Positions 1-64,000 of a DNA stretch of 64,000 bases are shown piece by piece. The translations under genes were made by a program, and so were the position numbers. The stretch is from a virus (taxonomy: Duplodnaviria; Caudoviricetes). The notes beneath the pieces were generated by a model. It was given only the letters and a program-made list of their open reading frames with translations, did no database searches and was not told the DNA's origin. The DNA is taken from positions 1,483-65,482 of the IMG/VR virus record IMGVR_UViG_3300005764_000017; one strand, 5' to 3'. Position 1 is the first letter of the stretch. The number at the start of each line of letters is the position of its first letter.

Positions 1-100
1 CCTGCTGCCCGGCGAGACGCTGACCCCGCAGGAGATCGAGATCCTGCGGGAGGCGACCCGGCGCGATCGCGACGCCAGCGAGAGCGGGGAGGAGGGGTAG
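1..100 (+). CDS. 3' end of a phage hypothetical protein (truncated by window start)
   Basis: Open frame ...LLPGETLTPQEIEILREATRRDRDASESGEEG* ending TAG at 98-100, directly before the next ORF. Confidence 0.5.
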   Translation, partial: LLPGETLTPQEIEILREATRRDRDASESGEEG

Positions 101-102
101 CC

Positions 103-498
103 GTGGGCTACTACAGCCGCATCACCGGCGTCATAACCATCGCGCCGTCGCTCAAGTGGTCCGAGTACAAGGACAAGGGCCTGACCGAGACTGGCGCCCC
201 CGACTGGCCGAGTGTCGTCTTGCGCACCCATGAGGAGGAGCGCGACGGCGAGGGCGGCGTCATGTTCGTTCGTTGGGCCGATGGCATCATCCCGGCCACC
301 GACGAGAGCGTCAAGGCGTACGACCTGGAGGCCGAAGTCCGCGCCATCGTCACGACGTTCCGAGCGGGCCACACCTTCACCGGCTACCTGGAGATCAGCG
401 GCGAGAGCCAGGGCGATCTCTGGCGCCTGCGTATCCGTAATGGACGCGTGGTGCGGGTCGTGTCCTTGGTCACATGGCCGGAGGAGGCCACGTCGTGA
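103..498 (+). CDS. phage hypothetical protein
   Basis: 131 aa ORF, GGAGGAGG RBS upstream, GTGA overlap with next gene. Confidence 0.65.
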   Translation: MGYYSRITGVITIAPSLKWSEYKDKGLTETGAPDWPSVVLRTHEEERDGEGGVMFVRWADGIIPATDESVKAYDLEAEVRAIVTTFRAGHTFTGYLEISGESQGDLWRLRIRNGRVVRVVSLVTWPEEATS

Positions 499-1193
499 TC
501 GACTCCTTCCGCTCCGGCCACATGCGCCGCCGGCACCGCTGCATCACCTGTGGCCTGCCAACCCGGCGCACCGTCCTCCGGACCGGCGGACTCCGCGTCG
601 TGCTCTGCTCGATGTGCGAGCTGCCGACGCCGGAGGAGCGCCTGCTCGTGGCGGTCTTCAACGTCGATTCGCTGCCCGACCTGGAGGCGGCCGTGCTCCG
701 CGCCAGGCAGTCCCACCACGAGGACCTCGCCGAACCGGCCGCGCTCGACCCCGAGCCCGCGACGGCCGGCGTCCAGGAGGTCACGATGCTCGTTCCCGAT
801 CCCGCCCCGGTCGTGCTGCCGCGCCGTCGGGCGCGGTTCGCCCAGCCGCCCGCCAGCGTCAATCTGGTGACCGGCCGGCCGCGCGGCGCCGCTGTGGCCG
901 AGCTGGCCGAGGGGGAGCTGCTGGAGCAGGTCGCCGTCGCGGTACAGGTGCACCAGGCGCGGTCCGAGCCGGCCGACGAGCCCCAAGCGAACATCCTCGA
1001 CCGGCCGTTGCGCGCGATCGGGCGCGTGCTGGAGGTGCTGGAGCGGCCCTGGCGGCCGAGGCCGGCGGTGCGGCGCCGGCGCGCGAGCCGGTTCCCGCAC
1101 CGGGCGCTGGTCGCGCGGGCGCGGTGGGCCATCCCCGTGGTGGCCGCGCTGCCCGTGTTCGCGCTTGAGTTCCAGCCCTGGAAGTGGGCGTGA
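495..1193 (+). CDS. phage hypothetical protein with N-terminal CxxC...CxxC
   Basis: GTG at 495 overlaps previous stop; CITC and CSMC motifs. Confidence 0.55.
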   Translation: MIDSFRSGHMRRRHRCITCGLPTRRTVLRTGGLRVVLCSMCELPTPEERLLVAVFNVDSLPDLEAAVLRARQSHHEDLAEPAALDPEPATAGVQEVTMLVPDPAPVVLPRRRARFAQPPASVNLVTGRPRGAAVAELAEGELLEQVAVAVQVHQARSEPADEPQANILDRPLRAIGRVLEVLERPWRPRPAVRRRRASRFPHRALVARARWAIPVVAALPVFALEFQPWKWA

Positions 1194-1444
1194 TGGCCGT
1201 CAGCGGCACCGCGGGCGTCCGCGCCCTGACCCATCAGGAGATCGAGGCGCTCGCCTGCGCCATGCACTCCGGCATCGAGCCGACTCTGGCGACGTCGCGG
1301 CGCATGCTCGCCACCATCCGCGAGCTCCAGCGGGAGCTCGTCGTGCAGGCGCAGCGCCGGGCCGAGGTGCCGACCGCCGTCGTGCACGCCCAGGTCGACA
1401 GCCGGGTGCCGGACGAGCCGGCGACGATCGGGAGGCGGGGGTGA
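1193..1444 (+). CDS. phage hypothetical protein
   Basis: TGATG coupling; stop overlaps YqaJ start. Confidence 0.55.
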   Translation: MAVSGTAGVRALTHQEIEALACAMHSGIEPTLATSRRMLATIRELQRELVVQAQRRAEVPTAVVHAQVDSRVPDEPATIGRRG

Positions 1445-2403
1445 ACGCCACCGCCCTCCATGTCGTCGCCGACGAGCGGGCCGAGTGGCTGGAGTGGCGC
1501 CGCGGCGGCATCGGCGCGTCCGACGCCGCCGCCGTCGCCGGCTTCTCGCCGTTCGACACGCCAACGTCGATTTACCTGAAGAAGATCGGCTTCCTCCGCG
1601 AGGACACGGGCGAGGAGGAGGACTGGCAGCGTGCCGGCCGCCTGTTGGAGCCGGTCACTGCGCGCTGGTTCGAGGAGGTCACGGGCTACGAGGTGCGCAT
1701 GCCGCAGCTCCAGGTGGTCCACCCGGAGCGGCCCTGGCAGCGCGCCACCCTCGACGGTGTCGTCTACGTGGACGGCGAGCCGGCCGGGCCCTTCGAGTCG
1801 AAGTCCACCACGCGCTGGAACGGCGAGTGGGGGACCGACCCGCCCGACTACTACCAGGCGCAGGTCCTGCACCAGATGATCACGACCGGCGCCAGCCGCG
1901 GCTGGCTGGCGGCCCTCGTGGACGGCCGAAGCCTGCGCTGGTGGGAGATCGAACGCACCGACCTCGACGCCGACCTGCTGACCTCGGTCGAGGAGGCGTT
2001 CTGGCTCCGTGTCGTCAAGCGCCGGCCGCCGCCGGTGGACGGCTCGGAGCGGACCAACGAGGCGCTGTCCAGCGTGTACGGCCCGCGGCCGCATCCGGGG
2101 ATCGAGCTGCTGCCCGCCGGCAAGGCGCTCGTGGACGAGTACCGGGCCGCGCGCGATGCACGCCTGGCCGCCGAGAAGGCCGAGGCCGCCGCACAGAACA
2201 AGGTGCTCGCCTTGCTGGAAGGCGCCGAGGTGGCCACCTTCGAGGGCAGGCCGGCCCTCAAGTGGTCGGTCATCGACCGCACAACCGACGACCACGCAGC
2301 CGTCCAGCCGGTCATCGACTACTGGTACGGCGGCACGCCCACCAAGAAGACCACCCATCGGCGCCTCTGGCTGCCGAAGCCGGCCAAGGAGACCGCGTCA
2401 TGA
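1441..2403 (+). CDS. YqaJ-like viral recombinase / lambda-type exonuclease
   Basis: EWLEWRRGGIGASDAAAV, ATLDGVV, FESKST, YYQAQVLHQM motifs; coupled to RecT. Confidence 0.9.
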   Translation: MNATALHVVADERAEWLEWRRGGIGASDAAAVAGFSPFDTPTSIYLKKIGFLREDTGEEEDWQRAGRLLEPVTARWFEEVTGYEVRMPQLQVVHPERPWQRATLDGVVYVDGEPAGPFESKSTTRWNGEWGTDPPDYYQAQVLHQMITTGASRGWLAALVDGRSLRWWEIERTDLDADLLTSVEEAFWLRVVKRRPPPVDGSERTNEALSSVYGPRPHPGIELLPAGKALVDEYRAARDARLAAEKAEAAAQNKVLALLEGAEVATFEGRPALKWSVIDRTTDDHAAVQPVIDYWYGGTPTKKTTHRRLWLPKPAKETAS

Positions 2404-3419
2404 CCACGACCAGCCTCACGACCAAGCTCGCCACCGCCAAGGACGCGTCCGACCGCGGCCAGGCACTCGATCAGCGCGCGGCCCCTTCCAGCGTCATGGG
2501 CTTCCTCACGCACCCGGGCACCCTGAAGCAGGTCACGCGCCTGCTGGGCAACGAGGAGATGGCGGACCGCTGGCTGCGCATCGGCCTCACCGAGGTGAAG
2601 CGCATCGACAAGCTGGGCGACTGCACGCTGGCCAGCTTCGCGGGCGCCCTCATGCAGTGCGCGATGCTCAAGCTCGAGCCCGGACCGCCGCTCGGCCTGG
2701 CCTGGATCCTCCCGTACGAGAACCGGGTCCGTGACGGCAACGACTGGACGACGCGCCTCGACGCGCAGTTCCAGCTCGGCTACCCGGGGATCATCCAGCT
2801 CGCCCACCGCTCCGGCCAGCTCGCCACGATCGCGGCGCACGAGGTCTGCGAGAACGACGAGTTCGACTTCGACTACATGAACCCGGAGCGGAACCGGCAC
2901 CGCCCGCCGAAGCGCGGCGAGCGCGGCGATGCCTACGGGTACTACTGCTACGCGCGGTTCGCGAACGGCGGCGAGCACTTCCTCTACATGACCGCCGACC
3001 AGGTCGAGGCGCACGCGAAGCGGTTCAGCAAGTCCTACCAGGCCGCCGTCCGGGCGGCCGAGAAGTACAAGCGGCAGCCGACCGGGCCCTGGTTCGAGAA
3101 CAGGGACGCGATGGCGCGCAAGACGCTGGTGCGGCTCAGCCGGCCGTACCTGCCGGCATCGGCCGACTTCATCCAGGGCCTGCGCGCGGACGAGGGCGTG
3201 GTCCACGCCGACTTCGACAGCGGCCGCCTGGTCTTCGACGAGGAGGCCATGGACTTCTCGCTGGGCGCGCCGGCGGTGGCGGGCGAGCTCACGGACGGCG
3301 ACCCGGATCGGCGGCCGCTGGAGACGGCCACTGGCGGCGAGCGAAGTGCCGGCCAGCCGCAGCAGCCGGCCGAGGGCGCCGAGTCCGGGCAGGGCGATCT
3401 GCTGGAGCGCAAGTCGTGA
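2400..3419 (+). CDS. recT: RecT-family single-strand annealing protein
   Basis: SFAGALMQCAMLKLEP, AWILPY, AQFQLGYPGIIQLAHRSG, PWFENRDAMARKTLVR. Confidence 0.9.
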   Translation: MTTTSLTTKLATAKDASDRGQALDQRAAPSSVMGFLTHPGTLKQVTRLLGNEEMADRWLRIGLTEVKRIDKLGDCTLASFAGALMQCAMLKLEPGPPLGLAWILPYENRVRDGNDWTTRLDAQFQLGYPGIIQLAHRSGQLATIAAHEVCENDEFDFDYMNPERNRHRPPKRGERGDAYGYYCYARFANGGEHFLYMTADQVEAHAKRFSKSYQAAVRAAEKYKRQPTGPWFENRDAMARKTLVRLSRPYLPASADFIQGLRADEGVVHADFDSGRLVFDEEAMDFSLGAPAVAGELTDGDPDRRPLETATGGERSAGQPQQPAEGAESGQGDLLERKS

Positions 3420-3670
3420 AGACGGTCAGCGTCTACCGCGCCCAACCCGTCGCGAGCGACGCCGTCCCGCAGGCGACGATCGTGATCGACGACGAGATCC
3501 CACCCGTCACCGGCGTCGAGGGAGCGCAGCGCGTATTCGAGGAGCAGGGGGCGGCGCTGGCCGCCGCCCTGTGGGAGTCGCTGCCCGGCGGCACGATCGA
3601 CGCGCTTCTTCGGGAGATGCTGCTGCGTCGCGCGAGCCTGCTCCGCGTGTCGTTCGGGGGCGGGTCGTGA
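3416..3670 (+). CDS. phage hypothetical protein
   Basis: Coupled GTGA overlaps on both sides. Confidence 0.55.
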   Translation: MKTVSVYRAQPVASDAVPQATIVIDDEIPPVTGVEGAQRVFEEQGAALAAALWESLPGGTIDALLREMLLRRASLLRVSFGGGS

Positions 3671-3873
3671 CGGTCGCGGTCGTCGGTCTGTACCACGGCG
3701 AGCCGGGCATCCAGCGCATGGAGATCGTCGCTGACGAGCAAGCCGCGAGGCTGGTCGTCGAGCGCTGGCACGTCCAGTTCTACGACGGCGCGATAGAAGC
3801 CTGGGAGCAGAAGCCGCACGGGGCGGCGGAGCGCGTGTTTCCGGTCGAGGCGGGAGGGCGATCAGGTGCCTGA
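3667..3873 (+). CDS. phage hypothetical protein
   Basis: GTG overlap with previous stop, operonic. Confidence 0.5.
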   Translation: MTVAVVGLYHGEPGIQRMEIVADEQAARLVVERWHVQFYDGAIEAWEQKPHGAAERVFPVEAGGRSGA

Positions 3874-4585
3874 GCGCCAGCCGTGGGTCGACGGCCCCTA
3901 CGCCAGCCTCGACTTCGAGACCACGGGCCCCGACCCGTTCACCGCAAGGGTGGTCACCGCCACGCTCGTCGAGGTTGGGGGGGGCGGCGTGCTCGCTGAG
4001 CGCCATTGGATCGTCAACCCCGGGATCGAGATCCCCGCCGAGGCAAGTGCCATCCACGGCGTGACGACGGAGCGGGCCGTGGCCGAGGGCCAGGATCCGG
4101 GCGATGCCGCCTACCAGATCGAGGACGCCGTCCGCGCGTGCTGGGGGCGCGGCCTCGTGCTCGTCGTCTTCAACGCGGCCTACGACCTCACCGTCCTGAG
4201 CTGCGAGATCGCTCGCTGGCACGGCGACGAGTACGTGCGGGCGCCGGGCTACGTCCTGGACCCCCTCGTCATCGATCGCGCCCTCGACCGCTGGCGATCC
4301 GGAAAGCGCCGGCTCGCCGACGTCTGCGCCGCGTACGGCGTCCGACAGGAGGACGCGCACTCGTCCGGTGGCGATGCCCTCGCCGCGGCCCGGCTGGCCT
4401 GGCGGATGGCGCACGACTACTCGGCGGTCGGGCATCGGACGCTGGCCGAGCTGCAGGCGTGGCAGGCCGCCTCGCACATCGAGTGGGCTGAGGATTTCCA
4501 GCGCTTCCTGCGCTCCAAGGGCCGCGCCGACGTCATCGAGCGCGAGTGGCCGGTGCGGACGGCGCCGGCGGGGGTGGGGGCGTGA
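3866..4585 (+). CDS. DEDDh 3'-5' exonuclease (DnaQ/Pol III epsilon-like)
   Basis: LDFETTG, FNAAYDL, DAHSSGGDA motifs. Confidence 0.9.
   Translation: MPERQPWVDGPYASLDFETTGPDPFTARVVTATLVEVGGGGVLAERHWIVNPGIEIPAEASAIHGVTTERAVAEGQDPGDAAYQIEDAVRACWGRGLVLVVFNAAYDLTVLSCEIARWHGDEYVRAPGYVLDPLVIDRALDRWRSGKRRLADVCAAYGVRQEDAHSSGGDALAAARLAWRMAHDYSAVGHRTLAELQAWQAASHIEWAEDFQRFLRSKGRADVIEREWPVRTAPAGVGA
4541..4574 (+). repeat. 34-bp direct repeat, copy 1 (3' end of DnaQ-like gene)
   Basis: CGCGAGTGGCCGGTGCGGACGGCGCCGGCGGGGG identical to 7808-7841. Confidence 0.95.
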
Positions 4586-5169
4586 GCGACGTGTACGTCT
4601 CGCTGGACGTGGAGACGACCGGCCCATGCCCGGGTCTCTACTCGATGATCTCGCTCGGCGCAGCTGCGTTCACCCGCGACGGCGAGGAGCGCGGCACATG
4701 GTCGCTGAACCTGGCCGAGCTGCCCGACGCAGGCCGCCATCCCGACACGATGGCGTTCTGGGCCGAGCACCCCGAGGCGTGGGAGCGGTCCACCATGGCC
4801 CCGGTCGACCCGGCGCTGGCGATCACCGACTTCGCACGCTGGGTTGGCTTTCTCGGCGGCAAGCCCATCGCCGCGGCGTGGCCGGCGGCGTTCGACTTCG
4901 CGTTCGTCAACTGGTACTGCCATCGGTTCGTAGGCCACAACCCACTCGGCTTCGCCTGCCTCGACATCCGCTCGCTGGCCCAGGGCCTGACGTACTCGCG
5001 CGGGTACTACGACCTGCGCGAGAACCAGATCAAGGCCATGCGGGCCGAGGTCGACCGCGAGGGCCTGACGGAGCACATCGCGGTCGACGACGCCGTCGAG
5101 CAGGGGCGGCTGCTGGTCGCGCTGCTGAAGCGGACGAAGGGCGGCGTGCCGCGGGAGGTGCGGGCGTGA
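4582..5169 (+). CDS. DEDD 3'-5' exonuclease, RNase AS-like exoribonuclease family
   Basis: SLDVETTGPCPG..SMISLGA, WPAAFDFAFV, CLDIRS, HIAVDDAVEQ. Confidence 0.75.
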   Translation: MSDVYVSLDVETTGPCPGLYSMISLGAAAFTRDGEERGTWSLNLAELPDAGRHPDTMAFWAEHPEAWERSTMAPVDPALAITDFARWVGFLGGKPIAAAWPAAFDFAFVNWYCHRFVGHNPLGFACLDIRSLAQGLTYSRGYYDLRENQIKAMRAEVDREGLTEHIAVDDAVEQGRLLVALLKRTKGGVPREVRA

Positions 5170-6779
5170 GGCCGTCGGTCCTGACCGCTACGGATCTCTT
5201 CTGCGGAGCCGGCGGCTCCTCTCATGGCGCAGAGCGGGCTGGCGTCGAGATCCGCGTCGCGGCGAACCACTGGCGAACGGCTTGCGAGACCTACGGCCTG
5301 AACCACCGGATCGAGGCGGACTGCGCCGACGTCAGTCAGGTCAACCCGCGCCGCTACCCGAGCACCGACCTCCTGCTCGCCTCGCCGGAGTGCAAGTGGC
5401 ACAGCGACGGAAACGCCGAGCGCCGCCGGGCAGAGGACGCCCTGCCCGGCTTCGGATCGCCGCGGAAGGAGGAGGCGGAGCGCTCCCGGGCCACGATGTG
5501 GGACGTCATCCGCTTCGCCGAGGAGCACCTGTACCCGCTCGTCATCGTGGAGAACGTGGTCCGGGTGGCCACGAGGTGGGCGCCGTACGAGGCGTGGCTG
5601 CAGGGCATGCGGTCGCTGGGCTACGACTTCCGCGAGGTCTGCCTCAACTCGATGTTCTTCCCGATCGACGGACGGGACGGCCCGCGGGTGCCGCAGTCGC
5701 GCGACCGGCTGTACGTGGTCTTCTGGCGCCGCGGCAACCGGGCGCCGGACCTCGATTTCCGCCCGCGTTCATGGTGCGAGGAGTGCGAGGCCCTGGTCGA
5801 CGGCGTCCAGAGCTGGAAGAACCCGCGCCGGGTCGGCAAGTACCGCGAGTCGTATCTCTACACCTGCCCCGTCTGCCGCCGGCAGGTGCTTCCCCTGGTC
5901 ACCCCGGCCGCGGCGGCGATCGACTGGACCCTGCAGGGGGTGCGGATCGCCGACCGCCGGGCCAGCGGCCTGCCAGACCTGAAGCCGGCGACGATCGAGC
6001 GGATCCGGCTCGGCATCGACAGGTACTGGCGACCGCTGGTCGTGCCACTCGATCACCAGCCGCGCACCGGCCACGCGGACACCAAGGGCGGCTCCGCGCT
6101 GCCAGTCGACGGGCCCATGGCGACGCTCACCGCGCGGCGGGACAAGGCGTTGGCGTTCCTGCCGCTCGTCACGACCCTGCGCGGCACGTCCAGCGGCCAC
6201 CTGGCCGCGAGCGCCGCGCCAGCCACCGACCCCATGCGGGCCATCAGCGCTGGCGGCAACCACCACGGACTGGCGACCGCGGACGAGCTGACCCCGCTGT
6301 ACCTGAAGGCGTACAGGGGCGAGGTCGGCTACCCGGTGACGCACCCGCTGGGGGCCATCACCGCAGTCGACCACCACCAGCTCCTCGGTCCGCCGGAGTC
6401 CCTGACCGTCAGCTACTACACGCGGCCGGACACCGCACGGCCAGTCGGCCAACCAATGGGCACGCTCACCGCGGAGCCGCGCCACGGCCTTCTCCAGCCG
6501 CCCGCGGCCTTTGTAACCACGTACTACCGCTCGGCGACGTACGTAGACCCCGCCCGCGAACCGATGGGGACGGTGACCTCCCTGGATCGGCACGCGCTGG
6601 TCGAGCGGGGCCGGGTGCCGCAGGTCGAGGAGTGCTTCTTTCGGATGTTCCAGACGCACGAGCACCAGGCCGGCATGGCGTTCCCGCCGGGGTACGTGCT
6701 CACCGGCGACAAACGGGCGCAGACCGCCCAGCTCGGGCGAAGTCAAGGGCGATGCCGTGTGGCGGCGCCAGGAGGTTAA
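5166..6779 (+). CDS. DNA (cytosine-5) methyltransferase, C-terminus apparently replaced
   Basis: DLFCGAGG (I), ASPECKWHS (IV), VENV (VI), QSRDRLY (VIII), RMFQTHE..MAFPPGY (IX); expected GNAV of motif X absent. Confidence 0.85.
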   Translation: MRPSVLTATDLFCGAGGSSHGAERAGVEIRVAANHWRTACETYGLNHRIEADCADVSQVNPRRYPSTDLLLASPECKWHSDGNAERRRAEDALPGFGSPRKEEAERSRATMWDVIRFAEEHLYPLVIVENVVRVATRWAPYEAWLQGMRSLGYDFREVCLNSMFFPIDGRDGPRVPQSRDRLYVVFWRRGNRAPDLDFRPRSWCEECEALVDGVQSWKNPRRVGKYRESYLYTCPVCRRQVLPLVTPAAAAIDWTLQGVRIADRRASGLPDLKPATIERIRLGIDRYWRPLVVPLDHQPRTGHADTKGGSALPVDGPMATLTARRDKALAFLPLVTTLRGTSSGHLAASAAPATDPMRAISAGGNHHGLATADELTPLYLKAYRGEVGYPVTHPLGAITAVDHHQLLGPPESLTVSYYTRPDTARPVGQPMGTLTAEPRHGLLQPPAAFVTTYYRSATYVDPAREPMGTVTSLDRHALVERGRVPQVEECFFRMFQTHEHQAGMAFPPGYVLTGDKRAQTAQLGRSQGRCRVAAPGG

Positions 6780-6782
6780 GGC

Positions 6783-7790
6783 GTGAACGCCATGACGCTG
6801 TACCGGCCGCAGGCCGAGCTGGCCCAGCCCTCGACGTTCGAGGTCATGCCGCTGGCGATTCAGCTCGCCGAGCAGCTCCACATGACCGACTTCGTACCGA
6901 AGGGCCTGCGCGGCAACAAGCCGGCCATCATGGCGGCAATCCTGGCCGGCCACGAGGTCGGTCTGCCGCCGATGGCCAGCCTCGGCAACATCGACGTTAT
7001 CGACGGCCGCCCGCGTATCAACGCCGCCGCCCAGCGCGCCTTGATCCTGAGCCGCGGCCACGACCTCGGATTCGTCGAGATGACCACGACGCGATGCGTG
7101 ATGTGGGGTCGCCGCAAGGGTGCCCAGCAGACCACCGAGGTCTCATGGACGATGGACGACGCGAAGCGGGCCGGACTCGTGGCCAAGCAGAACTGGACGA
7201 AGCATCCATCGGACATGCTCGTCGCCAGGGCCACCGGCAAGCTGGCGCGGGCCATCTTCGCCGACGTCATCGTCGGCATTCCGTACAACACCGAGGAGCT
7301 GGCGGACGGCGAGCTCGCTGATGGCGACAACGCGCTGCCCCCGAGCGATGGCGCCGCCGACACCGGGAACGGCAAGCACCGCCGCCGGGCGGCCAGGCCG
7401 GCCGTAGAGCCGCCCCCGGCGCCACCGCTGGACCCGCAGCCGTCCACTGCCGCCGCATCGCCTCCGGCGCCCCCGGACCCATCCCAGGCGCTCGCCGGCG
7501 CACCGCCGCCCGACGGTTCCATGCCGCTCAACCAGCAGCTCGCGATGGCCTGCCGCGAGCTGGGCATCGACCGCAAGGTGCTCATCAAGGCGCTGACCGA
7601 GAAGGAGCGCGGCTCCGATCTGACGCGCGAGGAGGCCATCGGCGTGCTGGAGGCCGCCAGGGCTATCCAGCGCGGCGAGAGGCGGATGGAGGAGCGCGAA
7701 GACGGCTGGGTCGTTGTCACGGTCGAGCACGAGGTGCCCGACGACGCCGAGGAGCGGTCGCTATTTGACGACGACGAGGGCGAGTCGTGA
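6783..7790 (+). CDS. second RecT/Red-beta-like single-strand annealing protein
   Basis: TDFVPKGLRGNKPAIMAAILAGHEVGLPPMASLGNIDVIDGRP, NWTKHPSDMLVARA; Pro-rich linker, acidic tail. Confidence 0.75.
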   Translation: MNAMTLYRPQAELAQPSTFEVMPLAIQLAEQLHMTDFVPKGLRGNKPAIMAAILAGHEVGLPPMASLGNIDVIDGRPRINAAAQRALILSRGHDLGFVEMTTTRCVMWGRRKGAQQTTEVSWTMDDAKRAGLVAKQNWTKHPSDMLVARATGKLARAIFADVIVGIPYNTEELADGELADGDNALPPSDGAADTGNGKHRRRAARPAVEPPPAPPLDPQPSTAAASPPAPPDPSQALAGAPPPDGSMPLNQQLAMACRELGIDRKVLIKALTEKERGSDLTREEAIGVLEAARAIQRGERRMEEREDGWVVVTVEHEVPDDAEERSLFDDDEGES

Positions 7791-7852
7791 CCGACGCCAT
7801 CATCGCCCGCGAGTGGCCGGTGCGGACGGCGCCGGCGGGGGCGCGGGCGTGA
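7787..7852 (+). pseudogene. remnant of a DnaQ-like gene C-terminus (contains repeat copy 2, 7808-7841)
   Basis: VTDAIIAREWPVRTAPAGARA* versus DnaQ end ADVIEREWPVRTAPAGVGA*. Confidence 0.7.
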
Positions 7853-8415
7853 TCGCCGACGCCAACCTCACGATCGAGCAGCTCGAGGCCGAGGCCCGCG
7901 AGGCAATGGACCGCCGCTACGCCTTCTACCGGATGCTCCACGCGACCGACCGGATCCTGTGGCGCTTGGAGGAGCTCAACCGCGACGGGGTGGTGGTGCT
8001 CCCAAGTGCGCTCGGCGCCGCGATCCGTCCCGCGCTCGCCGAGCTGCCTGAGAGCTGCCTGGAGCCGCTCGCGGGCGGCACGGTGCAGGCCGCCCTCGAC
8101 AGCGTGTTCGACGTGCAGGAGGCCTTGTTCCGCCTGTATCAGCGGGGACGGGTGATCTACAAGGACTGCGAGGACGATTCCCCCGCCCCAGCCGAGCTCG
8201 ACGAGCGGATCCTGTCGGCCGTCGCCAGAAAGCCCGGTAGCACGCATACCGAGCTCGTCCGGCGGTACCCCGATTCGGTGCGGCGGGACGTGCAGCGACG
8301 ACTGCCTGAGCTGGTCGCGGCGGGGGCGCTGCGGGCCATTACGAGCCCGCCGAAGCGGCCTGGGCCGGTATCGACGCGGTACTGGGTGGTCGAGGGCGGA
8401 ATGAGCACGCGATGA
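7849..8415 (+). CDS. phage hypothetical protein, possible C-terminal winged helix
   Basis: Coupled ORF; C-terminal ILSAVARKPGSTHTELVRR...LPELVAAGAL. Confidence 0.55.
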   Translation: MIADANLTIEQLEAEAREAMDRRYAFYRMLHATDRILWRLEELNRDGVVVLPSALGAAIRPALAELPESCLEPLAGGTVQAALDSVFDVQEALFRLYQRGRVIYKDCEDDSPAPAELDERILSAVARKPGSTHTELVRRYPDSVRRDVQRRLPELVAAGALRAITSPPKRPGPVSTRYWVVEGGMSTR

Positions 8416-8627
8416 GACCGACCGCGAGCCCGCCGCGCCAGCCGGGGACCATCACCGTCGAGCAGGCGGCCGAGCGCCTGGGCATCAGCCGGTCGGCGGC
8501 CTACCGCTGCGTGCAGCTGGGGCAGATTCCCGCCCTGCGCCTCGGGCGCTTCTGGCGGGTGCCGGTCGCGCGGCTGGAGGCGATGCTGTCGGCCGATCCG
8601 ACCCTGGGAGGGGCGGCGAGTGGCTGA
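8412..8627 (+). CDS. xis: excisionase / HTH_17 DNA-binding protein
   Basis: ITVEQAAERLGISRSAAYRCVQLGQIPALRLGRFWRVP, directly upstream of integrase. Confidence 0.85.
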   Translation: MRPTASPPRQPGTITVEQAAERLGISRSAAYRCVQLGQIPALRLGRFWRVPVARLEAMLSADPTLGGAASG

Positions 8628-10014
8628 GGGCGTCTTCCGCCGCTGCACGTGCGGCCAGCGTGTCCCCGAGGGGCTGCGCAAGTGCCCGCGGGATGGGTGC
8701 ACAGGGACCGTGAAGTGGGCGTTCGTCGTGGACATCGGGACCGTCGGCGCGCGCCGGCAGATGCACCGCAGCGGGTTCGCCACGAAGGCCGAGGCCACCG
8801 CGGGCCGCATGGCGGCGCTGACCGAGATGGGGGCCGGGACCTTCGTGGCGCCGGACCGACTCACGCTCGGCACCTACCTGGACCGCTGGCTGGCGCAGTC
8901 CAGCGCGCTCGGGTGGTCGCCGAACACGCTGCGCATCCGCCAGACCGCGGTCATGCACGCCAAGCGCCGCCTGGCCGGCGTCCCGCTGCAGCAGCTCACC
9001 CCCGACCACTTCCGCGACTTCTTTGCCTGGCTCCTCGCCGAGGGACGCCTGCGCCCCGGCGGCCGCGCCTCGGCCGGACCCATGGCGGCGCGCAGCGTCG
9101 CCTCGGTCTATGGCTCCCTGCGGGGCGCGCTCCGGCTCGCGGTGCAGGACCACAAGATCCGCACCAACGTCATCCTGGGCACCTTCAGGCCCGCCCAGGA
9201 CGGCGGCGGCAGCGAGGAGCCGCGGACGTGGTCGCTGGATGAGCTGCGCGCCTTCCTGGCCGCCCAGGACGGCTCACGGGACGCACCGCTCTGGGCGGTG
9301 GCACTGGCGACCGGGATGCGCCGCGGCGAGCTGCTGGGCCTGCGCTGGCGCGACGTCGACCTCGAGGCCGGCCGCATCGATGTGCGCCGGCAGTGGACGA
9401 TGCGGGGGGAGCGGGGCTGGGAGCAGCGGGCGCTCAAGACGGGCACCAAGGCGCTCAGGACCATCGAGGTCGACCGCCACACCATCGCCTACCTCGAGCG
9501 CCAGCGGGCCACGGTGGAGGGCGAGCAGGCCGCGTGGGGCGGCGTGTACGAGGCCACCGACCTCGTCTTCCCGCGCCAGGATGGCCGTCACCAGGACGGC
9601 TCGGAGGTCACCAAGCGCTTCAAGCGCGCGATCGCCCAGGCCGGCGGGCTGCCGGTCATCGTCTTCCACGGCACCCGGCATACCCACGCCACGCTGCTCC
9701 TGGAGGACGGCGTCAGCCTCAAGGTGGTGGCGCAGCGGCTCGGTGACCAGGAGTCCACCGTGCTCCGGACCTACAGCCACGTGCTCCCCCGCGGCCTCCA
9801 CATCGCGGCCTCACGGGTCGAGTCGTGGCTGGCCCCGGAGTCCACGGCCGTGAGCGACGAGACAGCCGAGCTGCGGGCTCAGGTGCGCGAACTCCTGGCC
9901 CGGCTCGCAGCCTACGAAGAGCAGGGCGGCCCGGCCGAAATCCGTGAGCAATCCGTGAGCGAGGTGTCGACCGGGGGCGCTTCGACGATGGAGGGAGCCG
10001 ATGTTTCGAGTTGA
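8620..10014 (+). CDS. int: tyrosine integrase
   Basis: TGMRRGELLGLRW (R), LKT (K), FHGTRHT (HxxR), RLGD, TYSH (Y); N-terminal arm-binding domain. Confidence 0.95.
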   Translation: MAEGVFRRCTCGQRVPEGLRKCPRDGCTGTVKWAFVVDIGTVGARRQMHRSGFATKAEATAGRMAALTEMGAGTFVAPDRLTLGTYLDRWLAQSSALGWSPNTLRIRQTAVMHAKRRLAGVPLQQLTPDHFRDFFAWLLAEGRLRPGGRASAGPMAARSVASVYGSLRGALRLAVQDHKIRTNVILGTFRPAQDGGGSEEPRTWSLDELRAFLAAQDGSRDAPLWAVALATGMRRGELLGLRWRDVDLEAGRIDVRRQWTMRGERGWEQRALKTGTKALRTIEVDRHTIAYLERQRATVEGEQAAWGGVYEATDLVFPRQDGRHQDGSEVTKRFKRAIAQAGGLPVIVFHGTRHTHATLLLEDGVSLKVVAQRLGDQESTVLRTYSHVLPRGLHIAASRVESWLAPESTAVSDETAELRAQVRELLARLAAYEEQGGPAEIREQSVSEVSTGGASTMEGADVSS

Positions 10015-10210
10015 GACGAGCGCCCGAGAGCGCGGAATGGCCCGAATTCCCTCACAGCGGAGGAGTATAGACAGCCCGTCCCGGACGGTCCCGCCGGGTC
10101 CCAGTGGACCGGGTTGCGAACTCGCCCGACAGCGGTCACGGCGCCGCAATCAGGGTGTTCGTCCCGCCCCGTCCCGCCCCGTTTCGGTCCGGCGTGAGCG
10201 AATCGTGAGC
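9943..10210. other. putative attP with paired arm-type repeats
   Basis: CGTGAGC pairs with 11-bp period at 9943/9954 and 10193/10204, extra copy at 9849, flanking a non-coding centre. Confidence 0.65.
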
Positions 10211-10328
10211 GGCGCGCGGCGGCCCCGGGGAGGTGCGATGACGAGCCGCTAACGGAGAGCACATGTCCTCCGGGCCGGCGTGAACCCGGCCCGTACTGCA
10301 ATGAACCTGATCACGACAAGGAGCGGCG

Positions 10329-10847
10329 TTGGCGATCCCCGTTCGGCAGTCTCGTCCGACCGTCTACAACGGAATCACGATGCGGTCTCGACTCGAGGCC
10401 CGCGTTGCTGCATGGCTGTCCCGTAACGGGTTCACCTGGGAATACGAGCCGGCCGCCTTCAAGATGGACCGCGGCGGCGAGTACCTGCCCGACTTCGCCA
10501 TCGGCCCGCTGCCCCAGGGACTGGGGTGGGGAGGCGCGCTCGTCGGCGCGCAGCAGGTCCCGGGCTTCCTGGAGGTCAAGCCCGGGGGTGTGTCGCTGCG
10601 CTTCTGGCAGCTCGGCCTTGGGCCGGGATGGGAGTCGGACGACCCCGAGCTGTTCGGCCCGACCTGGGACAGCGGATGGTTCGGAAGCTGCACCGACTGT
10701 GAGCGTGTGGGGCTGTTCTTCTCGCCGGGCCACTGGAGTTGCCAGTGGTGCGGTCACCACGCCGGCAATTCGACGTGGACGGACCCGACCGACTGGCCGT
10801 ACCTGCCAGAGGCTTGGCGGGTGGAGACGGAGTCCCGTGATGCCTGA
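10329..10847 (+). CDS. PD-(D/E)XK nuclease-like protein
   Basis: RSRLEARVAAW, YEP, YLPDF, LEVKP motifs; C-terminal CxxC pairs. Confidence 0.7.
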   Translation: MAIPVRQSRPTVYNGITMRSRLEARVAAWLSRNGFTWEYEPAAFKMDRGGEYLPDFAIGPLPQGLGWGGALVGAQQVPGFLEVKPGGVSLRFWQLGLGPGWESDDPELFGPTWDSGWFGSCTDCERVGLFFSPGHWSCQWCGHHAGNSTWTDPTDWPYLPEAWRVETESRDA

Positions 10848-12894
10848 GCGCTTCACCCGCCACGACTCGTGCCCCATCTGCGGCGGGTTCTCCAACCTGC
10901 CGCAGGGCCAGGGTCGGCGGTGCTACGGCTGGTACGACGAGCGTCACGAGTACGCCCGCTGCACCCGAGAGGAGCACGCAGGCCGCCTCCAACAGAACAG
11001 CGACGGCACTTACTCACACAAGCTTCAAGGTGAGTGCCTGTGCGGGGAGACGCACCAGCCCGCACCACCAGCGCACCACCAGCGCACCCCCGGTGGTGCG
11101 CGAGAACTGCGGCGGCGATCGTGGACGATTCTCGACTTCGGCGGAGTGGCCGTGGCGGAGCACCGACGCGTCGAGTACGTGGACGGAACGAAGAGATTCG
11201 AGTGGTGGCAGAACGGCCGCCGAGGGCTGAATGGCACCGGTTCCCGCGACCTGATCTATGGCGCCGAACTGCTGGGAAAGAAGCCCGAGCTCGTCGTGCT
11301 GGCTGAGGGAGAGAAGGCGGCGGATGCGCTGCGCGAGGTGGGCGTCGTGGCGCTGGCCACGGTGTGCGGGGCGGCGACCACGCCGACCGTCGATGTGTTG
11401 GGGCGGCTGCTCAAGGGTGGCCGTCAGGTGGTGCTGTGGCCGGATGCCGACGAGGACGGCCGGCGACACATGTCTCGGATCGCTGGCCTGTTGGAGCAGG
11501 CCGGCGCTGCGCCAGGCCAGGTGCGGCTCGTCGCATGGCCAGAGGCGCCCGAGAAGGGCGATGCGGCCGACTGCGCGGCCGATCGTCGGAAGGCGCTCGT
11601 TCAGGCGGCTACGCCCTACAAGAGCGCCCAGATCGCGGCCACGGATGGGTCCGGTGGACTCTCCACGGCCGAGCGCTACGGACTCGGCTACCGGGCGATC
11701 TACGCCTCGAAACTCGAGCTGCAGCTAACCCGCATCAGGGAGTCCCGTGAGGGGCTGGCAGGGGAGTTGTTGGTCCGTTGGCGCCAGGGGCCAGAGACGG
11801 CCCGCCATGTCTACCAGGGTCGCTTCAACCTGCTCAGCGGGACCACCCGCGGCACGCTGGCGAAGTACCTGGCCGCGCGCACCAGCGACGCCGGTATCGA
11901 CTGGATCGATACGCTGGAGCGCTTCTGCTATGACGTAGTCGCCGACATCCGGCGGCCGACAGGACGCACGTTGGTGGGTGGGCGGCCGCGCAGAGAAGCG
12001 GAATACCTCCTCCGACCGATCCTGCCGTACGAAAAGCCCACGATCATCTTCGGACCCGGCGGCACCGGCAAGTCGACACTGGCTGCCGCCATCGCGGTCT
12101 CCGTCAAGACGGGCTATGAGGTGATCAAGGGTTGGGTGCCCATGTCGGCGCCCGTGCTCGTCCTCGACTGGGAGTCTGGCGAGGACGACTGGAATGACCT
12201 CGTTGACCAGGTTGCCGCTGGGGCAGGTTTGAGAGAAGTACAGGTTGAATATTGGCCGCAGTCAAGGCCCCTGGTCGAGGTAGTCGAACCGGTATCACAG
12301 GCGGTCACCGAGATTGGCGCTGGACTACTCATCGTAGACTCCGTCGGGCTCGCCTCCGGTTCGTCGCGCGAAGGCGGTGACGCCAATGAGTCCGCTCTCG
12401 CGCTGTTCAATGCCGTCAGGGAGATCGGCATCACGACGTTGCTGATCGACCACGTCACCGGTGAGGACATGAAGAGTGATCGACCTGTGTCCAAGCCGTA
12501 CGGCGGCATCTACAAGGTGAACATGGCCCGTTCCGTCTTCGAGCTGCGACGCGAGAAGGAGCCGGAGGGTGATGTCGCCGAGGTGCTCCTCGTGCACACC
12601 AAGGTCAACCGCGGCAAGAAACTGCCCGCCGCTGGCCTGCGCTACGAGTACACCGACGATTCGATCCACATCCGACCGACCGACATCGAGGCGGACGAGT
12701 TGGTCAGGACCCTGCCGCTACCGGAACGGATGATGCGGCTCCTCCGCAAGGGTGCGCAGACGACCCAGTCCCTGGCCGAAACCCTCGAGGTGACGCCGGC
12801 TCGGATCCGAGCCGTAATGAGCAAGTACCCCGAGAAGTTCATGCGCCTGGAAGGCCACCGGGTGGGCCTGCGAGGACTCCATGATGACCTGTAG
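10840..12894 (+). CDS. primase-helicase (Zn finger, TOPRIM, RepA/AAA_25-type helicase)
   Basis: CPICGG N-terminus; LAEGEKAADAL and LWPDADEDG (TOPRIM); GPGGTGKST, LLIVDS, LLIDH. Confidence 0.85.
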   Translation: MPERFTRHDSCPICGGFSNLPQGQGRRCYGWYDERHEYARCTREEHAGRLQQNSDGTYSHKLQGECLCGETHQPAPPAHHQRTPGGARELRRRSWTILDFGGVAVAEHRRVEYVDGTKRFEWWQNGRRGLNGTGSRDLIYGAELLGKKPELVVLAEGEKAADALREVGVVALATVCGAATTPTVDVLGRLLKGGRQVVLWPDADEDGRRHMSRIAGLLEQAGAAPGQVRLVAWPEAPEKGDAADCAADRRKALVQAATPYKSAQIAATDGSGGLSTAERYGLGYRAIYASKLELQLTRIRESREGLAGELLVRWRQGPETARHVYQGRFNLLSGTTRGTLAKYLAARTSDAGIDWIDTLERFCYDVVADIRRPTGRTLVGGRPRREAEYLLRPILPYEKPTIIFGPGGTGKSTLAAAIAVSVKTGYEVIKGWVPMSAPVLVLDWESGEDDWNDLVDQVAAGAGLREVQVEYWPQSRPLVEVVEPVSQAVTEIGAGLLIVDSVGLASGSSREGGDANESALALFNAVREIGITTLLIDHVTGEDMKSDRPVSKPYGGIYKVNMARSVFELRREKEPEGDVAEVLLVHTKVNRGKKLPAAGLRYEYTDDSIHIRPTDIEADELVRTLPLPERMMRLLRKGAQTTQSLAETLEVTPARIRAVMSKYPEKFMRLEGHRVGLRGLHDDL

Positions 12895-12895
12895 C

Positions 12896-13017
12896 GCACC
12901 ACCCCGCACCACTACCGCACCACCCCTGCGGCCGGCAGGGTGCGGGGGCGCACCACCAGGCACCCACTACGTGGGTGGTGCCCTGGGTGGTGCGCGCCGA
13001 TCCCGCACCCGTGGTGC
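12896..13017. repeat. inverted iteron-like array, candidate replication origin
   Basis: GCACCAC at 12896, 12906, 12917, 12950; inverse GTGGTGC at 12975, 12987, 13011; central GCACCCAC-TAC-GTGGGTG. Confidence 0.65.
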
Positions 13018-13091
13018 GCACCCTGGTGCGCCGAGTTCATCGATTCCGAACCGCGGCGAGCACGCCGACGCGGTCCGCCGGCTGATCGCCC

Positions 13092-13538
13092 ATGCCCGAC
13101 AGCTCGACGGTCGGGCCCCGAGGCGGCGATGAGTCCGGGGCAGGCGTGGCACCGTTCTCCGAACCGCCACCGAACGCGCTCCCGGAGGTCGGCGTGACCC
13201 TCGCCTGCCAGCTCGGCTGCCCGCCCGCCCGCTGCGAGCGCCGCGCCACCCTGGCCGCCGGCGGCTGGGCCTGCACCTGGCTGAACCGGCTCGGCGTGCT
13301 CGACGCTGCTGCACCCGCACCGCCTGCCGAGGAGCGCGTCCGGGTCGCGGGCTGGTCGCGAGGCGCGGTGATCCAGTGCCCGGACTGTGGCTGCCGGGCG
13401 TACAGCGCTGGCCCGGCCGGGCTGCCTGAGCGGCGGTGCCGGGAGTGCGGCTGCGTGTGGAACCCCGAAGCCGACGTCCGGCCGCCGCTGGCGAGCCTGG
13501 TCGGGAGAGCCGCAGCGGCGGCGAGGAGAGCATCGTGA
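13092..13538 (+). CDS. Cys-rich hypothetical protein (Zn ribbon)
   Basis: CPDCGC and CRECGC motifs; true start uncertain. Confidence 0.55.
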   Translation: MPDSSTVGPRGGDESGAGVAPFSEPPPNALPEVGVTLACQLGCPPARCERRATLAAGGWACTWLNRLGVLDAAAPAPPAEERVRVAGWSRGAVIQCPDCGCRAYSAGPAGLPERRCRECGCVWNPEADVRPPLASLVGRAAAAARRAS

Positions 13539-13753
13539 ACATCCAACAGGAACTGGCTGCGGCACAGGACAAGACCGCCAACGCCGTGATCATCCATCCC
13601 CCCCTGTCGCTGCGCCATAGGCTGGCGGAGTTCGCGGTCGTGAATGGCCTGCCCAACGAGGCAGCGGCGCTGGCCATCGTCGCCGCTCGCTACTTCCGCA
13701 TGGCCGAGTCGACGCGGTGGGCCGGCTGGTTCGCGGAGGAGAGCGAGAGATGA
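13535..13753 (+). CDS. phage hypothetical protein
   Basis: Coupled overlaps. Confidence 0.5.
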   Translation: MNIQQELAAAQDKTANAVIIHPPLSLRHRLAEFAVVNGLPNEAAALAIVAARYFRMAESTRWAGWFAEESER

Positions 13754-14304
13754 GTCACGACCCCGCGCAGATGGCCGACGACTACGCGGTGGTGCAGGAC
13801 GAGCGCGAACAGGCTCAGGCTGACCGCGCCCAGGCTCCGCTCGACGTGGAGGCGCTGAAGCGGCTGGTGAAGCGTCACGATGCAGATGGCCTCGGCCGAG
13901 AGGACGACGTGGCAATGCTTCCAATCGCTCAGGTACGAGCCATCCTTGCCGCCCTGGAGGAGCGGGATGAGCTGCGGCAGCGAGTCGCCGCGCTGGAGAT
14001 CGTGCTTCGCGACACGGATGCGCTGATGTGGGAATGGGCAGGCGAGACTGGCCATGACGAAGAGCCTGACGGCACCTGGCGGCCGGAGTCGGTGCGAGAG
14101 CAGCACGTGACGAACGGCCTGCTGCTGGCCGCTCTGGCCGACGCGCCGCCACAGCAGGACAGCGGCGCTGCGTTCGAGCGCTACCTGGCCGAGCGGTTCC
14201 CAGCGTCCGAGTCGAGGGCACGATTCGACGCGCTGGTCGAGGGAGGTCAACGCGGCTGCGTCGGCCGAGGAGGGCCAGCATGGCTGAGTTCGAGGAGCGA
14301 CTGA
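13750..14304 (+). CDS. phage hypothetical protein
   Basis: ATGA overlap, RBS upstream. Confidence 0.55.
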   Translation: MSHDPAQMADDYAVVQDEREQAQADRAQAPLDVEALKRLVKRHDADGLGREDDVAMLPIAQVRAILAALEERDELRQRVAALEIVLRDTDALMWEWAGETGHDEEPDGTWRPESVREQHVTNGLLLAALADAPPQQDSGAAFERYLAERFPASESRARFDALVEGGQRGCVGRGGPAWLSSRSD

Positions 14305-14591
14305 GGGAGCGCGCAGTCCATGCCCGCAAGTATCCGCTGCGCTGGACGGACAGGCCCGACGTGCCCGGCCCCAGTTTCGTGTTCATGGACACCGACGAGG
14401 TCGACCGCATCACCGATCTGGTGGCGGCGGTGCGGAAGGAGCGGCGCCTGATGCACCGCATGGACGCCTACAGCAGCCGTGACCTACGCGGCAATCCGCC
14501 AACCATCGTCACCACCGCGATGGAACACGACGCGGCTGAGCAGGCGGTGGAAGCTGCCCTGGCCGCGCTCGACGAGGCCGGCCGTGGCTGA
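14280..14591 (+). CDS. phage hypothetical protein
   Basis: GGAGG RBS, operonic. Confidence 0.55.
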   Translation: MAEFEERLRERAVHARKYPLRWTDRPDVPGPSFVFMDTDEVDRITDLVAAVRKERRLMHRMDAYSSRDLRGNPPTIVTTAMEHDAAEQAVEAALAALDEAGRG

Positions 14592-14802
14592 CTGGGCCGA
14601 AGCCCTCCAAGAGCACGTCGTCGTGCCGTGCGGGCTGTTGAGGCCCAGGTGCGATGAGTTGCACTCAGCCCACGGCCGCTGCACCCTGCTGGATTGCCAC
14701 GCCGGGCCGCACCATGGCCGGGACCACTGGTGGTGGCTCGGCGACCGCGAGGATTACGACGTCGCCGAGGCGATCGAGGACGGGGATGCTACGCACGGCT
14801 GA
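14584..14802 (+). CDS. small His/Cys-rich hypothetical protein
   Basis: VPCG...RCTLLDCHAGPHH. Confidence 0.5.
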   Translation: MADWAEALQEHVVVPCGLLRPRCDELHSAHGRCTLLDCHAGPHHGRDHWWWLGDREDYDVAEAIEDGDATHG

Positions 14803-14941
14803 ACTCCTCCTCGCCATCTTCGGGGCCGCGGTGCTCGCGGTCGCCATCGTCCTGGGCGCCGTGCTCGGCGTGGTCCTGCTCCGCGACCGTCTGCGCTACG
14901 GCCGCTGGTGGTCGGACGAGGGAACCGGCGACCGTGGCTGA
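14786..14941 (+). CDS. small membrane protein
   Basis: One hydrophobic helix LLLAIFGAAVLAVAIVLGAVLGVVLL. Confidence 0.5.
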   Translation: MLRTAELLLAIFGAAVLAVAIVLGAVLGVVLLRDRLRYGRWWSDEGTGDRG

Positions 14942-15218
14942 GTACCTGGCCTTCCTCGTCGACCGCGTCCGCATGGCCGTGGTGCGGGTGCTGGGGATCT
15001 TCAGGCCGCGCCTGGGCGGCGAGATGCGCATCGTGCGGCTCGAGGACGGCGACATGGTCGTGCTGGAGATCGAGAAGGCGTTGACAGAGGAGCGCATCTC
15101 GGAAATCAAGGCAATCCTGGCCGCCCACTTCGCAGGCCACAAAGTCATGGTCCTGCACGCTGGCATGAAGCTGAGCATCCTGCGGCCCGTCGCCGACGAC
15201 CCGCATTCCAATCCGTGA
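14934..15218 (+). CDS. phage hypothetical protein
   Basis: Operonic ORF, good codon usage. Confidence 0.5.
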   Translation: MAEYLAFLVDRVRMAVVRVLGIFRPRLGGEMRIVRLEDGDMVVLEIEKALTEERISEIKAILAAHFAGHKVMVLHAGMKLSILRPVADDPHSNP

Positions 15219-15239
15219 GAGGCGATCGCACTGACCGTC

Positions 15240-16055
15240 ATGCCCCACACCCGCACGCATCCTGAAGCGCTGAGCCAGGTCACCTGCGCCAACTGCGACC
15301 AGCACTTCCTCGCCGACCAGCCGACGCGGCACAGCGCCCGCGCCGGTGGCTGGGTCCACGTCGTCTGCCCCGACGCCACCGAGTTCGCCATCGGGCCCGA
15401 CCGGAACCCGCCGGTGGCGTGGGTCGCGTTCACCCTGCCCTCGCCCGCGCCGCCGCCGCACCTGATGGGCAGCGTCGAGTTCCGGCTGCTCCGCGCGCTG
15501 GTCGACGCCGAGGTCGACCGGCCCGGGGACTCGTGCCTGGACCCGCAGCCGGTGCCCGCGACGCGGCCAACGAGCGAGTGGGGCGAGTACCCGCCGAGCA
15601 CGACCATGCGCTGTGGCGAGTGCCTGGCCTGCCGGCGCTGGCGCAAGGTGTCGGTGGCGGCGGTGGTCACCGAGATCGAGCGCTACCGCCACACCCGCCG
15701 ACTCCAGCTCGCCGACACCTGGACGAGCCTGCCCGACTGGCTGCGCTCGGTCACGGCCAAGCCGCGCGAGGAGCGCGTCAAGGCCCTGCTCGGGGATTGG
15801 GTGCGAGGCCCGAAGGCGGACGGCGGCGGCGTCTTCCGTCCGGCCGAGCTCGTGCCGGAGCGATGGCGGCTCAGCGAGGAGGAGGCGGCGGTCTACAACT
15901 GGACCCTGGACGGCTGGTCCATCGACGCCATCCAGCGCGAGATGACCGCGCCGCGGCTGCGCAAGCACCGCCAGCTCTGGGTGACCGCCGAGCACGTGCA
16001 GCGGCTGCTGGACGCCGCTGAGGGCAAGGTGCGCGGCATGTTCGGGGTGGGGTGA
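15240..16055 (+). CDS. hypothetical protein, possible late-transcription regulator (Zn motifs, C-terminal HTH)
   Basis: CANC, CGECLAC; C-terminal LSEEEAAVYNWTLDGWSIDAIQRE LuxR/sigma4-like; lies at the early/late boundary. Confidence 0.5.
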   Translation: MPHTRTHPEALSQVTCANCDQHFLADQPTRHSARAGGWVHVVCPDATEFAIGPDRNPPVAWVAFTLPSPAPPPHLMGSVEFRLLRALVDAEVDRPGDSCLDPQPVPATRPTSEWGEYPPSTTMRCGECLACRRWRKVSVAAVVTEIERYRHTRRLQLADTWTSLPDWLRSVTAKPREERVKALLGDWVRGPKADGGGVFRPAELVPERWRLSEEEAAVYNWTLDGWSIDAIQREMTAPRLRKHRQLWVTAEHVQRLLDAAEGKVRGMFGVG

Positions 16056-16237
16056 TGCGGGGCATCAGACGTGCCGAGCGCCTGTTCCACTTCGCGGTGA
16101 AGCAGGTCACTAAGCCGCCTCATGAAGGCGAGAAGCACGAGCGGTGGGTGGACTACCTGTTCTCGATCAACAACACCTTGGGCTATCTCCGGACTCGGTA
16201 TTGGGACTGGCCAGAGGAAGAGGTCGAAGGCGAGTAG
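16052..16237 (+). CDS. small hypothetical protein
   Basis: Coupled ORF. Confidence 0.45.
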   Translation: MMRGIRRAERLFHFAVKQVTKPPHEGEKHERWVDYLFSINNTLGYLRTRYWDWPEEEVEGE

Positions 16238-16515
16238 CCTCAGCCGTGATACCATCCCGCGCAAGGACGCACCCCAACAGACTCTGCGGAGGCCCCGCAG
16301 AGCGCCGGCCACCGGCTTGCGCCGCGCCGGAGAAACACCAGCGGGAGTAGTGCGCCCGTTTGAGCCCGCCGAAGGCTCCCCGATGCCCCACCGATGCCTC
16401 TTCGGCCGTCCCTGCCGCCGCTGGTGCTGGCGGACGCCGTTCTGCCGGCGCTGCTGGAGGCGGGTACGGGCGGCGCTGACCCCAATCCCCTGATCTCTCG
16501 CCCAGGAGCTCGCCC

Positions 16516-17475
16516 ATGCCTTTCGGATCCGGAGTCGAGCCGAAGATCCTCGACCAGCTCCTGGGTTGCGTCGTCGCCCAGTGCAACCAGGCCATTTCTG
16601 CCGGTACAACCGCACAGAGTTCGATCACGATCCGTGGTTCGGCGGGTTCCGGCAACGCCGACCACACGCCGGTCGTGGGGGAGTTCTGGCTCATCGCCAC
16701 CCCGGGCGCGGCCGGCTCCGAGAACCAGTACACGAACGTCGATGTCTTCCAGGTCTCAGGCTCGCCGACCGCGACGAGCCTGACGTTCGGGTCACGCACC
16801 GTGGTCGCGGCCCGTGCGGTCGGCGATGTGTGCTTCGTACTCAACACGACGACCGGAATTAGCGCATTCGGCAATGTGCCCCTGCTCCAGAAGGTCTTCG
16901 TGGGCCTGAGCACGACGGGCGCCCAGACCACGATAGCGGCGGGCTCCGACTTGGCCGCGTTGCCCCAGGGCACGATCAACGTGGCGAGCACGACGGGGTT
17001 CGCGGCGAGCGGGAACATCGTCATCGTCTCGCAGAAGGGCGAGCAGAACATCGCCTATACCGGCACTTCGGGCGGCACGCAGTTCACGGGCTGCACGGGC
17101 GGCACGGGCACCATCGACACCGGCGATGTGGTCTACCAGGTCCCGAGCGCAGCGACGATCCTGAGCAACGAACCGAGCAGCACCGGCAGCTACGCCAGGG
17201 CCTCAGTCGTGAACAGCGCCACCAACTTCGGAGCGGCGACCGGCACCTATCCCGCATCCAAGTCGAACGCGGCCACCGTCAGCTTCGCGCAGTCCACGGC
17301 GGCCTGGTCGTCGGGTGCGACGGCGCTGGACATCTTCTTCATCGCCGACAGCTCGACTCTCGCTGCTGGCAACGTCATCGGCTGGGGCTACCTGAGTCCA
17401 GCGCAGACGGTGAACGCCGCCAACATCACCCTGTCGTTCAGCTCCAGCTCGCTGGGGCCGATCACCCTGCTGTAG
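16516..17475 (+). CDS. virion structural (minor tail / fibre-associated) protein
   Basis: Ser/Thr/Gly-rich beta protein; C-terminal EPSSTGSYARASVVN...VSFAQSTAAW...GNVIGWGYL resembles a common phage minor tail domain. Confidence 0.65.
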   Translation: MPFGSGVEPKILDQLLGCVVAQCNQAISAGTTAQSSITIRGSAGSGNADHTPVVGEFWLIATPGAAGSENQYTNVDVFQVSGSPTATSLTFGSRTVVAARAVGDVCFVLNTTTGISAFGNVPLLQKVFVGLSTTGAQTTIAAGSDLAALPQGTINVASTTGFAASGNIVIVSQKGEQNIAYTGTSGGTQFTGCTGGTGTIDTGDVVYQVPSAATILSNEPSSTGSYARASVVNSATNFGAATGTYPASKSNAATVSFAQSTAAWSSGATALDIFFIADSSTLAAGNVIGWGYLSPAQTVNAANITLSFSSSSLGPITLL

Positions 17476-17486
17476 GAGGCCGGACG

Positions 17487-17783
17487 ATGCCCGCCTACAA
17501 CGATCGCGGCGCCCGCATCTCGCCGGCTGGAAACCAGCCGTACGACAGCGTCTACGCGCACAATCGCCTGCCAGCGCCGGACGATCCGGGCTGGGGCACG
17601 CATCGCCACAAGGCGAGCGGCAGCCTGGCGAGAGCCATCAGGGTCCATGGGCCCTTCGACTTCATCGGCGAGGCCGGCCAGGAGGAGCACTGCTCGGACG
17701 GCTGGATCGCTCTCGACACCGAGGGACGGCCCTTCGTGCTCCCGCTGGCGGTCTACGACGACCAGTTCGAGGTGGCTGAGTGA
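17487..17783 (+). CDS. hypothetical protein
   Basis: GGAGG RBS; FDFIGE...DGWIALDTEGRPF. Confidence 0.55.
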   Translation: MPAYNDRGARISPAGNQPYDSVYAHNRLPAPDDPGWGTHRHKASGSLARAIRVHGPFDFIGEAGQEEHCSDGWIALDTEGRPFVLPLAVYDDQFEVAE

Positions 17784-18514
17784 TCTGGGTTCCGAGTCCG
17801 TCGGATGCGCTGCGCTGGGAGCGCGAGTGGGAGCGCAGGGTCACATCCCCCATCGACCTCGAGCGGGAATGGACCCACCACTACGTCGCGGACCGTGGCC
17901 GGGTGCGCAAGGTGCCCATCGTCGGCGGCTCCTCGTGGTCGACCGGGATCCCCGTCGAGGCCATCTACTCCAACAGCGCGGCCGGGACGGCCAAGAACAC
18001 GTTCACGACCGAAGCGCAGATCAATGACTCGGCCGGCATGGGGTCGGTGGCCCAGCTCAACAGCCCGCTGCTGTGGGCCCCGGGCTTCAACCAGCCGAAG
18101 GCCACGCTGTTCGTCCGGGCCCGAGGGATCGTCTCCTCGACCTCCACGCCGACGTTCACGTGGACCATGCGCTTTGGTACGAGTTCGTCAGGAGCTCAGG
18201 TCGCGGGCACGGCGGCGCTGACGACGCTGACGACCATCAGCAACAAGGGCTGGGAGTTCGAGTGCGAAATCCAGCCGGTCACCCTCGCCGCCGCCGGCGC
18301 CAACTCGACCTTCCGCGGCGTCGGCCTGCTCAGCTCACCGGCGGGTCTGGCCTCGCCGGGCGTCTACGAGGTCTGGGGCGGCGGTGCGCAGCCGGGCACG
18401 GTGGCCACCGTCGACTGGAGCATCACGAACTCGATCTGGTTCGCCGCCGCCTGCTCGGCATCGAGCGCTTCGAACGGCATCACTCTGCTGCAGCTCATCA
18501 TCCTCGGCGCATAG
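17780..18514 (+). CDS. putative virion protein
   Basis: Ser/Thr/Ala-rich beta-sandwich-like composition within structural block. Confidence 0.55.
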   Translation: MIWVPSPSDALRWEREWERRVTSPIDLEREWTHHYVADRGRVRKVPIVGGSSWSTGIPVEAIYSNSAAGTAKNTFTTEAQINDSAGMGSVAQLNSPLLWAPGFNQPKATLFVRARGIVSSTSTPTFTWTMRFGTSSSGAQVAGTAALTTLTTISNKGWEFECEIQPVTLAAAGANSTFRGVGLLSSPAGLASPGVYEVWGGGAQPGTVATVDWSITNSIWFAAACSASSASNGITLLQLIILGA

Positions 18515-18522
18515 GAGACGAC

Positions 18523-18846
18523 ATGGCATTCGTGAACGCCGGCGGGATCGCACAGCTCAGCAAGGCGCAGTTCGACTCGCTCATGAACGGCTGCATCCAG
18601 AACCTGGACGGCGCGCTACTCCAGGCGCAGGCCATCCAGGCATTCTTCACGGCGCATCCGGATGCGGACTTCACGACGACGTCTGGAGCAGGTCCGATCA
18701 ACTACGCCTCCGGTGACGTCACCAACATGAAGAGCGCGTTCTCCGACTTGGACCAGCTCCGCACCATCTACCAGGGCTCGGCCACGCTGGGCACGGCCAA
18801 GGACTTCCGAACCTTCGCGAAGCTGATCGCCACGCTGGTGCACTAA
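18523..18846 (+). CDS. hypothetical protein
   Basis: GGAG RBS, structural block. Confidence 0.55.
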   Translation: MAFVNAGGIAQLSKAQFDSLMNGCIQNLDGALLQAQAIQAFFTAHPDADFTTTSGAGPINYASGDVTNMKSAFSDLDQLRTIYQGSATLGTAKDFRTFAKLIATLVH

Positions 18847-18869
18847 CCAGCCGCCCGTGAGGGGCTGAG

Positions 18870-21698
18870 ATGTCCACCACGATCTCAGCCGTAGCCGGCA
18901 CCACCGGCAGCGGCCTCGGCTCCGAACGGCACATCGCCTGGGCGCCGAACTCGCAGCTCTGGTGGGCGTTCGCCTACACGGGCACCAACGTCGTCTCCTC
19001 CTGGTACAGCTCGGACGGCTCGAGTTGGACGGCCGGCGCCACCCACACGCTGGCCCAGGCCCACAACAGCGAAGGCCGCAACCTGGCGGTCACCATCAAG
19101 TCGATCAGCTCGGTGGACTGCGTCCATATCGGGCTGATCTACAAGTCCGGAACCAGCCTGGGCGCCAACGCCCTGCGGGCCACTGTTTCCGGCACGACGC
19201 TCACCTACCACTCGTCGGACTCGACGGTTGCTTCGGCCACGGGCGATGGGGACGCGCTCTACTGGGCCGGGTCCGGCTTGGACCTGGACTCGAACAACAA
19301 GGTCCACTTCGCCAACGGCTGGAGCGCCGGCGGTAACGGCGACAGCAACTCGTCGGATTCCACGGCGGACGCGGGGACCGCCGAGCAGATGACGCCGGTG
19401 ACGTGGACGTCCCATGTCATCGACGCCGGCATCACCGCCGAGGTCCGCTCAGGCTGCATCGTCGATCTGGGCTCCAGCAAGGTCGGCTTCATCGCCGACG
19501 ACGGCCAGAACGCGAGCACCGCGACCGGGCTCAACTGGTACACGTGGTCAGGGTCGAGCTGGAACGTCGACCCTGGCAACCAGAAGGTGACCGGCGGCTC
19601 GGTGACCGCCTTTGACAAGAACGACTGGGGCGCGGTCGCGCTCTCGCCGACCAACATCCACGTCGTCTACCGCGACGGCGGCACCGGCGATCTCATCCAT
19701 CGGCGCTACGACGGCACTTCATGGGGCGCCGGCCAATCCCTCCCCGCGCAGTCCAACGTGGCGGGCGGCGGCGTGGCGCTCACTGCCGATGGCGCGTCGG
19801 TCTGGTGCGTCATCATCGACACCGACGGCGCCAACACGGTGCGGTCCTGCCAGTGGTCGGACCTGGCCCACAACCAGGTCGGCGACCAGTGGGGTAGCTG
19901 GCAGGTCGTCGAGGGCTCCAGCGCGACCAGGACGTTCGTCGGGGTGGCGCGCGACGTGGCGGCCAGCGTCGGACTCGCGTACTGGTCTGAGGGCTCCAAC
20001 CTCGTCGCCGCGGCGTTCGCGGCCTCCTCTCCGCCCGACCCTGGCTTCTACACCTGGATCCAGAGCAACCAGGGCAGCAGCAGCACTGCGGCCACCACGT
20101 TCGCGGTCGCGTTTTCGACGCAGAACATCGTCTCCGGCAACCGGATCATCGTCGCGATCAGCGAGTGGAACTCGACGGCGACGACGATCACCAGCGTCAC
20201 CGACTCAGCGGGCAACGCCTACCTCAAGGACAAGGACGCCGTCCTGAGCGACGGCACCCATGTCTCGATCTGGTCGGCGCCGATCACGGTCGGAGGCGGG
20301 ACCAAGCCCACCGTCACCGCCCATGCCTCGGCATCGACGTCCGAATGGGCGATGTGGGTCCACGAGTACTCGGGCGTCACGGCCGCCGCGGCGAACTATC
20401 TCGACGGCACTAACTCCTTCACGACCTCGGTCGCCTCCAGCCCCATCACCTCCGGGGCGTCGACCCCGGCGCCGGGAGCGGCCAACGAGCTCGCTTTCGG
20501 CTTCTACGGCGACGGCGGCAACAACATCGCCACCATCGGCGTTTCGGCCGGCTGGACGCAGCGGGGATCCTCGATCCAGGGCTCGAGCACCACCGCCGAA
20601 GGTGCCTGCTCCGACCAGGCGACCTCGGCCGGCACCGGCTCGAATGCCTCCTTCACGCTGAGCGGCACCGGCGCGCCAGGCGGTGTCCTGGTCGCGGTCT
20701 ACAAGCTGGCGGCTGTGCCCGGCGGCGGTGGACCGCCGGCGCTGGGGCGCACCCTTGGCCTGCGACCTGTCTGGCGCGGCCTGCGTCGCCCGATCCCATT
20801 CATGCCGGCGGCGCTCTCGTCGCTGTCCCCCGCCTGCGATCCGACTTCGAGCGCGGCGACCAGCTCCTGGACGGCCACTCTGACCGTCACCGTCGCCCTG
20901 TCGGGCACCAGCGCCGCCCGCAGCAGTCTCACGGCGGCGCCGAGCGAGGCGGTCGCCATCTCGGGCCCGGTCGCCGCCACCGCAGTCCTGAGTGGCGCCC
21001 AGAGCGCATCTGCCGCCCTGACTGGGGTGCTGGTCGCCACCAGCACGGAGATGGCCGCTCCGGCCCTCCAGGGCGCACTCAGCGGCCCGATCCAGGCGGT
21101 CTCAGCCGAGAGCGGCGCGCTCAGTGCCGCGGTCGCGCTGTCGGCGCCGGTAGCCGCCATGAGCGCGGCGACCGCGGTGACATCCTCGGCTGTCGCGCTC
21201 AGCGGACCGTTGGCCGGCGTCTCCGTCCTAACCGGCGCCCCGCAGGAAGCGATCAACGTCTCCGGTGCCCTGACGGCGATTCTGGTCCTCTCCGGGACCG
21301 CGACGACGGCAACTCCCGTGGCCGGGACCATCGCGGCGGTTTCGCGGTGGACGGGCGTCTCATCGCTCTCGGTGGGCCTGGCCGGCAACGCGAGCTCGGT
21401 GGCCGGGCTCACGGCCGGCGTCAGCACCACGGTCGGGATGACGGGGACGCTGGCCGGGGTTGGTGGGGCGTCGGGGGCGCTGAGCGCCTCGGTTGCGGTT
21501 GCGGTTGCGGGCTCGGTGGCGTCGGTCCTGGTGATGACCGGGACCCTCTCGACCGCCATACCGGGCACTGGCCCGGGGACCGTCAGCGCCTACCACACGG
21601 TCGCCTTCCGGGTGGGCGCGGTCGCCTCAGTTGCCTTCACCGTGGGCGCCTACGCCTCGCCGACGTTCCGCGTCGGCGCCTACGACTCCGTGGTCTGA
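18870..21698 (+). CDS. large multidomain virion protein (propeller-like N-terminus, beta-sandwich, Ala/Ser repeat tail)
   Basis: 942 aa; SSDGSSW/WSGSSW/YDGTSW BNR-like repeats; low-complexity A/S/V/G C-terminal third. Confidence 0.65.
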   Translation: MSTTISAVAGTTGSGLGSERHIAWAPNSQLWWAFAYTGTNVVSSWYSSDGSSWTAGATHTLAQAHNSEGRNLAVTIKSISSVDCVHIGLIYKSGTSLGANALRATVSGTTLTYHSSDSTVASATGDGDALYWAGSGLDLDSNNKVHFANGWSAGGNGDSNSSDSTADAGTAEQMTPVTWTSHVIDAGITAEVRSGCIVDLGSSKVGFIADDGQNASTATGLNWYTWSGSSWNVDPGNQKVTGGSVTAFDKNDWGAVALSPTNIHVVYRDGGTGDLIHRRYDGTSWGAGQSLPAQSNVAGGGVALTADGASVWCVIIDTDGANTVRSCQWSDLAHNQVGDQWGSWQVVEGSSATRTFVGVARDVAASVGLAYWSEGSNLVAAAFAASSPPDPGFYTWIQSNQGSSSTAATTFAVAFSTQNIVSGNRIIVAISEWNSTATTITSVTDSAGNAYLKDKDAVLSDGTHVSIWSAPITVGGGTKPTVTAHASASTSEWAMWVHEYSGVTAAAANYLDGTNSFTTSVASSPITSGASTPAPGAANELAFGFYGDGGNNIATIGVSAGWTQRGSSIQGSSTTAEGACSDQATSAGTGSNASFTLSGTGAPGGVLVAVYKLAAVPGGGGPPALGRTLGLRPVWRGLRRPIPFMPAALSSLSPACDPTSSAATSSWTATLTVTVALSGTSAARSSLTAAPSEAVAISGPVAATAVLSGAQSASAALTGVLVATSTEMAAPALQGALSGPIQAVSAESGALSAAVALSAPVAAMSAATAVTSSAVALSGPLAGVSVLTGAPQEAINVSGALTAILVLSGTATTATPVAGTIAAVSRWTGVSSLSVGLAGNASSVAGLTAGVSTTVGMTGTLAGVGGASGALSASVAVAVAGSVASVLVMTGTLSTAIPGTGPGTVSAYHTVAFRVGAVASVAFTVGAYASPTFRVGAYDSVV

Positions 21699-21707
21699 GG
21701 AGGCCGC

Positions 21708-22010
21708 ATGGCGTACTACGTCGGCGAGGCGATCGCGCTCTCGAACTGGACGGGCCCCTCGGCGACCCCCACCGGCGGCTACCGTAACGCCTCCGGCACG
21801 CTCTACGACCCGACCACTCCGACCCTGCGCTACAGGCTGCCCGGCCAGACGGTGACCAGCGTCAGCGGCGGCTCGCTGACCAAGGACGGCACTGGCCTCT
21901 ACCACCAGATCGTGACCCCAACCGCCGACGGCGTCATCGTCGGCGCCTGGCTCAGCAACGACGGCGCCTACCAGCCCTTCACCATCGACGTCCAGCCGGC
22001 CCCCATCTGA
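21708..22010 (+). CDS. small virion protein (Ig/BppU-like)
   Basis: LYDPTTPTLRYRLPG...KDGTGLYHQIVTP pattern. Confidence 0.5.
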   Translation: MAYYVGEAIALSNWTGPSATPTGGYRNASGTLYDPTTPTLRYRLPGQTVTSVSGGSLTKDGTGLYHQIVTPTADGVIVGAWLSNDGAYQPFTIDVQPAPI

Positions 22011-22020
22011 GGAGACAGCC

Positions 22021-23262
22021 ATGCTCGACATGCGCGCCCGCCCAGCCGAGGCGCTTCCGACCGCGCCCCCGGAGGCCGTGCTGCGCAAGGGCTACCTGCC
22101 GCCGGACGTCAACCTCGGGAACTCGGACCTCCGCTTCCACATTAACGAGTTCCCCCTAGGCGGGATCGAGAACTACAGCGTGGCCCGCGCGGCCTACGCG
22201 ATGGCCCAGGCCAAGCAGGGTCGCTCCCTCGCCTGGCAGAAGTACGCGCCCTGGGAGCACGCCTACCAGCAGGCCCTGACGAAGGCGATGGGCGACCAGG
22301 TGAGCGGCCTCGACGGCGCCTACCTGGCGCCGGAGCAGTGGGGAACGCGCCTATTCGACCTCCTGCGCTCGTTCTCGGCGCTCGACCAGCTGCCGATCAC
22401 CCGCGTCCGGGTGCCGGTCCGCATCCTGCGGCTGCCGAAGATCAGCGGCGACATCACCATCCAGTACCCCGGCGAGAACGCGCAGATCACCGCCTCGCAG
22501 TACTCGTTCGGCCAGCTCAGCTACAACGCCCACAAGGCGAACGCGCTCTACAACGAGTCCAACGAGCTGTTCCGCGATGCCCCGGAGGTGATCGACCAGG
22601 CGCTACAGCTCTCGGCGTCCCGGGCCATCGCGACCGACCGGGACACTCAGTTGCTCACGGGCGCCGGCGGCCCGAAGCCGACCGGCATCACGACGCTGGC
22701 GACGGCGGGTACGGTGGCGAAGTACTTCCCGCCGGCCTCGGCGTCAGGCTCGCTGCAGACTACGGCGAACCACAACACCCCGAGCTTCAACCACATGAGC
22801 CAGCTCAGGGGCAAGGTCACGAGCCTCAACGGCAACTCGAACGTCACCGCCGGCCAGGCGCAGTGCGACGGCATCGTCGTCCACTCCCGCTTCGAGCAGA
22901 CCGTGATGACTCTGGGTACCGCGGCCGGGTCCTGGACGGACAGCCAGGGCCGTCCGCTCTGGGTCATGGGCCTCAACGGCGAGTCGTCCGACCCGCAGAC
23001 GGGTCTCCTGGGCATGAAGTGGGCGCTCTCGAACGTCCTGCCGACCAACTCGACGGACGGCGGCGGCACGGCCTCGAGCTACGCCATCGCTGGCTGGTGG
23101 GCGCAGTACGTGCTGTTCGAGTGCACGGCCTTCACGTTCGAGGCGACGCCGTTCGCCCAGGGGTTCGCGTCCGACCAGACGCAGGTCAGGATCACATACC
23201 GCTTCGACGGGGGCCCTGCACATCCCGAGTCGTTTGCGGTTTTGGCGGGGGTGGACCAGTGA
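22021..23262 (+). CDS. HK97-fold major capsid protein paralog (copy A)
   Basis: KAMGDQVSGLDGAYLAPEQW, PGENAQIT, ESNELFRDA, SDQTQVRITYRFDGGPAHPESFAVL; aligns with 32376-33893. Confidence 0.85.
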   Translation: MLDMRARPAEALPTAPPEAVLRKGYLPPDVNLGNSDLRFHINEFPLGGIENYSVARAAYAMAQAKQGRSLAWQKYAPWEHAYQQALTKAMGDQVSGLDGAYLAPEQWGTRLFDLLRSFSALDQLPITRVRVPVRILRLPKISGDITIQYPGENAQITASQYSFGQLSYNAHKANALYNESNELFRDAPEVIDQALQLSASRAIATDRDTQLLTGAGGPKPTGITTLATAGTVAKYFPPASASGSLQTTANHNTPSFNHMSQLRGKVTSLNGNSNVTAGQAQCDGIVVHSRFEQTVMTLGTAAGSWTDSQGRPLWVMGLNGESSDPQTGLLGMKWALSNVLPTNSTDGGGTASSYAIAGWWAQYVLFECTAFTFEATPFAQGFASDQTQVRITYRFDGGPAHPESFAVLAGVDQ

Positions 23263-23678
23263 GCGACCTTCCCGAGGTCCGGCTGGCATCCTGCGGCCAC
23301 GGCTTCCTCCCCCTCGATGTGCCTCCGGCCGCGGTCATGCAGAACGGCATGCACCAGGTGCAGGTGTACCTCTGCGACGACTGTCGCCAGCGGCTGAACG
23401 CGCGGAAGGTGGAGACGAAGCCGGGGCCTGCGGTCGTGCGGAAGATGCAGTACGAGCTGCCGAGGAATCCAGAGCTTGAAGCCGACGAGCCACCGCCCAT
23501 GGACCTCGCCTCCGACCTCAGCCCCTACGCCAAGGGCGCCAAGGTGGCGCGCGACGGCGGCGCCGAGGAGGACTGCCCGTTCTCCGACCGGCGGACGAAG
23601 GACGCCAAGGAGTGGCTGAGGGGGTTCCGGGAGGAGTTCGAGCGGCGGAACGCTCATGGCGACCGAACGGACGCCTGA
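23259..23678 (+). CDS. hypothetical protein
   Basis: CGH...CDDC; C-terminal CPFSD...EWLRGF motif. Confidence 0.55.
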   Translation: MSDLPEVRLASCGHGFLPLDVPPAAVMQNGMHQVQVYLCDDCRQRLNARKVETKPGPAVVRKMQYELPRNPELEADEPPPMDLASDLSPYAKGAKVARDGGAEEDCPFSDRRTKDAKEWLRGFREEFERRNAHGDRTDA

Positions 23679-24105
23679 CCCGAAGAAGGGGGTCCACGGC
23701 AACCCCGGCCAACTGCCCTGGCAGGAGGACCCGGACATCCTCGCCCGGATGCAGGAAGGGGCCCGCCTGCGCTCCCACGGCCTTACCGCGCCCGAGATCG
23801 CGCTTAAGCTGGGCATCGGTCGCACCCAGGTCTTCGAGGACCGCAACCGCCTCCTGGAACTCCGCAAGGAGGAGGCCAAAGATGCCGTCCAGCACCACAT
23901 CGAGAACCTCCAGCAGCAGGCGGCCGAGATCCGACAGGCACTCGCCAGCACCGACACCCGGAGCCTGAACGTCGGCCAGCTCCGCGGCCTGCTGAGGCAG
24001 ATCGAGATGGACATCGCCAAGCTCGACGGCAGCCTGATCGAGCGGAAGGAGACCAAGCTCGAGGCGGACGGCGTGACGTTCACGCTGAACCTGACGGGGC
24101 AGTAG
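23656..24105 (+). CDS. putative terminase small subunit
   Basis: N-terminal HTH (GLTAPEIALKLGIGRTQVFED), coiled coil, immediately upstream of TerL. Confidence 0.7.
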   Translation: MATERTPDPKKGVHGNPGQLPWQEDPDILARMQEGARLRSHGLTAPEIALKLGIGRTQVFEDRNRLLELRKEEAKDAVQHHIENLQQQAAEIRQALASTDTRSLNVGQLRGLLRQIEMDIAKLDGSLIERKETKLEADGVTFTLNLTGQ

Positions 24106-25409
24106 TGGCGACCGCCACCTACAACCGCCCGGCCATCTACCCCCGCCAGCGCGAGTTCATCGACGCCCCCGAGCGCTACGCTGTCATCGAGGCGGCGACC
24201 AAGGCCGGGAAGACGGTCGGATGCATCGTCTGGATCGTCGAGAAGGCGCTGGCCGGGAAGCAGGGCCAGGACTTCTGGTGGGTGGCCCCGGTCTACCCAC
24301 AGGCCGAGATCGCGTTCAAGCGCCTGAAGCGCTACCTGCCGCGGTCGGTCTACAAGGCCAACGAGTCCAAGCTGGCGGTCGAACTCGCGAACGGCGCCAC
24401 GATCACCTTCAAGTCCGGCGAGAAGCCGGACAACCTCTACGGCGAGGACGTCTACGCCGCCGTCATCGACGAGGCCACCCGCGTCCGCGAGGAGGCGTGG
24501 CACGCGCTGAGGTCAACCCTGACGGCGACCCAGGGCCCGGTCCGGATCATCGGCAACGTCAAGGGCCGGCGGAACTGGGCCTACAAGATGGCGCGCCAGG
24601 CCGAGCAGGGCATGCCGGGCATGCGCCACTACAAGATCACCGCCTACGACGCGGCTGACGGCCTCGCCGAGATGAAGGCTGCGGGCCTCATCCCCGAGAC
24701 GGCCAACGTCGTCACTCTCGACGAGATCGAAGACGCCCGGCGCCAGCTCCCCGAGCACGTCTTCCGCGAGCTGTACCTCGCCGAGCCGAGCGACGACGAG
24801 GGGAACCCGTTCGGCCTCCAGGCCATCCGCGACTGCATCGAGCCGATCTCGACGGCTGACCCGGTCGCGTGGGGATGGGACCTCGCCAAGCACCACGACT
24901 GGACGGTGGGGGTGGCGCTCGACGCGCAGTGCCGCGTCTGCCGCTTCGAGCGGTGGCAGGCCACGTGGCGAGCGACAGTCGCCGACATCCGGCATATCAC
25001 GCGCGGCGTACCGGCGCTCGTGGATTCCACCGGCGTCGGCGACCCCGTGCTCGAGCAGCTCCAGGCCAACGGCGGCGGCAACTTCGCCGGCTTCCACTTC
25101 AACCAGACGAGCAAGCAGCAGCTCATGGAGGGCTTGGCGCTCGCCATCCACCAGCGGGAGATCGCGTTCCCCGAGGGTCAGCTCACCAACGAGTTGATGG
25201 CCTTCGAGTATGTGGTTCGGACGCTGAACGGTCGGGTGACCGGCGTGCAGTACGCGGCGCCAGAGGGGATGTACGACGACGCGGTGTGCGGCCTCGCCCT
25301 GGCCCGGGAACAGTGGCTGAGCCAGGGCCGCGGCGCCCTGCTGGTGGCCACGGTGGAGGGCGCGGACGAGGACCCGACGGGGTTCTGGGCGTCGTTCGAC
25401 GACGAGTGA
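24105..25409 (+). CDS. terL: terminase large subunit
   Basis: AATKAGKT Walker A, VIDEA Walker B, GWDLAKHHDWT, VDSTGVGD, YDDAVCGLALA. Confidence 0.95.
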   Translation: MATATYNRPAIYPRQREFIDAPERYAVIEAATKAGKTVGCIVWIVEKALAGKQGQDFWWVAPVYPQAEIAFKRLKRYLPRSVYKANESKLAVELANGATITFKSGEKPDNLYGEDVYAAVIDEATRVREEAWHALRSTLTATQGPVRIIGNVKGRRNWAYKMARQAEQGMPGMRHYKITAYDAADGLAEMKAAGLIPETANVVTLDEIEDARRQLPEHVFRELYLAEPSDDEGNPFGLQAIRDCIEPISTADPVAWGWDLAKHHDWTVGVALDAQCRVCRFERWQATWRATVADIRHITRGVPALVDSTGVGDPVLEQLQANGGGNFAGFHFNQTSKQQLMEGLALAIHQREIAFPEGQLTNELMAFEYVVRTLNGRVTGVQYAAPEGMYDDAVCGLALAREQWLSQGRGALLVATVEGADEDPTGFWASFDDE

Positions 25410-25419
25410 GGAGGGAGCG

Positions 25420-25575
25420 GTGAGCTTCGGCCTGACCGTGACGCTCGACTGGTGGCAGTGGTTGCTGATGGTGTTCGGCGCCGGCTTCTGCTGGGCGGCC
25501 GGAGCAGCCCTCGGCGGCGCGTTCGTGCGCGCGCTGGGTGCCATGTTTTCGCAGCGACGGCAGCCGCCGGGGTAG
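25420..25575 (+). CDS. small membrane protein
   Basis: GGAGGGAG RBS; hydrophobic 51-aa ORF. Confidence 0.5.
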   Translation: MSFGLTVTLDWWQWLLMVFGAGFCWAAGAALGGAFVRALGAMFSQRRQPPG

Positions 25576-25585
25576 GGTTGGCGCG

Positions 25586-25957
25586 ATGGCGCTGATGTAC
25601 GACGGCGACCGGATCACGTTCACCAGACGCTTCCCGAGCTTCTCGTACTTCGTCACGGCCGAGCACGAGGTCAAGGTGCTGGAGTACGAGGACCATCTGG
25701 AGGTCTGGAGGGCGGACCGCCGGGGCCGATGGCGCCGGCGCAAGACCCTGCCGACCGAGTTGGCGAAGTACTTCTCGGTCCTCGACAAGTACGAGGTCAA
25801 GGTGGGGCCAGCCGACGAAGACTGGAAGTCGCCACTGCCGTCCGCGTGGAGCGGTGTCGACGCTGGCCCTGTCTGCGATCCGGCGTTCATGCCCCGCGAG
25901 TCGAATCCGACGGTGCGGATCAGCACGGAAGACGGCGAAGTCATCTGGAGCGCCTGA
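25586..25957 (+). CDS. hypothetical protein
   Basis: ORF with typical codon usage between TerL and portal. Confidence 0.5.
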   Translation: MALMYDGDRITFTRRFPSFSYFVTAEHEVKVLEYEDHLEVWRADRRGRWRRRKTLPTELAKYFSVLDKYEVKVGPADEDWKSPLPSAWSGVDAGPVCDPAFMPRESNPTVRISTEDGEVIWSA

Positions 25958-26263
25958 CCCCCCTCCTCGACTGGCTCTGGCACCGCGCCGCGGTCCTGGC
26001 CGCCGGCTACCTCGTGGCGGGCTGGCGCGGGATGCTGGCGGTGATGGTGGCGCGGGAGGTCGTCGGGCTAGTGCTTGCGGGGGTAGGTCGGTGGGCCGAG
26101 GCGCCGGGCCCAGCGCGCCCACGCGTACAGGACCAGCCCGACCGGTAGCCCGTAGATAACGAGCGCCCTCAGCCACAGCGGGCCAGCCTCGCCGAGCGCG
26201 ACGAGCACCCAGAACGACCAGTCCATGGCGCTCAGTATGCGGCGCCCCCACACGGAGCCGCCC

Positions 26264-29200
26264 ATGGCGATAGCCCGTCCCACCCTGCGCTCTCGCGCGG
26301 TCGCCGCCGTGAGGGCCTTCACGGGACAGCCGCCGACCCTGAAGGACATCTGGGGCCAGGGCTGGCGCGACTTCATGGGCATCGGCTCGGGCTCGGGCGG
26401 TGCCGGCGTCCAGGAGTACAACGACCAGCCCGACGACTTCAACCGCGCCTACTCCGCCGAGAGCTACGCGTTCACGGCCGAGCAGACCCGCCTGAAGGCC
26501 GTCCGCCAGGTCCCGCTGAAGGTCTGGCAGACCGACGCTCAGGGCAACCGCAAGGCGATCGACCACGACGCGCTCGCCGTGCTGGACCAGACCAACCCAT
26601 ATGGGTACGTGGCCGGCATCCCGGCGCTGATGAGCTACACGCTCTGGTCACTCGACTTCCACGGCCGCAACGCCTGGCGGTTCGCGTTCAGTCGATCCAA
26701 GCAGCCGACCGAAATCTACTGGCAGCTCCCGACCACGTACACGCCGCTCCCGGACGAGTCGAAGCCCATGCGGACGCTGGGCGGTATCCGGATGCACAAC
26801 GGCCAGACCATCCCGGCCGAGGAGTTGGCCTACTACGCGACGGTCAGCCCGTCCGACCCGCTGCTCGGCCTCAGCAAGATCAAGGTTCTGAAGGACGCGC
26901 TCAATCTGCGCGCCTACAGCCAGGCCAACAACATCGCGTTCTTCCTGAACTCGATGCGGCCGGACTGGATCCTGAGCGGGTCGTGGTCGAACACCGAGGA
27001 CAACATCAACCGCATCCGGCGGGCCATCCGGCGAATGCTCTCCGGAGCCAACAACCGGGCCCCGCTCATCCTCGGCGAAGGGGCGACCGCCCACTTGCTG
27101 ACGACCTCACACGAGGATGCGCAGTGGGTCCAGCAGATGCGGATGGTGCAGGAGGAGGTGTCAGCGGCGTTCGGGGTACCGCTCGTGTACCTCAACAACC
27201 TCGAGCGGATGACGTACGACAACGTCAAGACCGCCAAGCTGATCCTCTGGCACGACACGATGATCCCGGAGTGCGACGAACTGGCGCGCTTCCTGGACCT
27301 CCAGTTCCTGTGGCGCTTCTGGCCCGGCACCCGCGAGTCGCGCATCGCGTTCGGGTTCGACTACGACGAGATCGAGGGGCTTGGCGAAGACCTCGCGCTG
27401 ATCTGGGAGCGGGCGATGAAGCTCCTCGCCCAGGTCGACCAGCAGGTTCGCTATCGCCAGCTCACTCCGAACCAGGCCCGAGTCCTCTACGCCAAGGTGC
27501 TCGCCGACTTGGGCCTGGACCCGTCGCCGTACACGGGCGACGTCCCGATGGGCGACACGTTCCTCGAGCAGTTCCAGTACGTCCCCGTCGACCAGCTGAG
27601 CGTCCAGACGGTCATGGATGTCTGGGCGATGCGTGGCCAGAACCCCGAGTTCGTCGAGAGCGTCCCGGGGGCCGAGAACGCCGGCACGAACGCCGACGCG
27701 GTCGCCGAGCGGCTGAACAAGCCACCCGAGCCGCCGCAGCTTCCTCCCGGCGCCCCGCCGGGTGCGCTGCCGCCCGGACCTGGTAGCCAGCCGCCTGCTG
27801 CACCGCCCGCGCCGGCCCCGAAGCCTGCGGCCGACCCGCAGAAGGCTGTCGACCCGGATGCACTACGCGCCGAGATCGTGGCCGACATCCGAGGGGAGAT
27901 CGAGAAGGCTGTCGGCAAGGCTGCGGTGGACGCATTCGGCCGCGAACTCCAGGCGCAGCAGCAGCGGGCCTCGGACTCGGAGCGGAAGCGGCGAGCACTT
28001 CGGCGCTACTTCCAAGACCAGAAGACCGACGTGCTCCGCACGATGCGCCAGGCCAAGGGTGAGCTCCCGTCCGACCTCTACAGCCGGGGCGTCTACCGCG
28101 GACGACTCGAGGAGCTGGTCGGCGAAGAGGTTGCGGATCACGTCGAGCGGGAGACGCAGCAGGCGCTGAAGGCGGCCGTGTCCGGCGGCACCTCTGCCGT
28201 GGTCGCGCTGTACCAGGACGCCATCGACCGGCGGGCGGATGAGATCGCGGCCAAGGCGTACAGCCCGGAGACGGAGCCGCGCGACCCCAAGCACATGCAC
28301 GACTACGGGCAGAACCAGAAGCCCGTGCTCAGCTTCGACCTGCACCACACGCTGACGCTCGACGCTGGCTTCCCGCTCGTCTCGCCGCCGTTCCCCGGGG
28401 TGCGTCAGTTCCTGAACCTGATGGCGGCGCGAGGGTGCTGCGTGCACATCTCCACGGCCAGCCTCGACGAGACGGACCCGGACATCTGCAAGGTCCGGAA
28501 GTCACAGATCGAGGACTGGTGCGCAAGGTACGGGCTTCCGGTCTCCTATGTCTGTTCGAATTCCCACGCCGATGTCCGGGTGGACGACCGCGGCATCAAT
28601 GTGCCGAAGGATCCCGACTGGGGCTCTATCGCGGCGGTCGCGGAGCTGCAGCTCGGCGCGACCCACGAACTCGATGAGGATGGACAGTACGCGCGCCGGA
28701 AGGATCTGGCCCCGGTCGGCGAGCGGCGCGAGACCTGGCCCAAGCTGTCGAGCGTCCCGGCCGACCGGCCGCGCGGCTTCTCGACGCCGATGGTGGACAT
28801 CGATGTCCATCGGACGCTGGACCCGGCGTGGGGCACCGGCCGTGTCCCTCAGGCACCGGACCCGCAGGCGGTCGCCATCGTCCGCGGGCTCTACGAGGCT
28901 GGCTACCAGATCCAGTTCTCGTGCGCCGGCTGGAATCCGGCACTCGACGTGGACGGCGGCGGCCCAGACCGCCTGGCCGGCATCGTCCAGTACCTGCTGA
29001 CGTACGACATCCCGTACGACCGGGTGGTCTCGAAGGATGACTACGACGTCCGCTTCGACGACAAAGCGATCCCGTTCACCACGTGGCCGGAGGTGCGAGC
29101 GGCCGTGCTCGCGAAGGTCGGCCCGCCGCGAGCGAAGGGCCAGCCGCCCCCTTTCGTCAAGGCGGCCGGTGAGCCGCCGCCCGTCGCCAGCCGGTACCTA

Positions 29201-29959
29201 CACGAGCCGATCACGCGAGCGGAGGATCACTACGCCGACCGGGTGAGGGCGGCGCTCCATCAGGGACTGGACGCTCAGGTCGTCGCGAGCGACTGGCTGA
29301 TGCGGCAGATGAGCTCGAAGGCCGCGGCCCGGCCGATGCCGGACCTGGTCCAGTCGGCGCTGAGCTGGCTGCAGAGCCTCGGGCTCAGCTTCGCCGCCCT
29401 GGTCGACGTCCTGCACGGCGTCTACCGCGACGGCTGGACGCTGGGACGCGCGGCCGCGCAGCGGGCCGCAGACGCGAAGGGGTTTGACTTCCCGCCGCCG
29501 GACAGCGGTATCGACTGGTCCGCCTGGCAGCCTGGCAGCGAGCTGGCCGCCGAGGAGGCCCTGGGGCTGAAGGAGCTGCTCCAGGACGTCGATATCACCA
29601 TCCAGGGCGTCAACGACACGACGCTGGAGGAGATCGCGTCCCGCCTGGCGACCGGCGCCGCCAACGGCGACTCGGTGGCCACCATCGCGGACTCGCTGGA
29701 GGAGTTCTTCGACGGCAGCCGCGCCGAGGCCATCGCCCACACCGAGCTCAACCGGGCGATGTCGGCGTCCAGCCTGTCCACCTACCTGGAGAACGGCATC
29801 CCGGCGAAGTCGTGGATGGTGTGGCAGCCCTGTCCGATCTGTGCCGAGAACGCGGCGGCAGGCGTCATCCCGGTCGACCAAAGCTTCCCGAGCGGCGACA
29901 AGGCGCCGCCGGCGCACCCTCGCTGCCGGTGCTCGATCGTCCCGGATCGGTTGTCCTGA
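26264..29959 (+). CDS. portal protein fused to two HAD-like domains and a MuF (SPP1 gp7) domain
   Basis: HK97 portal (GLSKIKVL, FFLNSMRP, VSAAFGVPLVYL, TYDNVKTA); FDLHHTL..DVRVDDR and DIDVHRTL..DVRFDDK; MuF end AEAIAHTE..CPIC..PPAHPRCRC. Alternative start 26225. Confidence 0.85.
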   Translation: MAIARPTLRSRAVAAVRAFTGQPPTLKDIWGQGWRDFMGIGSGSGGAGVQEYNDQPDDFNRAYSAESYAFTAEQTRLKAVRQVPLKVWQTDAQGNRKAIDHDALAVLDQTNPYGYVAGIPALMSYTLWSLDFHGRNAWRFAFSRSKQPTEIYWQLPTTYTPLPDESKPMRTLGGIRMHNGQTIPAEELAYYATVSPSDPLLGLSKIKVLKDALNLRAYSQANNIAFFLNSMRPDWILSGSWSNTEDNINRIRRAIRRMLSGANNRAPLILGEGATAHLLTTSHEDAQWVQQMRMVQEEVSAAFGVPLVYLNNLERMTYDNVKTAKLILWHDTMIPECDELARFLDLQFLWRFWPGTRESRIAFGFDYDEIEGLGEDLALIWERAMKLLAQVDQQVRYRQLTPNQARVLYAKVLADLGLDPSPYTGDVPMGDTFLEQFQYVPVDQLSVQTVMDVWAMRGQNPEFVESVPGAENAGTNADAVAERLNKPPEPPQLPPGAPPGALPPGPGSQPPAAPPAPAPKPAADPQKAVDPDALRAEIVADIRGEIEKAVGKAAVDAFGRELQAQQQRASDSERKRRALRRYFQDQKTDVLRTMRQAKGELPSDLYSRGVYRGRLEELVGEEVADHVERETQQALKAAVSGGTSAVVALYQDAIDRRADEIAAKAYSPETEPRDPKHMHDYGQNQKPVLSFDLHHTLTLDAGFPLVSPPFPGVRQFLNLMAARGCCVHISTASLDETDPDICKVRKSQIEDWCARYGLPVSYVCSNSHADVRVDDRGINVPKDPDWGSIAAVAELQLGATHELDEDGQYARRKDLAPVGERRETWPKLSSVPADRPRGFSTPMVDIDVHRTLDPAWGTGRVPQAPDPQAVAIVRGLYEAGYQIQFSCAGWNPALDVDGGGPDRLAGIVQYLLTYDIPYDRVVSKDDYDVRFDDKAIPFTTWPEVRAAVLAKVGPPRAKGQPPPFVKAAGEPPPVASRYLHEPITRAEDHYADRVRAALHQGLDAQVVASDWLMRQMSSKAAARPMPDLVQSALSWLQSLGLSFAALVDVLHGVYRDGWTLGRAAAQRAADAKGFDFPPPDSGIDWSAWQPGSELAAEEALGLKELLQDVDITIQGVNDTTLEEIASRLATGAANGDSVATIADSLEEFFDGSRAEAIAHTELNRAMSASSLSTYLENGIPAKSWMVWQPCPICAENAAAGVIPVDQSFPSGDKAPPAHPRCRCSIVPDRLS

Positions 29960-30071
29960 GCGTCGCGGCCAGCCTCGTCTGCTGGCTGCGTGGACACGAT
30001 CCCATGTGGGGCTGCATCTGCGCACGCTGCCTCGACCCCATCAGGTACTTCGACGGCCGTTGGTGGGTGGC

Positions 30072-30575
30072 GTGAAGGTCGTCGTCCCCTACGTCCACCT
30101 CCACCCGGCCACGGTGGCGGCGCTCGAGCGGGACGGCATCGAAGCCCGCTATGTGGACGTCTCGTCCGACGTCGAGGACGCCTGGCAGCTCCTGGCTGAG
30201 TGCTGGGCAGCGGGCGAGGGCTTCGCGGTCGTCGAGCAGGACAAGGTCCCGGCACCGGGCGCGCTGCCAGCGCTCATCGACTGCCCCGAGCGCTGGTGCG
30301 CCTACCCGGTGTCGATGCAGAGCGGGACGTACGCCGGCTTCCCGACGCTCTCCTGCGCCAAGTTCGCGGGCGACCTCATGGCCCGCTGGCCGGACCTGAT
30401 GAACCACGTGGGGGGGACGTTCATGGGCGTGCTCGGTGGCCAGTCCATCACCGGCCGGCACTACGCCCGCCTCGACATGGCCGTCGCGCTCTGGGTGGCG
30501 CGCCGGAGCGGACCCGTTCACTGGCACCCGGCCGGCATGGTCGAGCACCTTCACCAATCCGAGGAGTCGTCATGA
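30072..30575 (+). CDS. small GT-A-like glycosyltransferase
   Basis: VVVPY, FAVVEQDKVP, CPERWCAY, LSCAKF; paralogous to middle domain of 34632-36443. Confidence 0.6.
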   Translation: MKVVVPYVHLHPATVAALERDGIEARYVDVSSDVEDAWQLLAECWAAGEGFAVVEQDKVPAPGALPALIDCPERWCAYPVSMQSGTYAGFPTLSCAKFAGDLMARWPDLMNHVGGTFMGVLGGQSITGRHYARLDMAVALWVARRSGPVHWHPAGMVEHLHQSEESS

Positions 30576-32335
30576 TCCGCAAGAGCTTCGCGGTGCTGCC
30601 CGGCACGACCAAGGTGCTCGATGCCGACCAGGGCATCGTGGAGGGATGGGTAAACAGCACGGCCGTGGTGGACGCCCAGCGGGACATCATGGAGCCCGGC
30701 TGCTGGGCAGACGTCTGCAAGGCGGCGACCGACGGGAAGGTCGCGCACCCCTCGACCGTCTGGGGCCATGACTGGAACATCACCACGGGCAAGGTCCTCA
30801 GCGCCCAGGAGTACGCGCCCGGCTCGCCCGAGATCCCCGACGAGATCCGTGAGATGGGCGCCGGGTCGGTCAAGATCCGGGCGCAGTACAACCTGGAGAC
30901 CCAACGCGGCCGGGAGGCGTTCTCCGACGTCAAGTTCGGCGCCATCCGCCAGTGGTCGGTCGGCTTCCTGCCCGACGAGTCCACCATCCGCTACGACTCC
31001 AAAGGTGTCCGTCACATCGGCAAGGTCGCCGAGTGGCCGGAGGTCTCGAACGTGCTCATGGGCGCGTCCCCGGGCACCATGACGGCCTCGGTGAAGGCCA
31101 CTCCGGCCGAGGGCCGCAAGGAGCGCACCGCGGACCGGCTGGCACGGGCTCGGGCCATGGTGGAGGCGTTCAAGGCCGAGTGGTCGACGGCCTTCATCAA
31201 CAAGCTCCCCGACTCGGCGTTCGCCTACATCGAGCCGGGCGGGAAGAAGGACGACGACGGCCGGACGACACCGCGGTCGCTCCGACACTTCCCGCACCAC
31301 GGCGAGGACGGCGGCGTCGACCTCCCCCACCTCCGCAACGCGCTCTCTCGCGCGGCGCAGGAGGCTGCGGAGTTCGGCGACAAGGCCCTACCCCACCTGG
31401 AGAAGCACGCCAAGGCCGAGGGCATCGGCGACGACGACGGGAAGGCTGTCGCGCAGGCTGGGCAGAAGGCAGGCCACAGCCACTATCACGTCCACCCCGA
31501 CGGCACCGCGCACACGCGCGCGCGCGCCCACGGCCCGGACGTCGCAGCTCACGACGGGCCCGCCGAGAAGGTCCCCCATCAGCACGGCCACGCACCCGCA
31601 GGGGAGCCGGACACCGCAGAGCCGAAGGCGGCGATGTGCTGCGACGACTGCAAGGGCCAGGACTGCCCCGGCTGCTGCGACGCCTGCTGCCACGGAGCCG
31701 CGAAAGCGGCCAAGGCAGGCGGCGGACTGCCCGGCGACCCGCCCGGGGTGCCGTACATGACCGGCGACGAGGCTCAGCACAACGGCCCGCTGCTGCAGGT
31801 GCTGGACGGCATCAACACGCTCATCGCCCAGGAGATCGGCGAGGGCGGCTACACCGAGTATCAGGACATCATCCGGCTCTGCTGCCTCGCCCAGGACGCC
31901 ATCTCGTGGGCGGCTGGCGAGGCGAACGAGTACGGCGATATGGGCATGTACTCGATCTGGGACCTCTTCGCCGCCGGGAGGGAGGCGCTGAGCTCCAAGA
32001 CCGAGGCCGAGAAGGCGGCGGCGCTCATCGAGCAGGCCGCCGTCGAGGGACGCCTCCCCGCCTGGCTGAAGGCGGCAATCACGGCAATCTCCGAGGCCCC
32101 GCCGACGTCATCTCACCACCCCAATCCTGCACAGGGCGAAGGTGACGGCCTCGACTGGGAAGGGCGCTTCGTGGACGGCTTCGCCGGTCACTCGCTGGGG
32201 CTGCACTTGTGGCTCCAGAACGACTTGCGCGGAGAGCACGAGCCCAAGCGCACGCCCGTGGACCCAGAGGCACTGGACGGGCCGCCCGCCGAATGGACGG
32301 ACCGATTCACGAGCCCCTGGCGTCAGCAGCAGTAG
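30572..32335 (+). CDS. HK97-type prohead protease with long C-terminal extension
   Basis: VEGWVNSTAVVDAQRDIM, VWGHDW, QWSVGF, WPEVSNVLMGASP; then LPDSAFAY..RHFPHH domain, His-rich and Cys-rich segments. Confidence 0.85.
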   Translation: MIRKSFAVLPGTTKVLDADQGIVEGWVNSTAVVDAQRDIMEPGCWADVCKAATDGKVAHPSTVWGHDWNITTGKVLSAQEYAPGSPEIPDEIREMGAGSVKIRAQYNLETQRGREAFSDVKFGAIRQWSVGFLPDESTIRYDSKGVRHIGKVAEWPEVSNVLMGASPGTMTASVKATPAEGRKERTADRLARARAMVEAFKAEWSTAFINKLPDSAFAYIEPGGKKDDDGRTTPRSLRHFPHHGEDGGVDLPHLRNALSRAAQEAAEFGDKALPHLEKHAKAEGIGDDDGKAVAQAGQKAGHSHYHVHPDGTAHTRARAHGPDVAAHDGPAEKVPHQHGHAPAGEPDTAEPKAAMCCDDCKGQDCPGCCDACCHGAAKAAKAGGGLPGDPPGVPYMTGDEAQHNGPLLQVLDGINTLIAQEIGEGGYTEYQDIIRLCCLAQDAISWAAGEANEYGDMGMYSIWDLFAAGREALSSKTEAEKAAALIEQAAVEGRLPAWLKAAITAISEAPPTSSHHPNPAQGEGDGLDWEGRFVDGFAGHSLGLHLWLQNDLRGEHEPKRTPVDPEALDGPPAEWTDRFTSPWRQQQ

Positions 32336-32375
32336 CCCGCCGGCCAGGCCGGCACGTCACGACAGGAGACCCACC

Positions 32376-33893
32376 ATGGGCAATGCGACCGAGCCCGAGG
32401 TGCAGGTCGGCTACCTCGACAACCTCTCCCCGGAGGACCGCAAGGCCGCCGAAGCGCACATCGCGCACGTCAAGGCGCAGGTCCGCAGGGAGATCGAGAG
32501 CACGACCGACCCCAGCACCCGGCCTGGGTTCCAGCGCACCGCCGCCACCACGCCGGCGCCGGTGGACAAGAACGGCAACGTCGAGATCGACTTCGTCCGG
32601 TTCAAGGCGTACCAGCCGCCGACGGTCAACCGCGTCACCGGTGACATCCTCCGCCCGAAGGCAGGCGGGTTCCTGCCCCCGGGCGGCAACCTCGCGGGCT
32701 TCTCCGGCGACGAGCGCACAGAGGCGTTCAAGTCCGCGATCGAGGGCGGGTTCAACATCAACCTGTTCCCGCGCGGCGACATCGACAACTTCAGCGTCAC
32801 CCGGTGGGCCTGCGCGACCGAGCGCGCCCAGCACACGCTGGAGGGCGGCACGGCCTTCAAGCGGTGGGCGCCGTGGGAGTCGCAGTACTACTACGCGTGC
32901 GAGCAGCTCGCGCTGTCCAACAAGGCCATGGGCGACATGGTCTCGGGCCAGGACGGCGGCTTCCTCGCCCCCGAGGAGTGGTCCTCCAACTTCATCGACC
33001 AGCTCTACCCGCAGCTCGCGCTGAGCAAGCTGCCGATCAGCCGTATGAACATGGGCACGCGCATCGAGCGCATGCCCAAGCTGACGTCCAACGTCGCGGT
33101 GTTCTACGCGGCCGAGAACGCCGCGCTGGTCGCCAGCCAGGCCCAGCTCGCGCAGCTCTCGTTCACTGCCCGGAAGCAGACGTTCCTGGTCCAGATCAGC
33201 AACGAGCTGATCCGGGACTCGAACCCGGCGGCCGAGGGTGTGCTGCGGAACAACGCGACGCGCTACATGGCCATCGATCGGGACAAGCAGATCCTGATCG
33301 GCAACGGCCAGGGCGGCGCCCCGGTGGGCATCCTCAACTCGACCAACGTGTGCTCGACCTCGATCACGCCGTCGGGCACGACCTCGATCGCGGCGTTCGC
33401 CTCTGCCGGCGGCCACGCCGGTACGTCGCCGACGTACCAGGACTTCCTGAACGCGATCTACAACGTCGAGAACCTGAACGGCTCAACGAACGTCCCGCTT
33501 GCGCAGGCGCAGTGCACGGGCATCGTCGGCCCGGTGGCACTCAAGCCCCAGGTGCTGGCCATGAAGGACAGCAACGGTCGGCCGCTGTACGACTGGGGCA
33601 TCAACGCGATGCGGGGGACCAACCGGCTCGACGGCTCGACGATGCTGGACGGCCTGCTGGGGCTCCCCAACTTCGTGCTGACCAACATCCTGGCCGGCAC
33701 CGAGGGCTCCCGCGACGTGTTCTTCGGCGACTGGCAGCACGTCGTGCTGATGGAGCGCCAGGACATCGAGATCGTGTCTTCCAACGTCGCCGGCACGGCC
33801 TTCCAGAACGACCAGACGTGGGTGCGCGGAATCTCGCGCTACGACGTGGGCCTGGCCCACCCCGAGGCGTTCTACGTGGTCACGAACTGCTGA
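32376..33893 (+). CDS. major capsid protein (HK97 fold, copy B, canonical position)
   Basis: After protease, strong RBS; KAMGDMVSGQDGGFLAPEEW, ISNELIRDS, MKDSNGRPL, FFGDW, DQTWVRGISRYDVGLAHPEAF. Confidence 0.92.
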   Translation: MGNATEPEVQVGYLDNLSPEDRKAAEAHIAHVKAQVRREIESTTDPSTRPGFQRTAATTPAPVDKNGNVEIDFVRFKAYQPPTVNRVTGDILRPKAGGFLPPGGNLAGFSGDERTEAFKSAIEGGFNINLFPRGDIDNFSVTRWACATERAQHTLEGGTAFKRWAPWESQYYYACEQLALSNKAMGDMVSGQDGGFLAPEEWSSNFIDQLYPQLALSKLPISRMNMGTRIERMPKLTSNVAVFYAAENAALVASQAQLAQLSFTARKQTFLVQISNELIRDSNPAAEGVLRNNATRYMAIDRDKQILIGNGQGGAPVGILNSTNVCSTSITPSGTTSIAAFASAGGHAGTSPTYQDFLNAIYNVENLNGSTNVPLAQAQCTGIVGPVALKPQVLAMKDSNGRPLYDWGINAMRGTNRLDGSTMLDGLLGLPNFVLTNILAGTEGSRDVFFGDWQHVVLMERQDIEIVSSNVAGTAFQNDQTWVRGISRYDVGLAHPEAFYVVTNC

Positions 33894-33908
33894 GGAGGAG
33901 AGAGCAAC

Positions 33909-34304
33909 GTGATCCCCAACCAGAAGATCCTCAACGACACCCAGCTTCGGCTGACGTCGAACACGACCATCCAGGGCGCGGCCCAGAACAAGGGCACCGC
34001 GACCGACCTCACGCTCGTCATCCTGGCCGCTGGCGACGGCGCCAACCCCGTGGCCGGGACGGTGACCAACACCATCCAGGGGTCGAACCTGACCACGTCG
34101 GCTTCGTTCACCAATACGGTGACGGCCGACAAGGGCACCATCGTCAACACCACGGTGGCCGGGATGCAGGTGCTGCACTTCGCGCAGCTCCAGTTCCAGT
34201 ACTACCGCATCGCCCTGTCGGCGGCCGCGTCGACCACGGCGGACACGTCGGCAGTCTGGGTCTTCAGCGGACTTCAGGACAGCGTCGACAACACCGTCCA
34301 GTAG
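33909..34304 (+). CDS. putative capsid decoration protein
   Basis: Thr/Ala-rich 131 aa directly after MCP, strong RBS. Confidence 0.55.
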   Translation: MIPNQKILNDTQLRLTSNTTIQGAAQNKGTATDLTLVILAAGDGANPVAGTVTNTIQGSNLTTSASFTNTVTADKGTIVNTTVAGMQVLHFAQLQFQYYRIALSAAASTTADTSAVWVFSGLQDSVDNTVQ

Positions 34305-34311
34305 CACGTCC

Positions 34312-34375
34312 TGCTCGGGCGTCCGGGGAGGGCTTCGGCCCTCCTCGCGCCCGGGCCCCGCGCAACGCCCGAGCA
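34312..34375 (+). promoter_or_regulatory. nested RNA stem-loop (11-bp outer stem, inner C(UUCG)G hairpin)
   Basis: TGCTCGGGCGT/ACGCCCGAGCA enclosing GGAGGGC-TTCG-GCCCTCC. Confidence 0.5.
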
Positions 34376-34386
34376 CAGGAGTCCCC

Positions 34387-34635
34387 ATGTCTCACATCAC
34401 AGCCGCGGCCGACAAGCTGCCGGCCGAGATCGCGCAGGCGATCGAGGCGGCCGAGGCGCAGATCGAGTTTCTTCGGCACGTCGGTTCCATGAAGGTCGGC
34501 GATCAGCACGAGCTGACCGTAGCCGCCCTGCGGCCGATCACGCATATCCTGGGCCTGGAGCCCCAGCCTCCCGCGCTGCGCGGCGACATCCGACTGACCC
34601 TCTCGCGCACGGCAGACGGCTGGCGGGTGCAGTGA
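34387..34635 (+). CDS. hypothetical protein
   Basis: AGGAG RBS, coupled to GT gene. Confidence 0.55.
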   Translation: MSHITAAADKLPAEIAQAIEAAEAQIEFLRHVGSMKVGDQHELTVAALRPITHILGLEPQPPALRGDIRLTLSRTADGWRVQ

Positions 34636-36443
34636 ACCGGATCAAGATCGTCCTGCCGCTCTACGGGGTCGTCAGCGCGAAGTTCCTGATCCACTGGCTG
34701 GAGTTCCAGCAGCAGATCGCGCGCTACAACCAACGGGCCGGCCAGGCGTACGCCACCGTCACCGTCACCGAGATGGCCCCCGTCGACCTGGCCATGAACG
34801 ACATGGTCAAGGCCGCGCTGGGCGACCCGACGTGGGACTACGCCTTCGTCATCGAGCAGGACATGCGGATGCCCCCGGGGCTGCTGGATCGCATCGGGAG
34901 GCTCGAACCGGAGGAGGTGCCGATCTACGGCTGCCTGTACTTCGGTCGCGCCAAGGACAACCAGGCGCCGATCCCCGGCTACTGGCGCAAGGGGCGTCTT
35001 CACCGTCTCACATACGACGAGGTCTGCACGATGCTGCCCGAGCGCGGCGGCCGCGCTGGCCTGCACCGCGTGGACACCGTCGGCATGGGCGCGACTGCGA
35101 TCCATCGCAGTGTGTTCGAGCGCTGGCCGTGGACGCCTTCGCACCCCTGGTTCCGCTTCGACTACGACCACATGGGACCGATCGGGCACGACGTCTGGTT
35201 CTGCGTCGAGGCTGGCCGCCAGGGCTACCCGGTCTACGTGGACTCCTCAATGGTCGCCAAGCACATCGGGGACTGGCAGTCGGACCAGCACTCCTACCTG
35301 GCGACAACCGAGCACGCGATGGCCATCGTCAAGGCGCTGGGCGACGCGGCCGCATCCGTTCCCGTCGTGCTGACCTACGTCGAGGGCAGCCTTCGCCCGG
35401 AGACGGAGGTCGCCGCCGCCGAGTCCGGGCTGCCGGTGGTACGCACGGAGATGCTGGGCGACCACTCCCTCCACGCCGCCATGGCCGCCCGCTGGGTCGC
35501 GGGCGAGTCGTTCATCACGCTGGAGCAGGACATCGTGCCGCACGAGGGCGCGCTGCGCGAACTCGCCGCCTGCCCCGAACCGTGGTGCGCCTTTGCCTAC
35601 GAGTACCCGCCCTTCGGGGAGTACGCAGGGATGGGCTGCGCCAAGTTCTCGCGGGACCTCATCGCCCGCTTCCCTGACGCGATGACAGACACGGCGAAGT
35701 GGTCGGACGACCAGCACCCGGCGAGGCACTGGTGCCGGGTGGACGGCTGGCTCAAGCAGTACCTGCTGGAACGCGGCGCAACCCAGCACATCCACGGCAG
35801 GGTGAGACACCTTCATCGGGGCCGGCCTGCACACGACTGCGTCACCGCCCCGCCGCTGCCGGACGACATCCCGACCGCGATGACCGAAGCCGAGGCCAGG
35901 AAACTGGCGCGATTCGCCGAGGGCAAGCGTGTCCTGGAGATGGGGGCGCACCTGGGGTTCTCTACTGTCGTCCTTGCGCGGGTCGCCGCGGAGTTCCATT
36001 CGGTCGATTGGCACCGAGGCGATCTCGTGGCCGGGGACGGCGACAGTCTCGCGCAGTTCCGAACCAACCTGCGAAGCCATGGCGTGGAGGATCGAGTCAT
36101 CGTTCATGTGGGTCGCTTCGAGGATGTACTGCCCACGCTGAAGCCCGGCTTCGACCTCGTCTTCGTCGACGGCTGCCACTCCTACGAGGCGGTGCGTCAG
36201 GACATCGAACTTGCGCTTCCGCTGCTGGCGCCGGGTGGAGTCATGGCTCTCCATGACTACGACCGGGAGGCGCAGCCAGGCTTCCGCGATGGCGACTGGG
36301 GCGGCTTCACTGCAGGGGACTTCGGGGTCACGCGAGCTGTCGATGAACTGAGTGCGCCGGATGAGATCGTGGATACACTCGCAGTCGTGCGACTGGCCCC
36401 GCACCGATTGGCGGCGCCGGTCAACGGAGAGCGGACGATTTGA
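34632..36443 (+). CDS. three-domain protein: GT-A, GT-A, class I SAM methyltransferase
   Basis: FVIEQDM..VGMGATAIHRSVF..IGHDVWFC; ITLEQDIVP..GMGCAKF; VLEMGAHLGFST..VFVDGCHSYE..PGGVMALHDY. Confidence 0.8.
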   Translation: MNRIKIVLPLYGVVSAKFLIHWLEFQQQIARYNQRAGQAYATVTVTEMAPVDLAMNDMVKAALGDPTWDYAFVIEQDMRMPPGLLDRIGRLEPEEVPIYGCLYFGRAKDNQAPIPGYWRKGRLHRLTYDEVCTMLPERGGRAGLHRVDTVGMGATAIHRSVFERWPWTPSHPWFRFDYDHMGPIGHDVWFCVEAGRQGYPVYVDSSMVAKHIGDWQSDQHSYLATTEHAMAIVKALGDAAASVPVVLTYVEGSLRPETEVAAAESGLPVVRTEMLGDHSLHAAMAARWVAGESFITLEQDIVPHEGALRELAACPEPWCAFAYEYPPFGEYAGMGCAKFSRDLIARFPDAMTDTAKWSDDQHPARHWCRVDGWLKQYLLERGATQHIHGRVRHLHRGRPAHDCVTAPPLPDDIPTAMTEAEARKLARFAEGKRVLEMGAHLGFSTVVLARVAAEFHSVDWHRGDLVAGDGDSLAQFRTNLRSHGVEDRVIVHVGRFEDVLPTLKPGFDLVFVDGCHSYEAVRQDIELALPLLAPGGVMALHDYDREAQPGFRDGDWGGFTAGDFGVTRAVDELSAPDEIVDTLAVVRLAPHRLAAPVNGERTI

Positions 36444-37195
36444 TGCGCGGCATCGTGTTGGCTGGTGGCCTCGGCTCGCGAATGGGTGCCCTAACGAGGG
36501 TAGTCAACAAGCACCTGCTCCCCGTCTATGACCGCCCGATGATCTCCTATCCGCTCGAGACGTTGCAGGCCATGGACGTCACCCAAGTGGACGTCATCAC
36601 TCGGCCGGAAGATCAGGGCACGTTCTGTCAACTACTGGCCGACGAGTCCGTGAGCCTCGCCTTTCTGACGCAGAAGAATCCGCGAGGGGGCATTGCCGAG
36701 GCGCTGGTCATCGACTTCGACTCCCAGGGGCATCCGCAACCGACAGACCCAGTCGCGCTGATCCTGGGCGACAATCTGTTCCTGGGCGACGGCATGAACA
36801 CGCTTCTGCGCGAACCGTTCGTCGGCGGCGCGCGGATCTTCGTGACCTCGGTCCCGCGCCACGACATCGGCTCGCTGGCCGTCCTCGAGGTGGACGCGGA
36901 CCGTCGCCCGGTTGCCATCGAGGAGAAGCCCGCCGACCCTCGCTCGGATCTGGCGGTGACCGGCCTCTACGTGTTCGACGGGCGCGTCGGCGAGGTGGCG
37001 CGCGCGCTGCGCCCGAGTGCCCGGGGGGAATTGGAGATCGCCGACGTCATCCGCTGGTATCTGGAGCGCGGCGAGCTGGAGTACCGCGTCCTGCCACCGT
37101 CGGTTTACTGGGCCGACCTCGGCACGCCTGACCGACTGCTGCGGGCGTCCTGCCGCATCGAAGTGCTGCGTCAGCGAATGGCGGTGGCGCTGTGA
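36443..37195 (+). CDS. rfbA: glucose-1-phosphate thymidylyltransferase-like sugar nucleotidyltransferase
   Basis: GIVLAGGLGSR, NKHLLPVYDRPMI, LILGDN, EEKPADPRSDLAVTGLY, PSARGELEI, WADLGT; shorter than canonical RmlA. Confidence 0.88.
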   Translation: MRGIVLAGGLGSRMGALTRVVNKHLLPVYDRPMISYPLETLQAMDVTQVDVITRPEDQGTFCQLLADESVSLAFLTQKNPRGGIAEALVIDFDSQGHPQPTDPVALILGDNLFLGDGMNTLLREPFVGGARIFVTSVPRHDIGSLAVLEVDADRRPVAIEEKPADPRSDLAVTGLYVFDGRVGEVARALRPSARGELEIADVIRWYLERGELEYRVLPPSVYWADLGTPDRLLRASCRIEVLRQRMAVAL

Positions 37196-37455
37196 CTGAG
37201 TCCTGGCATGCGACCCTCGGGGGCTACAACAACCACGGCTGCCGCCTTATCTGTTGCCGTGCCGCGAAGGCGGCGGCGATGCGCGAGTACCGCAAAGCCC
37301 TGCGAGATGGGGGCTACGTGCCCGAGCATGTCCACGGTAGCCTGAACGGCTACCGCAACTACGGATGTCGATGCCGGCCGTGCAGCAAAGTGGGGCAGGC
37401 CGAGCGCAGGGCGCGCTATCGTCGTCAGGGCGAGCACCAGAAAGTCGGGAGCTGA
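37192..37455 (+). CDS. small protein with duplicated His/Cys motif
   Basis: HATLGGYNNHGCR..CCRAA and HGSLNGYRNYGCRCRPC. Confidence 0.6.
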   Translation: MTESWHATLGGYNNHGCRLICCRAAKAAAMREYRKALRDGGYVPEHVHGSLNGYRNYGCRCRPCSKVGQAERRARYRRQGEHQKVGS

Positions 37456-37458
37456 CCC

Positions 37459-38355
37459 ATGGCCTCCACCGCCTATGGCACGATGGCTGACTTCGCGCTC
37501 TACATGAAGGACGTGAACCAGCCCGTCAACCAGGAGATCGCGACCTTCCTCCTGAGTTCGGTGAGCCGCTGGGTGGACAACCAGATGGGCCAGTACTTCT
37601 ACTCCGACGGCGTCTCGACCAAGTACTTCGACAGCTCCGGCGAGGCCAGCGTCGAGACCGGCCAGCACCGCTTCTACGGCAAGATCGGGACCATCGGTGC
37701 CGTCAGCGTCGGCGCCACGTCGCTGACGTTCACGCTGCTTCGTGGTCCTGCCCCGGTCCAGGGAGATGTGCTCATCCTCGACGTGGCCGGCACCCAGGAG
37801 ACGGTGACTATCAACGGGGCCGTGACCGGCACCCCCCCGGGCCCGTTCACCTGTCCCGTCACGGCGACCGCGTTCGGTCACGTGGCCGGGACCTCGGCGA
37901 CGACCATCCAGGTCAAGTTGGCCTACTTCGAGAACCAGCCGCTCGCCCAGTGGGTCACCGTGCTCTCGGGGAACGGCATTGCGCCGCCCTCGAACTACTT
38001 CCTGTACCCGCGCAATCCGCGGAATGCCGACTCGTCCGCCGACCCGACGCAGCTACGGCCGTGGGAGGCGATCGACATCGCCCACATCCCGATCTCCCAG
38101 ACGCAGTTCCTGCCCTCCAGTATCCCCGGCTACCTGACCGCGAGCGTGACAGCGAACTGGGGCTGGCCGGTCGTGCCAGACCCGATCAAGGACTTCACGG
38201 TCCGCTGGGCCGTCAAGATGTGGCGCGCACGCGCGGCGGGCTGGGCGGAGTCCCTCGGCGACACGAACACCGGGATCGTGCACGAGTTCCTGAAGCTCAA
38301 TGCGATGGACGAGGCCACCGTGCTCGCGCACGACTACAAGCAGTGGGCGTTCTGA
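37459..38355 (+). CDS. head-tail adaptor (gp6/gp15-like) with beta-domain insertion
   Basis: AYGTMADFALY, SVSRWVDNQMG, VTANWGWPVVPDPIK. Confidence 0.75.
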   Translation: MASTAYGTMADFALYMKDVNQPVNQEIATFLLSSVSRWVDNQMGQYFYSDGVSTKYFDSSGEASVETGQHRFYGKIGTIGAVSVGATSLTFTLLRGPAPVQGDVLILDVAGTQETVTINGAVTGTPPGPFTCPVTATAFGHVAGTSATTIQVKLAYFENQPLAQWVTVLSGNGIAPPSNYFLYPRNPRNADSSADPTQLRPWEAIDIAHIPISQTQFLPSSIPGYLTASVTANWGWPVVPDPIKDFTVRWAVKMWRARAAGWAESLGDTNTGIVHEFLKLNAMDEATVLAHDYKQWAF

Positions 38356-38747
38356 TGCGGCGCAAGGGCCACATCGTCCACCACCCGATGTCCGCGACGG
38401 CCAGGGCGAAGCTCAGCGCGCGGATGAAGGCGCAGAAGCACAAGCCGCTCTCGGCGGCGGCCCGCGCCAAGCTCTCAGACCGCATGAAGGCGCTTTCCGC
38501 CCGGCGGAAGGGCCTGCGCCGGAAGCTGTCAGCGCTCGCCCGAGCCCGACTGAGCGCCCGCATGAAGGCGCTGGCGGCGAAGCGGGGGGCGCTGCACCTC
38601 CACCGCCGGATGTCCGCGGCGGCGCACGCGAAGCTGATCGCCCGACTGAAGGCGATGAAGCACCACAAGCTGAGCGCGGCGACCCGGGCCAAGATCGCGG
38701 CGAAGCTCAAGGGTCGCCACCGACGGCGGCGCCGCGTGGTGCGGTAG
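38355..38747 (+). CDS. very basic repeat protein (NUMOD3-like repeats)
   Basis: Five (M/L)SAxARAKLSxRMKA-type units; 130 aa with a single acidic residue; TGATG coupling. Confidence 0.7.
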   Translation: MRRKGHIVHHPMSATARAKLSARMKAQKHKPLSAAARAKLSDRMKALSARRKGLRRKLSALARARLSARMKALAAKRGALHLHRRMSAAAHAKLIARLKAMKHHKLSAATRAKIAAKLKGRHRRRRRVVR

Positions 38748-39263
38748 GTGCCGATCCCGACCCTGCTCTCGATCCTCGACAAGGTCGGCTTGCTGATTGG
38801 TGGGACGCAGCCGAATCCGATCGGCAGCCCGCACTTCTACAGCGGCCTCCAGGTCGGCGACAACACGGGCGTGGCCGGCATTGCCGGTTGCTACTCGATC
38901 CCGCCGGAGACCCTTCCAGATCCGCCCGTTGCGCTCCTCTACCCGTCTAGCTTCGATGCCATGGGGCCCGCGCACGCTGGCCAGCTCATGCAGGGCAACG
39001 AGGACAACCAGGACGACATCACGATCTGGGTCCTTCTCTGGCGCAACGACCTCCCTACGCAGTACGCAGCCATGGTGCCGTTCCGCGACTCGATCCCCGC
39101 GCTGTTCCGCCAGCACATGCAACTGGGCGGGCTCATCAATATCGACGCCTTCATCATCCACGGCCACACCGGCCGGATGGTGCACGAGGCGGTCGAGTAC
39201 ATCGGCTGGGAATTCACGCTCCGCATCCGCCAGCTCTACAGCGTCACGTACGCCGACTCGTAG
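38748..39263 (+). CDS. putative tail terminator / completion protein
   Basis: Position before tail tube; PPVALLYP, EFTLRIRQ. Confidence 0.6.
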   Translation: MPIPTLLSILDKVGLLIGGTQPNPIGSPHFYSGLQVGDNTGVAGIAGCYSIPPETLPDPPVALLYPSSFDAMGPAHAGQLMQGNEDNQDDITIWVLLWRNDLPTQYAAMVPFRDSIPALFRQHMQLGGLINIDAFIIHGHTGRMVHEAVEYIGWEFTLRIRQLYSVTYADS

Positions 39264-39271
39264 CCGCCGCT

Positions 39272-39372
39272 CTAGCTGTGCCTCTCGTCGAGCCAGAGCA
39301 GGCCCAACAGGAGTAATCCGCACAGGCTCCCACGGGCACAGCGACCGCCAACGCGACGAGCACGTCATTCAC
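39272..39372 (-). pseudogene. frameshifted paralog of the small membrane protein at 62400-62513
   Basis: VNDVLVALAVAVPVG + (one base missing) SLCGLLLLGLLWLDERHS* aligns without gaps to DALVALAIAVPVVLLGTALLALVLYLDERR. Confidence 0.65.
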
Positions 39373-39390
39373 CGTCCGGGAGCTTACGCC

Positions 39391-39576
39391 ATGCCCCGCT
39401 ACCGCTTCACCGGGACCACCGAAGAGGACTTCCCCGTCCCGCCGATCGCACGTCGCTTGTACCCCGGCGACGTGGTCGAGACCGAGGAGCCGGTCGAGCA
39501 CGCCCGGCTCGAGCTGCTGCCCGAGAAGAGCAAGAAGACCGCCGCCGCCATCCCGGCGAGCCCCGCTAAGGAGTAA
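39391..39576 (+). CDS. small hypothetical tail-region protein
   Basis: MPRYRFTGTTEEDFP...PGDVVE. Confidence 0.55.
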   Translation: MPRYRFTGTTEEDFPVPPIARRLYPGDVVETEEPVEHARLELLPEKSKKTAAAIPASPAKE

Positions 39577-39579
39577 GCG

Positions 39580-40767
39580 ATGCCCGCGTCCACCCAACTC
39601 TCATACCTCGGCATCGCCAAGGAGTCCTCAAAAGGCACGGGGGTGGCGCCGACCGCGTTCCTCCCCGTCAAGACCATCAACCCCGAGGACGTGGTCAAGT
39701 ACCTGCCCGTCGAGGTCTTCAAGGGTGCCTTCCCGAAGGTTTACGGCGAGGTGCAGGGCTACAAGAACACGGCGTTCGAGATCGGGGGTCCGGTCTTCGC
39801 CGACACCTTCGGTTGGCCGCTCGCCGGCATCCTGGGCGACATCACCACGACCACCAGCCGGACGGTCAACGACGGCGTGACCAACTCGACCACGACCGTG
39901 ACGAGTGCCACCGCCTCGTTCGTGGCCGGGGACGTGGGCAAGCAGATCAGCGGCGGCTCGATCCCGACCGGCGCGGTGATCCAGAGCGTGACGAACGGCA
40001 CCACGGTGGTCATCTCCGCGGCTGCCACGGCCAGCGCCAGCGGCCTGACCCTCGTCATCGGCCCTCCGGACTGGCACGTCATCAACGTCAACAACGGCAC
40101 GTCCGGTGGCGGTCAGGTGACCAGTCACACGCTGACCGACTTCTACAACTCCTCGGCAGGTTCGCCTGCTCGGCAGTATGCCGGGCACCAGTGGCACGAG
40201 GTGGCCGTCAAGTTCACCGCCGAGGGGCTACTGGAGCACACCAGCAAGGGCACCGGCCTGGTTCCCTCCGTCCAGGTTGCCAAGCCTTCGCAGTCCTTCA
40301 CGACAGTCAACCCGACGCCGTCCTGGACCGGCATCGTGACCATCGGCGGCACGGTCATCTCGACGATCGCCGACGGCGACCTGACGATCACCCGGACGAT
40401 GGAGCTGATCCCGGCGCTGACCGGCACACAGCAGTACGCCAACGTGTGGCTGGGCGAGATCACCTGCAAGGGCAAGCTGGTGGCGATCGTCACCGACGAC
40501 ACTGAGCTGACGCGGATGCTGACCAACACGCAGCCATCGCTCGACCTGAACTTCAGCCAGGGCTCCGGCGCGACGTCGCAGCAGGTCATCTTCCACATGA
40601 CCAACTGCGCCTACCTGAAGGCGAAGCCGAACCGCGGCAAGCAGTGGGTCGCCTACGACATCGAGTGGGAGGCGGTCGGCAACTCCACCGATGTGGGTGC
40701 GTCGGGCGGCTTCGGCGTAGTGACGGCGAAGCTGGGGAACAACATCGCCACCGGGACGTACATCTGA
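39580..40767 (+). CDS. major tail (tube) protein with inserted ~70-aa domain
   Basis: LSYLGIAKESSKGTGV start, position before chaperones and tape measure. Confidence 0.8.
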   Translation: MPASTQLSYLGIAKESSKGTGVAPTAFLPVKTINPEDVVKYLPVEVFKGAFPKVYGEVQGYKNTAFEIGGPVFADTFGWPLAGILGDITTTTSRTVNDGVTNSTTTVTSATASFVAGDVGKQISGGSIPTGAVIQSVTNGTTVVISAAATASASGLTLVIGPPDWHVINVNNGTSGGGQVTSHTLTDFYNSSAGSPARQYAGHQWHEVAVKFTAEGLLEHTSKGTGLVPSVQVAKPSQSFTTVNPTPSWTGIVTIGGTVISTIADGDLTITRTMELIPALTGTQQYANVWLGEITCKGKLVAIVTDDTELTRMLTNTQPSLDLNFSQGSGATSQQVIFHMTNCAYLKAKPNRGKQWVAYDIEWEAVGNSTDVGASGGFGVVTAKLGNNIATGTYI

Positions 40768-41000
40768 TGGCAATCGATAGCGACGCCGCATGGCCGGGAC
40801 CGCGCTGTTCGCTCTGCGGGAAGGCGGCGAAGTACGCAGCCCAGGACGACGGCGTGACGGCGCTCGGCGAACAGGTGCAGAAGGGCGCGCCAGTCTGCTG
40901 GCGTCACGAGGCGCGCACGGCGGCCGGCGCGTATGTCGGGCTCAAGGACATACCGCTAGCGGCCGCGCAGAACATCACGGCCACGGAGACAACCCCATGA
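40767..41000 (+). CDS. hypothetical protein
   Basis: CSLCG..CWRH; coupled. Confidence 0.45.
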   Translation: MAIDSDAAWPGPRCSLCGKAAKYAAQDDGVTALGEQVQKGAPVCWRHEARTAAGAYVGLKDIPLAAAQNITATETTP

Positions 41001-41515
41001 GAATCGACCTGCCCGGCGGCCACCACGCGGTCCTCCGCGACCCATCCGAGGTCACCGAGCGCCAGCGGCGGCCGATCCACCGCGCCACCCGCGGCATCCG
41101 CCCCGAGATCCTGGAGCGCGGCCGGGCGGTGATGGGCATGAACGATGGTCCTGACGGGAAGCCGACGCCGGAGAAGCAGGCCGCGTCGCTGCAGCTCCAG
41201 TACGACATGACCAACGACGAGGCGGACGCCTTCACCGAAGCAGGCGACTACACGGCGGTGGCCCTGGTCGCGGCCTGGTCGTTCCCGCAGGACGTCACGA
41301 TCGACGGCCTGCTCGACCTACCAGGGCATGCCATCGACGCGCTTCGCAAGGCCGTCGAACCGTTCGCGGGCAAGATGAACCTCGACACGACCGCAGACCC
41401 AAACCGGGTAGCCCCTGGAGGGGGCTCCAACGGCTCCGCAACGCCCTCCGTGGAGGTCTCGCAGACGACCTCCCTGACGAGTGGCGCACCTTCGCCCTCC
41501 TCCGCCTCGGCCTGA
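40997..41515 (+). CDS. tail assembly chaperone (G-like)
   Basis: Position; LVAAWSFPQDVTIDGLLDLP; contains slippery heptamer C CCA AAC at 41398-41404. Confidence 0.75.
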   Translation: MRIDLPGGHHAVLRDPSEVTERQRRPIHRATRGIRPEILERGRAVMGMNDGPDGKPTPEKQAASLQLQYDMTNDEADAFTEAGDYTAVALVAAWSFPQDVTIDGLLDLPGHAIDALRKAVEPFAGKMNLDTTADPNRVAPGGGSNGSATPSVEVSQTTSLTSGAPSPSSASA

Positions 41516-41694
41516 CCCTCTCCGACATCGACAACGCGCCGGCCCTCCGCTTGGACTGGCTACTCGCCATCGCTGATGTGGTCGGCGAGCACGAGCAGGA
41601 CAAGGTACGGGGCCCGGACCAAACCTCGGCGACGCTCCCGGACGGGATGCGCGAGGTCCGGATCAACTACCGGGAGATGGAGGCGCAGGGATGA
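41398..41694 (+). CDS. -1 frameshift extension of the chaperone (GT-like product 40997-41694)
   Basis: X XXY YYZ site in correct phase; -1 frame open to TGA 41692-41694, overlapping the next ATG. Confidence 0.75.
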   Translation, partial: PKPGSPWRGLQRLRNALRGGLADDLPDEWRTFALLRLGLTLSDIDNAPALRLDWLLAIADVVGEHEQDKVRGPDQTSATLPDGMREVRINYREMEAQG

Positions 41695-42101
41695 GCATCG
41701 TCTGGTCCGGCGTCGAGGAGTTCGCCGCAGCCCTGGGACGTGTCGGCGAGCGCACGTCCATCGAGGCCCGCGCGGCCTTGGCGGAGGTGGCCAGCGAACT
41801 GGAGAAGGTGGCCAAACGGAACGCGAGCGGGCGCCCTGGCCCGAACGTGGTCACTGGCACGCTGCGGCGGAGCATCACGCACGACCCGATCACGCCGTGG
41901 GGGATCGGCGGATGGCAGACAAAGGTCGGCCCTACAGTGATCTATGGGCGCCGCATTGAACTAGGTTTCAAGGGGGCGGACTCACTCGGCCGAGTGTTCG
42001 ACGCGCCGGGCTATCCGTACTTCGGGCCCGCGTTCCGACAGGTCGTGCCGCGCATCCCCGAGATCATGCGCAGGCACATCGCGACCGCGCTGATGGGCTA
42101 G
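41691..42101 (+). CDS. HK97 gp10-like tail component
   Basis: PNVVTGTLRRSI, VIYGRRIELG, PYFGPAF. Confidence 0.8.
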   Translation: MSIVWSGVEEFAAALGRVGERTSIEARAALAEVASELEKVAKRNASGRPGPNVVTGTLRRSITHDPITPWGIGGWQTKVGPTVIYGRRIELGFKGADSLGRVFDAPGYPYFGPAFRQVVPRIPEIMRRHIATALMG

Positions 42102-42418
42102 TCCGCCCGTCTCCGGGCCAACTCCTCGCGGATCCACTCGGCGGCCTCATCTGCCGCTCCGCTTCGGCCGACCATCGTGTTCACGGCCGCCCGTCCCAGC
42201 ACGACGCCCTTGCCGACGAGCTGGACGAACGTCTGCCGCATGTTCGACGGACCCTGGCCGAGGGCGGTCACATCGACCGTAGCCGTCTCCACATCCGCGA
42301 TCGGCACGCGCGCCTGCTGCGCGCCGAGTGTGCCCCGGACGACGAGCCAATCGCCATCGAACTCGACGCGGATCTTGGCGCCCGGCCGCCACCCAAACGT
42401 CCTGCTGATCTTGCCCAT
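42098..42418 (-). CDS. small antisense-oriented protein, possible PH-like fold (moron)
   Basis: GGAGG RBS on minus strand; MGKISRTFGWRPGAKIRVEFDGDWLVVRG..RVPIADVETATV. Confidence 0.65.
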   Translation of the reverse strand: MGKISRTFGWRPGAKIRVEFDGDWLVVRGTLGAQQARVPIADVETATVDVTALGQGPSNMRQTFVQLVGKGVVLGRAAVNTMVGRSGAADEAAEWIREELARRRAD

Positions 42419-42457
42419 GCCACCTCCCGGCGGGGAGCGTAGCACCAGGAGGCCCAC

Positions 42458-44968
42458 TTGGCTGACTACCTGCCCCCACTGGTGGCCTCGCTCGTCCTCA
42501 ACGCCACCCAGTTCAAGGCGGGCCTGGCCGAGGCCGGCGCCGTGGCGAAGGCCGAGACCACCGGCATGGGGGCGGCCTTCAGCGGTTTGGCCAGCGTCGG
42601 CAAGGTGGCCCTGTTCGGGACCGCGGCGGCGGTGGGGGTCATCGGCGCGGCCTCGATCAAGATGGCCGGCGACTTCGAGGCGGCGACCAACCGCCTGGCG
42701 ACGTCGGCCGGCGAGCAGCAGGCGAACATCGGCCAGGTTCGCACCGGCCTGCTGCAGATGGCGGGCGAGGTCGGCGACTCGGCGATGGATCTCGCCGGCG
42801 CCTACTACGTGGCCTCCTCGGCTGGCTACAACTTCGCTCGCGGCGGCCTTGATGTCGTACGGGCGGCGGCCGAGGGCGCCAAGGCCGAGGGCGCCGACCT
42901 CAAGGTCGTCACGGATGCCGTGACATCGGCGATGATCGACTACCACCAACCGGCTTCGGCGGCGGCCCTGGTGACCTCCCAGCTGGTCGCGGCGGTCGGC
43001 CAGGGCAAGACCACCTTCCAGGGCATGACCGGCTCCCTGCACTCGGTCCTGCCGGATGCTTCGGCCGCCCACATCGCGTTTACCGAGATCATCGCCGACG
43101 TCGCCAGCATGACCGTGCACGGCATGTCGGCCGATCAGGCCACGCAGGACCTCGACCACACCATCCAGCACCTGACGACCACAACTGCGCCCCAGAACAA
43201 GGAGTTGGCGTTGCTGGGTCTCAACGCCCGGGACCTCTCGGCGAATCTCGGATCACGTGGACTCGCCGGGACGCTCCAGTTGATCTCCGACCGCATCCGC
43301 TCCGACATGGGGCCGAGCGGTCAGGTAATTCTCCAGATGCAGACTGCCCTCCAGGGGCTACCGCCATCGGTCCAGAAGCTCGGGGCTGCGGTGATCGATG
43401 GGAGCATGAGCCTGAAGGAGTTCACGTCCTCGGCGAAAGGCCTCAATGTCGAGCAGGCTGGGCTGGCCCACCAGTTCGCCTCGCTGATGACGAGTACCCA
43501 CGGAATCGGCTCGGCGCAGCAGTCGGGTGCCCAGATCGCCCAGAACTACACCGCAGCACTCAAGGCGGCCACGGGCGACAGTACCACCCTGAGCACGGCC
43601 CTGATGCTGACCGGCGAGAACGCCAGCTACACCAACAACGCCATCAAGAACGTGTCCGGCGCGACGACCGAGGCCGGGAACCACGTGGCCGGGTGGGCGT
43701 CGATCCAGGCGACTCTGAACCAGCACCTCGACAAGTGGAAGTACGGACTGGAGGCCGGCGCCATCACGCTCGGAACCAAGCTCATTCCGTACGTCATCCA
43801 GGCGATGGGGGCGATCGAGGGGCTGGTCGGCTGGCTGGGCAAGAACCAGCAGGTGAGCATCCCGCTTGCCATCGCCATGGGCAGCGTGCTGGTCGTGGCG
43901 ATCGGCGCCTACACAGTCAGCATGGCGGCGGCGGCCGCGGCGACCATCGCGGCGACCTGGCCGCTACTACTCATCATCGCGGCCGTGGCCTTGGTCGCGG
44001 TGGGAATCTACGAGATGTATACCCACTGGTCCCAGATCGCCGCCTTCCTCGGTGGCGCATGGAAGGCGGCCTCCACGGCTGCCGGGGCTGCGTTCTCCGC
44101 GCTCGGCACGGCCGTGCATAATTTCCTGTCGGGGGCGGGAGCGGCCATCGGCGGGTTCTTCTCGCGCCTCGGCGCGCTGGCATCCCGCGCCTGGGCCGAA
44201 TTCGCGCGACATCCCCTGTACTGGGTTGCCTTCGTCGTGGCCTACGTGCCGATCAAGCTCAACGAGCTGTTCGACCAGTTCGTCGCCTGGGCCGTCCAGA
44301 TGGCGGTCAAGGCGTTCGAGTGGGCCAACAAGATGATCGACGAGGGCGTCCGGATGGCGCTCCAGTTCATCGCGATGCTCGCCGTCCAACTTGTCACGTT
44401 GCCCTATCGGATCGGAGTGTGGCTCGGCCAAGTCCTGCCGCGTGTGAACCAGTGGGCATCCGACATGGAGGCAAAGGCCTTCGATGCTGCGGTGCGATTC
44501 TCCGTGGCGCTCCTGCGTGAATGGAACGCCCTCCCCGGCCAGGTTTGGAATCTCGGCGGCGACATCATCCGAGGCATCGTCAACGGGATGCTCGCCCTTG
44601 ATTCATGGGCGGTGCAGCAGGCCAAGAACGTCGCCTCCGGCCTGCTCGACGGGGCCAAGGCGGCCCTTGGGATCAGCTCTCCCTCGGCGGTCATGGCGGC
44701 TGAAGTTGGCGTGCCGATCGCGCAGGGTATCGGCTTGGGGATCACCCAGGGGGCTGGCTACGCACACGGTGCTCTGAGGGGTCTGGTGGGTGGAATGACC
44801 GGCGGCTCTGGGGCGGCGAGCGTCAACGTGGGCAGCGGCGCGGGCGCCTCATCCGCCGCCCCCGCCGGCGGCTACCAGATCACCTTCAACCTCTACGGCT
44901 GCACGGATCCGGTCGCGACCGCCGCGGCGGTAGACTCGCGCCTGAGCAGGCTGCTGACCGCGACGTGA
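42458..44968 (+). CDS. tape measure protein
   Basis: 836 aa Ala-rich helical; IKMAGDFEAA; hydrophobic middle; GISSPSAVMA..GVPIAQGIGLG end. Confidence 0.9.
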   Translation: MADYLPPLVASLVLNATQFKAGLAEAGAVAKAETTGMGAAFSGLASVGKVALFGTAAAVGVIGAASIKMAGDFEAATNRLATSAGEQQANIGQVRTGLLQMAGEVGDSAMDLAGAYYVASSAGYNFARGGLDVVRAAAEGAKAEGADLKVVTDAVTSAMIDYHQPASAAALVTSQLVAAVGQGKTTFQGMTGSLHSVLPDASAAHIAFTEIIADVASMTVHGMSADQATQDLDHTIQHLTTTTAPQNKELALLGLNARDLSANLGSRGLAGTLQLISDRIRSDMGPSGQVILQMQTALQGLPPSVQKLGAAVIDGSMSLKEFTSSAKGLNVEQAGLAHQFASLMTSTHGIGSAQQSGAQIAQNYTAALKAATGDSTTLSTALMLTGENASYTNNAIKNVSGATTEAGNHVAGWASIQATLNQHLDKWKYGLEAGAITLGTKLIPYVIQAMGAIEGLVGWLGKNQQVSIPLAIAMGSVLVVAIGAYTVSMAAAAAATIAATWPLLLIIAAVALVAVGIYEMYTHWSQIAAFLGGAWKAASTAAGAAFSALGTAVHNFLSGAGAAIGGFFSRLGALASRAWAEFARHPLYWVAFVVAYVPIKLNELFDQFVAWAVQMAVKAFEWANKMIDEGVRMALQFIAMLAVQLVTLPYRIGVWLGQVLPRVNQWASDMEAKAFDAAVRFSVALLREWNALPGQVWNLGGDIIRGIVNGMLALDSWAVQQAKNVASGLLDGAKAALGISSPSAVMAAEVGVPIAQGIGLGITQGAGYAHGALRGLVGGMTGGSGAASVNVGSGAGASSAAPAGGYQITFNLYGCTDPVATAAAVDSRLSRLLTAT

Positions 44969-45658
44969 TCAGACGTGGCGCCAAGCTAGGCCGCGGACAA
45001 CCAGGTTGATCACGGTCACGCTGACGCCGAATTCACGGGCGAGAGCGGACTGCTCGCCGTGCTTCCCTGTGTACCGCTTGAGGATATTCGCGACAGCTTC
45101 CTCGGTGAGCTTGGCGTTATACCGTCCGGTGCCGCGCTCCATCCGTTCTGGGTGAAGGTGCGAACCGTGTCTGTCGCCGCGGGCCAAGCGCCAGGGCTCG
45201 CGGCGACTGTAGTGGTCGTCTCCGGTGGGCACCAGGATCCTGCCGCGGCGGCCCTTGGCGTGCATGTCGGCATTGTTGATGGCCGCCTCGCCAAGGAACA
45301 GATGCGCGGGGTTCACGCACGGAGGGGTGTCGCAGTCGTGGAGAACCCATGCATCTTCCGGGATCGGCCCGCGCGACAGCTGCCATGCGAAGCGGTGCGC
45401 CCCGATGCTCCTGTCTCCGTGCTGAGGAGTGAACCGGCCATAGCCGTCCTCGGTTGCAAAGCCTGTCCACACCCAACACTGCCCCAGCGCGGGACGGTGC
45501 GTCGGCACCGGGCCGTTCCTGTCCACCTTCGCCCAGAAGCGCTCATCCGCACTGACCGCAGTCAGCTTGCGAAGGCGTCCGGTGAGACGAGCATTGCAGG
45601 GGCGGCATCGTTTAGAGCCCGGCGTTCGGATGGGCCCCCCGCAGTCGGGACATTCCAT
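44969..45658 (-). CDS. HNH homing endonuclease
   Basis: CWVWTG, GYGRF, AHRFAW, VLHDCDTPPCVNPAHL, AKLTEE..LAREFGVS. Confidence 0.9.
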   Translation of the reverse strand: MECPDCGGPIRTPGSKRCRPCNARLTGRLRKLTAVSADERFWAKVDRNGPVPTHRPALGQCWVWTGFATEDGYGRFTPQHGDRSIGAHRFAWQLSRGPIPEDAWVLHDCDTPPCVNPAHLFLGEAAINNADMHAKGRRGRILVPTGDDHYSRREPWRLARGDRHGSHLHPERMERGTGRYNAKLTEEAVANILKRYTGKHGEQSALAREFGVSVTVINLVVRGLAWRHV

Positions 45659-45690
45659 CCGTACATCATAACGGATGTCCTAGGTTAATC

Positions 45691-47796
45691 GTGGTCATTC
45701 AAGATCTCGATTTTGGCGGCGGCCATCCATTCCCGGCTCCGCAGCTCGGCCAGGTGATCGGCAACGCGCTCATCGAGGGCTCGCGCACCATCATCTGGCC
45801 GCGCGGGCGTTCGGTCGAGAAGCAAGACGTCACCTTCTGGGCGCAGCAGTGGCAGAGTGCTGGCGGCCAGGGGGCCAGCAGCTACCTCGCGCTTCGCTAC
45901 CTACTACGCCAGCTCGAGGAGCTCGCCGGGAACCCGGACATGCAGCCGGTGTTCATCCAGTGGGCGGCAACCGCACAGAGTGGCCAGTACAACGTCACGA
46001 CTCCCCACGACAGCTGGTACATCATCGAGAACGTTCAGCCCGACTACGCGAACTTCGTGGTGAGCGGGCTGGTCAAGGTCCGGATGACCACCCAGTTGGT
46101 TGCCCCCGCCACTCCTTCCTCGCTCTCGACATGGTACGCCGGCGGCGCCCTGGCCAGTACCTACACCGGAGCGGCCACCGCACTCCTGGCATTCCCGCTC
46201 GGTTCCACCGGCCAAGCTCCGACTCAGCTCAGCCGGACCGGCGGCGAGGGCACCGTGCCCATCTCGGTGAACTCGACCCCGAATCCAGTCCCCTTCATCC
46301 GCCCAGGCACCATCGCTGGCCTGTTCGCCGGCATGGTCCGGGTCTTCGACACGATCAACACCGCCAGCAACCCGGTCCCGACCTCGGGCGGCTTCTCGCA
46401 TGCGAACTGGGTTCAGGTATACGGCACTCAGCACAACTGGACCGGCGACTGCATCGTCACCAATGGCCTTCTCCTGCTGCTGTTCCAGACGGGCCAATCC
46501 GCCATGCCGAGCGTCTATTGCTGGAACACGCAGCTCGGCACGCCAGCTTGGCAGCAGGTTTTCTCTCTCAACTACCGTGACAGCGTCAGCCTGAACCTCG
46601 GCACTCTACGCGAAATCAACCTCGACCGTGTCGGCCTCCAGGAAGCGCGCATCCGGATACGGACGAACACGTCCGCCGGCAACTGGTCAGAACTCCGCAT
46701 CAAACTCCTGGCTGGTCACTACGACGCGCGCGTGGAGTGGCAACCGCTGATGGAGACCAACAGCAGGAGCCGCGGCCTCGAATTGTCTCTGGCGACGGCC
46801 ATCAAGATCGTCGCCAACGAGTCGGCAGTGGGGGATGTCGTCGTGGACAGTACGCCCAGCTTGACGCCGTCATCGACGATCGGCGCCGGCATCGGCATCG
46901 GCACGACTGCCAACCAGTCGATCGTGGGCTGGCTGTACCAGAATGCGCCCAGTGCTGGTCAGCCATTGGGTCAAAATACGACCCTGCTGGGAATCGGTGA
47001 TGCCAATGGCCCAGCCGTTGGTAGCTTCCGAACCTACGGCATCTTCGCCGTGCCGTTCGCGACCACGCCGAACCTTCAGGCAGAGGCCGAGAGCGGAGCG
47101 CTAGGTACAGGATGGTCGTCGGTCACGACCTCGAACGAGTCGAATAATGCCGCAGCCAAGGTCGCGAGCGGTACGACGACGGGCAACGCAGACCTTTTCG
47201 GGACATCGTGGGTTCCGACAGCCGGCCAGTACGGCGTCCCATTCCGGATGAAGGTCGCGAGTGCCGCGAGTTCCACGGCCCAGCTCCAGTGCGGCCTGTG
47301 GGACGTGACCTCCTCAGCGTTCGTCTCGGGCGCCTCGACTGTCTTCGCTCCAAGCCAGCTCTCGACGTCCTACGTCTGGGTGTTCGCCAACCGCCGAGTG
47401 GTCACCGACGGCATCACTAATGGCACGACGACAGTCACGAGCGCTACCGCCGTCTTCAACTCGACGGCCGACGCGGGGAAGGCCATCAGCGGGATCGGCA
47501 TCCCGGCTGGCACCACCATCTCGTCGGTGACAAACGCCACAACCATCGTCCTGTCGCAGGCGGCGACGACCAGCGCGAGCGGTGTGACGCTGGCCATCGG
47601 CGGTCCCATCACGCCGACTGCTGGCCATAACATGCAGTGGCGCGCGGTCACGAGCGGGACTCTGGGTACAGACTTCTTCGTGGACGAGGCATGCCTGCTG
47701 CCCATCCTGAGTGCCACGCTCGGCACGGACAGTTTCCCGGGCGACATCTGGAGCCAATGGGCGTTCGACCTGAGAGCGAGCTGGGCGAGGGGCTGA
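45691..47796 (+). CDS. distal tail / baseplate protein with carbohydrate-binding-like module
   Basis: First gene after TMP; LQAEAESGAL CBM-like start; contains same ~70-aa module as tail tube. Confidence 0.65.
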   Translation: MVIQDLDFGGGHPFPAPQLGQVIGNALIEGSRTIIWPRGRSVEKQDVTFWAQQWQSAGGQGASSYLALRYLLRQLEELAGNPDMQPVFIQWAATAQSGQYNVTTPHDSWYIIENVQPDYANFVVSGLVKVRMTTQLVAPATPSSLSTWYAGGALASTYTGAATALLAFPLGSTGQAPTQLSRTGGEGTVPISVNSTPNPVPFIRPGTIAGLFAGMVRVFDTINTASNPVPTSGGFSHANWVQVYGTQHNWTGDCIVTNGLLLLLFQTGQSAMPSVYCWNTQLGTPAWQQVFSLNYRDSVSLNLGTLREINLDRVGLQEARIRIRTNTSAGNWSELRIKLLAGHYDARVEWQPLMETNSRSRGLELSLATAIKIVANESAVGDVVVDSTPSLTPSSTIGAGIGIGTTANQSIVGWLYQNAPSAGQPLGQNTTLLGIGDANGPAVGSFRTYGIFAVPFATTPNLQAEAESGALGTGWSSVTTSNESNNAAAKVASGTTTGNADLFGTSWVPTAGQYGVPFRMKVASAASSTAQLQCGLWDVTSSAFVSGASTVFAPSQLSTSYVWVFANRRVVTDGITNGTTTVTSATAVFNSTADAGKAISGIGIPAGTTISSVTNATTIVLSQAATTSASGVTLAIGGPITPTAGHNMQWRAVTSGTLGTDFFVDEACLLPILSATLGTDSFPGDIWSQWAFDLRASWARG

Positions 47797-47799
47797 CGG

Positions 47800-49692
47800 A
47801 TGCCATCCGAGCTCGTCATGCCTCGACTCGCCTATCGCCTGCTGGATCCCAACTCGGGCGCAGTCGTGGTCCCGAACCTCTACCACTTGCACCAGTCCAC
47901 CTGGACCGTCCGCGCGCTCTTGGCGGGCTACCCGGGCTCCTCGACGATCGGCGATTTCTCGATCCAACTCCCGGCACCCTACAGCGAGGAGTTCAAGGTG
48001 AACGCCGCGCAATATCAGGCCATCTTGAGCAGCGCAAACAAGGGGATCGGACTCAAGGTAGAGGGGTACAACGGCGATGCCGTGGCGGGCACGCCCGTAC
48101 TCAGCGGCGTGATAACGAAGATGGATCTCCCGCTCGGCGCCCAGTGGGTGCTCAGCGGGAGCGATACGCTGTTGTGGCTCCAGCAGTCGCAGTTGATGCC
48201 CGGTGAAGTGCTGGCCGCCCCCGGTACGGGCGTCTTGCCCACTCATGGGTACGAAATCGTTGAGGCACTCAGCGGAACGCAAGAGGTCATCTGGGACGAC
48301 GACTTCACCAATTGGAATGGAGGCGGTAGCGGGCACACCAGCAGCGACTACACGCTGAGCAACTTCTCGTTCACCTCAAGCGATCCGGTCGCCGGGCAGC
48401 CCGCTTTGACGAGTACGAGCCTTCAGCCGACCGATGCATATGCGCTGACGAGCACGAGCTGGAACAAGACCACGCAGTACGCCTTCTCGACGGTGTCCAT
48501 CCACGGCTCGATGGTGGCCGGCACGGCGGGTGTTGGTGCCACGGTCAGCGAGGCGAGCATCATCCTGCTGTCCGACTCCACGTGGCAGAACGGGGTCCTG
48601 CTCCTCGTGGCGCTGGCGGGAACGGCGACGGCGGGCTTATTCAATGTCACGGCCACCATCTACACGAAGTCCTCCGGGACCTATACGCTCCGCGCCGGCA
48701 CGAACACCATCCTCCAGAACGTCCGAAGCCCGTTCTCGTTCGAGGTATTCGCCTCGATTTACTTCAATGCAGGACGTTTCGAGGTACGAATCACCATCAA
48801 CGGACAGGACGCCAACACGCTCATCCAGGGCGTGACCGTTCCCGCTAGTGGTCGCATCGGCCTCCGGTTCTCGGCGAGCACGGGCGGTTCACCGGCGGTC
48901 TACGTGAATCGCATCCAGTTCCACGGCCGGAACGGTCCGTCAATTGGGTCGGCCTGGGGCACACCCCGGTTCCCGCTAGGCACCATCAACACCGGCAGCG
49001 CAGCATCGATCGCGTCCGAACTCTCCCCTAATCAGGCCACGCACCTGGACATGATGACGCTTGCCGCCAGCGTCGATGGCTTCGCCCTTCGGAAGAACCC
49101 TGGCGCCGGCGCGAATGCGGATTCCCTCGACTATACGGCGAGTCCGGGCACCGACTACTCGGCGTCGGTCGTGTTCGAGGAAGGTGTGAACATCGTGGCC
49201 CAGGGCTCGACGTTCCAGAACATCGCCGACCTCTACGGGACCGATGCGAAGGTCAATGGTGTGCCGGGAACGGACTCGGGCGGATCCGTCACCTGGGGCC
49301 GGATCGGCGCGGCGGGCGACATGGTCCTGACGGACACCTCTGCCGACGTGGGGCCGATCGGCTTCGCGTTCCTTCTGCTCTACGCGAAGGCCATCCAGTC
49401 ACGCAAGGCGGCCCCGCTGGTGGCGGTGCAGCTCGCCGTGGCCCGTACGGCCGAGCTGCTGAAGGCGAACAATGGCTGGGGTCCGCGTGAGTGGGACACC
49501 GTCCAAGTGCATGTCCCTACCTACGTCATCGACCATCAGTCCGCGATGATCGTCGGGTACACGATCAGCGAGGCCAGCGCTGTCGTGACGTACTATCTGA
49601 CGCAGTTCCCGGAATCACGCTTGCCACAGGCTCCGCTCCAAGCCATCAAGCGCGCGCTCGACTACCTGTCGACGACGTACAAGCCGCGCTAG
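47800..49692 (+). CDS. tail tip / host-range protein
   Basis: Second post-TMP gene, Ser/Thr-rich central beta domain, lower GC third positions. Confidence 0.6.
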   Translation: MPSELVMPRLAYRLLDPNSGAVVVPNLYHLHQSTWTVRALLAGYPGSSTIGDFSIQLPAPYSEEFKVNAAQYQAILSSANKGIGLKVEGYNGDAVAGTPVLSGVITKMDLPLGAQWVLSGSDTLLWLQQSQLMPGEVLAAPGTGVLPTHGYEIVEALSGTQEVIWDDDFTNWNGGGSGHTSSDYTLSNFSFTSSDPVAGQPALTSTSLQPTDAYALTSTSWNKTTQYAFSTVSIHGSMVAGTAGVGATVSEASIILLSDSTWQNGVLLLVALAGTATAGLFNVTATIYTKSSGTYTLRAGTNTILQNVRSPFSFEVFASIYFNAGRFEVRITINGQDANTLIQGVTVPASGRIGLRFSASTGGSPAVYVNRIQFHGRNGPSIGSAWGTPRFPLGTINTGSAASIASELSPNQATHLDMMTLAASVDGFALRKNPGAGANADSLDYTASPGTDYSASVVFEEGVNIVAQGSTFQNIADLYGTDAKVNGVPGTDSGGSVTWGRIGAAGDMVLTDTSADVGPIGFAFLLLYAKAIQSRKAAPLVAVQLAVARTAELLKANNGWGPREWDTVQVHVPTYVIDHQSAMIVGYTISEASAVVTYYLTQFPESRLPQAPLQAIKRALDYLSTTYKPR

Positions 49693-49901
49693 CCCGGTGT
49701 CGCGACCCCATAGCGGCAGATGTCGCCAGCGGGCACCCGGAATCCCGCCGCGGCGCAGTTGTTCGGATCATTGGCCAGATCAAGCGTGCTCGCGGCTGGC
49801 CGGATCGGCGCCGGCCGCGTCGCGCCAGCGTCGCCACTGAGCAGCACCACCGCGGCCGTCATCACCAGGGCCGCCATCACCAATCGTCTCGCTCGTGCCA
49901 T
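49689..49901 (-). CDS. small secreted protein with DLANDPNNC motif
   Basis: Signal peptide MARARRLVMAALVMTAAVVLLSGDAGA; GAGG RBS on minus strand. Confidence 0.55.
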   Translation of the reverse strand: MARARRLVMAALVMTAAVVLLSGDAGATRPAPIRPAASTLDLANDPNNCAAAGFRVPAGDICRYGVATPG

Positions 49902-49998
49902 GCCTCTCCCCCCTCGAACGCGACCCGGGTCGATTCCGGTCGCTGAGACCGCCACCATACACCTCGGGTCCGGGTCCCGGGAGTAGGAGATCCGTCCC

Positions 49999-50205
49999 AT
50001 GCGCTTCCCCCTCGTCCTGCTCGCCGCCGTACTCGCTGCCTGCGGCCAGGCCGCCCCGGCGCCGGCGCTGAGCAGCCCGACCCCGCCGCCCGTGCACTCG
50101 CCGACGGCCCTGCCCGCACTGGCCGCGCCGACGTGCGCGCCGGGCAACCCCATCCGCACGCCGCCCCAGGCGCTGCCGCCATCCCCAGGAGGGTGCCTAC
50201 CGTGA
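49999..50205 (+). CDS. Pro-rich lipoprotein
   Basis: MRFPLVLLAAVLAAC lipobox; AGGAG RBS. Confidence 0.7.
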   Translation: MRFPLVLLAAVLAACGQAAPAPALSSPTPPPVHSPTALPALAAPTCAPGNPIRTPPQALPPSPGGCLP

Positions 50206-50420
50206 GAGAGAAGCCCTGTTCGTTCAGGCTGCCGACCGAGCTCTACGACGAGCTGCAGCGCTCGGCCGAGGCTCACGGCGAGCCCGTCTCGGTGTTCATC
50301 CGGCGGGCCATCGAAATGCGGCTGCGGCCGGCCGCATCGATACCGTTTGTCGCTCCCGGCTGTTCCAACCTCACCTTCGGCTATCAGCCGCCGGCCGGAA
50401 TCATGGTCAACTTCCCGTGA
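50202..50420 (+). CDS. ribbon-helix-helix (CopG/Arc-like) protein
   Basis: CSFRLPTELYDELQRSAEAHGEPVSVFIRRAIE. Confidence 0.75.
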   Translation: MREKPCSFRLPTELYDELQRSAEAHGEPVSVFIRRAIEMRLRPAASIPFVAPGCSNLTFGYQPPAGIMVNFP

Positions 50421-50686
50421 CCGCTCCCCTCGACGCCCACATGCAGGCCCCGGCCGTCCTGGCCGCGCAGGACGTGCTCGACGGGCACCGCGACGGTTGC
50501 GAGGAGTGCCGGCAGGCCACGCGGGTGGTCAACGCCTGCGAGCTCGCGCGGCGGCTGCACGACGCGGTCGTGGTGGCGGCGCAGGACGCCTACCGCGAGC
50601 TGCACCCGGACCTAGCGGCCGGCGGGCCGGTCGACCCCAAGACCCTCTACATCGTCGGCGAGAACGGGCCGGAGGAGGCCGGATGA
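50417..50686 (+). CDS. hypothetical protein
   Basis: Coupled; GCEECRQA...CELARRL. Confidence 0.5.
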   Translation: MTAPLDAHMQAPAVLAAQDVLDGHRDGCEECRQATRVVNACELARRLHDAVVVAAQDAYRELHPDLAAGGPVDPKTLYIVGENGPEEAG

Positions 50687-51591
50687 CGCTCGAGCTCCGG
50701 GACATCTCCAGCTACCAGACGTGGACCGACCCGGCGGCCACCCGCGCCGCGGGCATCGCCGGCATCATCGCCAAGGCGACGGAGTCGAGCTATATCGATC
50801 CCAAGTGGTACGAGCACCGGGCCAAGATGCTGGCCGGCGGGTTCGTCCCCGGCGCCTACACGTTCAGCCGGCCGGACCTCGGCGATCCGCCCGACTGGGC
50901 GGCCGAGTTCTTCCTGAACGTCGCCAACCCGAGCAACGGATGGATCCTGGGCCACGACGCCGAGAGCGCCGGCGGCTCGCTGGCCTGGTGCGACGAGTTC
51001 GAGCTGCACTGCGCCAAGCTGCTGAGCGGCTACCACGTCTGGTTCTACAGCTACGAGTACTGGATGCAGACGCGCGGCATCGTGGGTTCCGACCTGCTCA
51101 CGCGGTCCCCGCTCTGGTTCGCCTGGCCGACATCGAACGGGGATCTCCCGTTCGCCTGCTCGATGCAGCAGTACGACGCCATCCCGACGCTGGGGTTCAC
51201 GGCGCCGGTGGACGCCAACCGCTTCTTCGGCGACATCACCCAGCTCCGCCGGCTGACCGTCGGCGGCACCACAGGAGGTGGATTCTTGGACGCCCTGACC
51301 CCCGAAGAGCAGCACCGCCTGCTCGACAAGGTCGACAACCTCTTCTCGACGATGACGACGTCGGCGAAGAACGACAACCCGCCCAGCGAGAGCCTGAACG
51401 ATGTGTGGTCGGACACGCTCGCGGCCGTGCTGGCGTTCAAGGGCGGCAGCGTCGTCGACCCGACCGGCCTGGCGGCCGGCATCGCGGCCGAGCTGCTCAA
51501 GCACCCGCTCACGACCCATCTGTCCGATGCCGACGCGCTGACCGTGGCCACCGACGTCGTGGCGGGCATCGGCAGCAAGCTGACCGGGTAG
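50683..51591 (+). CDS. endolysin, GH25 muramidase
   Basis: DISSYQ, IIAKATE, GAYTFSRP, DAES, QQYD, VDANRF. Confidence 0.85.
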   Translation: MTLELRDISSYQTWTDPAATRAAGIAGIIAKATESSYIDPKWYEHRAKMLAGGFVPGAYTFSRPDLGDPPDWAAEFFLNVANPSNGWILGHDAESAGGSLAWCDEFELHCAKLLSGYHVWFYSYEYWMQTRGIVGSDLLTRSPLWFAWPTSNGDLPFACSMQQYDAIPTLGFTAPVDANRFFGDITQLRRLTVGGTTGGGFLDALTPEEQHRLLDKVDNLFSTMTTSAKNDNPPSESLNDVWSDTLAAVLAFKGGSVVDPTGLAAGIAAELLKHPLTTHLSDADALTVATDVVAGIGSKLTG

Positions 51592-51618
51592 CCAGGAGCG
51601 GACGCCCGAGGAGCCGGG

Positions 51619-51924
51619 GTGCCCATCGCAGAAATTGAGCAGATCGCACAACTCGTCAACACGGGGGGCGTCGTCGGCGTCCTGGTGCTGGCGGTCGTGG
51701 TGCTCGCATACGGCTCGTTTCGTGAGTGGTGGATTCCTGGTCCGACTCACCGCCGACTTCTGGAGGAGGTCAGGAGCGCTGGCCAGCGCGAGTTGGACAA
51801 CGAGCGAGAGGAGAAGAAGGCGTGGAGAACGATAGCGCTCGGGCTTGGCAACACAGCGGAGCGCTCGGTGGTGATCGCGGAACAGCAGCTCGGTATCCAG
51901 CTCGGGCCGCCTGGCTCGCACTGA
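51619..51924 (+). CDS. holin-like membrane protein
   Basis: One TM helix then charged tail, after lysin. Confidence 0.55.
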   Translation: MPIAEIEQIAQLVNTGGVVGVLVLAVVVLAYGSFREWWIPGPTHRRLLEEVRSAGQRELDNEREEKKAWRTIALGLGNTAERSVVIAEQQLGIQLGPPGSH

Positions 51925-52127
51925 TGTGGGCACGGCTGTCTCGGCTATGGCGCCGGCAAAGGGTCGCCCCCGAGATGCCTGAGCCCGACCCGCCGCATCG
52001 GCCGGATCCAGCCCTGGCGCGAGCCGCGCTGCGGGCGCAGCAGCTACATGCTCGCCTGACCTACATGGAGACCGAGCAGGCGCTGATGACCCGTCGACCG
52101 AGGGACCAGGGCGAGACCGAGTGCTGA
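51924..52127 (+). CDS. hypothetical protein
   Basis: TGATG coupling. Confidence 0.5.
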   Translation: MWARLSRLWRRQRVAPEMPEPDPPHRPDPALARAALRAQQLHARLTYMETEQALMTRRPRDQGETEC

Positions 52128-52498
52128 TTCTGATCCGTGTCGTGGACCTGCTGTCGGTGGCACTCGGGCTGTCCGGCGTCGCGCTCGGCATCCTGATCGC
52201 ATGGCAGTCGCTGATCGACCGCCATGTGGCGCGGTCCCAGCGTCGCAACGGCTGGTTCCAGCTCCACGCCACCGTCGGCATCCGCGACGGGATCGCGGTG
52301 TCGATCACGCACGTGATCCTCGGCGGTCTCGGCCTACTGGCTGCGCTCAACCCGCCGCCGCTCCCCAGTCGCTACGGTCTAGCGCTCCTGTTCGGCATGG
52401 CCTACCTGGTGATCCAGGGCACCGTCATCGCGCTGCAGACGCTGAATGTGGTCGACGGGCATCGCCTGCGCAGCCGCTCGCCGAGCGACCCGGACTGA
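52121..52498 (+). CDS. membrane protein (three TM helices)
   Basis: Three hydrophobic stretches in lysis region. Confidence 0.55.
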   Translation: MLILIRVVDLLSVALGLSGVALGILIAWQSLIDRHVARSQRRNGWFQLHATVGIRDGIAVSITHVILGGLGLLAALNPPPLPSRYGLALLFGMAYLVIQGTVIALQTLNVVDGHRLRSRSPSDPD

Positions 52499-52607
52499 CG
52501 TAGCCGTGTCGAGCGCGTAGCTCGACCTCCAGGCGGTGCGGTAGGGCGCTGCCACTACCGGTGCCCGCCGCACCTCCTGATCTCATTCCTGTAGTGGAGG
52601 AGACCCC

Positions 52608-53393
52608 ATGCTCGTAACCAACGGCGAACTTCGCCATGTCTACCAGGAGGTCATCCGCGACGGCCTCCCCCGGTTCGGTCGCCACCATCATCTCGACGCG
52701 CGCTCGCTGGCGTACACGATCGAGGCCGAGCTGCGGCAGCTCGACGGTTCCATCCGCCCCGCCGAACACGTCTCGCCGCTGCCCGTCCTCGATCAGGGCA
52801 ACCTCGGCTCGTGCACCGGCAACGCCGGCACGTACGCCCTGGCCGCGCTCGCTGGCGCCTCAGGGCTGTCGGCGGTCCACTTGGACTACGTCAACCTGAG
52901 TCAGACCGATGCGGCCGAGGACGAGACGTTCGCGCGCGACCTGTACCACGAGGCGACGCTGCACGACGGCAGTCCGGGCCCGTGGCCGCCGAACGACCGC
53001 GGCTCGAGCGGACTCGGCGTGTGCCGGGCCCTCAAGGCGGCCGAGCTGGTTCACCGCTACACGTGGGCCATCACCCTCCGCGGCGTCGGCCACCTCCTCC
53101 AGCGCGGCGGCGTGATGCTCGGCACGCCCTGGTTCGAGGCGTGGGTCCAGCCGGATGCGGACGGGTTCGTGGACGCGGATCCGTCGTGGCGGTCCTCGCA
53201 GGTCGTCGGTGGCCACGAGATCTACCTCGAGGCCCTGGAGGCGTGGGACGACCGCGACCCGCACGCCTCGGTCGTCCGGTTCAAGAACTCGTGGGGCGAC
53301 TCGTGGGGCGACCACGGCTCGGGCCGCATGAGGCTGTCGACGTACGTCCAGCTCAAGCAGCAGATGGACGTGAAGCAGCTCGCCCATGCCTGA
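52608..53393 (+). CDS. papain-family (C1A-like) cysteine peptidase
   Basis: DQGNLGSCTGNA (Gln, Cys), GGHEI (His), FKNSWG (Asn). Confidence 0.85.
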   Translation: MLVTNGELRHVYQEVIRDGLPRFGRHHHLDARSLAYTIEAELRQLDGSIRPAEHVSPLPVLDQGNLGSCTGNAGTYALAALAGASGLSAVHLDYVNLSQTDAAEDETFARDLYHEATLHDGSPGPWPPNDRGSSGLGVCRALKAAELVHRYTWAITLRGVGHLLQRGGVMLGTPWFEAWVQPDADGFVDADPSWRSSQVVGGHEIYLEALEAWDDRDPHASVVRFKNSWGDSWGDHGSGRMRLSTYVQLKQQMDVKQLAHA

Positions 53394-53637
53394 CCGCCAC
53401 GCTGCCGACACCCGCCGCGCCGCCGCGGCCGGGGGCGGCATCGCGTTCCTGGTCCTGCTCGCCCTGATCCTGCTCGGCGTCTGCCGCCAGCCACCCGCCC
53501 CGCAGCCAGCGCGCCCCTCGCCGGCGGCCACCGTGACCGCGGTCCCCGCGCCGACGCCGACATTCACCCCCGTCCCGGCAACCCCGACGCCCGGCCCTCC
53601 GGGCACTCCGCCGCCCGACCTTCCGGGCAGAGGCTGA
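53386..53637 (+). CDS. membrane-anchored Pro/Thr-rich protein
   Basis: TM IAFLVLLALILLGVC followed by PT repeats. Confidence 0.55.
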   Translation: MPDRHAADTRRAAAAGGGIAFLVLLALILLGVCRQPPAPQPARPSPAATVTAVPAPTPTFTPVPATPTPGPPGTPPPDLPGRG

Positions 53638-53638
53638 C

Positions 53639-53860
53639 ATGAACCTGAGCAACCTCCTGACCGCCGGCCGCCTGGCGGCCCTCGCCTGCGTGCTCGGCGC
53701 CGCGGCCGGGTTCTACGACGTGGAGTGGGGCCACCAGCTCGCCAAGGAGATGGCGGTCAGCCTGATGACGGGCGGCCTGGCTGGCCTCGGCGGCGGCGCC
53801 TATGGTGTCAGCCAGATGAAGGCCACGCTCGCCACCCAGGCACTCCAGGCGCCCAAGTGA
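53639..53860 (+). CDS. small membrane protein
   Basis: Two hydrophobic Gly-rich helices. Confidence 0.55.
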   Translation: MNLSNLLTAGRLAALACVLGAAAGFYDVEWGHQLAKEMAVSLMTGGLAGLGGGAYGVSQMKATLATQALQAPK

Positions 53861-53871
53861 AGGAGACCACC

Positions 53872-54007
53872 ATGACCCGAACCATCTTCATCGCCAGGGG
53901 CGTGTGCAGCGGCGGCGGGGGCGGGTGACGGTGGGCATCGCGACCGGGGGCGGCGGGGGCGGCGGGTGATGCCCGGCATCTCTGGCGGCGGAGGCGGAGG
54001 CGGGTGA
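53872..54007 (+). CDS. three coupled poly-Gly micro-ORFs (53872-53928, 53925-53969, 53969-54007)
   Basis: MTRTIFIARGVCSGGGGG*, VTVGIATGGGGGGG*, MPGISGGGGGGG*; AAGGAG RBS; GTGA/TGATG overlaps. Confidence 0.55.
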
Positions 54008-54261
54008 CCACCTACCCCTCCGCTGTGGCCGTCTATGACGCGCCTACCCGGCAGTGGGCCAGCCTCGCCCCGATGCACGACATCGCATCACAGGGCGATA
54101 CAGCCGATGAGGCAATCGCGAATGTGCTGGAGGCCGTGCGCGAGGTGGCGGAGGTCTGCGCCGGCGACGGCCTGCCGATGCCCGGGCCCGTCCCCTGGGA
54201 CGACTTCGGCGATTTCGTCCGCGGCGGCAATGGCAGCATGGTCGTGCGAGTGCAGGCATGA
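54004..54261 (+). CDS. HicB-family antitoxin-like protein
   Basis: IASQGDTADEAIANVLEAV..GDGLPMP; no HicA adjacent. Confidence 0.7.
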   Translation: MTTYPSAVAVYDAPTRQWASLAPMHDIASQGDTADEAIANVLEAVREVAEVCAGDGLPMPGPVPWDDFGDFVRGGNGSMVVRVQA

Positions 54262-54464
54262 CCACCATCTGGGCGGCCGTCGCCGGCTACGTCGGCCAGA
54301 CGTGGCCGCAGGTGGTCCCGAATCTGTGGGCGGCGCTGCTCTGTGCCGTCCCGGGGTGGGGCCTGCTCCTGTGGCACCACGTCGTGATCCGCCGCCATGT
54401 CCGCCGCACGATCGCCCAGCACTATGGCTACTCGGCCACCACCTCGACGGCCGCGGAACCGTAG
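54258..54464 (+). CDS. small membrane protein
   Basis: Hydrophobic VPNLWAALLCAVPGWGLLLW then Arg/His-rich. Confidence 0.5.
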   Translation: MTTIWAAVAGYVGQTWPQVVPNLWAALLCAVPGWGLLLWHHVVIRRHVRRTIAQHYGYSATTSTAAEP

Positions 54465-54490
54465 CTCAGCTCGACCCTCTCTCTCACGGG

Positions 54491-54525
54491 ACCCCGTCGC
54501 CTTCGGGCGGCGGGGTTTCTTCTGT
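54491..54525 (+). terminator. intrinsic terminator closing the lysis/HicB transcript
   Basis: ACCCCGTCGCC-TTCG-GGCGGCGGGGT followed by TTCTTCTGT. Confidence 0.8.
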
Positions 54526-54543
54526 GTGGCATCGGTTCGGGTG

Positions 54544-54549
54544 TATAGT
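54544..54549 (+). promoter_or_regulatory. putative -10 element for Y RNA/Ro60 unit
   Basis: TATAGT 7 nt upstream of predicted RNA 5' end at 54557; no clear -35. Confidence 0.5.
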
Positions 54550-54556
54550 CTGGCTC

Positions 54557-54638
54557 GGACGGGCCGGAAGGCCGACGGTTACCAGCTTTAGGTTGCTGTG
54601 GCGCAAGCCGCATCCGCCGGCCATGGACATGCTCGTCC
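54557..54638 (+). ncRNA. short Y RNA-like gene (YrlB-like)
   Basis: Terminal stem GGACGGG/CTCGTCC; shares CGGGCCGGA, GGTTACCA and ACATGCTCG with the next RNA; internal TGTGGC-GCAA-GCCGCA hairpin. Confidence 0.6.
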
Positions 54639-54652
54639 TTATAAAGCGAATA

Positions 54653-54790
54653 GGCGCAGCGGGCCGGATGGAACGGGGTTACCACTCTTAATGGGGTTGT
54701 CCTGGGATCGAAGCCCAGCGGCTCATCGGAGCCGTAGCTCAGTCTGGTAGAGCACCAAACGCCCTGGTCCGCTCACATGCTCGCTGCGCC
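54653..54790 (+). ncRNA. yrlA: YrlA-type Y RNA with circularly permuted tRNA-like domain
   Basis: Outer stem GGCGCAGCGGG/CTCGCTGCGCC; T arm 54702-54718, loop-closed acceptor CGGCTC-ATCG-GAGCCG 54719-54734, UA, D arm GCTC-AGTCTGGTA-GAGC 54737-54753; adjacent to Ro60. Confidence 0.85.
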
Positions 54791-54815
54791 GACCACGATC
54801 AGGGAGGCACTCATC

Positions 54816-56462
54816 GTGAAGGACTACATCCAGCACTTCGGCACGTCCACGCCGCAGGCGGCGCCCATCCCCGAAGCGCGCGGCATGGTCCGCAACCGGG
54901 CCGGCGGATTCGTCTTCGAGGCCGACGACTGGACCCGCTTCCAGCGGTTCCTCATCCTCGGCACCGACAAGGGCAGCTACTACGCTACTCCGCGCGAGTT
55001 GACGCGCGAGGCGGCGACGTGCATCGACCGGCTGCTGGAGGACGGACACGGCCTCAAGGTGGTCAACGAGATCGCCGCCGTGTCCGATTCAGGCCGGGCC
55101 CCGAAGAACGACCCGGCCATCCTGGCCCTGGCGCTGTGCCTGAAGACGGCGAGCGATGTCGAGGTCCGGCGCGCAGCCGCCACGGCCGTTCCGAAGGTCT
55201 GTCGCACCGGCTCGCATCTGGCCTCCTTCGTGACCGCCTGCCAGGGCCTCGGCGGCTGGGGTCCGCTGACGCGTCGAGCGGTCGCGGGCTGGCTCGAGTC
55301 GAAGTCGGCCGAGGACATCGCCTTCCAGGCCGTGAAGTACGGCCAGCGCCAGGACTGGCGGCTCGCCGACATGCTGCGGCTGGCCCATCCGAAGGCGCCG
55401 ACCGAGCAGCACGGTCAGGTCTACGACTGGATCCTGGAGCGCCAGCATGGCGGCAACGAGAAGTCTCCGCGTCACGGCCAGCACTCGCGTCCGGCCGCCC
55501 CGATCATCGACGCCTATGAGAGCGCCATGGGCGCAACCGGCGAGGACGCGGCGCGGCTCGCCGTCCTCGTCCGCGAGAGCCATCTGCCCTGGGAGGCGGT
55601 CCCCTCCCAGTTTGCGCGCAACCTGGCCGTGCAGGCCGCACTCTTCGAGTCCATGCCGCCGATGGCCACCATTCGCCAGCTCGGCCGGCTGACGAACCTC
55701 GGACTGCTGGCGCCGGGGTCGGAGCACGCGAAGCTTGCATGCGAACGGATCACGGACGGAGCTCGACTTGCCCGCGCCCGCGTCCACCCCATGGCGCTCT
55801 ACCTCGCCCTCCGGACCTACCAGACAGGTCGTGGCGCCAAGGGCAAGCTATCGTGGCTGCCTGTGCCCGAGATCGTCTCCGCGCTGGAGGCCGGGTTCTT
55901 CGCGGCGTTCAAGGCGCGGCCGAAGTCGCGCCAGCGGCTCGTGGTCGGCGTGGACTGCTCGGGGTCGATGTGGCAGCAGAACGTGACCGGCGGCGACATG
56001 CAGGCGGCCGAGGCGGCGTCCGTGATGGCGTTCCTCCAGGTGCGCGAGAACCCGAACGCCACGGTGCTCGCGTTCGACACCGGCATCCGCGAGGTCAGCT
56101 TCCCCCAGGTCGAAACCCTGGGGGCGGTCCAGGCCGCCTCTCGATCCTGGGGGCTCGGCGGCGGCACGAACTGTGCCCTGCCGATGATGTGGGCCATCCA
56201 GCAGCACCGGCCGGGAGTGGAGGGCTTTGTGGTCTACACCGACGACGAGGGCTGGGCCGGCAGCGTGCACCCCGTCGAAGCCGTCAGCCACTACCGGGGC
56301 CTGTTCGGCGACCGGAGCAAGTTCGTCTGCGTCAGCTTCGTTGCCCATGGCTACCGGACGGCTGGGCTGTTCGACGATGCGGGCATGCTCCAGGTGGTCG
56401 GGCTCGACGAGTCGGCCCCGGGCGTCATCGACGAGTTCCTGGCGGCGCCGATCCGCGGGTAG
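54816..56462 (+). CDS. rsr: Ro60-related RNA-binding protein (TROVE plus VWA)
   Basis: RNRAGGFVF, RFLILGTDKGSYY, AFQAVKYGQRQDW..DMLRLAHPK, ATIRQLGRL, VDCSGSM (MIDAS), YTDDE; GGGAGG RBS before GTG 54816. Confidence 0.95.
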   Translation: MKDYIQHFGTSTPQAAPIPEARGMVRNRAGGFVFEADDWTRFQRFLILGTDKGSYYATPRELTREAATCIDRLLEDGHGLKVVNEIAAVSDSGRAPKNDPAILALALCLKTASDVEVRRAAATAVPKVCRTGSHLASFVTACQGLGGWGPLTRRAVAGWLESKSAEDIAFQAVKYGQRQDWRLADMLRLAHPKAPTEQHGQVYDWILERQHGGNEKSPRHGQHSRPAAPIIDAYESAMGATGEDAARLAVLVRESHLPWEAVPSQFARNLAVQAALFESMPPMATIRQLGRLTNLGLLAPGSEHAKLACERITDGARLARARVHPMALYLALRTYQTGRGAKGKLSWLPVPEIVSALEAGFFAAFKARPKSRQRLVVGVDCSGSMWQQNVTGGDMQAAEAASVMAFLQVRENPNATVLAFDTGIREVSFPQVETLGAVQAASRSWGLGGGTNCALPMMWAIQQHRPGVEGFVVYTDDEGWAGSVHPVEAVSHYRGLFGDRSKFVCVSFVAHGYRTAGLFDDAGMLQVVGLDESAPGVIDEFLAAPIRG

Positions 56463-56572
56463 GGCGCGGGCGCCGGGATGTAGTTCCGCGCCCCCGCCTC
56501 GTGCACCAAACTCAATACCCGGTGTACTTTCGCGTAGGGAATCGGGTACTTTCCCCGGTGCTTTCCCGGGGA

Positions 56573-56836
56573 CTACTCCTCGGCCAGCGCCACCGACATC
56601 GTGTACCCGTTCCCCGGACCCCAGCACCCACAGAGGCCGGCGGCGTGCAGGGCCGCATCGAGGATGTCTCTGACCTCTTCTGGCGTCCGCGTCCAGTGAC
56701 CGTGGATGGTTACGGCGATGAGTTGCCGCTCCTTCGCGGGCCGACCCAGAGCGCGGCGCACCTCGTCGGGCGTCAGGCCCTTGCCGGCCTTGATGTCGTC
56801 GAGGGCACGGTCGAGCTCGCCGCGGTCAGGCATCAT
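56573..56836 (-). CDS. hypothetical protein
   Basis: GGAGG RBS on minus strand, overlaps upstream HTH gene. Confidence 0.5.
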   Translation of the reverse strand: MMPDRGELDRALDDIKAGKGLTPDEVRRALGRPAKERQLIAVTIHGHWTRTPEEVRDILDAALHAAGLCGCWGPGNGYTMSVALAEE

Positions 56837-57026
56837 CCTCCTTCCTCCGCTCGACCGGCGTGTACTGCTCGCGGTATCGCTTGATCTCGTCCATGTCCAC
56901 GTAGCGGTGTCGGTCACCCGGTCGGGTGTACGCCCGGATGTGGCCCTCGCTGACCCAGCGCGTGATGACGCGCCGGCTGATCTTGAGCTGCGCCGCTGCT
57001 TGATCCATGGTTCGCCAGGTCGCCAT
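56826..57026 (-). CDS. MerR/Xis-like HTH DNA-binding protein
   Basis: TMDQAAAQLKISRRVITRWVSEGHIRAY..HRYVDMDEI. Confidence 0.8.
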   Translation of the reverse strand: MATWRTMDQAAAQLKISRRVITRWVSEGHIRAYTRPGDRHRYVDMDEIKRYREQYTPVERRKEDDA

Positions 57027-57175
57027 CTCGTCGGGCGCCGAGGGTAGTTGCACTCTCCGCACATGCTAGCCGGAACCCTGCGGAAACCTCGACGGATGCT
57101 TGCCTGGCCCTAGACGGTCCCCGTCCCCTTGCGGTACCGTGGCCCTCGGACCGCCCGAGAGGCGGGACGGAGTAG

Positions 57176-58408
57176 GTGGTGAAGATGGATGGTTACGGGG
57201 TCCGTCTCCGGCAGTCCCGTGAGCGGGTCGGATGGTCGCAGCTCGACCTGGCGACGCGTGCGGGTGTGTCTCAGCGCACGGTCCAGCGAGTCGAGGCAGG
57301 CCACGACCCCAACGTCGACACCGCCGCGGCCCTGCACGCGGCGCTCGTCGGCCGGACGCCCGGTCTGAACTTCGACATGCGGATTCTGCCGGTCGGTGCT
57401 ACCGTGGGCCGCGTGAACCGCCGAGAGTTCATGGCCGTCTCGGCGATCGTTCCCGCTACACTCGCGCTCCGCATGATCGCCCACCAGCCGCAGGGCACCA
57501 CGCCTCTGCTCGACGATGCCCTGCTCGACGTCTGGGAGGCGCGCACCGAGAACTTCGCTGCCGCCCGCGCTCTGGAGCCGCCCCGGCTCCTGCTGCCGCA
57601 GATCGAGCAGCACCTCATGGTCCTGGAGTCGCTCATCGACCAGCACCCGGGTCCGGAACGCCTGGCCCAGCGGCTGTGGTCGATAGCCGCCGGCACCAAC
57701 GCCGTAGCGGCCTGGGTGAGCCTGATGGCCGAGCACCGCCGCGAGATGCGCGACTACCTCGCCCGCGGCGAGGCGCTGGCCCGTGAGGCCGGCGACAACG
57801 ACACCCTGGTTCTGCTCCTGATGCTCCGCTCCGACCTGCTCTCCCCGGTCCTGCTGGGCGGAGACGGTGGGTTCCCCGAGCAAGCCATCCGGGCGCTGGA
57901 CGAGGCGATGGCGCTGTCCTCGGATATGACGCCGCTCACGCTGCGTGTCCCGGTCATCCTGCGCGCGGCCGAGGAGCATGCGTTCGTCGGGAACGCCGCG
58001 AGCGCGCTCCGCCTGCTCGAGCTCGGCGCCGAGGCACAGGAGTCCTCGCGAATCCGCGAGCACAGCCTGCGTCGGCGCTGGCCAGCCTGGTCGTGGTCGT
58101 CCTATGCCGGGTCCGCCTACAACCTGCTGGGCCGCGCGCGCGACGCCATCGAGACCCTGCGCGACATCCGCTCGCCGTACCCGAGTCACCAACCGCTGCT
58201 CGCGGCCGACCTCGGCGCCGCACACGCGCAGGCCGGCAATCTGGACGAGGCCACCCGCTCCCTCGGCGAGGCACTCCGCCTGGCCATGGAGCACGGCTAC
58301 CCCGAGGCCGCCCGACGGGTGCAGGGAGTGCGCCGGCGGCACCTCGTGCGCTGGAGCGACGAACCGCGCGTCCGCGACCTCGACGAGGCCATCTCCGCCA
58401 TCTTGTGA
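57176..58408 (+). CDS. XRE-family regulator with C-terminal TPR-like helical domain
   Basis: LRQSRERVGWSQLDLATRAGVSQRTVQRVEAG; VNRREF linker; helical repeats. Confidence 0.85.
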   Translation: MVKMDGYGVRLRQSRERVGWSQLDLATRAGVSQRTVQRVEAGHDPNVDTAAALHAALVGRTPGLNFDMRILPVGATVGRVNRREFMAVSAIVPATLALRMIAHQPQGTTPLLDDALLDVWEARTENFAAARALEPPRLLLPQIEQHLMVLESLIDQHPGPERLAQRLWSIAAGTNAVAAWVSLMAEHRREMRDYLARGEALAREAGDNDTLVLLLMLRSDLLSPVLLGGDGGFPEQAIRALDEAMALSSDMTPLTLRVPVILRAAEEHAFVGNAASALRLLELGAEAQESSRIREHSLRRRWPAWSWSSYAGSAYNLLGRARDAIETLRDIRSPYPSHQPLLAADLGAAHAQAGNLDEATRSLGEALRLAMEHGYPEAARRVQGVRRRHLVRWSDEPRVRDLDEAISAIL

Positions 58409-58441
58409 CACCTGTGTCGCCTGGTCGGCGACACAGGTGTC
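58407..58441. repeat. perfect 15-bp inverted repeat at regulator stop codon
   Basis: GACACCTGTGTCGCC-TGGTC-GGCGACACAGGTGTC. Confidence 0.85.
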
Positions 58442-58628
58442 GTCCTCGCTGAAGTCCGCCGGCGCATGCTGAACGCATGCGCTGCAGGGGCGTCGTGATC
58501 GCGAGCGGCTCGGTCAGCGACAGGGGCGGCCACCGGGTCGTAACGCCGCCCCGCCTTTCATCGGCTTCATGCCCTGGGGAGGGGCCGGGGATCGTCACCA
58601 CCGCCTCGGCCACTCTCCCCTTGCCCCG

Positions 58629-58970
58629 ATGAGCGGGGCCCGCCTGCGCTTCTGCCTGGTCTTCGTCGCCCGTCAGCCGCACGCGCTGCCCCCCGGCGCC
58701 TGCGACGCGGAGGCGACCCTGTGCGGGCTCCCCATGCCGGGAATGTGGGCGCTGAACGGGTTCACCTGCCAGCCGGACTCCATCGGCTGCGAGGCCTGCC
58801 GAGCGCGCGCCGAGGAGCTCGTCCGTGAACGCCGCTGGCGGGTAGAGGCGACCTACAACGGCGTGGCGCTGGTGGCACCGAGCGGGACAGTGACCACGGT
58901 CTACCCGCCCGGCCAGCGCGCGCAGGCCGAAGAGGATGCCGATCGCCTGAGCGCGCCCGATGCCGAGTAG
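58629..58970 (+). CDS. hypothetical protein with Cys motifs
   Basis: ATLCGLPM...CEACRAR. Confidence 0.5.
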   Translation: MSGARLRFCLVFVARQPHALPPGACDAEATLCGLPMPGMWALNGFTCQPDSIGCEACRARAEELVRERRWRVEATYNGVALVAPSGTVTTVYPPGQRAQAEEDADRLSAPDAE

Positions 58971-59531
58971 GACTTTCCCCACTTCTGGAGGGGTCGGCAG
59001 GGGAGCTGGCCCCTCCTTCTACTCGTCCGCTATCCGTCGCCGCTGTGCCGCTTGCCGCCCCAACTCGGCCATCCACCGTGCGTACCAGGCGTCGGCGGAC
59101 GAGCATACCCCGGGATAGCGCGGACAGCGAGCGACCCGGCGCCCATGGAACTCGCTGGCCTCTCCTCAATGAGCCACATGCAGCGGCAGCTCTGGCAGAT
59201 GCGGCCGGGGATGACCCAGACGCCGTCTGCCAGGTGGCCGCCGCATCCCTCGCAGGCGCACAGCCAGCGCTCGACGAGCCAGGTGGATTCGGCGGTCTCC
59301 ACGTGATCAGCGTACTCGCGCCAATTGTGTATGTCCGACGCTCTGCTTTCCGGACACTCGGGCATACAAACTCACGAGCCATGGGGCAAACGTCCCTCGT
59401 GGTTTGCAACATGTCCCGTGACATCCGACCGAACACAAAGACACGCTCGCGCGTCTCTAGTATGTTGCGGTTCGCAACAGGCAGGGGAAGGGTCGTCGTA
59501 AGCAGGTACCTGACAATTGGCGGAGGGGAGC

Positions 59532-59825
59532 ATGACCGCGCCTGTACTGCAGTTGCGACCCGGACCGGTGCCGGGAAAGACGATCGATCAGCTCTGGGCC
59601 GAGCTGCTCACGGCTTGCCGGCACCGCACCGGCCTGGACCCGGAGGAGTTCGCCGAGGTGGTGGCCCAGCTCGTCCCGCGTAGGACGGGGCTGGTGGGCG
59701 CCGCCGTCCGGGCGGCGGAGGCGGGGGTGCACCCGGTGGCCACGGACGTGGCCCTGCGGATGCTCAGGGTGGCAGGCGTGGATGTCGTGGGCTGGCTCCA
59801 GGAAGCGCTCAGGGTGATGAGCTAG
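59532..59825 (+). CDS. HTH (XRE-like) protein
   Basis: GGAGGGGAG RBS; LLTACRHRTGLDPEEFAEVV..AVRAAEAGVHPV. Confidence 0.6.
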   Translation: MTAPVLQLRPGPVPGKTIDQLWAELLTACRHRTGLDPEEFAEVVAQLVPRRTGLVGAAVRAAEAGVHPVATDVALRMLRVAGVDVVGWLQEALRVMS

Positions 59826-60190
59826 GCGGGGAGTTCGATCTCCACGGGCGGATAGCCGTGGGAGGCGAGGTGCTCGTTCAAGGCCGTGTGTAACGCGATC
59901 ACGATGGCCTGAAGCTCCTGGATCTGGACCTGTAGGGGGCGCTGGTCAGTGTCCTCGAGTGCGATCTGGTCGAGACTGAGCCCACTCGCCGCGAGGGCGC
60001 GCTGGGCGGCAAGCACGATCTCGGCGTCCGGGTGCCGCTCGCCACGAATCCAGGATCGGACCGTCTTGTCCATCGGACGGTACCCAAGCTCGGACGCGAG
60101 GACATCCGCGAGCTTGGGTGCGGTTCCGCCTGCGGCCTGCCGCGCCGCTAGGAGGAATCGCACCACCCCGGAGTGTGGCGATTTGCTCAT
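59822..60190 (-). CDS. putative immunity repressor (XRE HTH)
   Basis: LLAARQAAGGTAPKLADVL..TVRSWIRGERHPDAE; divergent from early rightward operon. Confidence 0.7.
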   Translation of the reverse strand: MSKSPHSGVVRFLLAARQAAGGTAPKLADVLASELGYRPMDKTVRSWIRGERHPDAEIVLAAQRALAASGLSLDQIALEDTDQRPLQVQIQELQAIVIALHTALNEHLASHGYPPVEIELPA

Positions 60191-60497
60191 GGCCCCGCCA
60201 CAGATTGTGGCAGGAATTGAGCCCAAGAGGGGGGCTTGCACATGTCCACGCAGCGTGTCATGATGACCACGCGATGGGGCGCATCAACACGGAGAGGGCC
60301 GAAGCATCCTCGGGACCGACCACTCGGACCGGCCGATCTGTCCTAGCTCATGCGCCCCAACGCTGCTCGGGGCGGGTCGGTCGGTCCGGGGCGTCGGAGC
60401 CCCGCAACTCAGCCCTCATCCCCGCAGCCATGCTCGGTGGAGATGTCCGGGAGGGGGCTTCGGCCCTCTCCCGGCTCGCCCCGAGCGGCGGCGCCCG

Positions 60498-60689
60498 ATG
60501 ATCCGGCCCTACCAGCGGCCGCGGCTATGGCCGCTGGTCCTGGCTGTGGCCCTGCTGGTCGTCGGCGCCGGAGTCGAGTTCGGCACGGGGCAGGCGATCG
60601 AGGGGCGCGCCGCGGCGGCGCGCCACCTGGACCCGCAGTCGCTGCCGCTGTGCACGACGCGGGTGGCGACGAGGGAGGTGGCGCGGTGA
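60498..60689 (+). CDS. small membrane protein
   Basis: LWPLVLAVALLVVGAGV. Confidence 0.5.
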   Translation: MIRPYQRPRLWPLVLAVALLVVGAGVEFGTGQAIEGRAAAARHLDPQSLPLCTTRVATREVAR

Positions 60690-60985
60690 CCGCGTACGCC
60701 TGGCTCGGCCAAGCTGCTACCGACGCGGCCGAGGAGGCCTGCCGGCTGCGCTACCTCGGCGTCGTCCCCGGCTCCGGGCCGGTGGTGCCTGCCTCCGCGG
60801 ACGCTCCCCCGCCGGCGGATGGACGTGCGCACGCCGGCCCGGGGGCGAGTGGACACGTCCCCACGGACGGGGCAGGGCTCGACCATGTTCCCGGGCCTGG
60901 AGTCGGCGAGGCGGAGCACACGGCCGCTGAGCCGCGCCCCGTCCCTCTGGATGCCCTGCGCCGCATCGGGCAGGGACGACGATGA
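60686..60985 (+). CDS. hypothetical protein
   Basis: GGGAGG RBS, GTGA overlap. Confidence 0.4.
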   Translation: MTAYAWLGQAATDAAEEACRLRYLGVVPGSGPVVPASADAPPPADGRAHAGPGASGHVPTDGAGLDHVPGPGVGEAEHTAAEPRPVPLDALRRIGQGRR

Positions 60986-61106
60986 CAGCTTCCTCCTTCG
61001 ATCCCGGCAGGGGCCCGGCCGGCGGGCCGGGTCCCTCTTCTCCTGACCTTCCTCCCGCATCCCCAGGGGCGTCGGCTTCGGCCGGCGCCCTCCGCGGGGT
61101 GACGCG

Positions 61107-61202
61107 ATGAGCCCATCGGCGATGCGCCTGACGATAGGCGTGCTCATCCTCAGCGTCTTCGTCCTGCTGTGCGCCGCGGTCATCTACGGAGGCCAGCCGT
61201 GA
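61107..61202 (+). CDS. 31-aa single-TM protein
   Basis: MSPSAMRLTIGVLILSVFVLLCAAVIYGGQP*, overlaps next start. Confidence 0.45.
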   Translation: MSPSAMRLTIGVLILSVFVLLCAAVIYGGQP

Positions 61203-61360
61203 GCCTGCTCTCGACGCCGCTCACCGAGGCCGAGCGCCAGGAGCGCGAGCGTGCGGCGCAGCAGGTCGGGCTCGCCGCCCGGGTGTTCATCGCCGCGGTC
61301 CTTGTGGGCCCGATGGTCGCGTTCGGGGTGGCGCTGCTCGTGATGAGGGGGCTGGGATGA
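61199..61360 (+). CDS. small membrane protein
   Basis: Coupled; C-terminal TM helix. Confidence 0.5.
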   Translation: MSLLSTPLTEAERQERERAAQQVGLAARVFIAAVLVGPMVAFGVALLVMRGLG

Positions 61361-61563
61361 CGCTCGACCAAGTCGTCGCCGAACTCGCCTATCAGCGCAA
61401 CTTGCGTGGCCTGTCGCAGTCGAGCGTGGCCGAGCGAATGGGCGTCTCCCGCCAACTTGTGGCCAGCCTGGAGGTTCGCAGGCATGTCGGCCGCCTCTCG
61501 ATGGTCACCGACTACGCACTGGCGCTCGGCTACCGCCTGCGCCTGGAGTTGGACCCGCTGTGA
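61357..61563 (+). CDS. Cro/XRE-like HTH protein
   Basis: RNLRGLSQSSVAERMGVSRQLVASLE..YALALGYRL. Confidence 0.8.
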   Translation: MTLDQVVAELAYQRNLRGLSQSSVAERMGVSRQLVASLEVRRHVGRLSMVTDYALALGYRLRLELDPL

Positions 61564-61745
61564 GCCGTGTCTCCCGCGCCTGGACCCGGGCCGATATGTC
61601 CGAGCGGCTGACGCTGTCCTGCTCGCTGCTCGCGCGCGACCTGACCCCGCTCGAATGGCTGCGCCTGGCCAGGCTCGAGGGCCGGCATCGGCGGTTCCTG
61701 CGGGTGCGGCTCGGGCCGCGGAAGGCGTTCAGGAGGGGGCTGTGA
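61560..61745 (+). CDS. hypothetical protein
   Basis: Coupled ORF. Confidence 0.4.
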   Translation: MSRVSRAWTRADMSERLTLSCSLLARDLTPLEWLRLARLEGRHRRFLRVRLGPRKAFRRGL

Positions 61746-61930
61746 GCGAGGCGAAGGTAATGCGTCTGCGGATGGCGCCTCACTTCTGCGACGGCTCCTT
61801 CGGCTACGACGGCGGTTCTCACGCCGGCGTGCGCTGGGAAACCGAGAACGGGTACACGGGCGGCTGCTCGCCCGACCACTGGCACGCATCGCCTGAGGCG
61901 GCGCTGGAGTGCTTCCGAGGAGAGACGTGA
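61742..61930 (+). CDS. hypothetical protein
   Basis: Coupled ORF; GCSPDHWH..ALEC. Confidence 0.5.
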   Translation: MSEAKVMRLRMAPHFCDGSFGYDGGSHAGVRWETENGYTGGCSPDHWHASPEAALECFRGET

Positions 61931-62400
61931 CCACCGAACCGCTCCGCATCGCCACCGAGGCGCGCGTGATCGAGTTCCGCGTCCTGGGCACCCCGCGCCC
62001 GCAGGGCTCGAAGAAGCCTGTGGGCCGCACCAAGACAGGCCGCGTCATCCTCGTCGAGTCCTCCGGCGTGCTGTTGAAGGACTGGCGGGCGGCGGTCACG
62101 TTCGCGGCCAACGCGGCGATGGCGGGCAGGGAACGCATCGCCGGGCCGGTGCTGGTGTCCGTCTGGTTCTCGTTCGCACGCCCGAAGTCGCACTACGGCG
62201 CCCGCGGCCTGCGTCCCAGCGCGCCGCGCGAGCACACACAGGTCCCCGATTTGTCCAAGCTCGCCAGGAGCCTGGAGGACGCCATGACCGACGCTGGCGT
62301 CTGGCGCGACGACAGTCAGGTGGTGCGGTACGGCGCCCTGGAGAAGCACTGGGGCGAGTGGTCGGGGGCGATCGTGCGCGTGGAGGAGCTGGCGGCGTGA
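61927..62400 (+). CDS. rusA: RusA-family Holliday junction resolvase
   Basis: VLGTPRPQGSK, FARPKSH, VPDLSKLARSLEDAMT..VWRDDSQVV. Confidence 0.9.
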   Translation: MTTEPLRIATEARVIEFRVLGTPRPQGSKKPVGRTKTGRVILVESSGVLLKDWRAAVTFAANAAMAGRERIAGPVLVSVWFSFARPKSHYGARGLRPSAPREHTQVPDLSKLARSLEDAMTDAGVWRDDSQVVRYGALEKHWGEWSGAIVRVEELAA

Positions 62401-62513
62401 TGCCCGCCTCCCATGACGCCCTCGTCGCATTGGCCATCGCGGTCCCTGTCGTGCTGCTGGGGACGGCGCTGCTCGCCTTGGTGCTCTATCTCGACGAGAG
62501 GCGCCCGAGATGA
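62400..62513 (+). CDS. 37-aa single-TM protein
   Basis: MPASHDALVALAIAVPVVLLGTALLALVLYLDERRPR*, coupled on both sides. Confidence 0.6.
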   Translation: MPASHDALVALAIAVPVVLLGTALLALVLYLDERRPR

Positions 62514-62761
62514 CCACCGCCCTCCATCGCCGCCAGCACGAGCAGCCGCCCGAGGAGCGGCAGCGCTCGTACGTCCGCTACCGCGTCCAGGTCGAGCGAA
62601 TCCAGGCCGGCAACTGCCCGCGGTGCGATGTGCTGCTCAACCAGGGCCAGGACGACTGGATGTACTGCCCCTGCTGCGAGAGGCGTTTCGCCTGGGCCGA
62701 GAACGGATGGGAGGAGCAGCGCATAACCCGGATCATCGGCCGCTGCGAGCACGGGGCATGA
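62510..62761 (+). CDS. Zn-ribbon hypothetical protein
   Basis: CPRC..YCPCC. Confidence 0.55.
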   Translation: MTTALHRRQHEQPPEERQRSYVRYRVQVERIQAGNCPRCDVLLNQGQDDWMYCPCCERRFAWAENGWEEQRITRIIGRCEHGA

Positions 62762-63174
62762 CGACCCCGCTCCCGCTCCCCGTCGAGGTCACCAATCCGC
62801 GCTGGCTGTGCGGCAACTGCGGCCGGGAGCATCCCCTCGACGGGCCCGCCTGGCCGGTCTGCGGGTGCGGCTGCCGCTGCGCCATCGTGACCGGCGACAA
62901 CCTGGAGCTTCGGGCCTACGTCGGGACGCCTGAGGAGCGCGTGGAGAACGCGCATCGGGCGTACGCCGAGCGCTACCGGTGGTGGTCCTGGCGGCTGGCG
63001 GACCTGCGCGCAGCCCTGGACATGGTCGCCAGCGGCGTGGAGCCGATCTACCCCTGGGACACCCGCCCGGAGCGTGTGTGGACGGCGCTCGTCGCTGACG
63101 CGAACGCGCTGGCCCTCTGCGCCGAAAACGTCGACCGCGTCGAACGCGAGGCGGTCCTGGTGGACCCGAGATGA
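62758..63174 (+). CDS. hypothetical protein
   Basis: CGNCG..CGCGC; coupled. Confidence 0.55.
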   Translation: MTTPLPLPVEVTNPRWLCGNCGREHPLDGPAWPVCGCGCRCAIVTGDNLELRAYVGTPEERVENAHRAYAERYRWWSWRLADLRAALDMVASGVEPIYPWDTRPERVWTALVADANALALCAENVDRVEREAVLVDPR

Positions 63175-63443
63175 CCGCCCTCCGCTGCATGAAGTGCCGG
63201 CGGACCATCCGCAAAGGCCAGGACTGCGTCGTCATCTGCTTCGCCCGCGCTGGCGAGTCCGAGGACGGCCGGGTCGCCACCGAGCCCTGGCTGAGCGTCG
63301 TGACCTGCTTCCGCCAGGGCTGCATGGCGTCGCTGACGCCCGAGGTCATCAGGGAGGCGCGCCAGGCCGAGCTGCGGGCGGTCACCGGGCCCGGCTCCGG
63401 CGAGGCGCCGACCATCGACGAAGAGGAGAGAACTCGTGCCTGA
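63171..63443 (+). CDS. hypothetical protein
   Basis: CMKC..C..C; coupled. Confidence 0.5.
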   Translation: MTALRCMKCRRTIRKGQDCVVICFARAGESEDGRVATEPWLSVVTCFRQGCMASLTPEVIREARQAELRAVTGPGSGEAPTIDEEERTRA

Positions 63444-63651
63444 CGAGACGACCCCCGACCTGGCCAAATACGCCACCATCGACGATCCCTGCCCGTTCTG
63501 CGACGAGGAGGACAGCATCGACTCGCTCGACTCCGACACGGGACCGTATGGTCCCGACGGCCAGTTCGAGACCCACGAGAAGTGGAGCTGCGGCGCCTGC
63601 GAGAAGACGTGGGACGCCATCTTCACGTTCGTCCGGCTGGAGGTGCGGTAG
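63436..63651 (+). CDS. Zn-ribbon hypothetical protein
   Basis: CPFC..CGAC; AGGAG RBS. Confidence 0.55.
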   Translation: MPDETTPDLAKYATIDDPCPFCDEEDSIDSLDSDTGPYGPDGQFETHEKWSCGACEKTWDAIFTFVRLEVR

Positions 63652-64000
63652 TGGGACCCGTCGCCACGCCCCCGCCCGACCGCTACGCGATCGTCGCCCT
63701 GATGGGCCATCGCCAGGTGGCCGGCCGCGTGTCCGAGGAGATGTTCGCCGGCGCCCCGATGTGCCGCGTGGACATCCCGCTCGCCGACGGCACGTTCAGC
63801 ACCCGCCTCTTCGGCGGCTCGGCCATCTACGAGGTGACGTTCGTCGCCGAGGGGGTCGCCCGCGCCGTCGCCGGCCGCGACCCGGCGCACCCGGTCAGCG
63901 TCTGGAGCGCCCGGAGCCTCGGGCTGCTGCCTCAGCACGACCAGCTCCCCGCGCACGCCGAGGACTTCCTCGAGGACGACGAGGAGGACGAGCCCACGGA
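63651..64000 (+). CDS. conserved phage hypothetical protein (runs off window)
   Basis: YAIVALMGHRQVAGRVSEE..CRVDIP..TRLFGGSAIYEVT. Confidence 0.6.
   Translation, partial: MGPVATPPPDRYAIVALMGHRQVAGRVSEEMFAGAPMCRVDIPLADGTFSTRLFGGSAIYEVTFVAEGVARAVAGRDPAHPVSVWSARSLGLLPQHDQLPAHAEDFLEDDEEDEPT

Follow-up and report, generated by a model that had tools for sequence, protein, structure and literature searches.

A second HK97-fold capsid protein, McpA, is encoded alongside the canonical major capsid protein, McpB, in the 64,000-nucleotide stretch of phage DNA analysed here (the window). By sequence and predicted fold McpA is a member of the HK97-fold capsid family, and comparison with its relatives indicates an old, constrained duplicate that is neither a relic nor an optional spare. 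For its function we favour, with about an even chance of being right, a second structural subunit of the shell, probably the vertex pentamer. The source phage is uncultured, has a high GC content and comes from soil. The two capsid genes are:

22021..23262, + strand: mcpA, second HK97-fold capsid protein, 413 aa (PF05065, PHROG 10)
32376..33893, + strand: mcpB, canonical major capsid protein, 505 aa (PF05065 at 4.2e-31)

The reading frame of mcpA is open and intact over all 413 aa (GC3 0.94), and a GAGGAG sequence is located 6 nt upstream of the ATG, which bears out the preliminary description of a gene with its own ribosome-binding site and no frameshift. The protein matched the whole Pfam model PF05065 (Phage_capsid) with an E-value of 5.5e-27 (95.3 bits at a cut-off of 24.2, model positions 1-278 of 280) and PHROG 10 ('major head protein') with 4.8e-22; McpB scored 108.8 bits against PF05065. 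In an AF2 model of McpA (pLDDT 76, pTM 0.73) the HK97 fold is complete, with N-arm helices, E-loop hairpin, spine helix and the sheets of the A- and P-domains. The helices and strands of the axial domain are all there, and the domain is not reduced. Foldseek searches returned a probability of 1.00 to the capsids of HK97, D3, GTA, T5 and others, all top structural matches in PDB and BFVD were capsid proteins, and a profile search of the PDB found only distant HK97/GTA-type capsids. Fold and Pfam family are thus shared with HK97 gp5 and other single-protein capsids (PDB 1OHG, D3 9OUS, RcGTA 6TB9), but these use one protein for pentons and hexons, whereas here two diverged copies are kept. Two other identities were considered and rejected: an encapsulin, as PF05065 is the sole Pfam match and mcpA is flanked by genes for an Ig-like protein, a small RMF-like protein and TerS, and a Tat-exported copy, as McpA has no twin-arginine signal.

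A BLASTP comparison aligned the whole mature region of McpA with McpB (37 % identity over 426 columns, E-value 3e-65), and the profiles of the two families matched with an E-value of 1e-101 in hhalign. The full-length relationship of 22021-23262 to the canonical capsid protein, as first proposed, is therefore upheld, and all three motif pairs quoted in its favour were found. The start of the canonical protein itself had to be corrected, since it is the ATG at 32376 (505 aa) and not the start of the longer open reading frame at 32142. McpB, whose family comprises at least 65 proteins, consists of an N-terminal helix, a TDPxTRPGF motif, a linker and the mature region; in its AF2 model a helix at residues 19-42 precedes the HK97 fold. 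McpA lacks this N-terminal helix/propeptide (about 98 residues including helix 19-42 and TDPxTRPGF), in agreement with the shorter N-terminus noted before, while the mature regions are similar in size (about 390 aa in McpA, about 408 aa in McpB). Deeper A-type proteins retain an N-terminal remnant, a helix of about 25 aa with the pattern FPxxYVxxLRxExAxYR, which is absent from the subclade of the window. The region present in McpB and missing from McpA would most likely be a scaffold or delta region.

The two proteins have not diverged evenly. At positions conserved among A-type proteins, B most often has the identical residue in the N-arm (72 %) and P-domain (64 %), and less often in the E-loop (45 %) and axial domain (37 %). 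Retained N-arm and P-domain and a diverged axial domain are as predicted for two proteins that co-assemble in one lattice with different axial symmetry; the axial domain is generally the most variable part of capsid proteins, so this pattern is suggestive only. We infer that McpA is incorporated into the virion and takes a pentameric position. An old duplication of an HK97-type capsid gene would have given rise to mcpA, which would have specialised since. The protein would be made from the late gene string, just upstream of the terminase genes, and would co-assemble with McpB via the N-arm and P-domain surfaces still common to both. Most likely it would form the pentamers of the eleven five-fold vertices without a portal, and McpB the hexamers.

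Could McpA build a shell of its own, such as a second type of particle, a small form of the capsid or a compartment resembling an encapsulin? In favour of this, McpA is complete as a capsid protein and has no long propeptide, and its deeper relatives have their own short scaffold-like N-terminal helix. However, no second portal, protease, scaffold or cargo gene lies nearby, the match is to PF05065 and not to the encapsulin family, the interface motifs common to both proteins argue for a joint lattice, and co-divergence with McpB, described below, would be needless for an independent shell. We give this explanation only a slight chance, and to the second particle type raised in the preliminary description nothing points.

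The A family comprises about 63 metagenomic proteins with 42-84 % identity to McpA, and its alignment contains 40 invariant and 47 nearly invariant columns. In the phylogenetic tree the A proteins form a single clade (SH-aLRT 99) whose stem is long (0.63) and whose internal branch lengths resemble those of B. In a sister lineage, second copies form a separate 'X' clade that is apparently of independent origin. Since dS was saturated (2-48) in the maximum-likelihood estimates of dN/dS, NG86 values were used and are read relative to mcpB: at similar divergence they were 0.44 and 0.60 for A and 0.29 and 0.46 for B. Relaxed selection, which had been named beforehand, together with absence from virions, as what would refute the proposed role of mcpA, was thus not seen; its dN/dS resembles that of mcpB and the two genes diverge together.

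Ten A/B pairs have longest contigs of equal length (69221, 12069, 47090, 43865, 8128, 67125, 27977, 36704, 12686 and 66999 bp), which implies that both genes reside on one genome in each case; co-residence is here derived from the equal bp values and not from the DNA of the contigs. Pairwise identities of A and B were correlated over nine pairs (r = 0.71) with means of 54 % for A and 61 % for B, and A appears to evolve only slightly faster than B and in step with it. Within a contig, A and B are 35-42 % identical. One discordant pair, P0046/P0033, has A proteins with 47 % identity and B partners with 85 %, which indicates that the A gene is exchangeable between phages. Long B-type contigs of 53049, 47588, 41151, 72668 and 96321 bp have no A-type partner in the lists, and mcpA may therefore not be universal among B-carrying phages, or A partners may have been missed.

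Such exchange between otherwise similar phages would also fit an intracellular capsid look-alike, e.g. a decoy for host defence sensors or an assembly poison against competitors, and mcpA borders non-structural genes in two deeper loci (a phosphatase gene in L003, a dNMP kinase gene in L016). The decoys that we know of are fragments or change fast, and this counts against the idea. McpA is neither truncated nor patchy in its presence: no assembly element is missing from the full-length protein, a deep clade has retained it over an identity range of 84 % to 42 % and its occurrence is not sporadic, and it evolves only slightly faster than McpB, with which it keeps step. It also has the same N-arm and P-domain motifs as McpB, and within the late gene string its gene is coupled to that of TerS. 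We therefore regard a look-alike as unlikely.

Relatives of this system were found only in metagenomes. Neither megablast with the block nor tblastn with McpA (at 1e-5) gave a match among 50,697 phage records, and McpB gave only matches of 21-29 % identity, the best of them Rhodobacter phage RcapNL with 26 %. Scans of genome contigs detected no prophage relative, and no cultured relative was found. A scan of viral contigs with the A family yielded one A-type contig (L003) and distant single-capsid-protein contigs, a scan with the portal returned nothing close, and the records behind L004, L005 and L006 are short fragments only. The TerL scan matched at least 560 contigs, but related capsid genes were present in none of the 80 loci kept, which makes TerL a mosaic module that is of no use for tracing the lineage.

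Phage genomes are mosaic, and a TerL common to hundreds of otherwise unrelated viral contigs could be taken as a sign that mcpA is a functionless remnant from a time when two related phages recombined, or a chimera created by the assembly. This is very unlikely, and we rank it below all other explanations: independent contigs of different sample origin (L011, L013, L025, L012, L003 and L016) show the same arrangement, homologues with as little as 42 % identity still have an open frame, with 40 positions invariant, and dN/dS resembles that of mcpB.

Downstream of mcpA, the window contains the packaging and head genes up to mcpB:

23259..23678, + strand: small gene with Cys motifs and an RMF-like C-terminus, 139 aa (PF04957 at E 4.7e-5, below the cut-off)
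23656..24105, + strand: TerS, small terminase (HTH and coiled-coil sequence)
24105..25409, + strand: TerL, large terminase (Pfam Terminase_6C and Terminase_6N; PHROG 2 at 2.3e-29)
26225..29959, + strand: portal-MuF fusion (PF04860 at 2.9e-36, PF04233 at 2.4e-7)
30200..32335, + strand: prohead protease (S78) with a long C-terminal extension (PF04586 at 1.9e-7, PHROG 80 at 6.6e-20)

The 139-aa gene overlaps both of its neighbours, by a GTGA at the mcpA stop and by 23 nt at TerS, which indicates that mcpA is translationally coupled to the packaging genes. The claim that mcpA lies outside the head and tail operon could thus not be maintained; it is part of the late gene string. No promoter or terminator was found on the + strand between positions 13000 and 27000 of the window. 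The N-terminus of the 139-aa protein matches L011:11141-11488, homologues of TerS with 83 % identity lie directly upstream of TerL in L013 and L025, and a PHROG 4044 TerS is found at the equivalent place in more distant A-type loci. At every locus examined (L011, L013, L025, L003, L016 and L012) mcpA adjoins packaging genes, five times upstream of TerS and once in the order TerL-mcpA-portal. An insertion by a satellite or island was rejected, as several contigs show mcpA colinear with, and coupled to, the TerS of the phage itself. The distance between mcpA and mcpB is about 9 kb (23262 to 32376), with TerS, TerL, portal and protease in between. Two observations speak against a vertex protein, namely that McpA is not reduced and that its gene is not adjacent to the main capsid gene as in T4 and Jabs.

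The constant position beside TerS, or between TerL and portal, could also mean that McpA occupies shell positions other than the pentons, forming a subset of hexamers, mixed capsomers or a ring around the portal. All evidence for a structural role applies equally to this arrangement, McpA is as large as McpB with an unreduced axial domain, and a role at the packaging vertex would then account for the linkage to TerS, TerL and portal. Yet gene position alone is weak evidence for function, the two solved cases of dual capsid proteins are penton/hexon splits, and we know of no precedent for hexamer-subtype or portal-ring capsid paralogues in HK97-fold phages; a non-penton position therefore appears rather improbable. 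Similarly small is the probability we assign to a packaging-linked subunit that evolved repeatedly in uncultured phages, for example a ring that seats portal and terminase or a protein that sets head size, although it would explain both why mcpA neighbours TerS, TerL and portal and not the main capsid gene, and the apparently independent 'X' clade of second copies.

The vertex-paralogue idea of the preliminary description finds partial support in the complete fold of McpA, its age and conservation, its co-residence and co-divergence with McpB, the short propeptide and the common N-arm and P-domain motifs. To our knowledge, heads built from two HK97-fold proteins were long known from T4-like phages only. 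In T4, gp24 forms the vertex pentamers and gp23 the hexamers, and both are essential parts of the shell. Like McpA, gp24 has diverged from the major capsid protein, its paralogue, and its propeptide is much shorter. T4 differs in that it is a myovirus, its head is prolate, and genes 23 and 24 lie next to each other after protease and scaffold; the gp23/gp24 sequence family is unrelated to McpA and McpB and has an independent origin.

The Mycobacterium abscessus siphophage Jabs likewise has a pair of HK97-fold capsid proteins encoded in its genome, MCPh (ORF72) and MCPp (ORF73), the main protein with a long N-terminal region and the second one without. Its head has T=9 geometry with hexons of MCPh and 11 pentons of MCPp, a dual-protein strategy called unprecedented among icosahedral phages in the 2026 cryo-EM preprint (bioRxiv 10.64898/2026.07.24.740622). 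The genomes are comparable in size, if the 67-69 kb contigs found here are near complete. However, no sequence relationship to McpA was found, the MCPh and MCPp genes are adjacent and not 9 kb apart with the second gene upstream of TerS, and MCPp has 257 aa with a reduced axial domain, whereas McpA is as large as mature McpB. Cluster B mycobacteriophages are siphophages with a high GC content, T=9 heads and genomes of about 67 kb (67,480 bp and 68.9 % GC in Rosebush). They carry genes annotated as 'major capsid hexamer protein' and 'major capsid pentamer protein' (PMC10893344, PMC7150772; annotation: PMC10893344). This Rosebush group resembles our case in having two capsid proteins in a high-GC phage, but has a different gene order and no detectable sequence similarity to McpA.

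McpA hence has two traits of vertex paralogues, being a diverged paralogue in the same genome with a shorter or absent N-terminal propeptide, and lacks two others, the adjacency to the main capsid gene and the reduced axial domain of Jabs. As a vertex protein it would be analogous to T4 gp24, Jabs MCPp and the cluster B pentamer protein but of independent origin, and the likeness would be one of function and not of family, common descent not being apparent. The lineage, about ten related metagenomic phages, represents an independent, old and stably kept capsid duplication, unrelated to T4-like phages or Jabs, in which the second capsid gene has been relocated to the end of the operon that holds the packaging genes. 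If McpA is a vertex protein, dual-protein heads would be recurrent and recognisable in metagenomes from sequence alone, and the paired A and B families (about 60 proteins each) would be a data set for residues that distinguish five-fold from six-fold positions. If it is not in the virion, it would be a well-conserved full-length capsid mimic, which would be new in another way.

Upstream of mcpA, the preliminary description had counted five fibre-like or Ser/Thr-rich genes, but missed the one at 18523-18846; the block contains six open reading frames:

16516..17475, + strand: g16516, Ala/Thr/Ser/Gly-rich, 319 aa, first of the block (GC3 0.88)
17487..17783, + strand: g17487, 98 aa (AGGAGG ribosome-binding site, GC3 0.88)
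17780..18514, + strand: g17780, Ser/Thr/Ala-rich, 244 aa (GC3 0.91)
18523..18846, + strand: helical protein, 107 aa (AGGAG before the ATG, GC3 0.88)
18870..21698, + strand: g18870, 942 aa (BNR/sialidase-like beta-propeller N-terminus, Ala/Ser/Gly repeat region, conserved C-terminus)
21708..22010, + strand: g21708, Ig-like beta-sandwich by ESM Atlas look-alikes, 100 aa, directly upstream of mcpA

The label 'fibre-like' is supported only in part, by g18870 and g21708, whose fold calls are based on ESM Atlas look-alikes only: g16516, g17487 and g17780 had no match in Pfam or PHROG, the 107-aa protein had none in PHROG, and g16516 has no homologue in L011. A head-fibre module anchored by McpA is not borne out, as the gene upstream of mcpA in deeper relatives is a phosphatase (L003), a dNMP kinase (L016) or TerL (L012). 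Only two unassigned proteins lie between tape measure and lysin, so the large upstream proteins could equally be tail fibres. The sequence of g18870 contains SxDxGxxW motifs, its look-alikes include BNR_4 (TM 0.73 by target), and no tandem DNA repeats were found under its repeat region. Its conserved C-terminal 42 aa, with three (F/Y)RVGAY units, are the only part shared with L011:8520-9620. It is likely a virion fibre or spike, on head or tail. The Ig-like g21708 groups with small viral Ig-like proteins, and the same fold occurs fused to head-tail connectors, making it a candidate surface or decoration protein of the virion. Among the upstream genes it is the sole travelling companion of mcpA, in the near subclade only: homologues lie beside mcpA in L011 (86 % identity) and L013 (46 %), and several of the twelve homologues are on contigs that also have mcpA.

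The window, with a G+C content of about 69% and nearly all genes on the + strand, takes up 64 kb of an IMG/VR virus record 65.5 kb long. Assignment by Pfam and PHROGs resulted in the following gene order:

Early genes: YqaJ exonuclease, RNase T-like exonuclease and C5 methylase
8620-10014, early region: integrase
10405-12894, early region: primase/helicase
16516-22010: block of six genes without family assignment
22021-23262: mcpA, the second capsid gene
23259-23678: gene for a 139-aa protein
23656-24105: small terminase (TerS)
24105-25409: large terminase (TerL)
26225-29959: portal-MuF fusion
30200-32335: S78 protease
32376-33893: mcpB, the canonical major capsid gene
Between mcpB and tail tube: glycosyltransferase/methyltransferase and sugar nucleotidyltransferase
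39580-40767: tail tube
42458-44968: tape measure
After the tape measure: two large tail proteins without assignment, then a GH25 lysin
After the lysin: Ro60

The phage is a temperate siphophage. Nucleotide and protein searches of 50,697 phage records returned no cultured relative, and no prophage relative was found among 185,579 species genomes. TerL (24105-25409) has at least 560 relatives in IMG/VR at 54-61% identity; in the 80 loci kept (L031-L110) these adjoin unrelated capsid genes, which reads as a clear case of module mosaicism.

The preliminary description had proposed a second capsid paralog at 22021-23262, and this was confirmed apart from minor points. The mcpA product matches the full PF05065 model (5.5e-27), is 37% identical to that of mcpB across the whole mature region (E 3e-65) and is predicted by AF2 to adopt a complete HK97 fold (pLDDT 76, pTM 0.73), with capsid proteins throughout as the best PDB and viral-model matches. 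The gene has, as described, its own ribosome-binding site (GAGGAG) and an uninterrupted 413-aa frame without frameshift (GC3 0.94), and all motif pairs quoted for the two capsid proteins were found in their sequences. Profile-profile comparison of the A-type and B-type families, i.e. the database relatives of mcpA and mcpB, gave an E-value of 1e-101 across 382 columns. The true start of mcpB is the ATG at 32376 (505 aa), and the shorter N-terminus reported for mcpA holds, about 98 N-terminal mcpB residues being absent from it. AF2 modelled the mcpB N-terminus as a helix (residues 19-42) followed by a disordered linker with a conserved TDPxTRPGF motif. Deeper A-type proteins have a short N-terminal helix, FPxxYVxxLRxExAxYR, of a type often present in phage scaffold regions; it is lost in the window's subclade.

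Searching 5.8 billion proteins yielded 63 mcpA relatives at 42-84% identity, all nearer to mcpA than mcpB is, and in an alignment of 23 of the 63, 40 columns are invariant and 47 nearly so. The separate mcpB family comprises at least 65 proteins. The A-type proteins form a single clade (support 99) both with FastTree and under an IQ-TREE mixture model. A long stem of 0.63 changes per site leads to it from the unresolved base of the B-type lineages, and branch lengths inside the clade resemble those of B. Such a tree shape would be expected if a single old duplication had been followed by a phase of rapid change and then by constraint.

Co-residence of both types was scored by equal size of the carrying contigs. 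Ten A/B pairs were obtained in this way (69221, 12069, 47090, 43865, 8128, 67125, 27977, 36704, 12686 and 66999), an agreement very unlikely to arise by chance; several long B-type contigs had no A-type partner among the proteins listed. For nine pairs, A and B pairwise identities correlate (r = 0.71), with A diverging slightly faster (mean identity 54% vs 61% for B), and A-to-B identity inside one contig is steady at 35-42%. With dS saturated, NG86 dN/dS was 0.44 and 0.60 for mcpA (at 70% and 55% amino-acid identity) compared with 0.29 and 0.46 for mcpB (at 79% and 65%), and therefore the relaxed selection that had been named as an argument against a capsid role is not seen. By these measures mcpA behaves like a core structural gene; that it is a functionless relic is hardly credible.

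Between the P0046/P0084 and P0033/P0086 pairs, the B-type proteins share 85% identity, against just 47% for the A-type partners, which suggests an exchange of the A gene among related phages. P0118 and P0119 (681-683 aa) represent one sublineage whose B-type protein is joined to the S78 prohead protease; the A-type partners P0062 and P0132 remain separate proteins. P0131 and P0134-P0136 form a distinct capsid-paralogue clade, sister to a basal B-type lineage, and P0134 shares an equal contig size (14,624) with the B-type P0127; this clade may represent a second, independent capsid-gene duplication in related phages. Among the B-type proteins in the database there are several fragments, 47-323 aa long. 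An insert of about 360-380 nt (L006:2365-2727) splits the mcpB homologue of L006, whose head module is closely related to that of the window, exactly within the most conserved motif (VSG|QDGGFLAPE). The insert carries a short EndoVII/HNH-like remnant ORF and may be a mobile intron; an Rfam search assigned it to no intron family.

Contrary to the preliminary description, mcpA does not lie outside the string of late genes. One small, previously unannotated gene (23259-23678, 139 aa) overlaps both the mcpA stop codon (GTGA) and the TerS start. Its product contains CxxH...CxxC motifs and a C-terminus resembling ribosome modulation factor (PF04957, E 4.7e-5, below the cut-off), and its N-terminus matches L011:11141-11488. 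Small PHROG 20473 proteins occupy the same slot before TerS in L011 and L016, a likeness of position. Across the related metagenomic loci compared, packaging genes are the constant neighbours of mcpA:

L011: fibre-like C-terminus, Ig-like gene (86%), mcpA (68%), two small genes, TerS
L013: Ig-like gene (46%), mcpA, TerS, TerL
L025: mcpA, TerS, TerL
L003: phosphatase, mcpA, small ORF, TerS
L016: dNMP kinase, mcpA, small ORFs, TerS
L012: TerS, TerL, mcpA, HNH endonuclease (L012:3915-4469), portal

The favoured reading, to which we give about an even chance, is that mcpA would provide a second structural subunit of the head shell, located at the vertices. Positions at least 80% conserved within the A clade were checked for the same residue in B. 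The proportion with an identical residue was highest in the N-arm (72%), followed by the P-domain (64%), the E-loop (45%) and the axial domain (37%). Contacts between capsomers are made by the subunit periphery, and a shared periphery with an axis region that has diverged in each clade fits two proteins in one lattice on different symmetry axes. Because axial domains generally vary more than any other part of capsid proteins, we count this pattern as supportive only. A place in the shell but away from the vertices, for example around the portal, seems unlikely, an intracellular capsid mimic equally so, and a separate shell formed by mcpA very unlikely.

In T4, hexamers consist of gp23 and eleven vertices of its paralogue gp24. 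The siphophage Jabs builds a T=9 head from MCPh hexons and MCPp pentons, an arrangement that its 2026 preprint terms unprecedented among icosahedral phages (bioRxiv 10.64898/2026.07.24.740622). Annotations of cluster B mycobacteriophages name hexamer and pentamer capsid proteins (PMC10893344), and the head of Rosebush (67.5 kb, 68.9% GC) is of T=9 type (PMC10893344, PMC7150772). The window shares with these systems a same-genome paralogue with a shortened propeptide. In contrast to them, there is no detectable common descent, the two genes stand 9 kb apart and mcpA is not reduced in size, so we do not file it in any known vertex-protein family. Most likely, mcpA would work like a vertex protein without belonging to such a family.

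The block upstream of mcpA consists of six genes, not five, and the proposed head-fibre module found no support. Conservation of the block ends with the Ig-like gene, itself limited to the near subclade, and nothing ties the two candidate appendage proteins to head over tail. One, g18870 (18870..21698, 942 aa), has a BNR/sialidase-like propeller according to a sequence motif and ESM Atlas look-alikes; the other, g21708 (21708..22010, 100 aa), is an Ig-like sandwich whose look-alikes also occur fused to head-tail connectors. Both are plausible virion surface proteins, on head or tail alike, and between tape measure and lysin there are only two unassigned proteins. The last 42 residues of g18870 (21573-21698) comprise three (F/Y)RVGAY units and are 62% identical to the C-terminus (L011:9492-9617) of a 366-aa Arg-rich repeat protein that is unrelated elsewhere; the stretch resembles a conserved anchor at the C-terminus of variable bodies. 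The block's first gene has its start codon within an imperfect inverted repeat at 16501-16565 (29-nt arms, 72% complementary, 7-nt gap).

What the first reader, a model, noticed from the sequence alone, without database searches (positions are those of the whole stretch)
54544..56462. Phage Ro60 with two tandem Y RNA genes in a self-contained transcription unit
Seen: after a strong terminator come a -10 box, two RNA genes that share the conserved stem motif CGGGCCGGA...ACATGCTCG and an internal GGTTACCA, and then an intact TROVE-VWA gene. RNA 2 has the YrlA order T arm, loop-closed acceptor stem, D arm. RNA 1 is a shorter sibling without the tRNA domain, recalling the Salmonella YrlA/YrlB pair. 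Established: bacterial Rsr binds Y RNAs, works with PNPase in RNA decay, and often lies in rtcB RNA-repair operons; some phages carry Ro/Yrl. Inference: no rtcB/rtcR is in the window, so this is a stand-alone, separately promoted module, possibly lysogen-expressed, that could protect against RNA-damaging host defences or redirect host RNA decay. The shared stem (GGGCCGGA) differs from the usual bacterial GNCGAA motif, suggesting a private Ro-RNA code.
Basis: partly seen in the sequence, partly recalled or inferred. Interest (0 to 1): 0.85.

Follow-up and report, generated by a model that had tools for sequence, protein, structure and literature searches.

The report
Phage Ro60 with two Y RNAs
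An uncultured high-GC phage carries a gene for the ring-shaped RNA-binding protein Ro60 preceded by two small partner RNAs, one of which imitates a tRNA; the reading is correct, but this arrangement is already known from mycobacteria and several phages and is common in phage DNA.

Summary
After a strong terminator (54488-54519) come a -10-like TATAGT (54544-49), an 82-nt RNA (54557-54638), a 138-nt RNA (54653-54790) and an intact Ro60 gene (TROVE + Ro60-vWA). Its real start is probably GTG 54816, not ATG 54777. RNA2 is a YrlA-type tRNA mimic: Rfam YrlA gives 45.4 bits, E 5e-9, below the cut-off of 69. A model built here from relatives found both RNAs and nothing else in the 64 kb.

In about 160 related Ro60 loci the same two RNA classes sit upstream on the Ro60 strand, in arrays of up to 7 copies. 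Covariation is strong: about 95% of cells paired against about 40% in slid controls.

The "private Ro-RNA code" is not supported. GCCGGA is the commonest form of the motif in these relatives (118 against 49 GCCGAA). It often shares a locus with GCCGAA, and it also occurs in Gordonia phage Cashline and in the nematode stem-bulge RNA consensus.

A stand-alone unit of Y RNAs plus Ro60 without rtcB is already published for M. smegmatis (Chen 2014) and Thermus phage phiLo (2025). This scan has also met phage Ro60 with Y-RNA arrays on other DNA.

Verdict: a real, well-formed new member of a known kind, of modest interest. Expression in lysogens and any anti-defence role remain untested.

The parts
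54488..54519 (+). Intrinsic terminator that closes the upstream lysis or late operon and insulates the Ro unit
   Evidence: 14-bp stem, 10 GC pairs, T-run. (z = -4.66, 0/200 shuffles fold as well).
54544..54549 (+). -10-like hexamer TATAGT. The predicted start of transcription falls at about 54556-57, the first paired base of RNA1.
   Evidence: Sequence. The same offset is the peak of TANNNT occurrence upstream of 171 related Y RNAs. No -35 was called.
54557..54638 (+). RNA1, an 82-nt short Y RNA (YrlB-like). Terminal stem GGACGGGC/GCUCGUCC, GCCGGA motif at 54563-68, GGUUACC at 54577-83, an extra GCAA-tetraloop hairpin at 54597-612, and no T or D arm.
   Evidence: R1 hit at 35.9 bits, E 5e-7, without being in the seed. 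R2 gives 43.1 bits (RNA1 is in that seed). Fold. Family covariation.
54639..54652 (+). A/U-rich 14-nt spacer between the two RNAs. It is a likely processing site, and no TANNNT sits at the family's usual offset before RNA2.
   Evidence: Sequence. Processing is inferred from the M. smegmatis single precursor (PMC4201824).
54653..54790 (+). RNA2, a 138-nt YrlA-type Y RNA. It has a 12-bp terminal stem (54653-64 with 54779-90), GCCGGA at 54663-68, GGUUACC at 54677-83, T arm 54702-18, a 6-bp loop-closed acceptor-like hairpin 54719-34 and D arm 54737-53.
   Evidence: Rfam YrlA 45.4 bits, E 5.3e-9. R1 111.8 bits (RNA2 is in that seed). Family covariation has compensatory changes in 30 of 31 pairs. 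ARAGORN finds no tRNA.
54802..54807 (+). Ribosome-binding site GGGAGG, 8 nt before GTG 54816
   Evidence: Sequence. Translation from 54816 is open.
54816..56462 (+). Ro60/Rsr orthologue, 548 aa, with TROVE (HEAT-repeat ring) and Ro60-type vWA domains. The MIDAS residues D380, S382, S384, T451 and D476 are conserved.
   Evidence: Pfam. PDB 2NVO E 7e-90, 9NEN 5e-87, 1YVP 1.5e-84. Invariant columns of A1. GC3 = 0.91.

Best explanation
This is a phage-encoded Ro60 ribonucleoprotein module.

How it most likely works:
1. One promoter just after the late-operon terminator most likely drives a transcript that carries RNA1, RNA2 and the Ro60 mRNA.
2. Host RNases release the two small RNAs.
3. Both RNAs dock on the outer face of the Ro60 ring through the shared helix GGGC(C)GGA / ACAUGCUC. 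This helix has the same design as the Ro-binding helix of animal Y RNAs.
4. The tRNA-shaped head of RNA2 tethers the ring to a host partner, most likely the exoribonuclease PNPase. This would make a RYPER-like machine that degrades or trims structured RNA.
5. RNA1, which lacks that head, acts as an alternative gate or adaptor.

For the phage, the particle would reshape host RNA turnover or blunt a host defence.

What is shown here: the identity of the protein, membership of both RNAs in two covariation-supported Y-RNA classes, and their fixed position and strand relative to Ro60.

What is inferred by analogy: co-transcription and processing, Ro60 binding, the PNPase partner, and the benefit to the phage.
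For: - Protein.
- RNA2: Rfam YrlA E 5e-9. The published phage YrlA of ET08 scores lower with the same model, 37.4 bits, so Rfam's cut-off is too strict for this clade.
- RNA1: found independently by R1.
- Family level: 385 R1 hits across the 160 related loci searched, all on the Ro60 strand. Motif density is 0.83/kb upstream against 0.011/kb downstream and 0.006/kb on the other strand.
- Covariation: 95.5% of cells paired against 34-42% when slid, and 30 of 31 pairs with compensatory change. For the short class, 94.3% against 37-42%, and 16 of 17 pairs.
- Within the window the outer stem and helix 2 differ between RNA1 and RNA2 but stay paired.
- Promoter position.
- Precedents: M. smegmatis YrlA and YrlB lie upstream of rsr, come from one precursor and are independent of rtcR (PMC4201824). 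Thermus phage phiLo Ro60 binds Yrl1 and Yrl2 and host PNPase (PMC12135203). The Ro60-like gp130 of phage Bas63 counters the Ppl defence (10.1101/2024.10.10.617714).
- Cultured temperate Gordonia phage Cashline has two tandem YrlA-type RNAs directly upstream of its Ro gene, next to the integrase.
Against: - There are no expression, processing or binding data for this phage, and its host is unknown.
- RNA2 is below Rfam's gathering score.
- Its T loop reads AUCGAAG: A replaces the nearly invariant U at the first loop position, so the tRNA mimic may be imperfect.
- There is no -35 box and no clear terminator after Ro60, so the limits of the transcription unit are inferred.
Confidence: 0.75

Rival explanations
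1. The two structures are mainly a cis-acting 5' leader of the Ro60 mRNA, for example an autoregulatory Ro60-binding site that controls translation or stability. On this reading they are not released as stable trans-acting RNAs.
For: No terminator or recognisable promoter separates RNA2 from the Ro60 start. The RBS lies only 11 nt after the RNA2 stem.
Against: Homologous RNAs are stable, Ro-bound species in M. smegmatis and Salmonella (PMC4201824). In relatives the same RNAs occur in arrays of up to 7, up to about 1 kb or more from the gene, and sometimes downstream of it. That does not fit a leader. The two roles are not mutually exclusive.
Confidence: 0.1
2. The module is an orthogonal system with a private recognition code (GGGCCGGA instead of GNCGAA). 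This would keep the phage Ro60 and its RNAs from cross-talking with a host Rsr and its Y RNAs.
For: Both RNAs of the window carry the same G-for-A change and the same 3' ACAUGCUCG. Copies within a locus tend to share helix details.
Against: GCCGGA is the majority form across about 146 non-redundant loci. 31 of 74 multi-copy loci mix GGA and GAA before one Ro60 gene. The form also occurs in Gordonia phage Cashline and in the nematode sbRNA consensus.
Confidence: 0.04
3. RNA2 is a decayed or rearranged tRNA gene, or part of an attachment site, and the neighbouring Ro60 is coincidental.
For: It has perfect D-arm and near-canonical T-arm sequences. Many related phage loci carry tRNA arrays nearby.
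Against: The arms are in permuted order, with the acceptor closed by a loop. ARAGORN and Rfam call no tRNA. The permuted architecture is conserved with covariation in 104 relatives, always next to Ro60. The integrase lies 45 kb away.
Confidence: 0.01
4. The parts are the same, but the main role is counter-defence rather than general RNA decay. The Ro60 particle, or the tRNA-like RNA2 acting as a decoy, neutralises a host anti-phage system.
For: The Ro60-like gp130 of Bas63 counters the Ppl system (10.1101/2024.10.10.617714). The authors of the phiLo paper propose hijacking of PNPase to evade CRISPR (PMC12135203). Ro60 is found in 373 records of the phage collection.
Against: Nothing in the window links the unit to a specific defence, and the host and its defences are unknown. 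This is a variant of the best explanation, not an alternative anatomy.
Confidence: 0.2

Closest known systems
Mycobacterium smegmatis rsr locus: YrlA and YrlB upstream of Rsr (Chen et al. 2014, RNA 20:1715, PMC4201824)
   Same: Two Y RNAs lie on the same strand directly upstream of Ro60, one a tRNA mimic and one shorter. They are processed from one precursor, with no RtcR or rtcB control, in a high-GC actinobacterial setting.
   Different: The order is reversed here: the short RNA comes first and the YrlA type lies next to the gene. The acceptor-like stem has 6 bp rather than 7. The M. smegmatis YrlB has a possible T arm, whereas RNA1 here has a GCAA-tetraloop hairpin instead. This locus is on a phage.
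Thermus phage phiLo Ro60 with Yrl1 and Yrl2 (NAR 2025, PMC12135203; PDB 9KOP, 9L5Y)
   Same: A phage Ro60 with two Y-like RNAs just upstream. Binding to Ro60 and assembly with host PNPase were shown in vitro.
   Different: The phiLo RNAs were defined by a CGAA motif and a stem-bulge-stem fold, and the paper text never uses the term 'tRNA-like'. Here RNA2 is a full YrlA-type mimic. The phage lineage and GC content differ. phiLo Ro60 was not among the PDB sequence matches at E 1e-3, so the two proteins are distant.
Ro-like RNA-binding proteins of cultured actinophages: Mycobacterium phage ET08 (Bxz1 species, genus Bixzunavirus) and Gordonia phage Cashline
   Same: Ro60 is 35-36% identical to the Mycobacterium phage orthologues, including ET08. 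Cashline has two tandem YrlA-type RNAs with GGGCCGGAG directly upstream of its Ro gene. ET08 has a YrlA flanked by two short Y RNAs. Cashline is temperate, with integrase and repressor nearby.
   Different: In Cashline both RNAs are of the long type and the module lies in the integration and immunity cassette. Here it lies between the lysis cassette and a divergent HTH/XRE switch, 45 kb from the integrase. The RNAs are not annotated in those records, and ET08 gp219 overlaps them.
Salmonella Typhimurium rsr-yrlBA-rtcBA operon and Deinococcus radiodurans Rsr with Yrn1/Yrn2 (RYPER)
   Same: A Ro60 orthologue with one tRNA-like and one simpler Y RNA. The Y RNA tethers Ro60 to PNPase.
   Different: Salmonella's unit is sigma-54/RtcR controlled and joined to RNA-repair genes, and there is no RtcB here. 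Rfam's YrlA consensus reads CGAAUG, whereas this RNA reads CCGGAUG.
Nematode stem-bulge RNAs (Rfam RF01656) and vertebrate Y RNAs
   Same: The Ro-binding helix with GGNCCGRAG, the GGGUUAYC motif and the 3' CAC..ACUUG are shared. Short relatives of RNA1 pass RF01656's gathering score: 45.7, 44.7, 44.6, 53.0 bits against 38. The human Y1 and Y4 5' sequences were checked in papers.
   Different: RNA1 itself gives no RF01656 hit at E <= 10. It reads UUACC rather than UUAUC and carries an extra hairpin. The eukaryotic RNAs are polymerase III products with a role in DNA replication.

Membership tests
Ro60 / Rsr (TROVE protein) | TROVE domain (HEAT-repeat ring) followed by a Ro60-type vWA domain | tested here: met
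   PF05731 E 9.9e-31 and PF25045 E 7.2e-37, both above their curated cut-offs.
Ro60 / Rsr (TROVE protein) | Full-length similarity to structurally defined Ro60 proteins | tested here: met
   2NVO (D. radiodurans Rsr) E 7.3e-90 over residues 13-542. 9NEN E 5.2e-87. 1YVP (60-kDa SS-A/Ro, with 1YVR) E 1.5e-84.
Ro60 / Rsr (TROVE protein) | MIDAS motif DxSxS...T...D in the vWA domain | tested here: met
   D380, S382, S384, T451 and D476 are invariant in the 20-sequence alignment A1.
Ro60 / Rsr (TROVE protein) | Binds Y RNA on the outer surface of the ring | not testable with these tools
   Needs EMSA or pull-down.
YrlA (Rfam RF02553; Chen 2014) | Score at or above Rfam's gathering cut-off (69 bits) | tested here: not met
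   45.4 bits, E 5.3e-9, aligned over the whole model. The published phage member ET08 scores only 37.4 bits and Cashline 42.2. No YrlA was reported at gathering in the 20 related loci scanned. The cut-off therefore excludes this whole clade.
YrlA (Rfam RF02553; Chen 2014) | Chen 2014 working criterion: an Infernal match within 4 kb of Ro60 on the same strand | tested here: met
   RNA2 ends 25 nt before the Ro60 start codon, on the same strand.
YrlA (Rfam RF02553; Chen 2014) | Permuted tRNA-like domain: T arm, loop-closed acceptor-like stem, D arm, all carried on a long stem | tested here: met
   cmscan and cmsearch alignments. 30 of 31 pairs show compensatory change in 104 relatives.
YrlA (Rfam RF02553; Chen 2014) | 5' motif GNCGAAN0-1G | tested here: inconclusive
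   The window has GCCGGAUG and GCCGGAAG, one A-to-G change. The same change is the majority state in relatives, so the published motif is better written GNCGRA.
Short Y RNA (YrlB / Yrn2-like; model R2 built here) | Ro-binding terminal helix plus helix 2, no tRNA-like domain, adjacent to Ro60 | tested here: met
   R1 aligns RNA1 with the tRNA part deleted. The R2 family has 16 of 17 pairs with compensatory change. Chen 2014 found YrlB orthologues only in other S. enterica serovars, and I know of no curated family.
Nematode stem-bulge RNA (Rfam RF01656) | Score at or above the gathering cut-off (38 bits) | tested here: not met
   No hit for RNA1 at E <= 10. Several short relatives in other loci do pass.
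tRNA | Cloverleaf in standard order with an anticodon arm | tested here: not met
   ARAGORN finds 0 genes. Rfam gives no tRNA hit.
rsr-rtcBA RNA-repair operon | RtcB ligase encoded with Ro60 | tested here: not met
   No PF01139 match on the 65.5-kb contig. The contig is about 78% complete, so absence from the whole phage is not proven.

The most novel reading that the evidence does not exclude
RNA1 belongs to a large class of 60-100-nt phage and bacterial 'mini Y' RNAs that I did not find catalogued. Their stem, bulge, GGGUUAYC motif and 3' ACUUG match nematode stem-bulge RNAs and vertebrate Y RNAs closely enough that members pass Rfam's cut-off for RF01656. If so, prokaryotic or phage Y RNAs and animal Y RNAs would be directly homologous. 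A 2015 review (PMC4726728) calls them not homologous. The UUAUC motif tied to DNA replication in animals would then predate that role. This window would offer a compact unit in a temperate-type phage that makes a mini Y and a tRNA-mimic Y from one promoter. Another report of this scan (e1-5914499) reached the same reading on other DNA.
Probability: 0.3. Interest if true: 0.6.

Novelty: new member of a known kind. Interest (0 to 1): 0.3.

Why it matters
By itself the locus adds one more phage to a known list.

Its use is practical. It is a very compact and cleanly bounded Ro module: terminator, -10 box, an 82-nt RNA, a 138-nt RNA and the gene, all within 2 kb. It sits in a phage that carries an integrase. 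That makes it a convenient construct for asking what a phage gains from its own Ro particle, which is still an open question.

The survey made to test it also gave three wider results:
- Rfam's YrlA cut-off misses the whole actinobacterial and phage clade.
- The published GNCGAA motif should be read as GNCGRA.
- Arrays mixing mini-Y and tRNA-mimic Y RNAs are the rule upstream of Ro60 in related phage and metagenome loci.

Tried and rejected
- Rfam at gathering threshold over the whole window found nothing. The YrlA match appears only at E-value threshold.
- The sigma-70 scan found no promoter, so I used positional enrichment instead.
- The search for related loci with the single protein found nothing in viral or genome collections. 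An alignment of homologues was needed.
The DNA around the closest Ro60 relatives (P0002 80%, P0003 70%, Logan only) could therefore not be read, and close-range covariation could not be tested.
- RF01656 against RNA1 gave no hit.
- I tested whether the hairpin before the T arm (CCA-CUCUUAA-UGG) is a conserved anticodon-like loop. By MFE only 17 of 81 relatives have a 7-nt loop there, and loop lengths range from 3 to 10, so it is not a family feature.
- I tested whether the purine of GNCGRA pairs with the 3' strand. With the adjacent A/U column it mostly gives G.A or A.A. It is only associated with the next C/U column. This remains unexplained.
- The window's XRE-TPR regulator has no similarity to the Cashline immunity repressor, so it gives no argument about expression in lysogens.
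- Reviews PMC10870794 and PMC6542706 are not held.
- I considered and rejected a degenerate tRNA or attP, and chance.
Full report
**Setting.** The window is 64 kb of a 65.5-kb IMG/VR virus contig, about 78% complete, with about 70% G+C. It encodes:
- an integrase (8620-10014);
- two HK97-type capsid genes, a large terminase and a portal-MuF fusion;
- a tape-measure protein;
- a GH25 endolysin (50347-51591) and a peptidase (52608-53393);
- an XRE-TPR regulator (57176-58408), RusA (61909-62400) and a RecE-like exonuclease (1165-2403).

It is therefore a tailed phage that carries an integrase. The finding lies between the lysis genes and the regulatory or early region.

**The observation.**
- The terminator at 54488-54519 is strong.
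- TATAGT lies at 54544-49.
- RNA1 (54557-54638, 82 nt) and RNA2 (54653-54790, 138 nt) share CGGGCCGGA, GGUUACC and ACAUGCUCG, exactly 100 nt apart.
- RNA1 closes with an 8-bp stem and RNA2 with a 12-bp stem. Outside the shared core the paired bases differ between the two RNAs but stay complementary, as they do in helix 2.
- The ORF is an intact Ro60: TROVE and Ro60-vWA, full-length matches to solved Ro60/Rsr structures and an intact MIDAS motif.
- One correction: the longest ORF starts at ATG 54777, inside RNA2. GTG 54816, 8 nt after GGGAGG, is the likely start. Chen et al. 2014 noted the same annotation trap for M. smegmatis.

**Identity of the RNAs.** Rfam reports nothing at its gathering thresholds. 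At E-value threshold RNA2 matches YrlA over the whole model at 45.4 bits, E 5.3e-9, in the order T arm, closed acceptor-like hairpin, D arm. ARAGORN finds no tRNA.

I collected 160 loci that encode Ro60 relatives, 80 from IMG/VR and 80 from metagenomes. A simple 5' motif (G-Y-C-G-R, then GGTTAYC) occurs at 0.83 per kb upstream of Ro60 on its strand. It occurs at 0.011 per kb downstream and 0.006 per kb on the other strand. Loci carry 0 to 7 copies, most often 1 to 3.

I built two covariance models.
- R1 came from 15 YrlA-type sequences.
- R2 came from 23 short ones.
- R1 finds RNA2, which was in its seed, and also RNA1, which was not. RNA1 scores 35.9 bits, E 5e-7, and nothing else in the window is hit.
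- Over the 160 loci R1 gives 385 hits at E <= 1e-3, all on the Ro60 strand.
- In 104 YrlA-type matches 95.5% of cells are paired, against 34-42% when the partners are slid. Thirty of 31 pairs show compensatory change.
- In 75 matches to the short-RNA model R2 (a few of them YrlA-type RNAs) the figures are 94.3%, 37-42% and 16 of 17.

These alignments are fitted to the models, which favours pairing. The independent MAFFT/RNAalifold seeds already showed the same result: 22 of 31 and 13 of 17 pairs compensated. Both RNAs are therefore members of well-supported structured RNA classes tied to Ro60.

**The promoter.** No -35 box is present. Among 171 distinct related RNAs, TANNNT peaks at offset -11 from the model start: 14 cases, and 34 between -13 and -9, against about 1 per position elsewhere. 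The window's TATAGT sits at exactly -11. That puts the transcription start at the first paired base of RNA1.

RNA2 has no such element, and no terminator lies between it and the gene. Co-transcription followed by processing is therefore the simplest reading, as shown experimentally in M. smegmatis (PMC4201824).

The 3' boundary is open. After the stop codon come GC-rich hairpins without a T-run. A gap of about 360 nt follows, up to a small HTH gene on the other strand.

**The "private code".**
- The purine after GNCG is G in 71 of 104 long and 48 of 75 short relatives.
- GCCGGA outnumbers GCCGAA 118 to 49.
- 31 of 74 multi-copy loci have both forms before a single Ro60 gene.
- Gordonia phage Cashline, a cultured temperate phage, has two YrlA-type RNAs with GGGCCGGAG just upstream of its annotated Ro gene.
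- The Rfam consensus of nematode stem-bulge RNAs, which are Y RNA homologues (PMC4726728), reads GGUCCGGAG.

The N of GNCGRA pairs with the 3' strand without exception: C-G 87 and U-A 16 in the long class. The following C is then left unpaired and the next G pairs with C or U. This is the design of the animal Ro-binding helix. The comparison rests on my memory of the animal 3' strands. The human Y1 and Y4 5' sequences were confirmed in papers.

**What is known.**
- Chen et al. 2014 reported YrlA-like RNAs near Ro60 in 254 bacteria and 22 phages. They showed that M. smegmatis makes YrlA and YrlB from one precursor upstream of rsr, without RtcR.
- The 2025 phiLo paper showed that a phage Ro60 binds two upstream Y-like RNAs and host PNPase.
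- A Ro60-like protein of phage Bas63 counters the Ppl defence.
- In the phage collection 373 records have a Ro60 homologue, mostly annotated as "Ro-like RNA binding protein".
- ET08, the phage shown in Chen's figure, has a YrlA flanked by two short Y RNAs by my models.
- This scan has also reported phage Ro60 with Y-RNA arrays on other DNA.

The locus is therefore a new member of a known kind. Its own particulars are:
- the short RNA comes first and the YrlA type lies next to the gene;
- RNA1 carries an extra GCAA-tetraloop hairpin;
- the RNA2 T loop begins with A where relatives have U;
- the module sits after the lysis cassette.

**Side result.** Short relatives of RNA1 in other loci pass Rfam's gathering score for the nematode stem-bulge RNA family RF01656: 45.7, 44.7, 44.6, 40.4 and 53.0 bits against 38. 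The alignment covers GGNCCGGAG, UGGGUUAUC and CACCAACUUG. RNA1 itself does not hit. I saw this before looking up earlier notes, and another report of the scan (e1-5914499) says the same. No paper in the searched library mentions both YrlA and sbRNA. This is the most novel reading left open, but it concerns the family rather than this window.

**Limits.**
- There are no expression or binding data, and the host is unknown.
- The E-values of my models are rough because calibration was shortened.

Noticed in passing
window 54777-54816: The longest Ro60 ORF starts at ATG 54777, inside the 3' strand of RNA2. A gene caller would bury part of the RNA in the CDS. GTG 54816, with GGGAGG 8 nt upstream, is the likely start.
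   Followed up: yes
window 54707-54713: The T loop of RNA2 reads AUCGAAG. The first loop base, the T54 position, is A, whereas it is U in the other 14 seed sequences. This would break the T54-A58 pair of a true T loop.
   Followed up: partly
L114:109-261, L006:2916-2979, L021:2661-2729, L160:2697-2762: Short Y RNAs beside Ro60 genes in phage and metagenome loci pass the Rfam gathering score of the nematode stem-bulge RNA family RF01656. They share GGNCCGGAG, GGGUUAUC and CAC..ACUUG with it.
   Followed up: partly
L022:2715-2835, L111:2800-2920, L160:2768-2890, L009:2749-2872, L115:223-344: Rfam calls 'tRNA' genes of about 121-124 nt just upstream of Ro60 (43-48 bits). In L022, the only one I read, a roughly 50-nt insert at the anticodon position seems to carry the Ro-binding helix closed by a loop, with the acceptor end open. 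That is the opposite circular permutation to YrlA.
   Followed up: no
L083:2700-2900, L085:2715-2900, L126:1393-1526: In the closest Ro60 relatives whose DNA I could read (about 51% identity), and in L126, the tRNA-like domain has the D arm before the T arm inside the Y stem. This is a third arrangement of the same parts.
   Followed up: no
L164:2097-2446 (Mycobacterium phage ET08): The annotated CDS gp219 (locus 2297-2470) overlaps the YrlA (2195-2342) and a short Y RNA (2373-2446). It is probably a spurious ORF over RNA genes.
   Followed up: partly
window 56463-57176: A gap of about 360 nt without a convincing ORF follows Ro60. Next comes a small HTH gene on the minus strand (56826-57062, GC3 0.82, Xis/Cro-like), divergent from the XRE-TPR regulator at 57176-58408. 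This looks like the phage's genetic switch.
   Followed up: partly
alignments A5 (columns 15 and 182) and A6 (columns 13 and 154): The purine of GNCGRA is associated with the pyrimidine two positions 5' of the closing G on the 3' strand. In A5, G goes with C 55 and U 15, and A goes with U 20 and C 10 (odds ratio about 7). The two bases are not neighbours in the predicted helix. The cause could be shared descent or a contact, and it is unexplained.
   Followed up: partly
Relatives have a hairpin there, but loop length varies from 3 to 10 nt and is 7 nt in only 17 of 81.
   Followed up: partly
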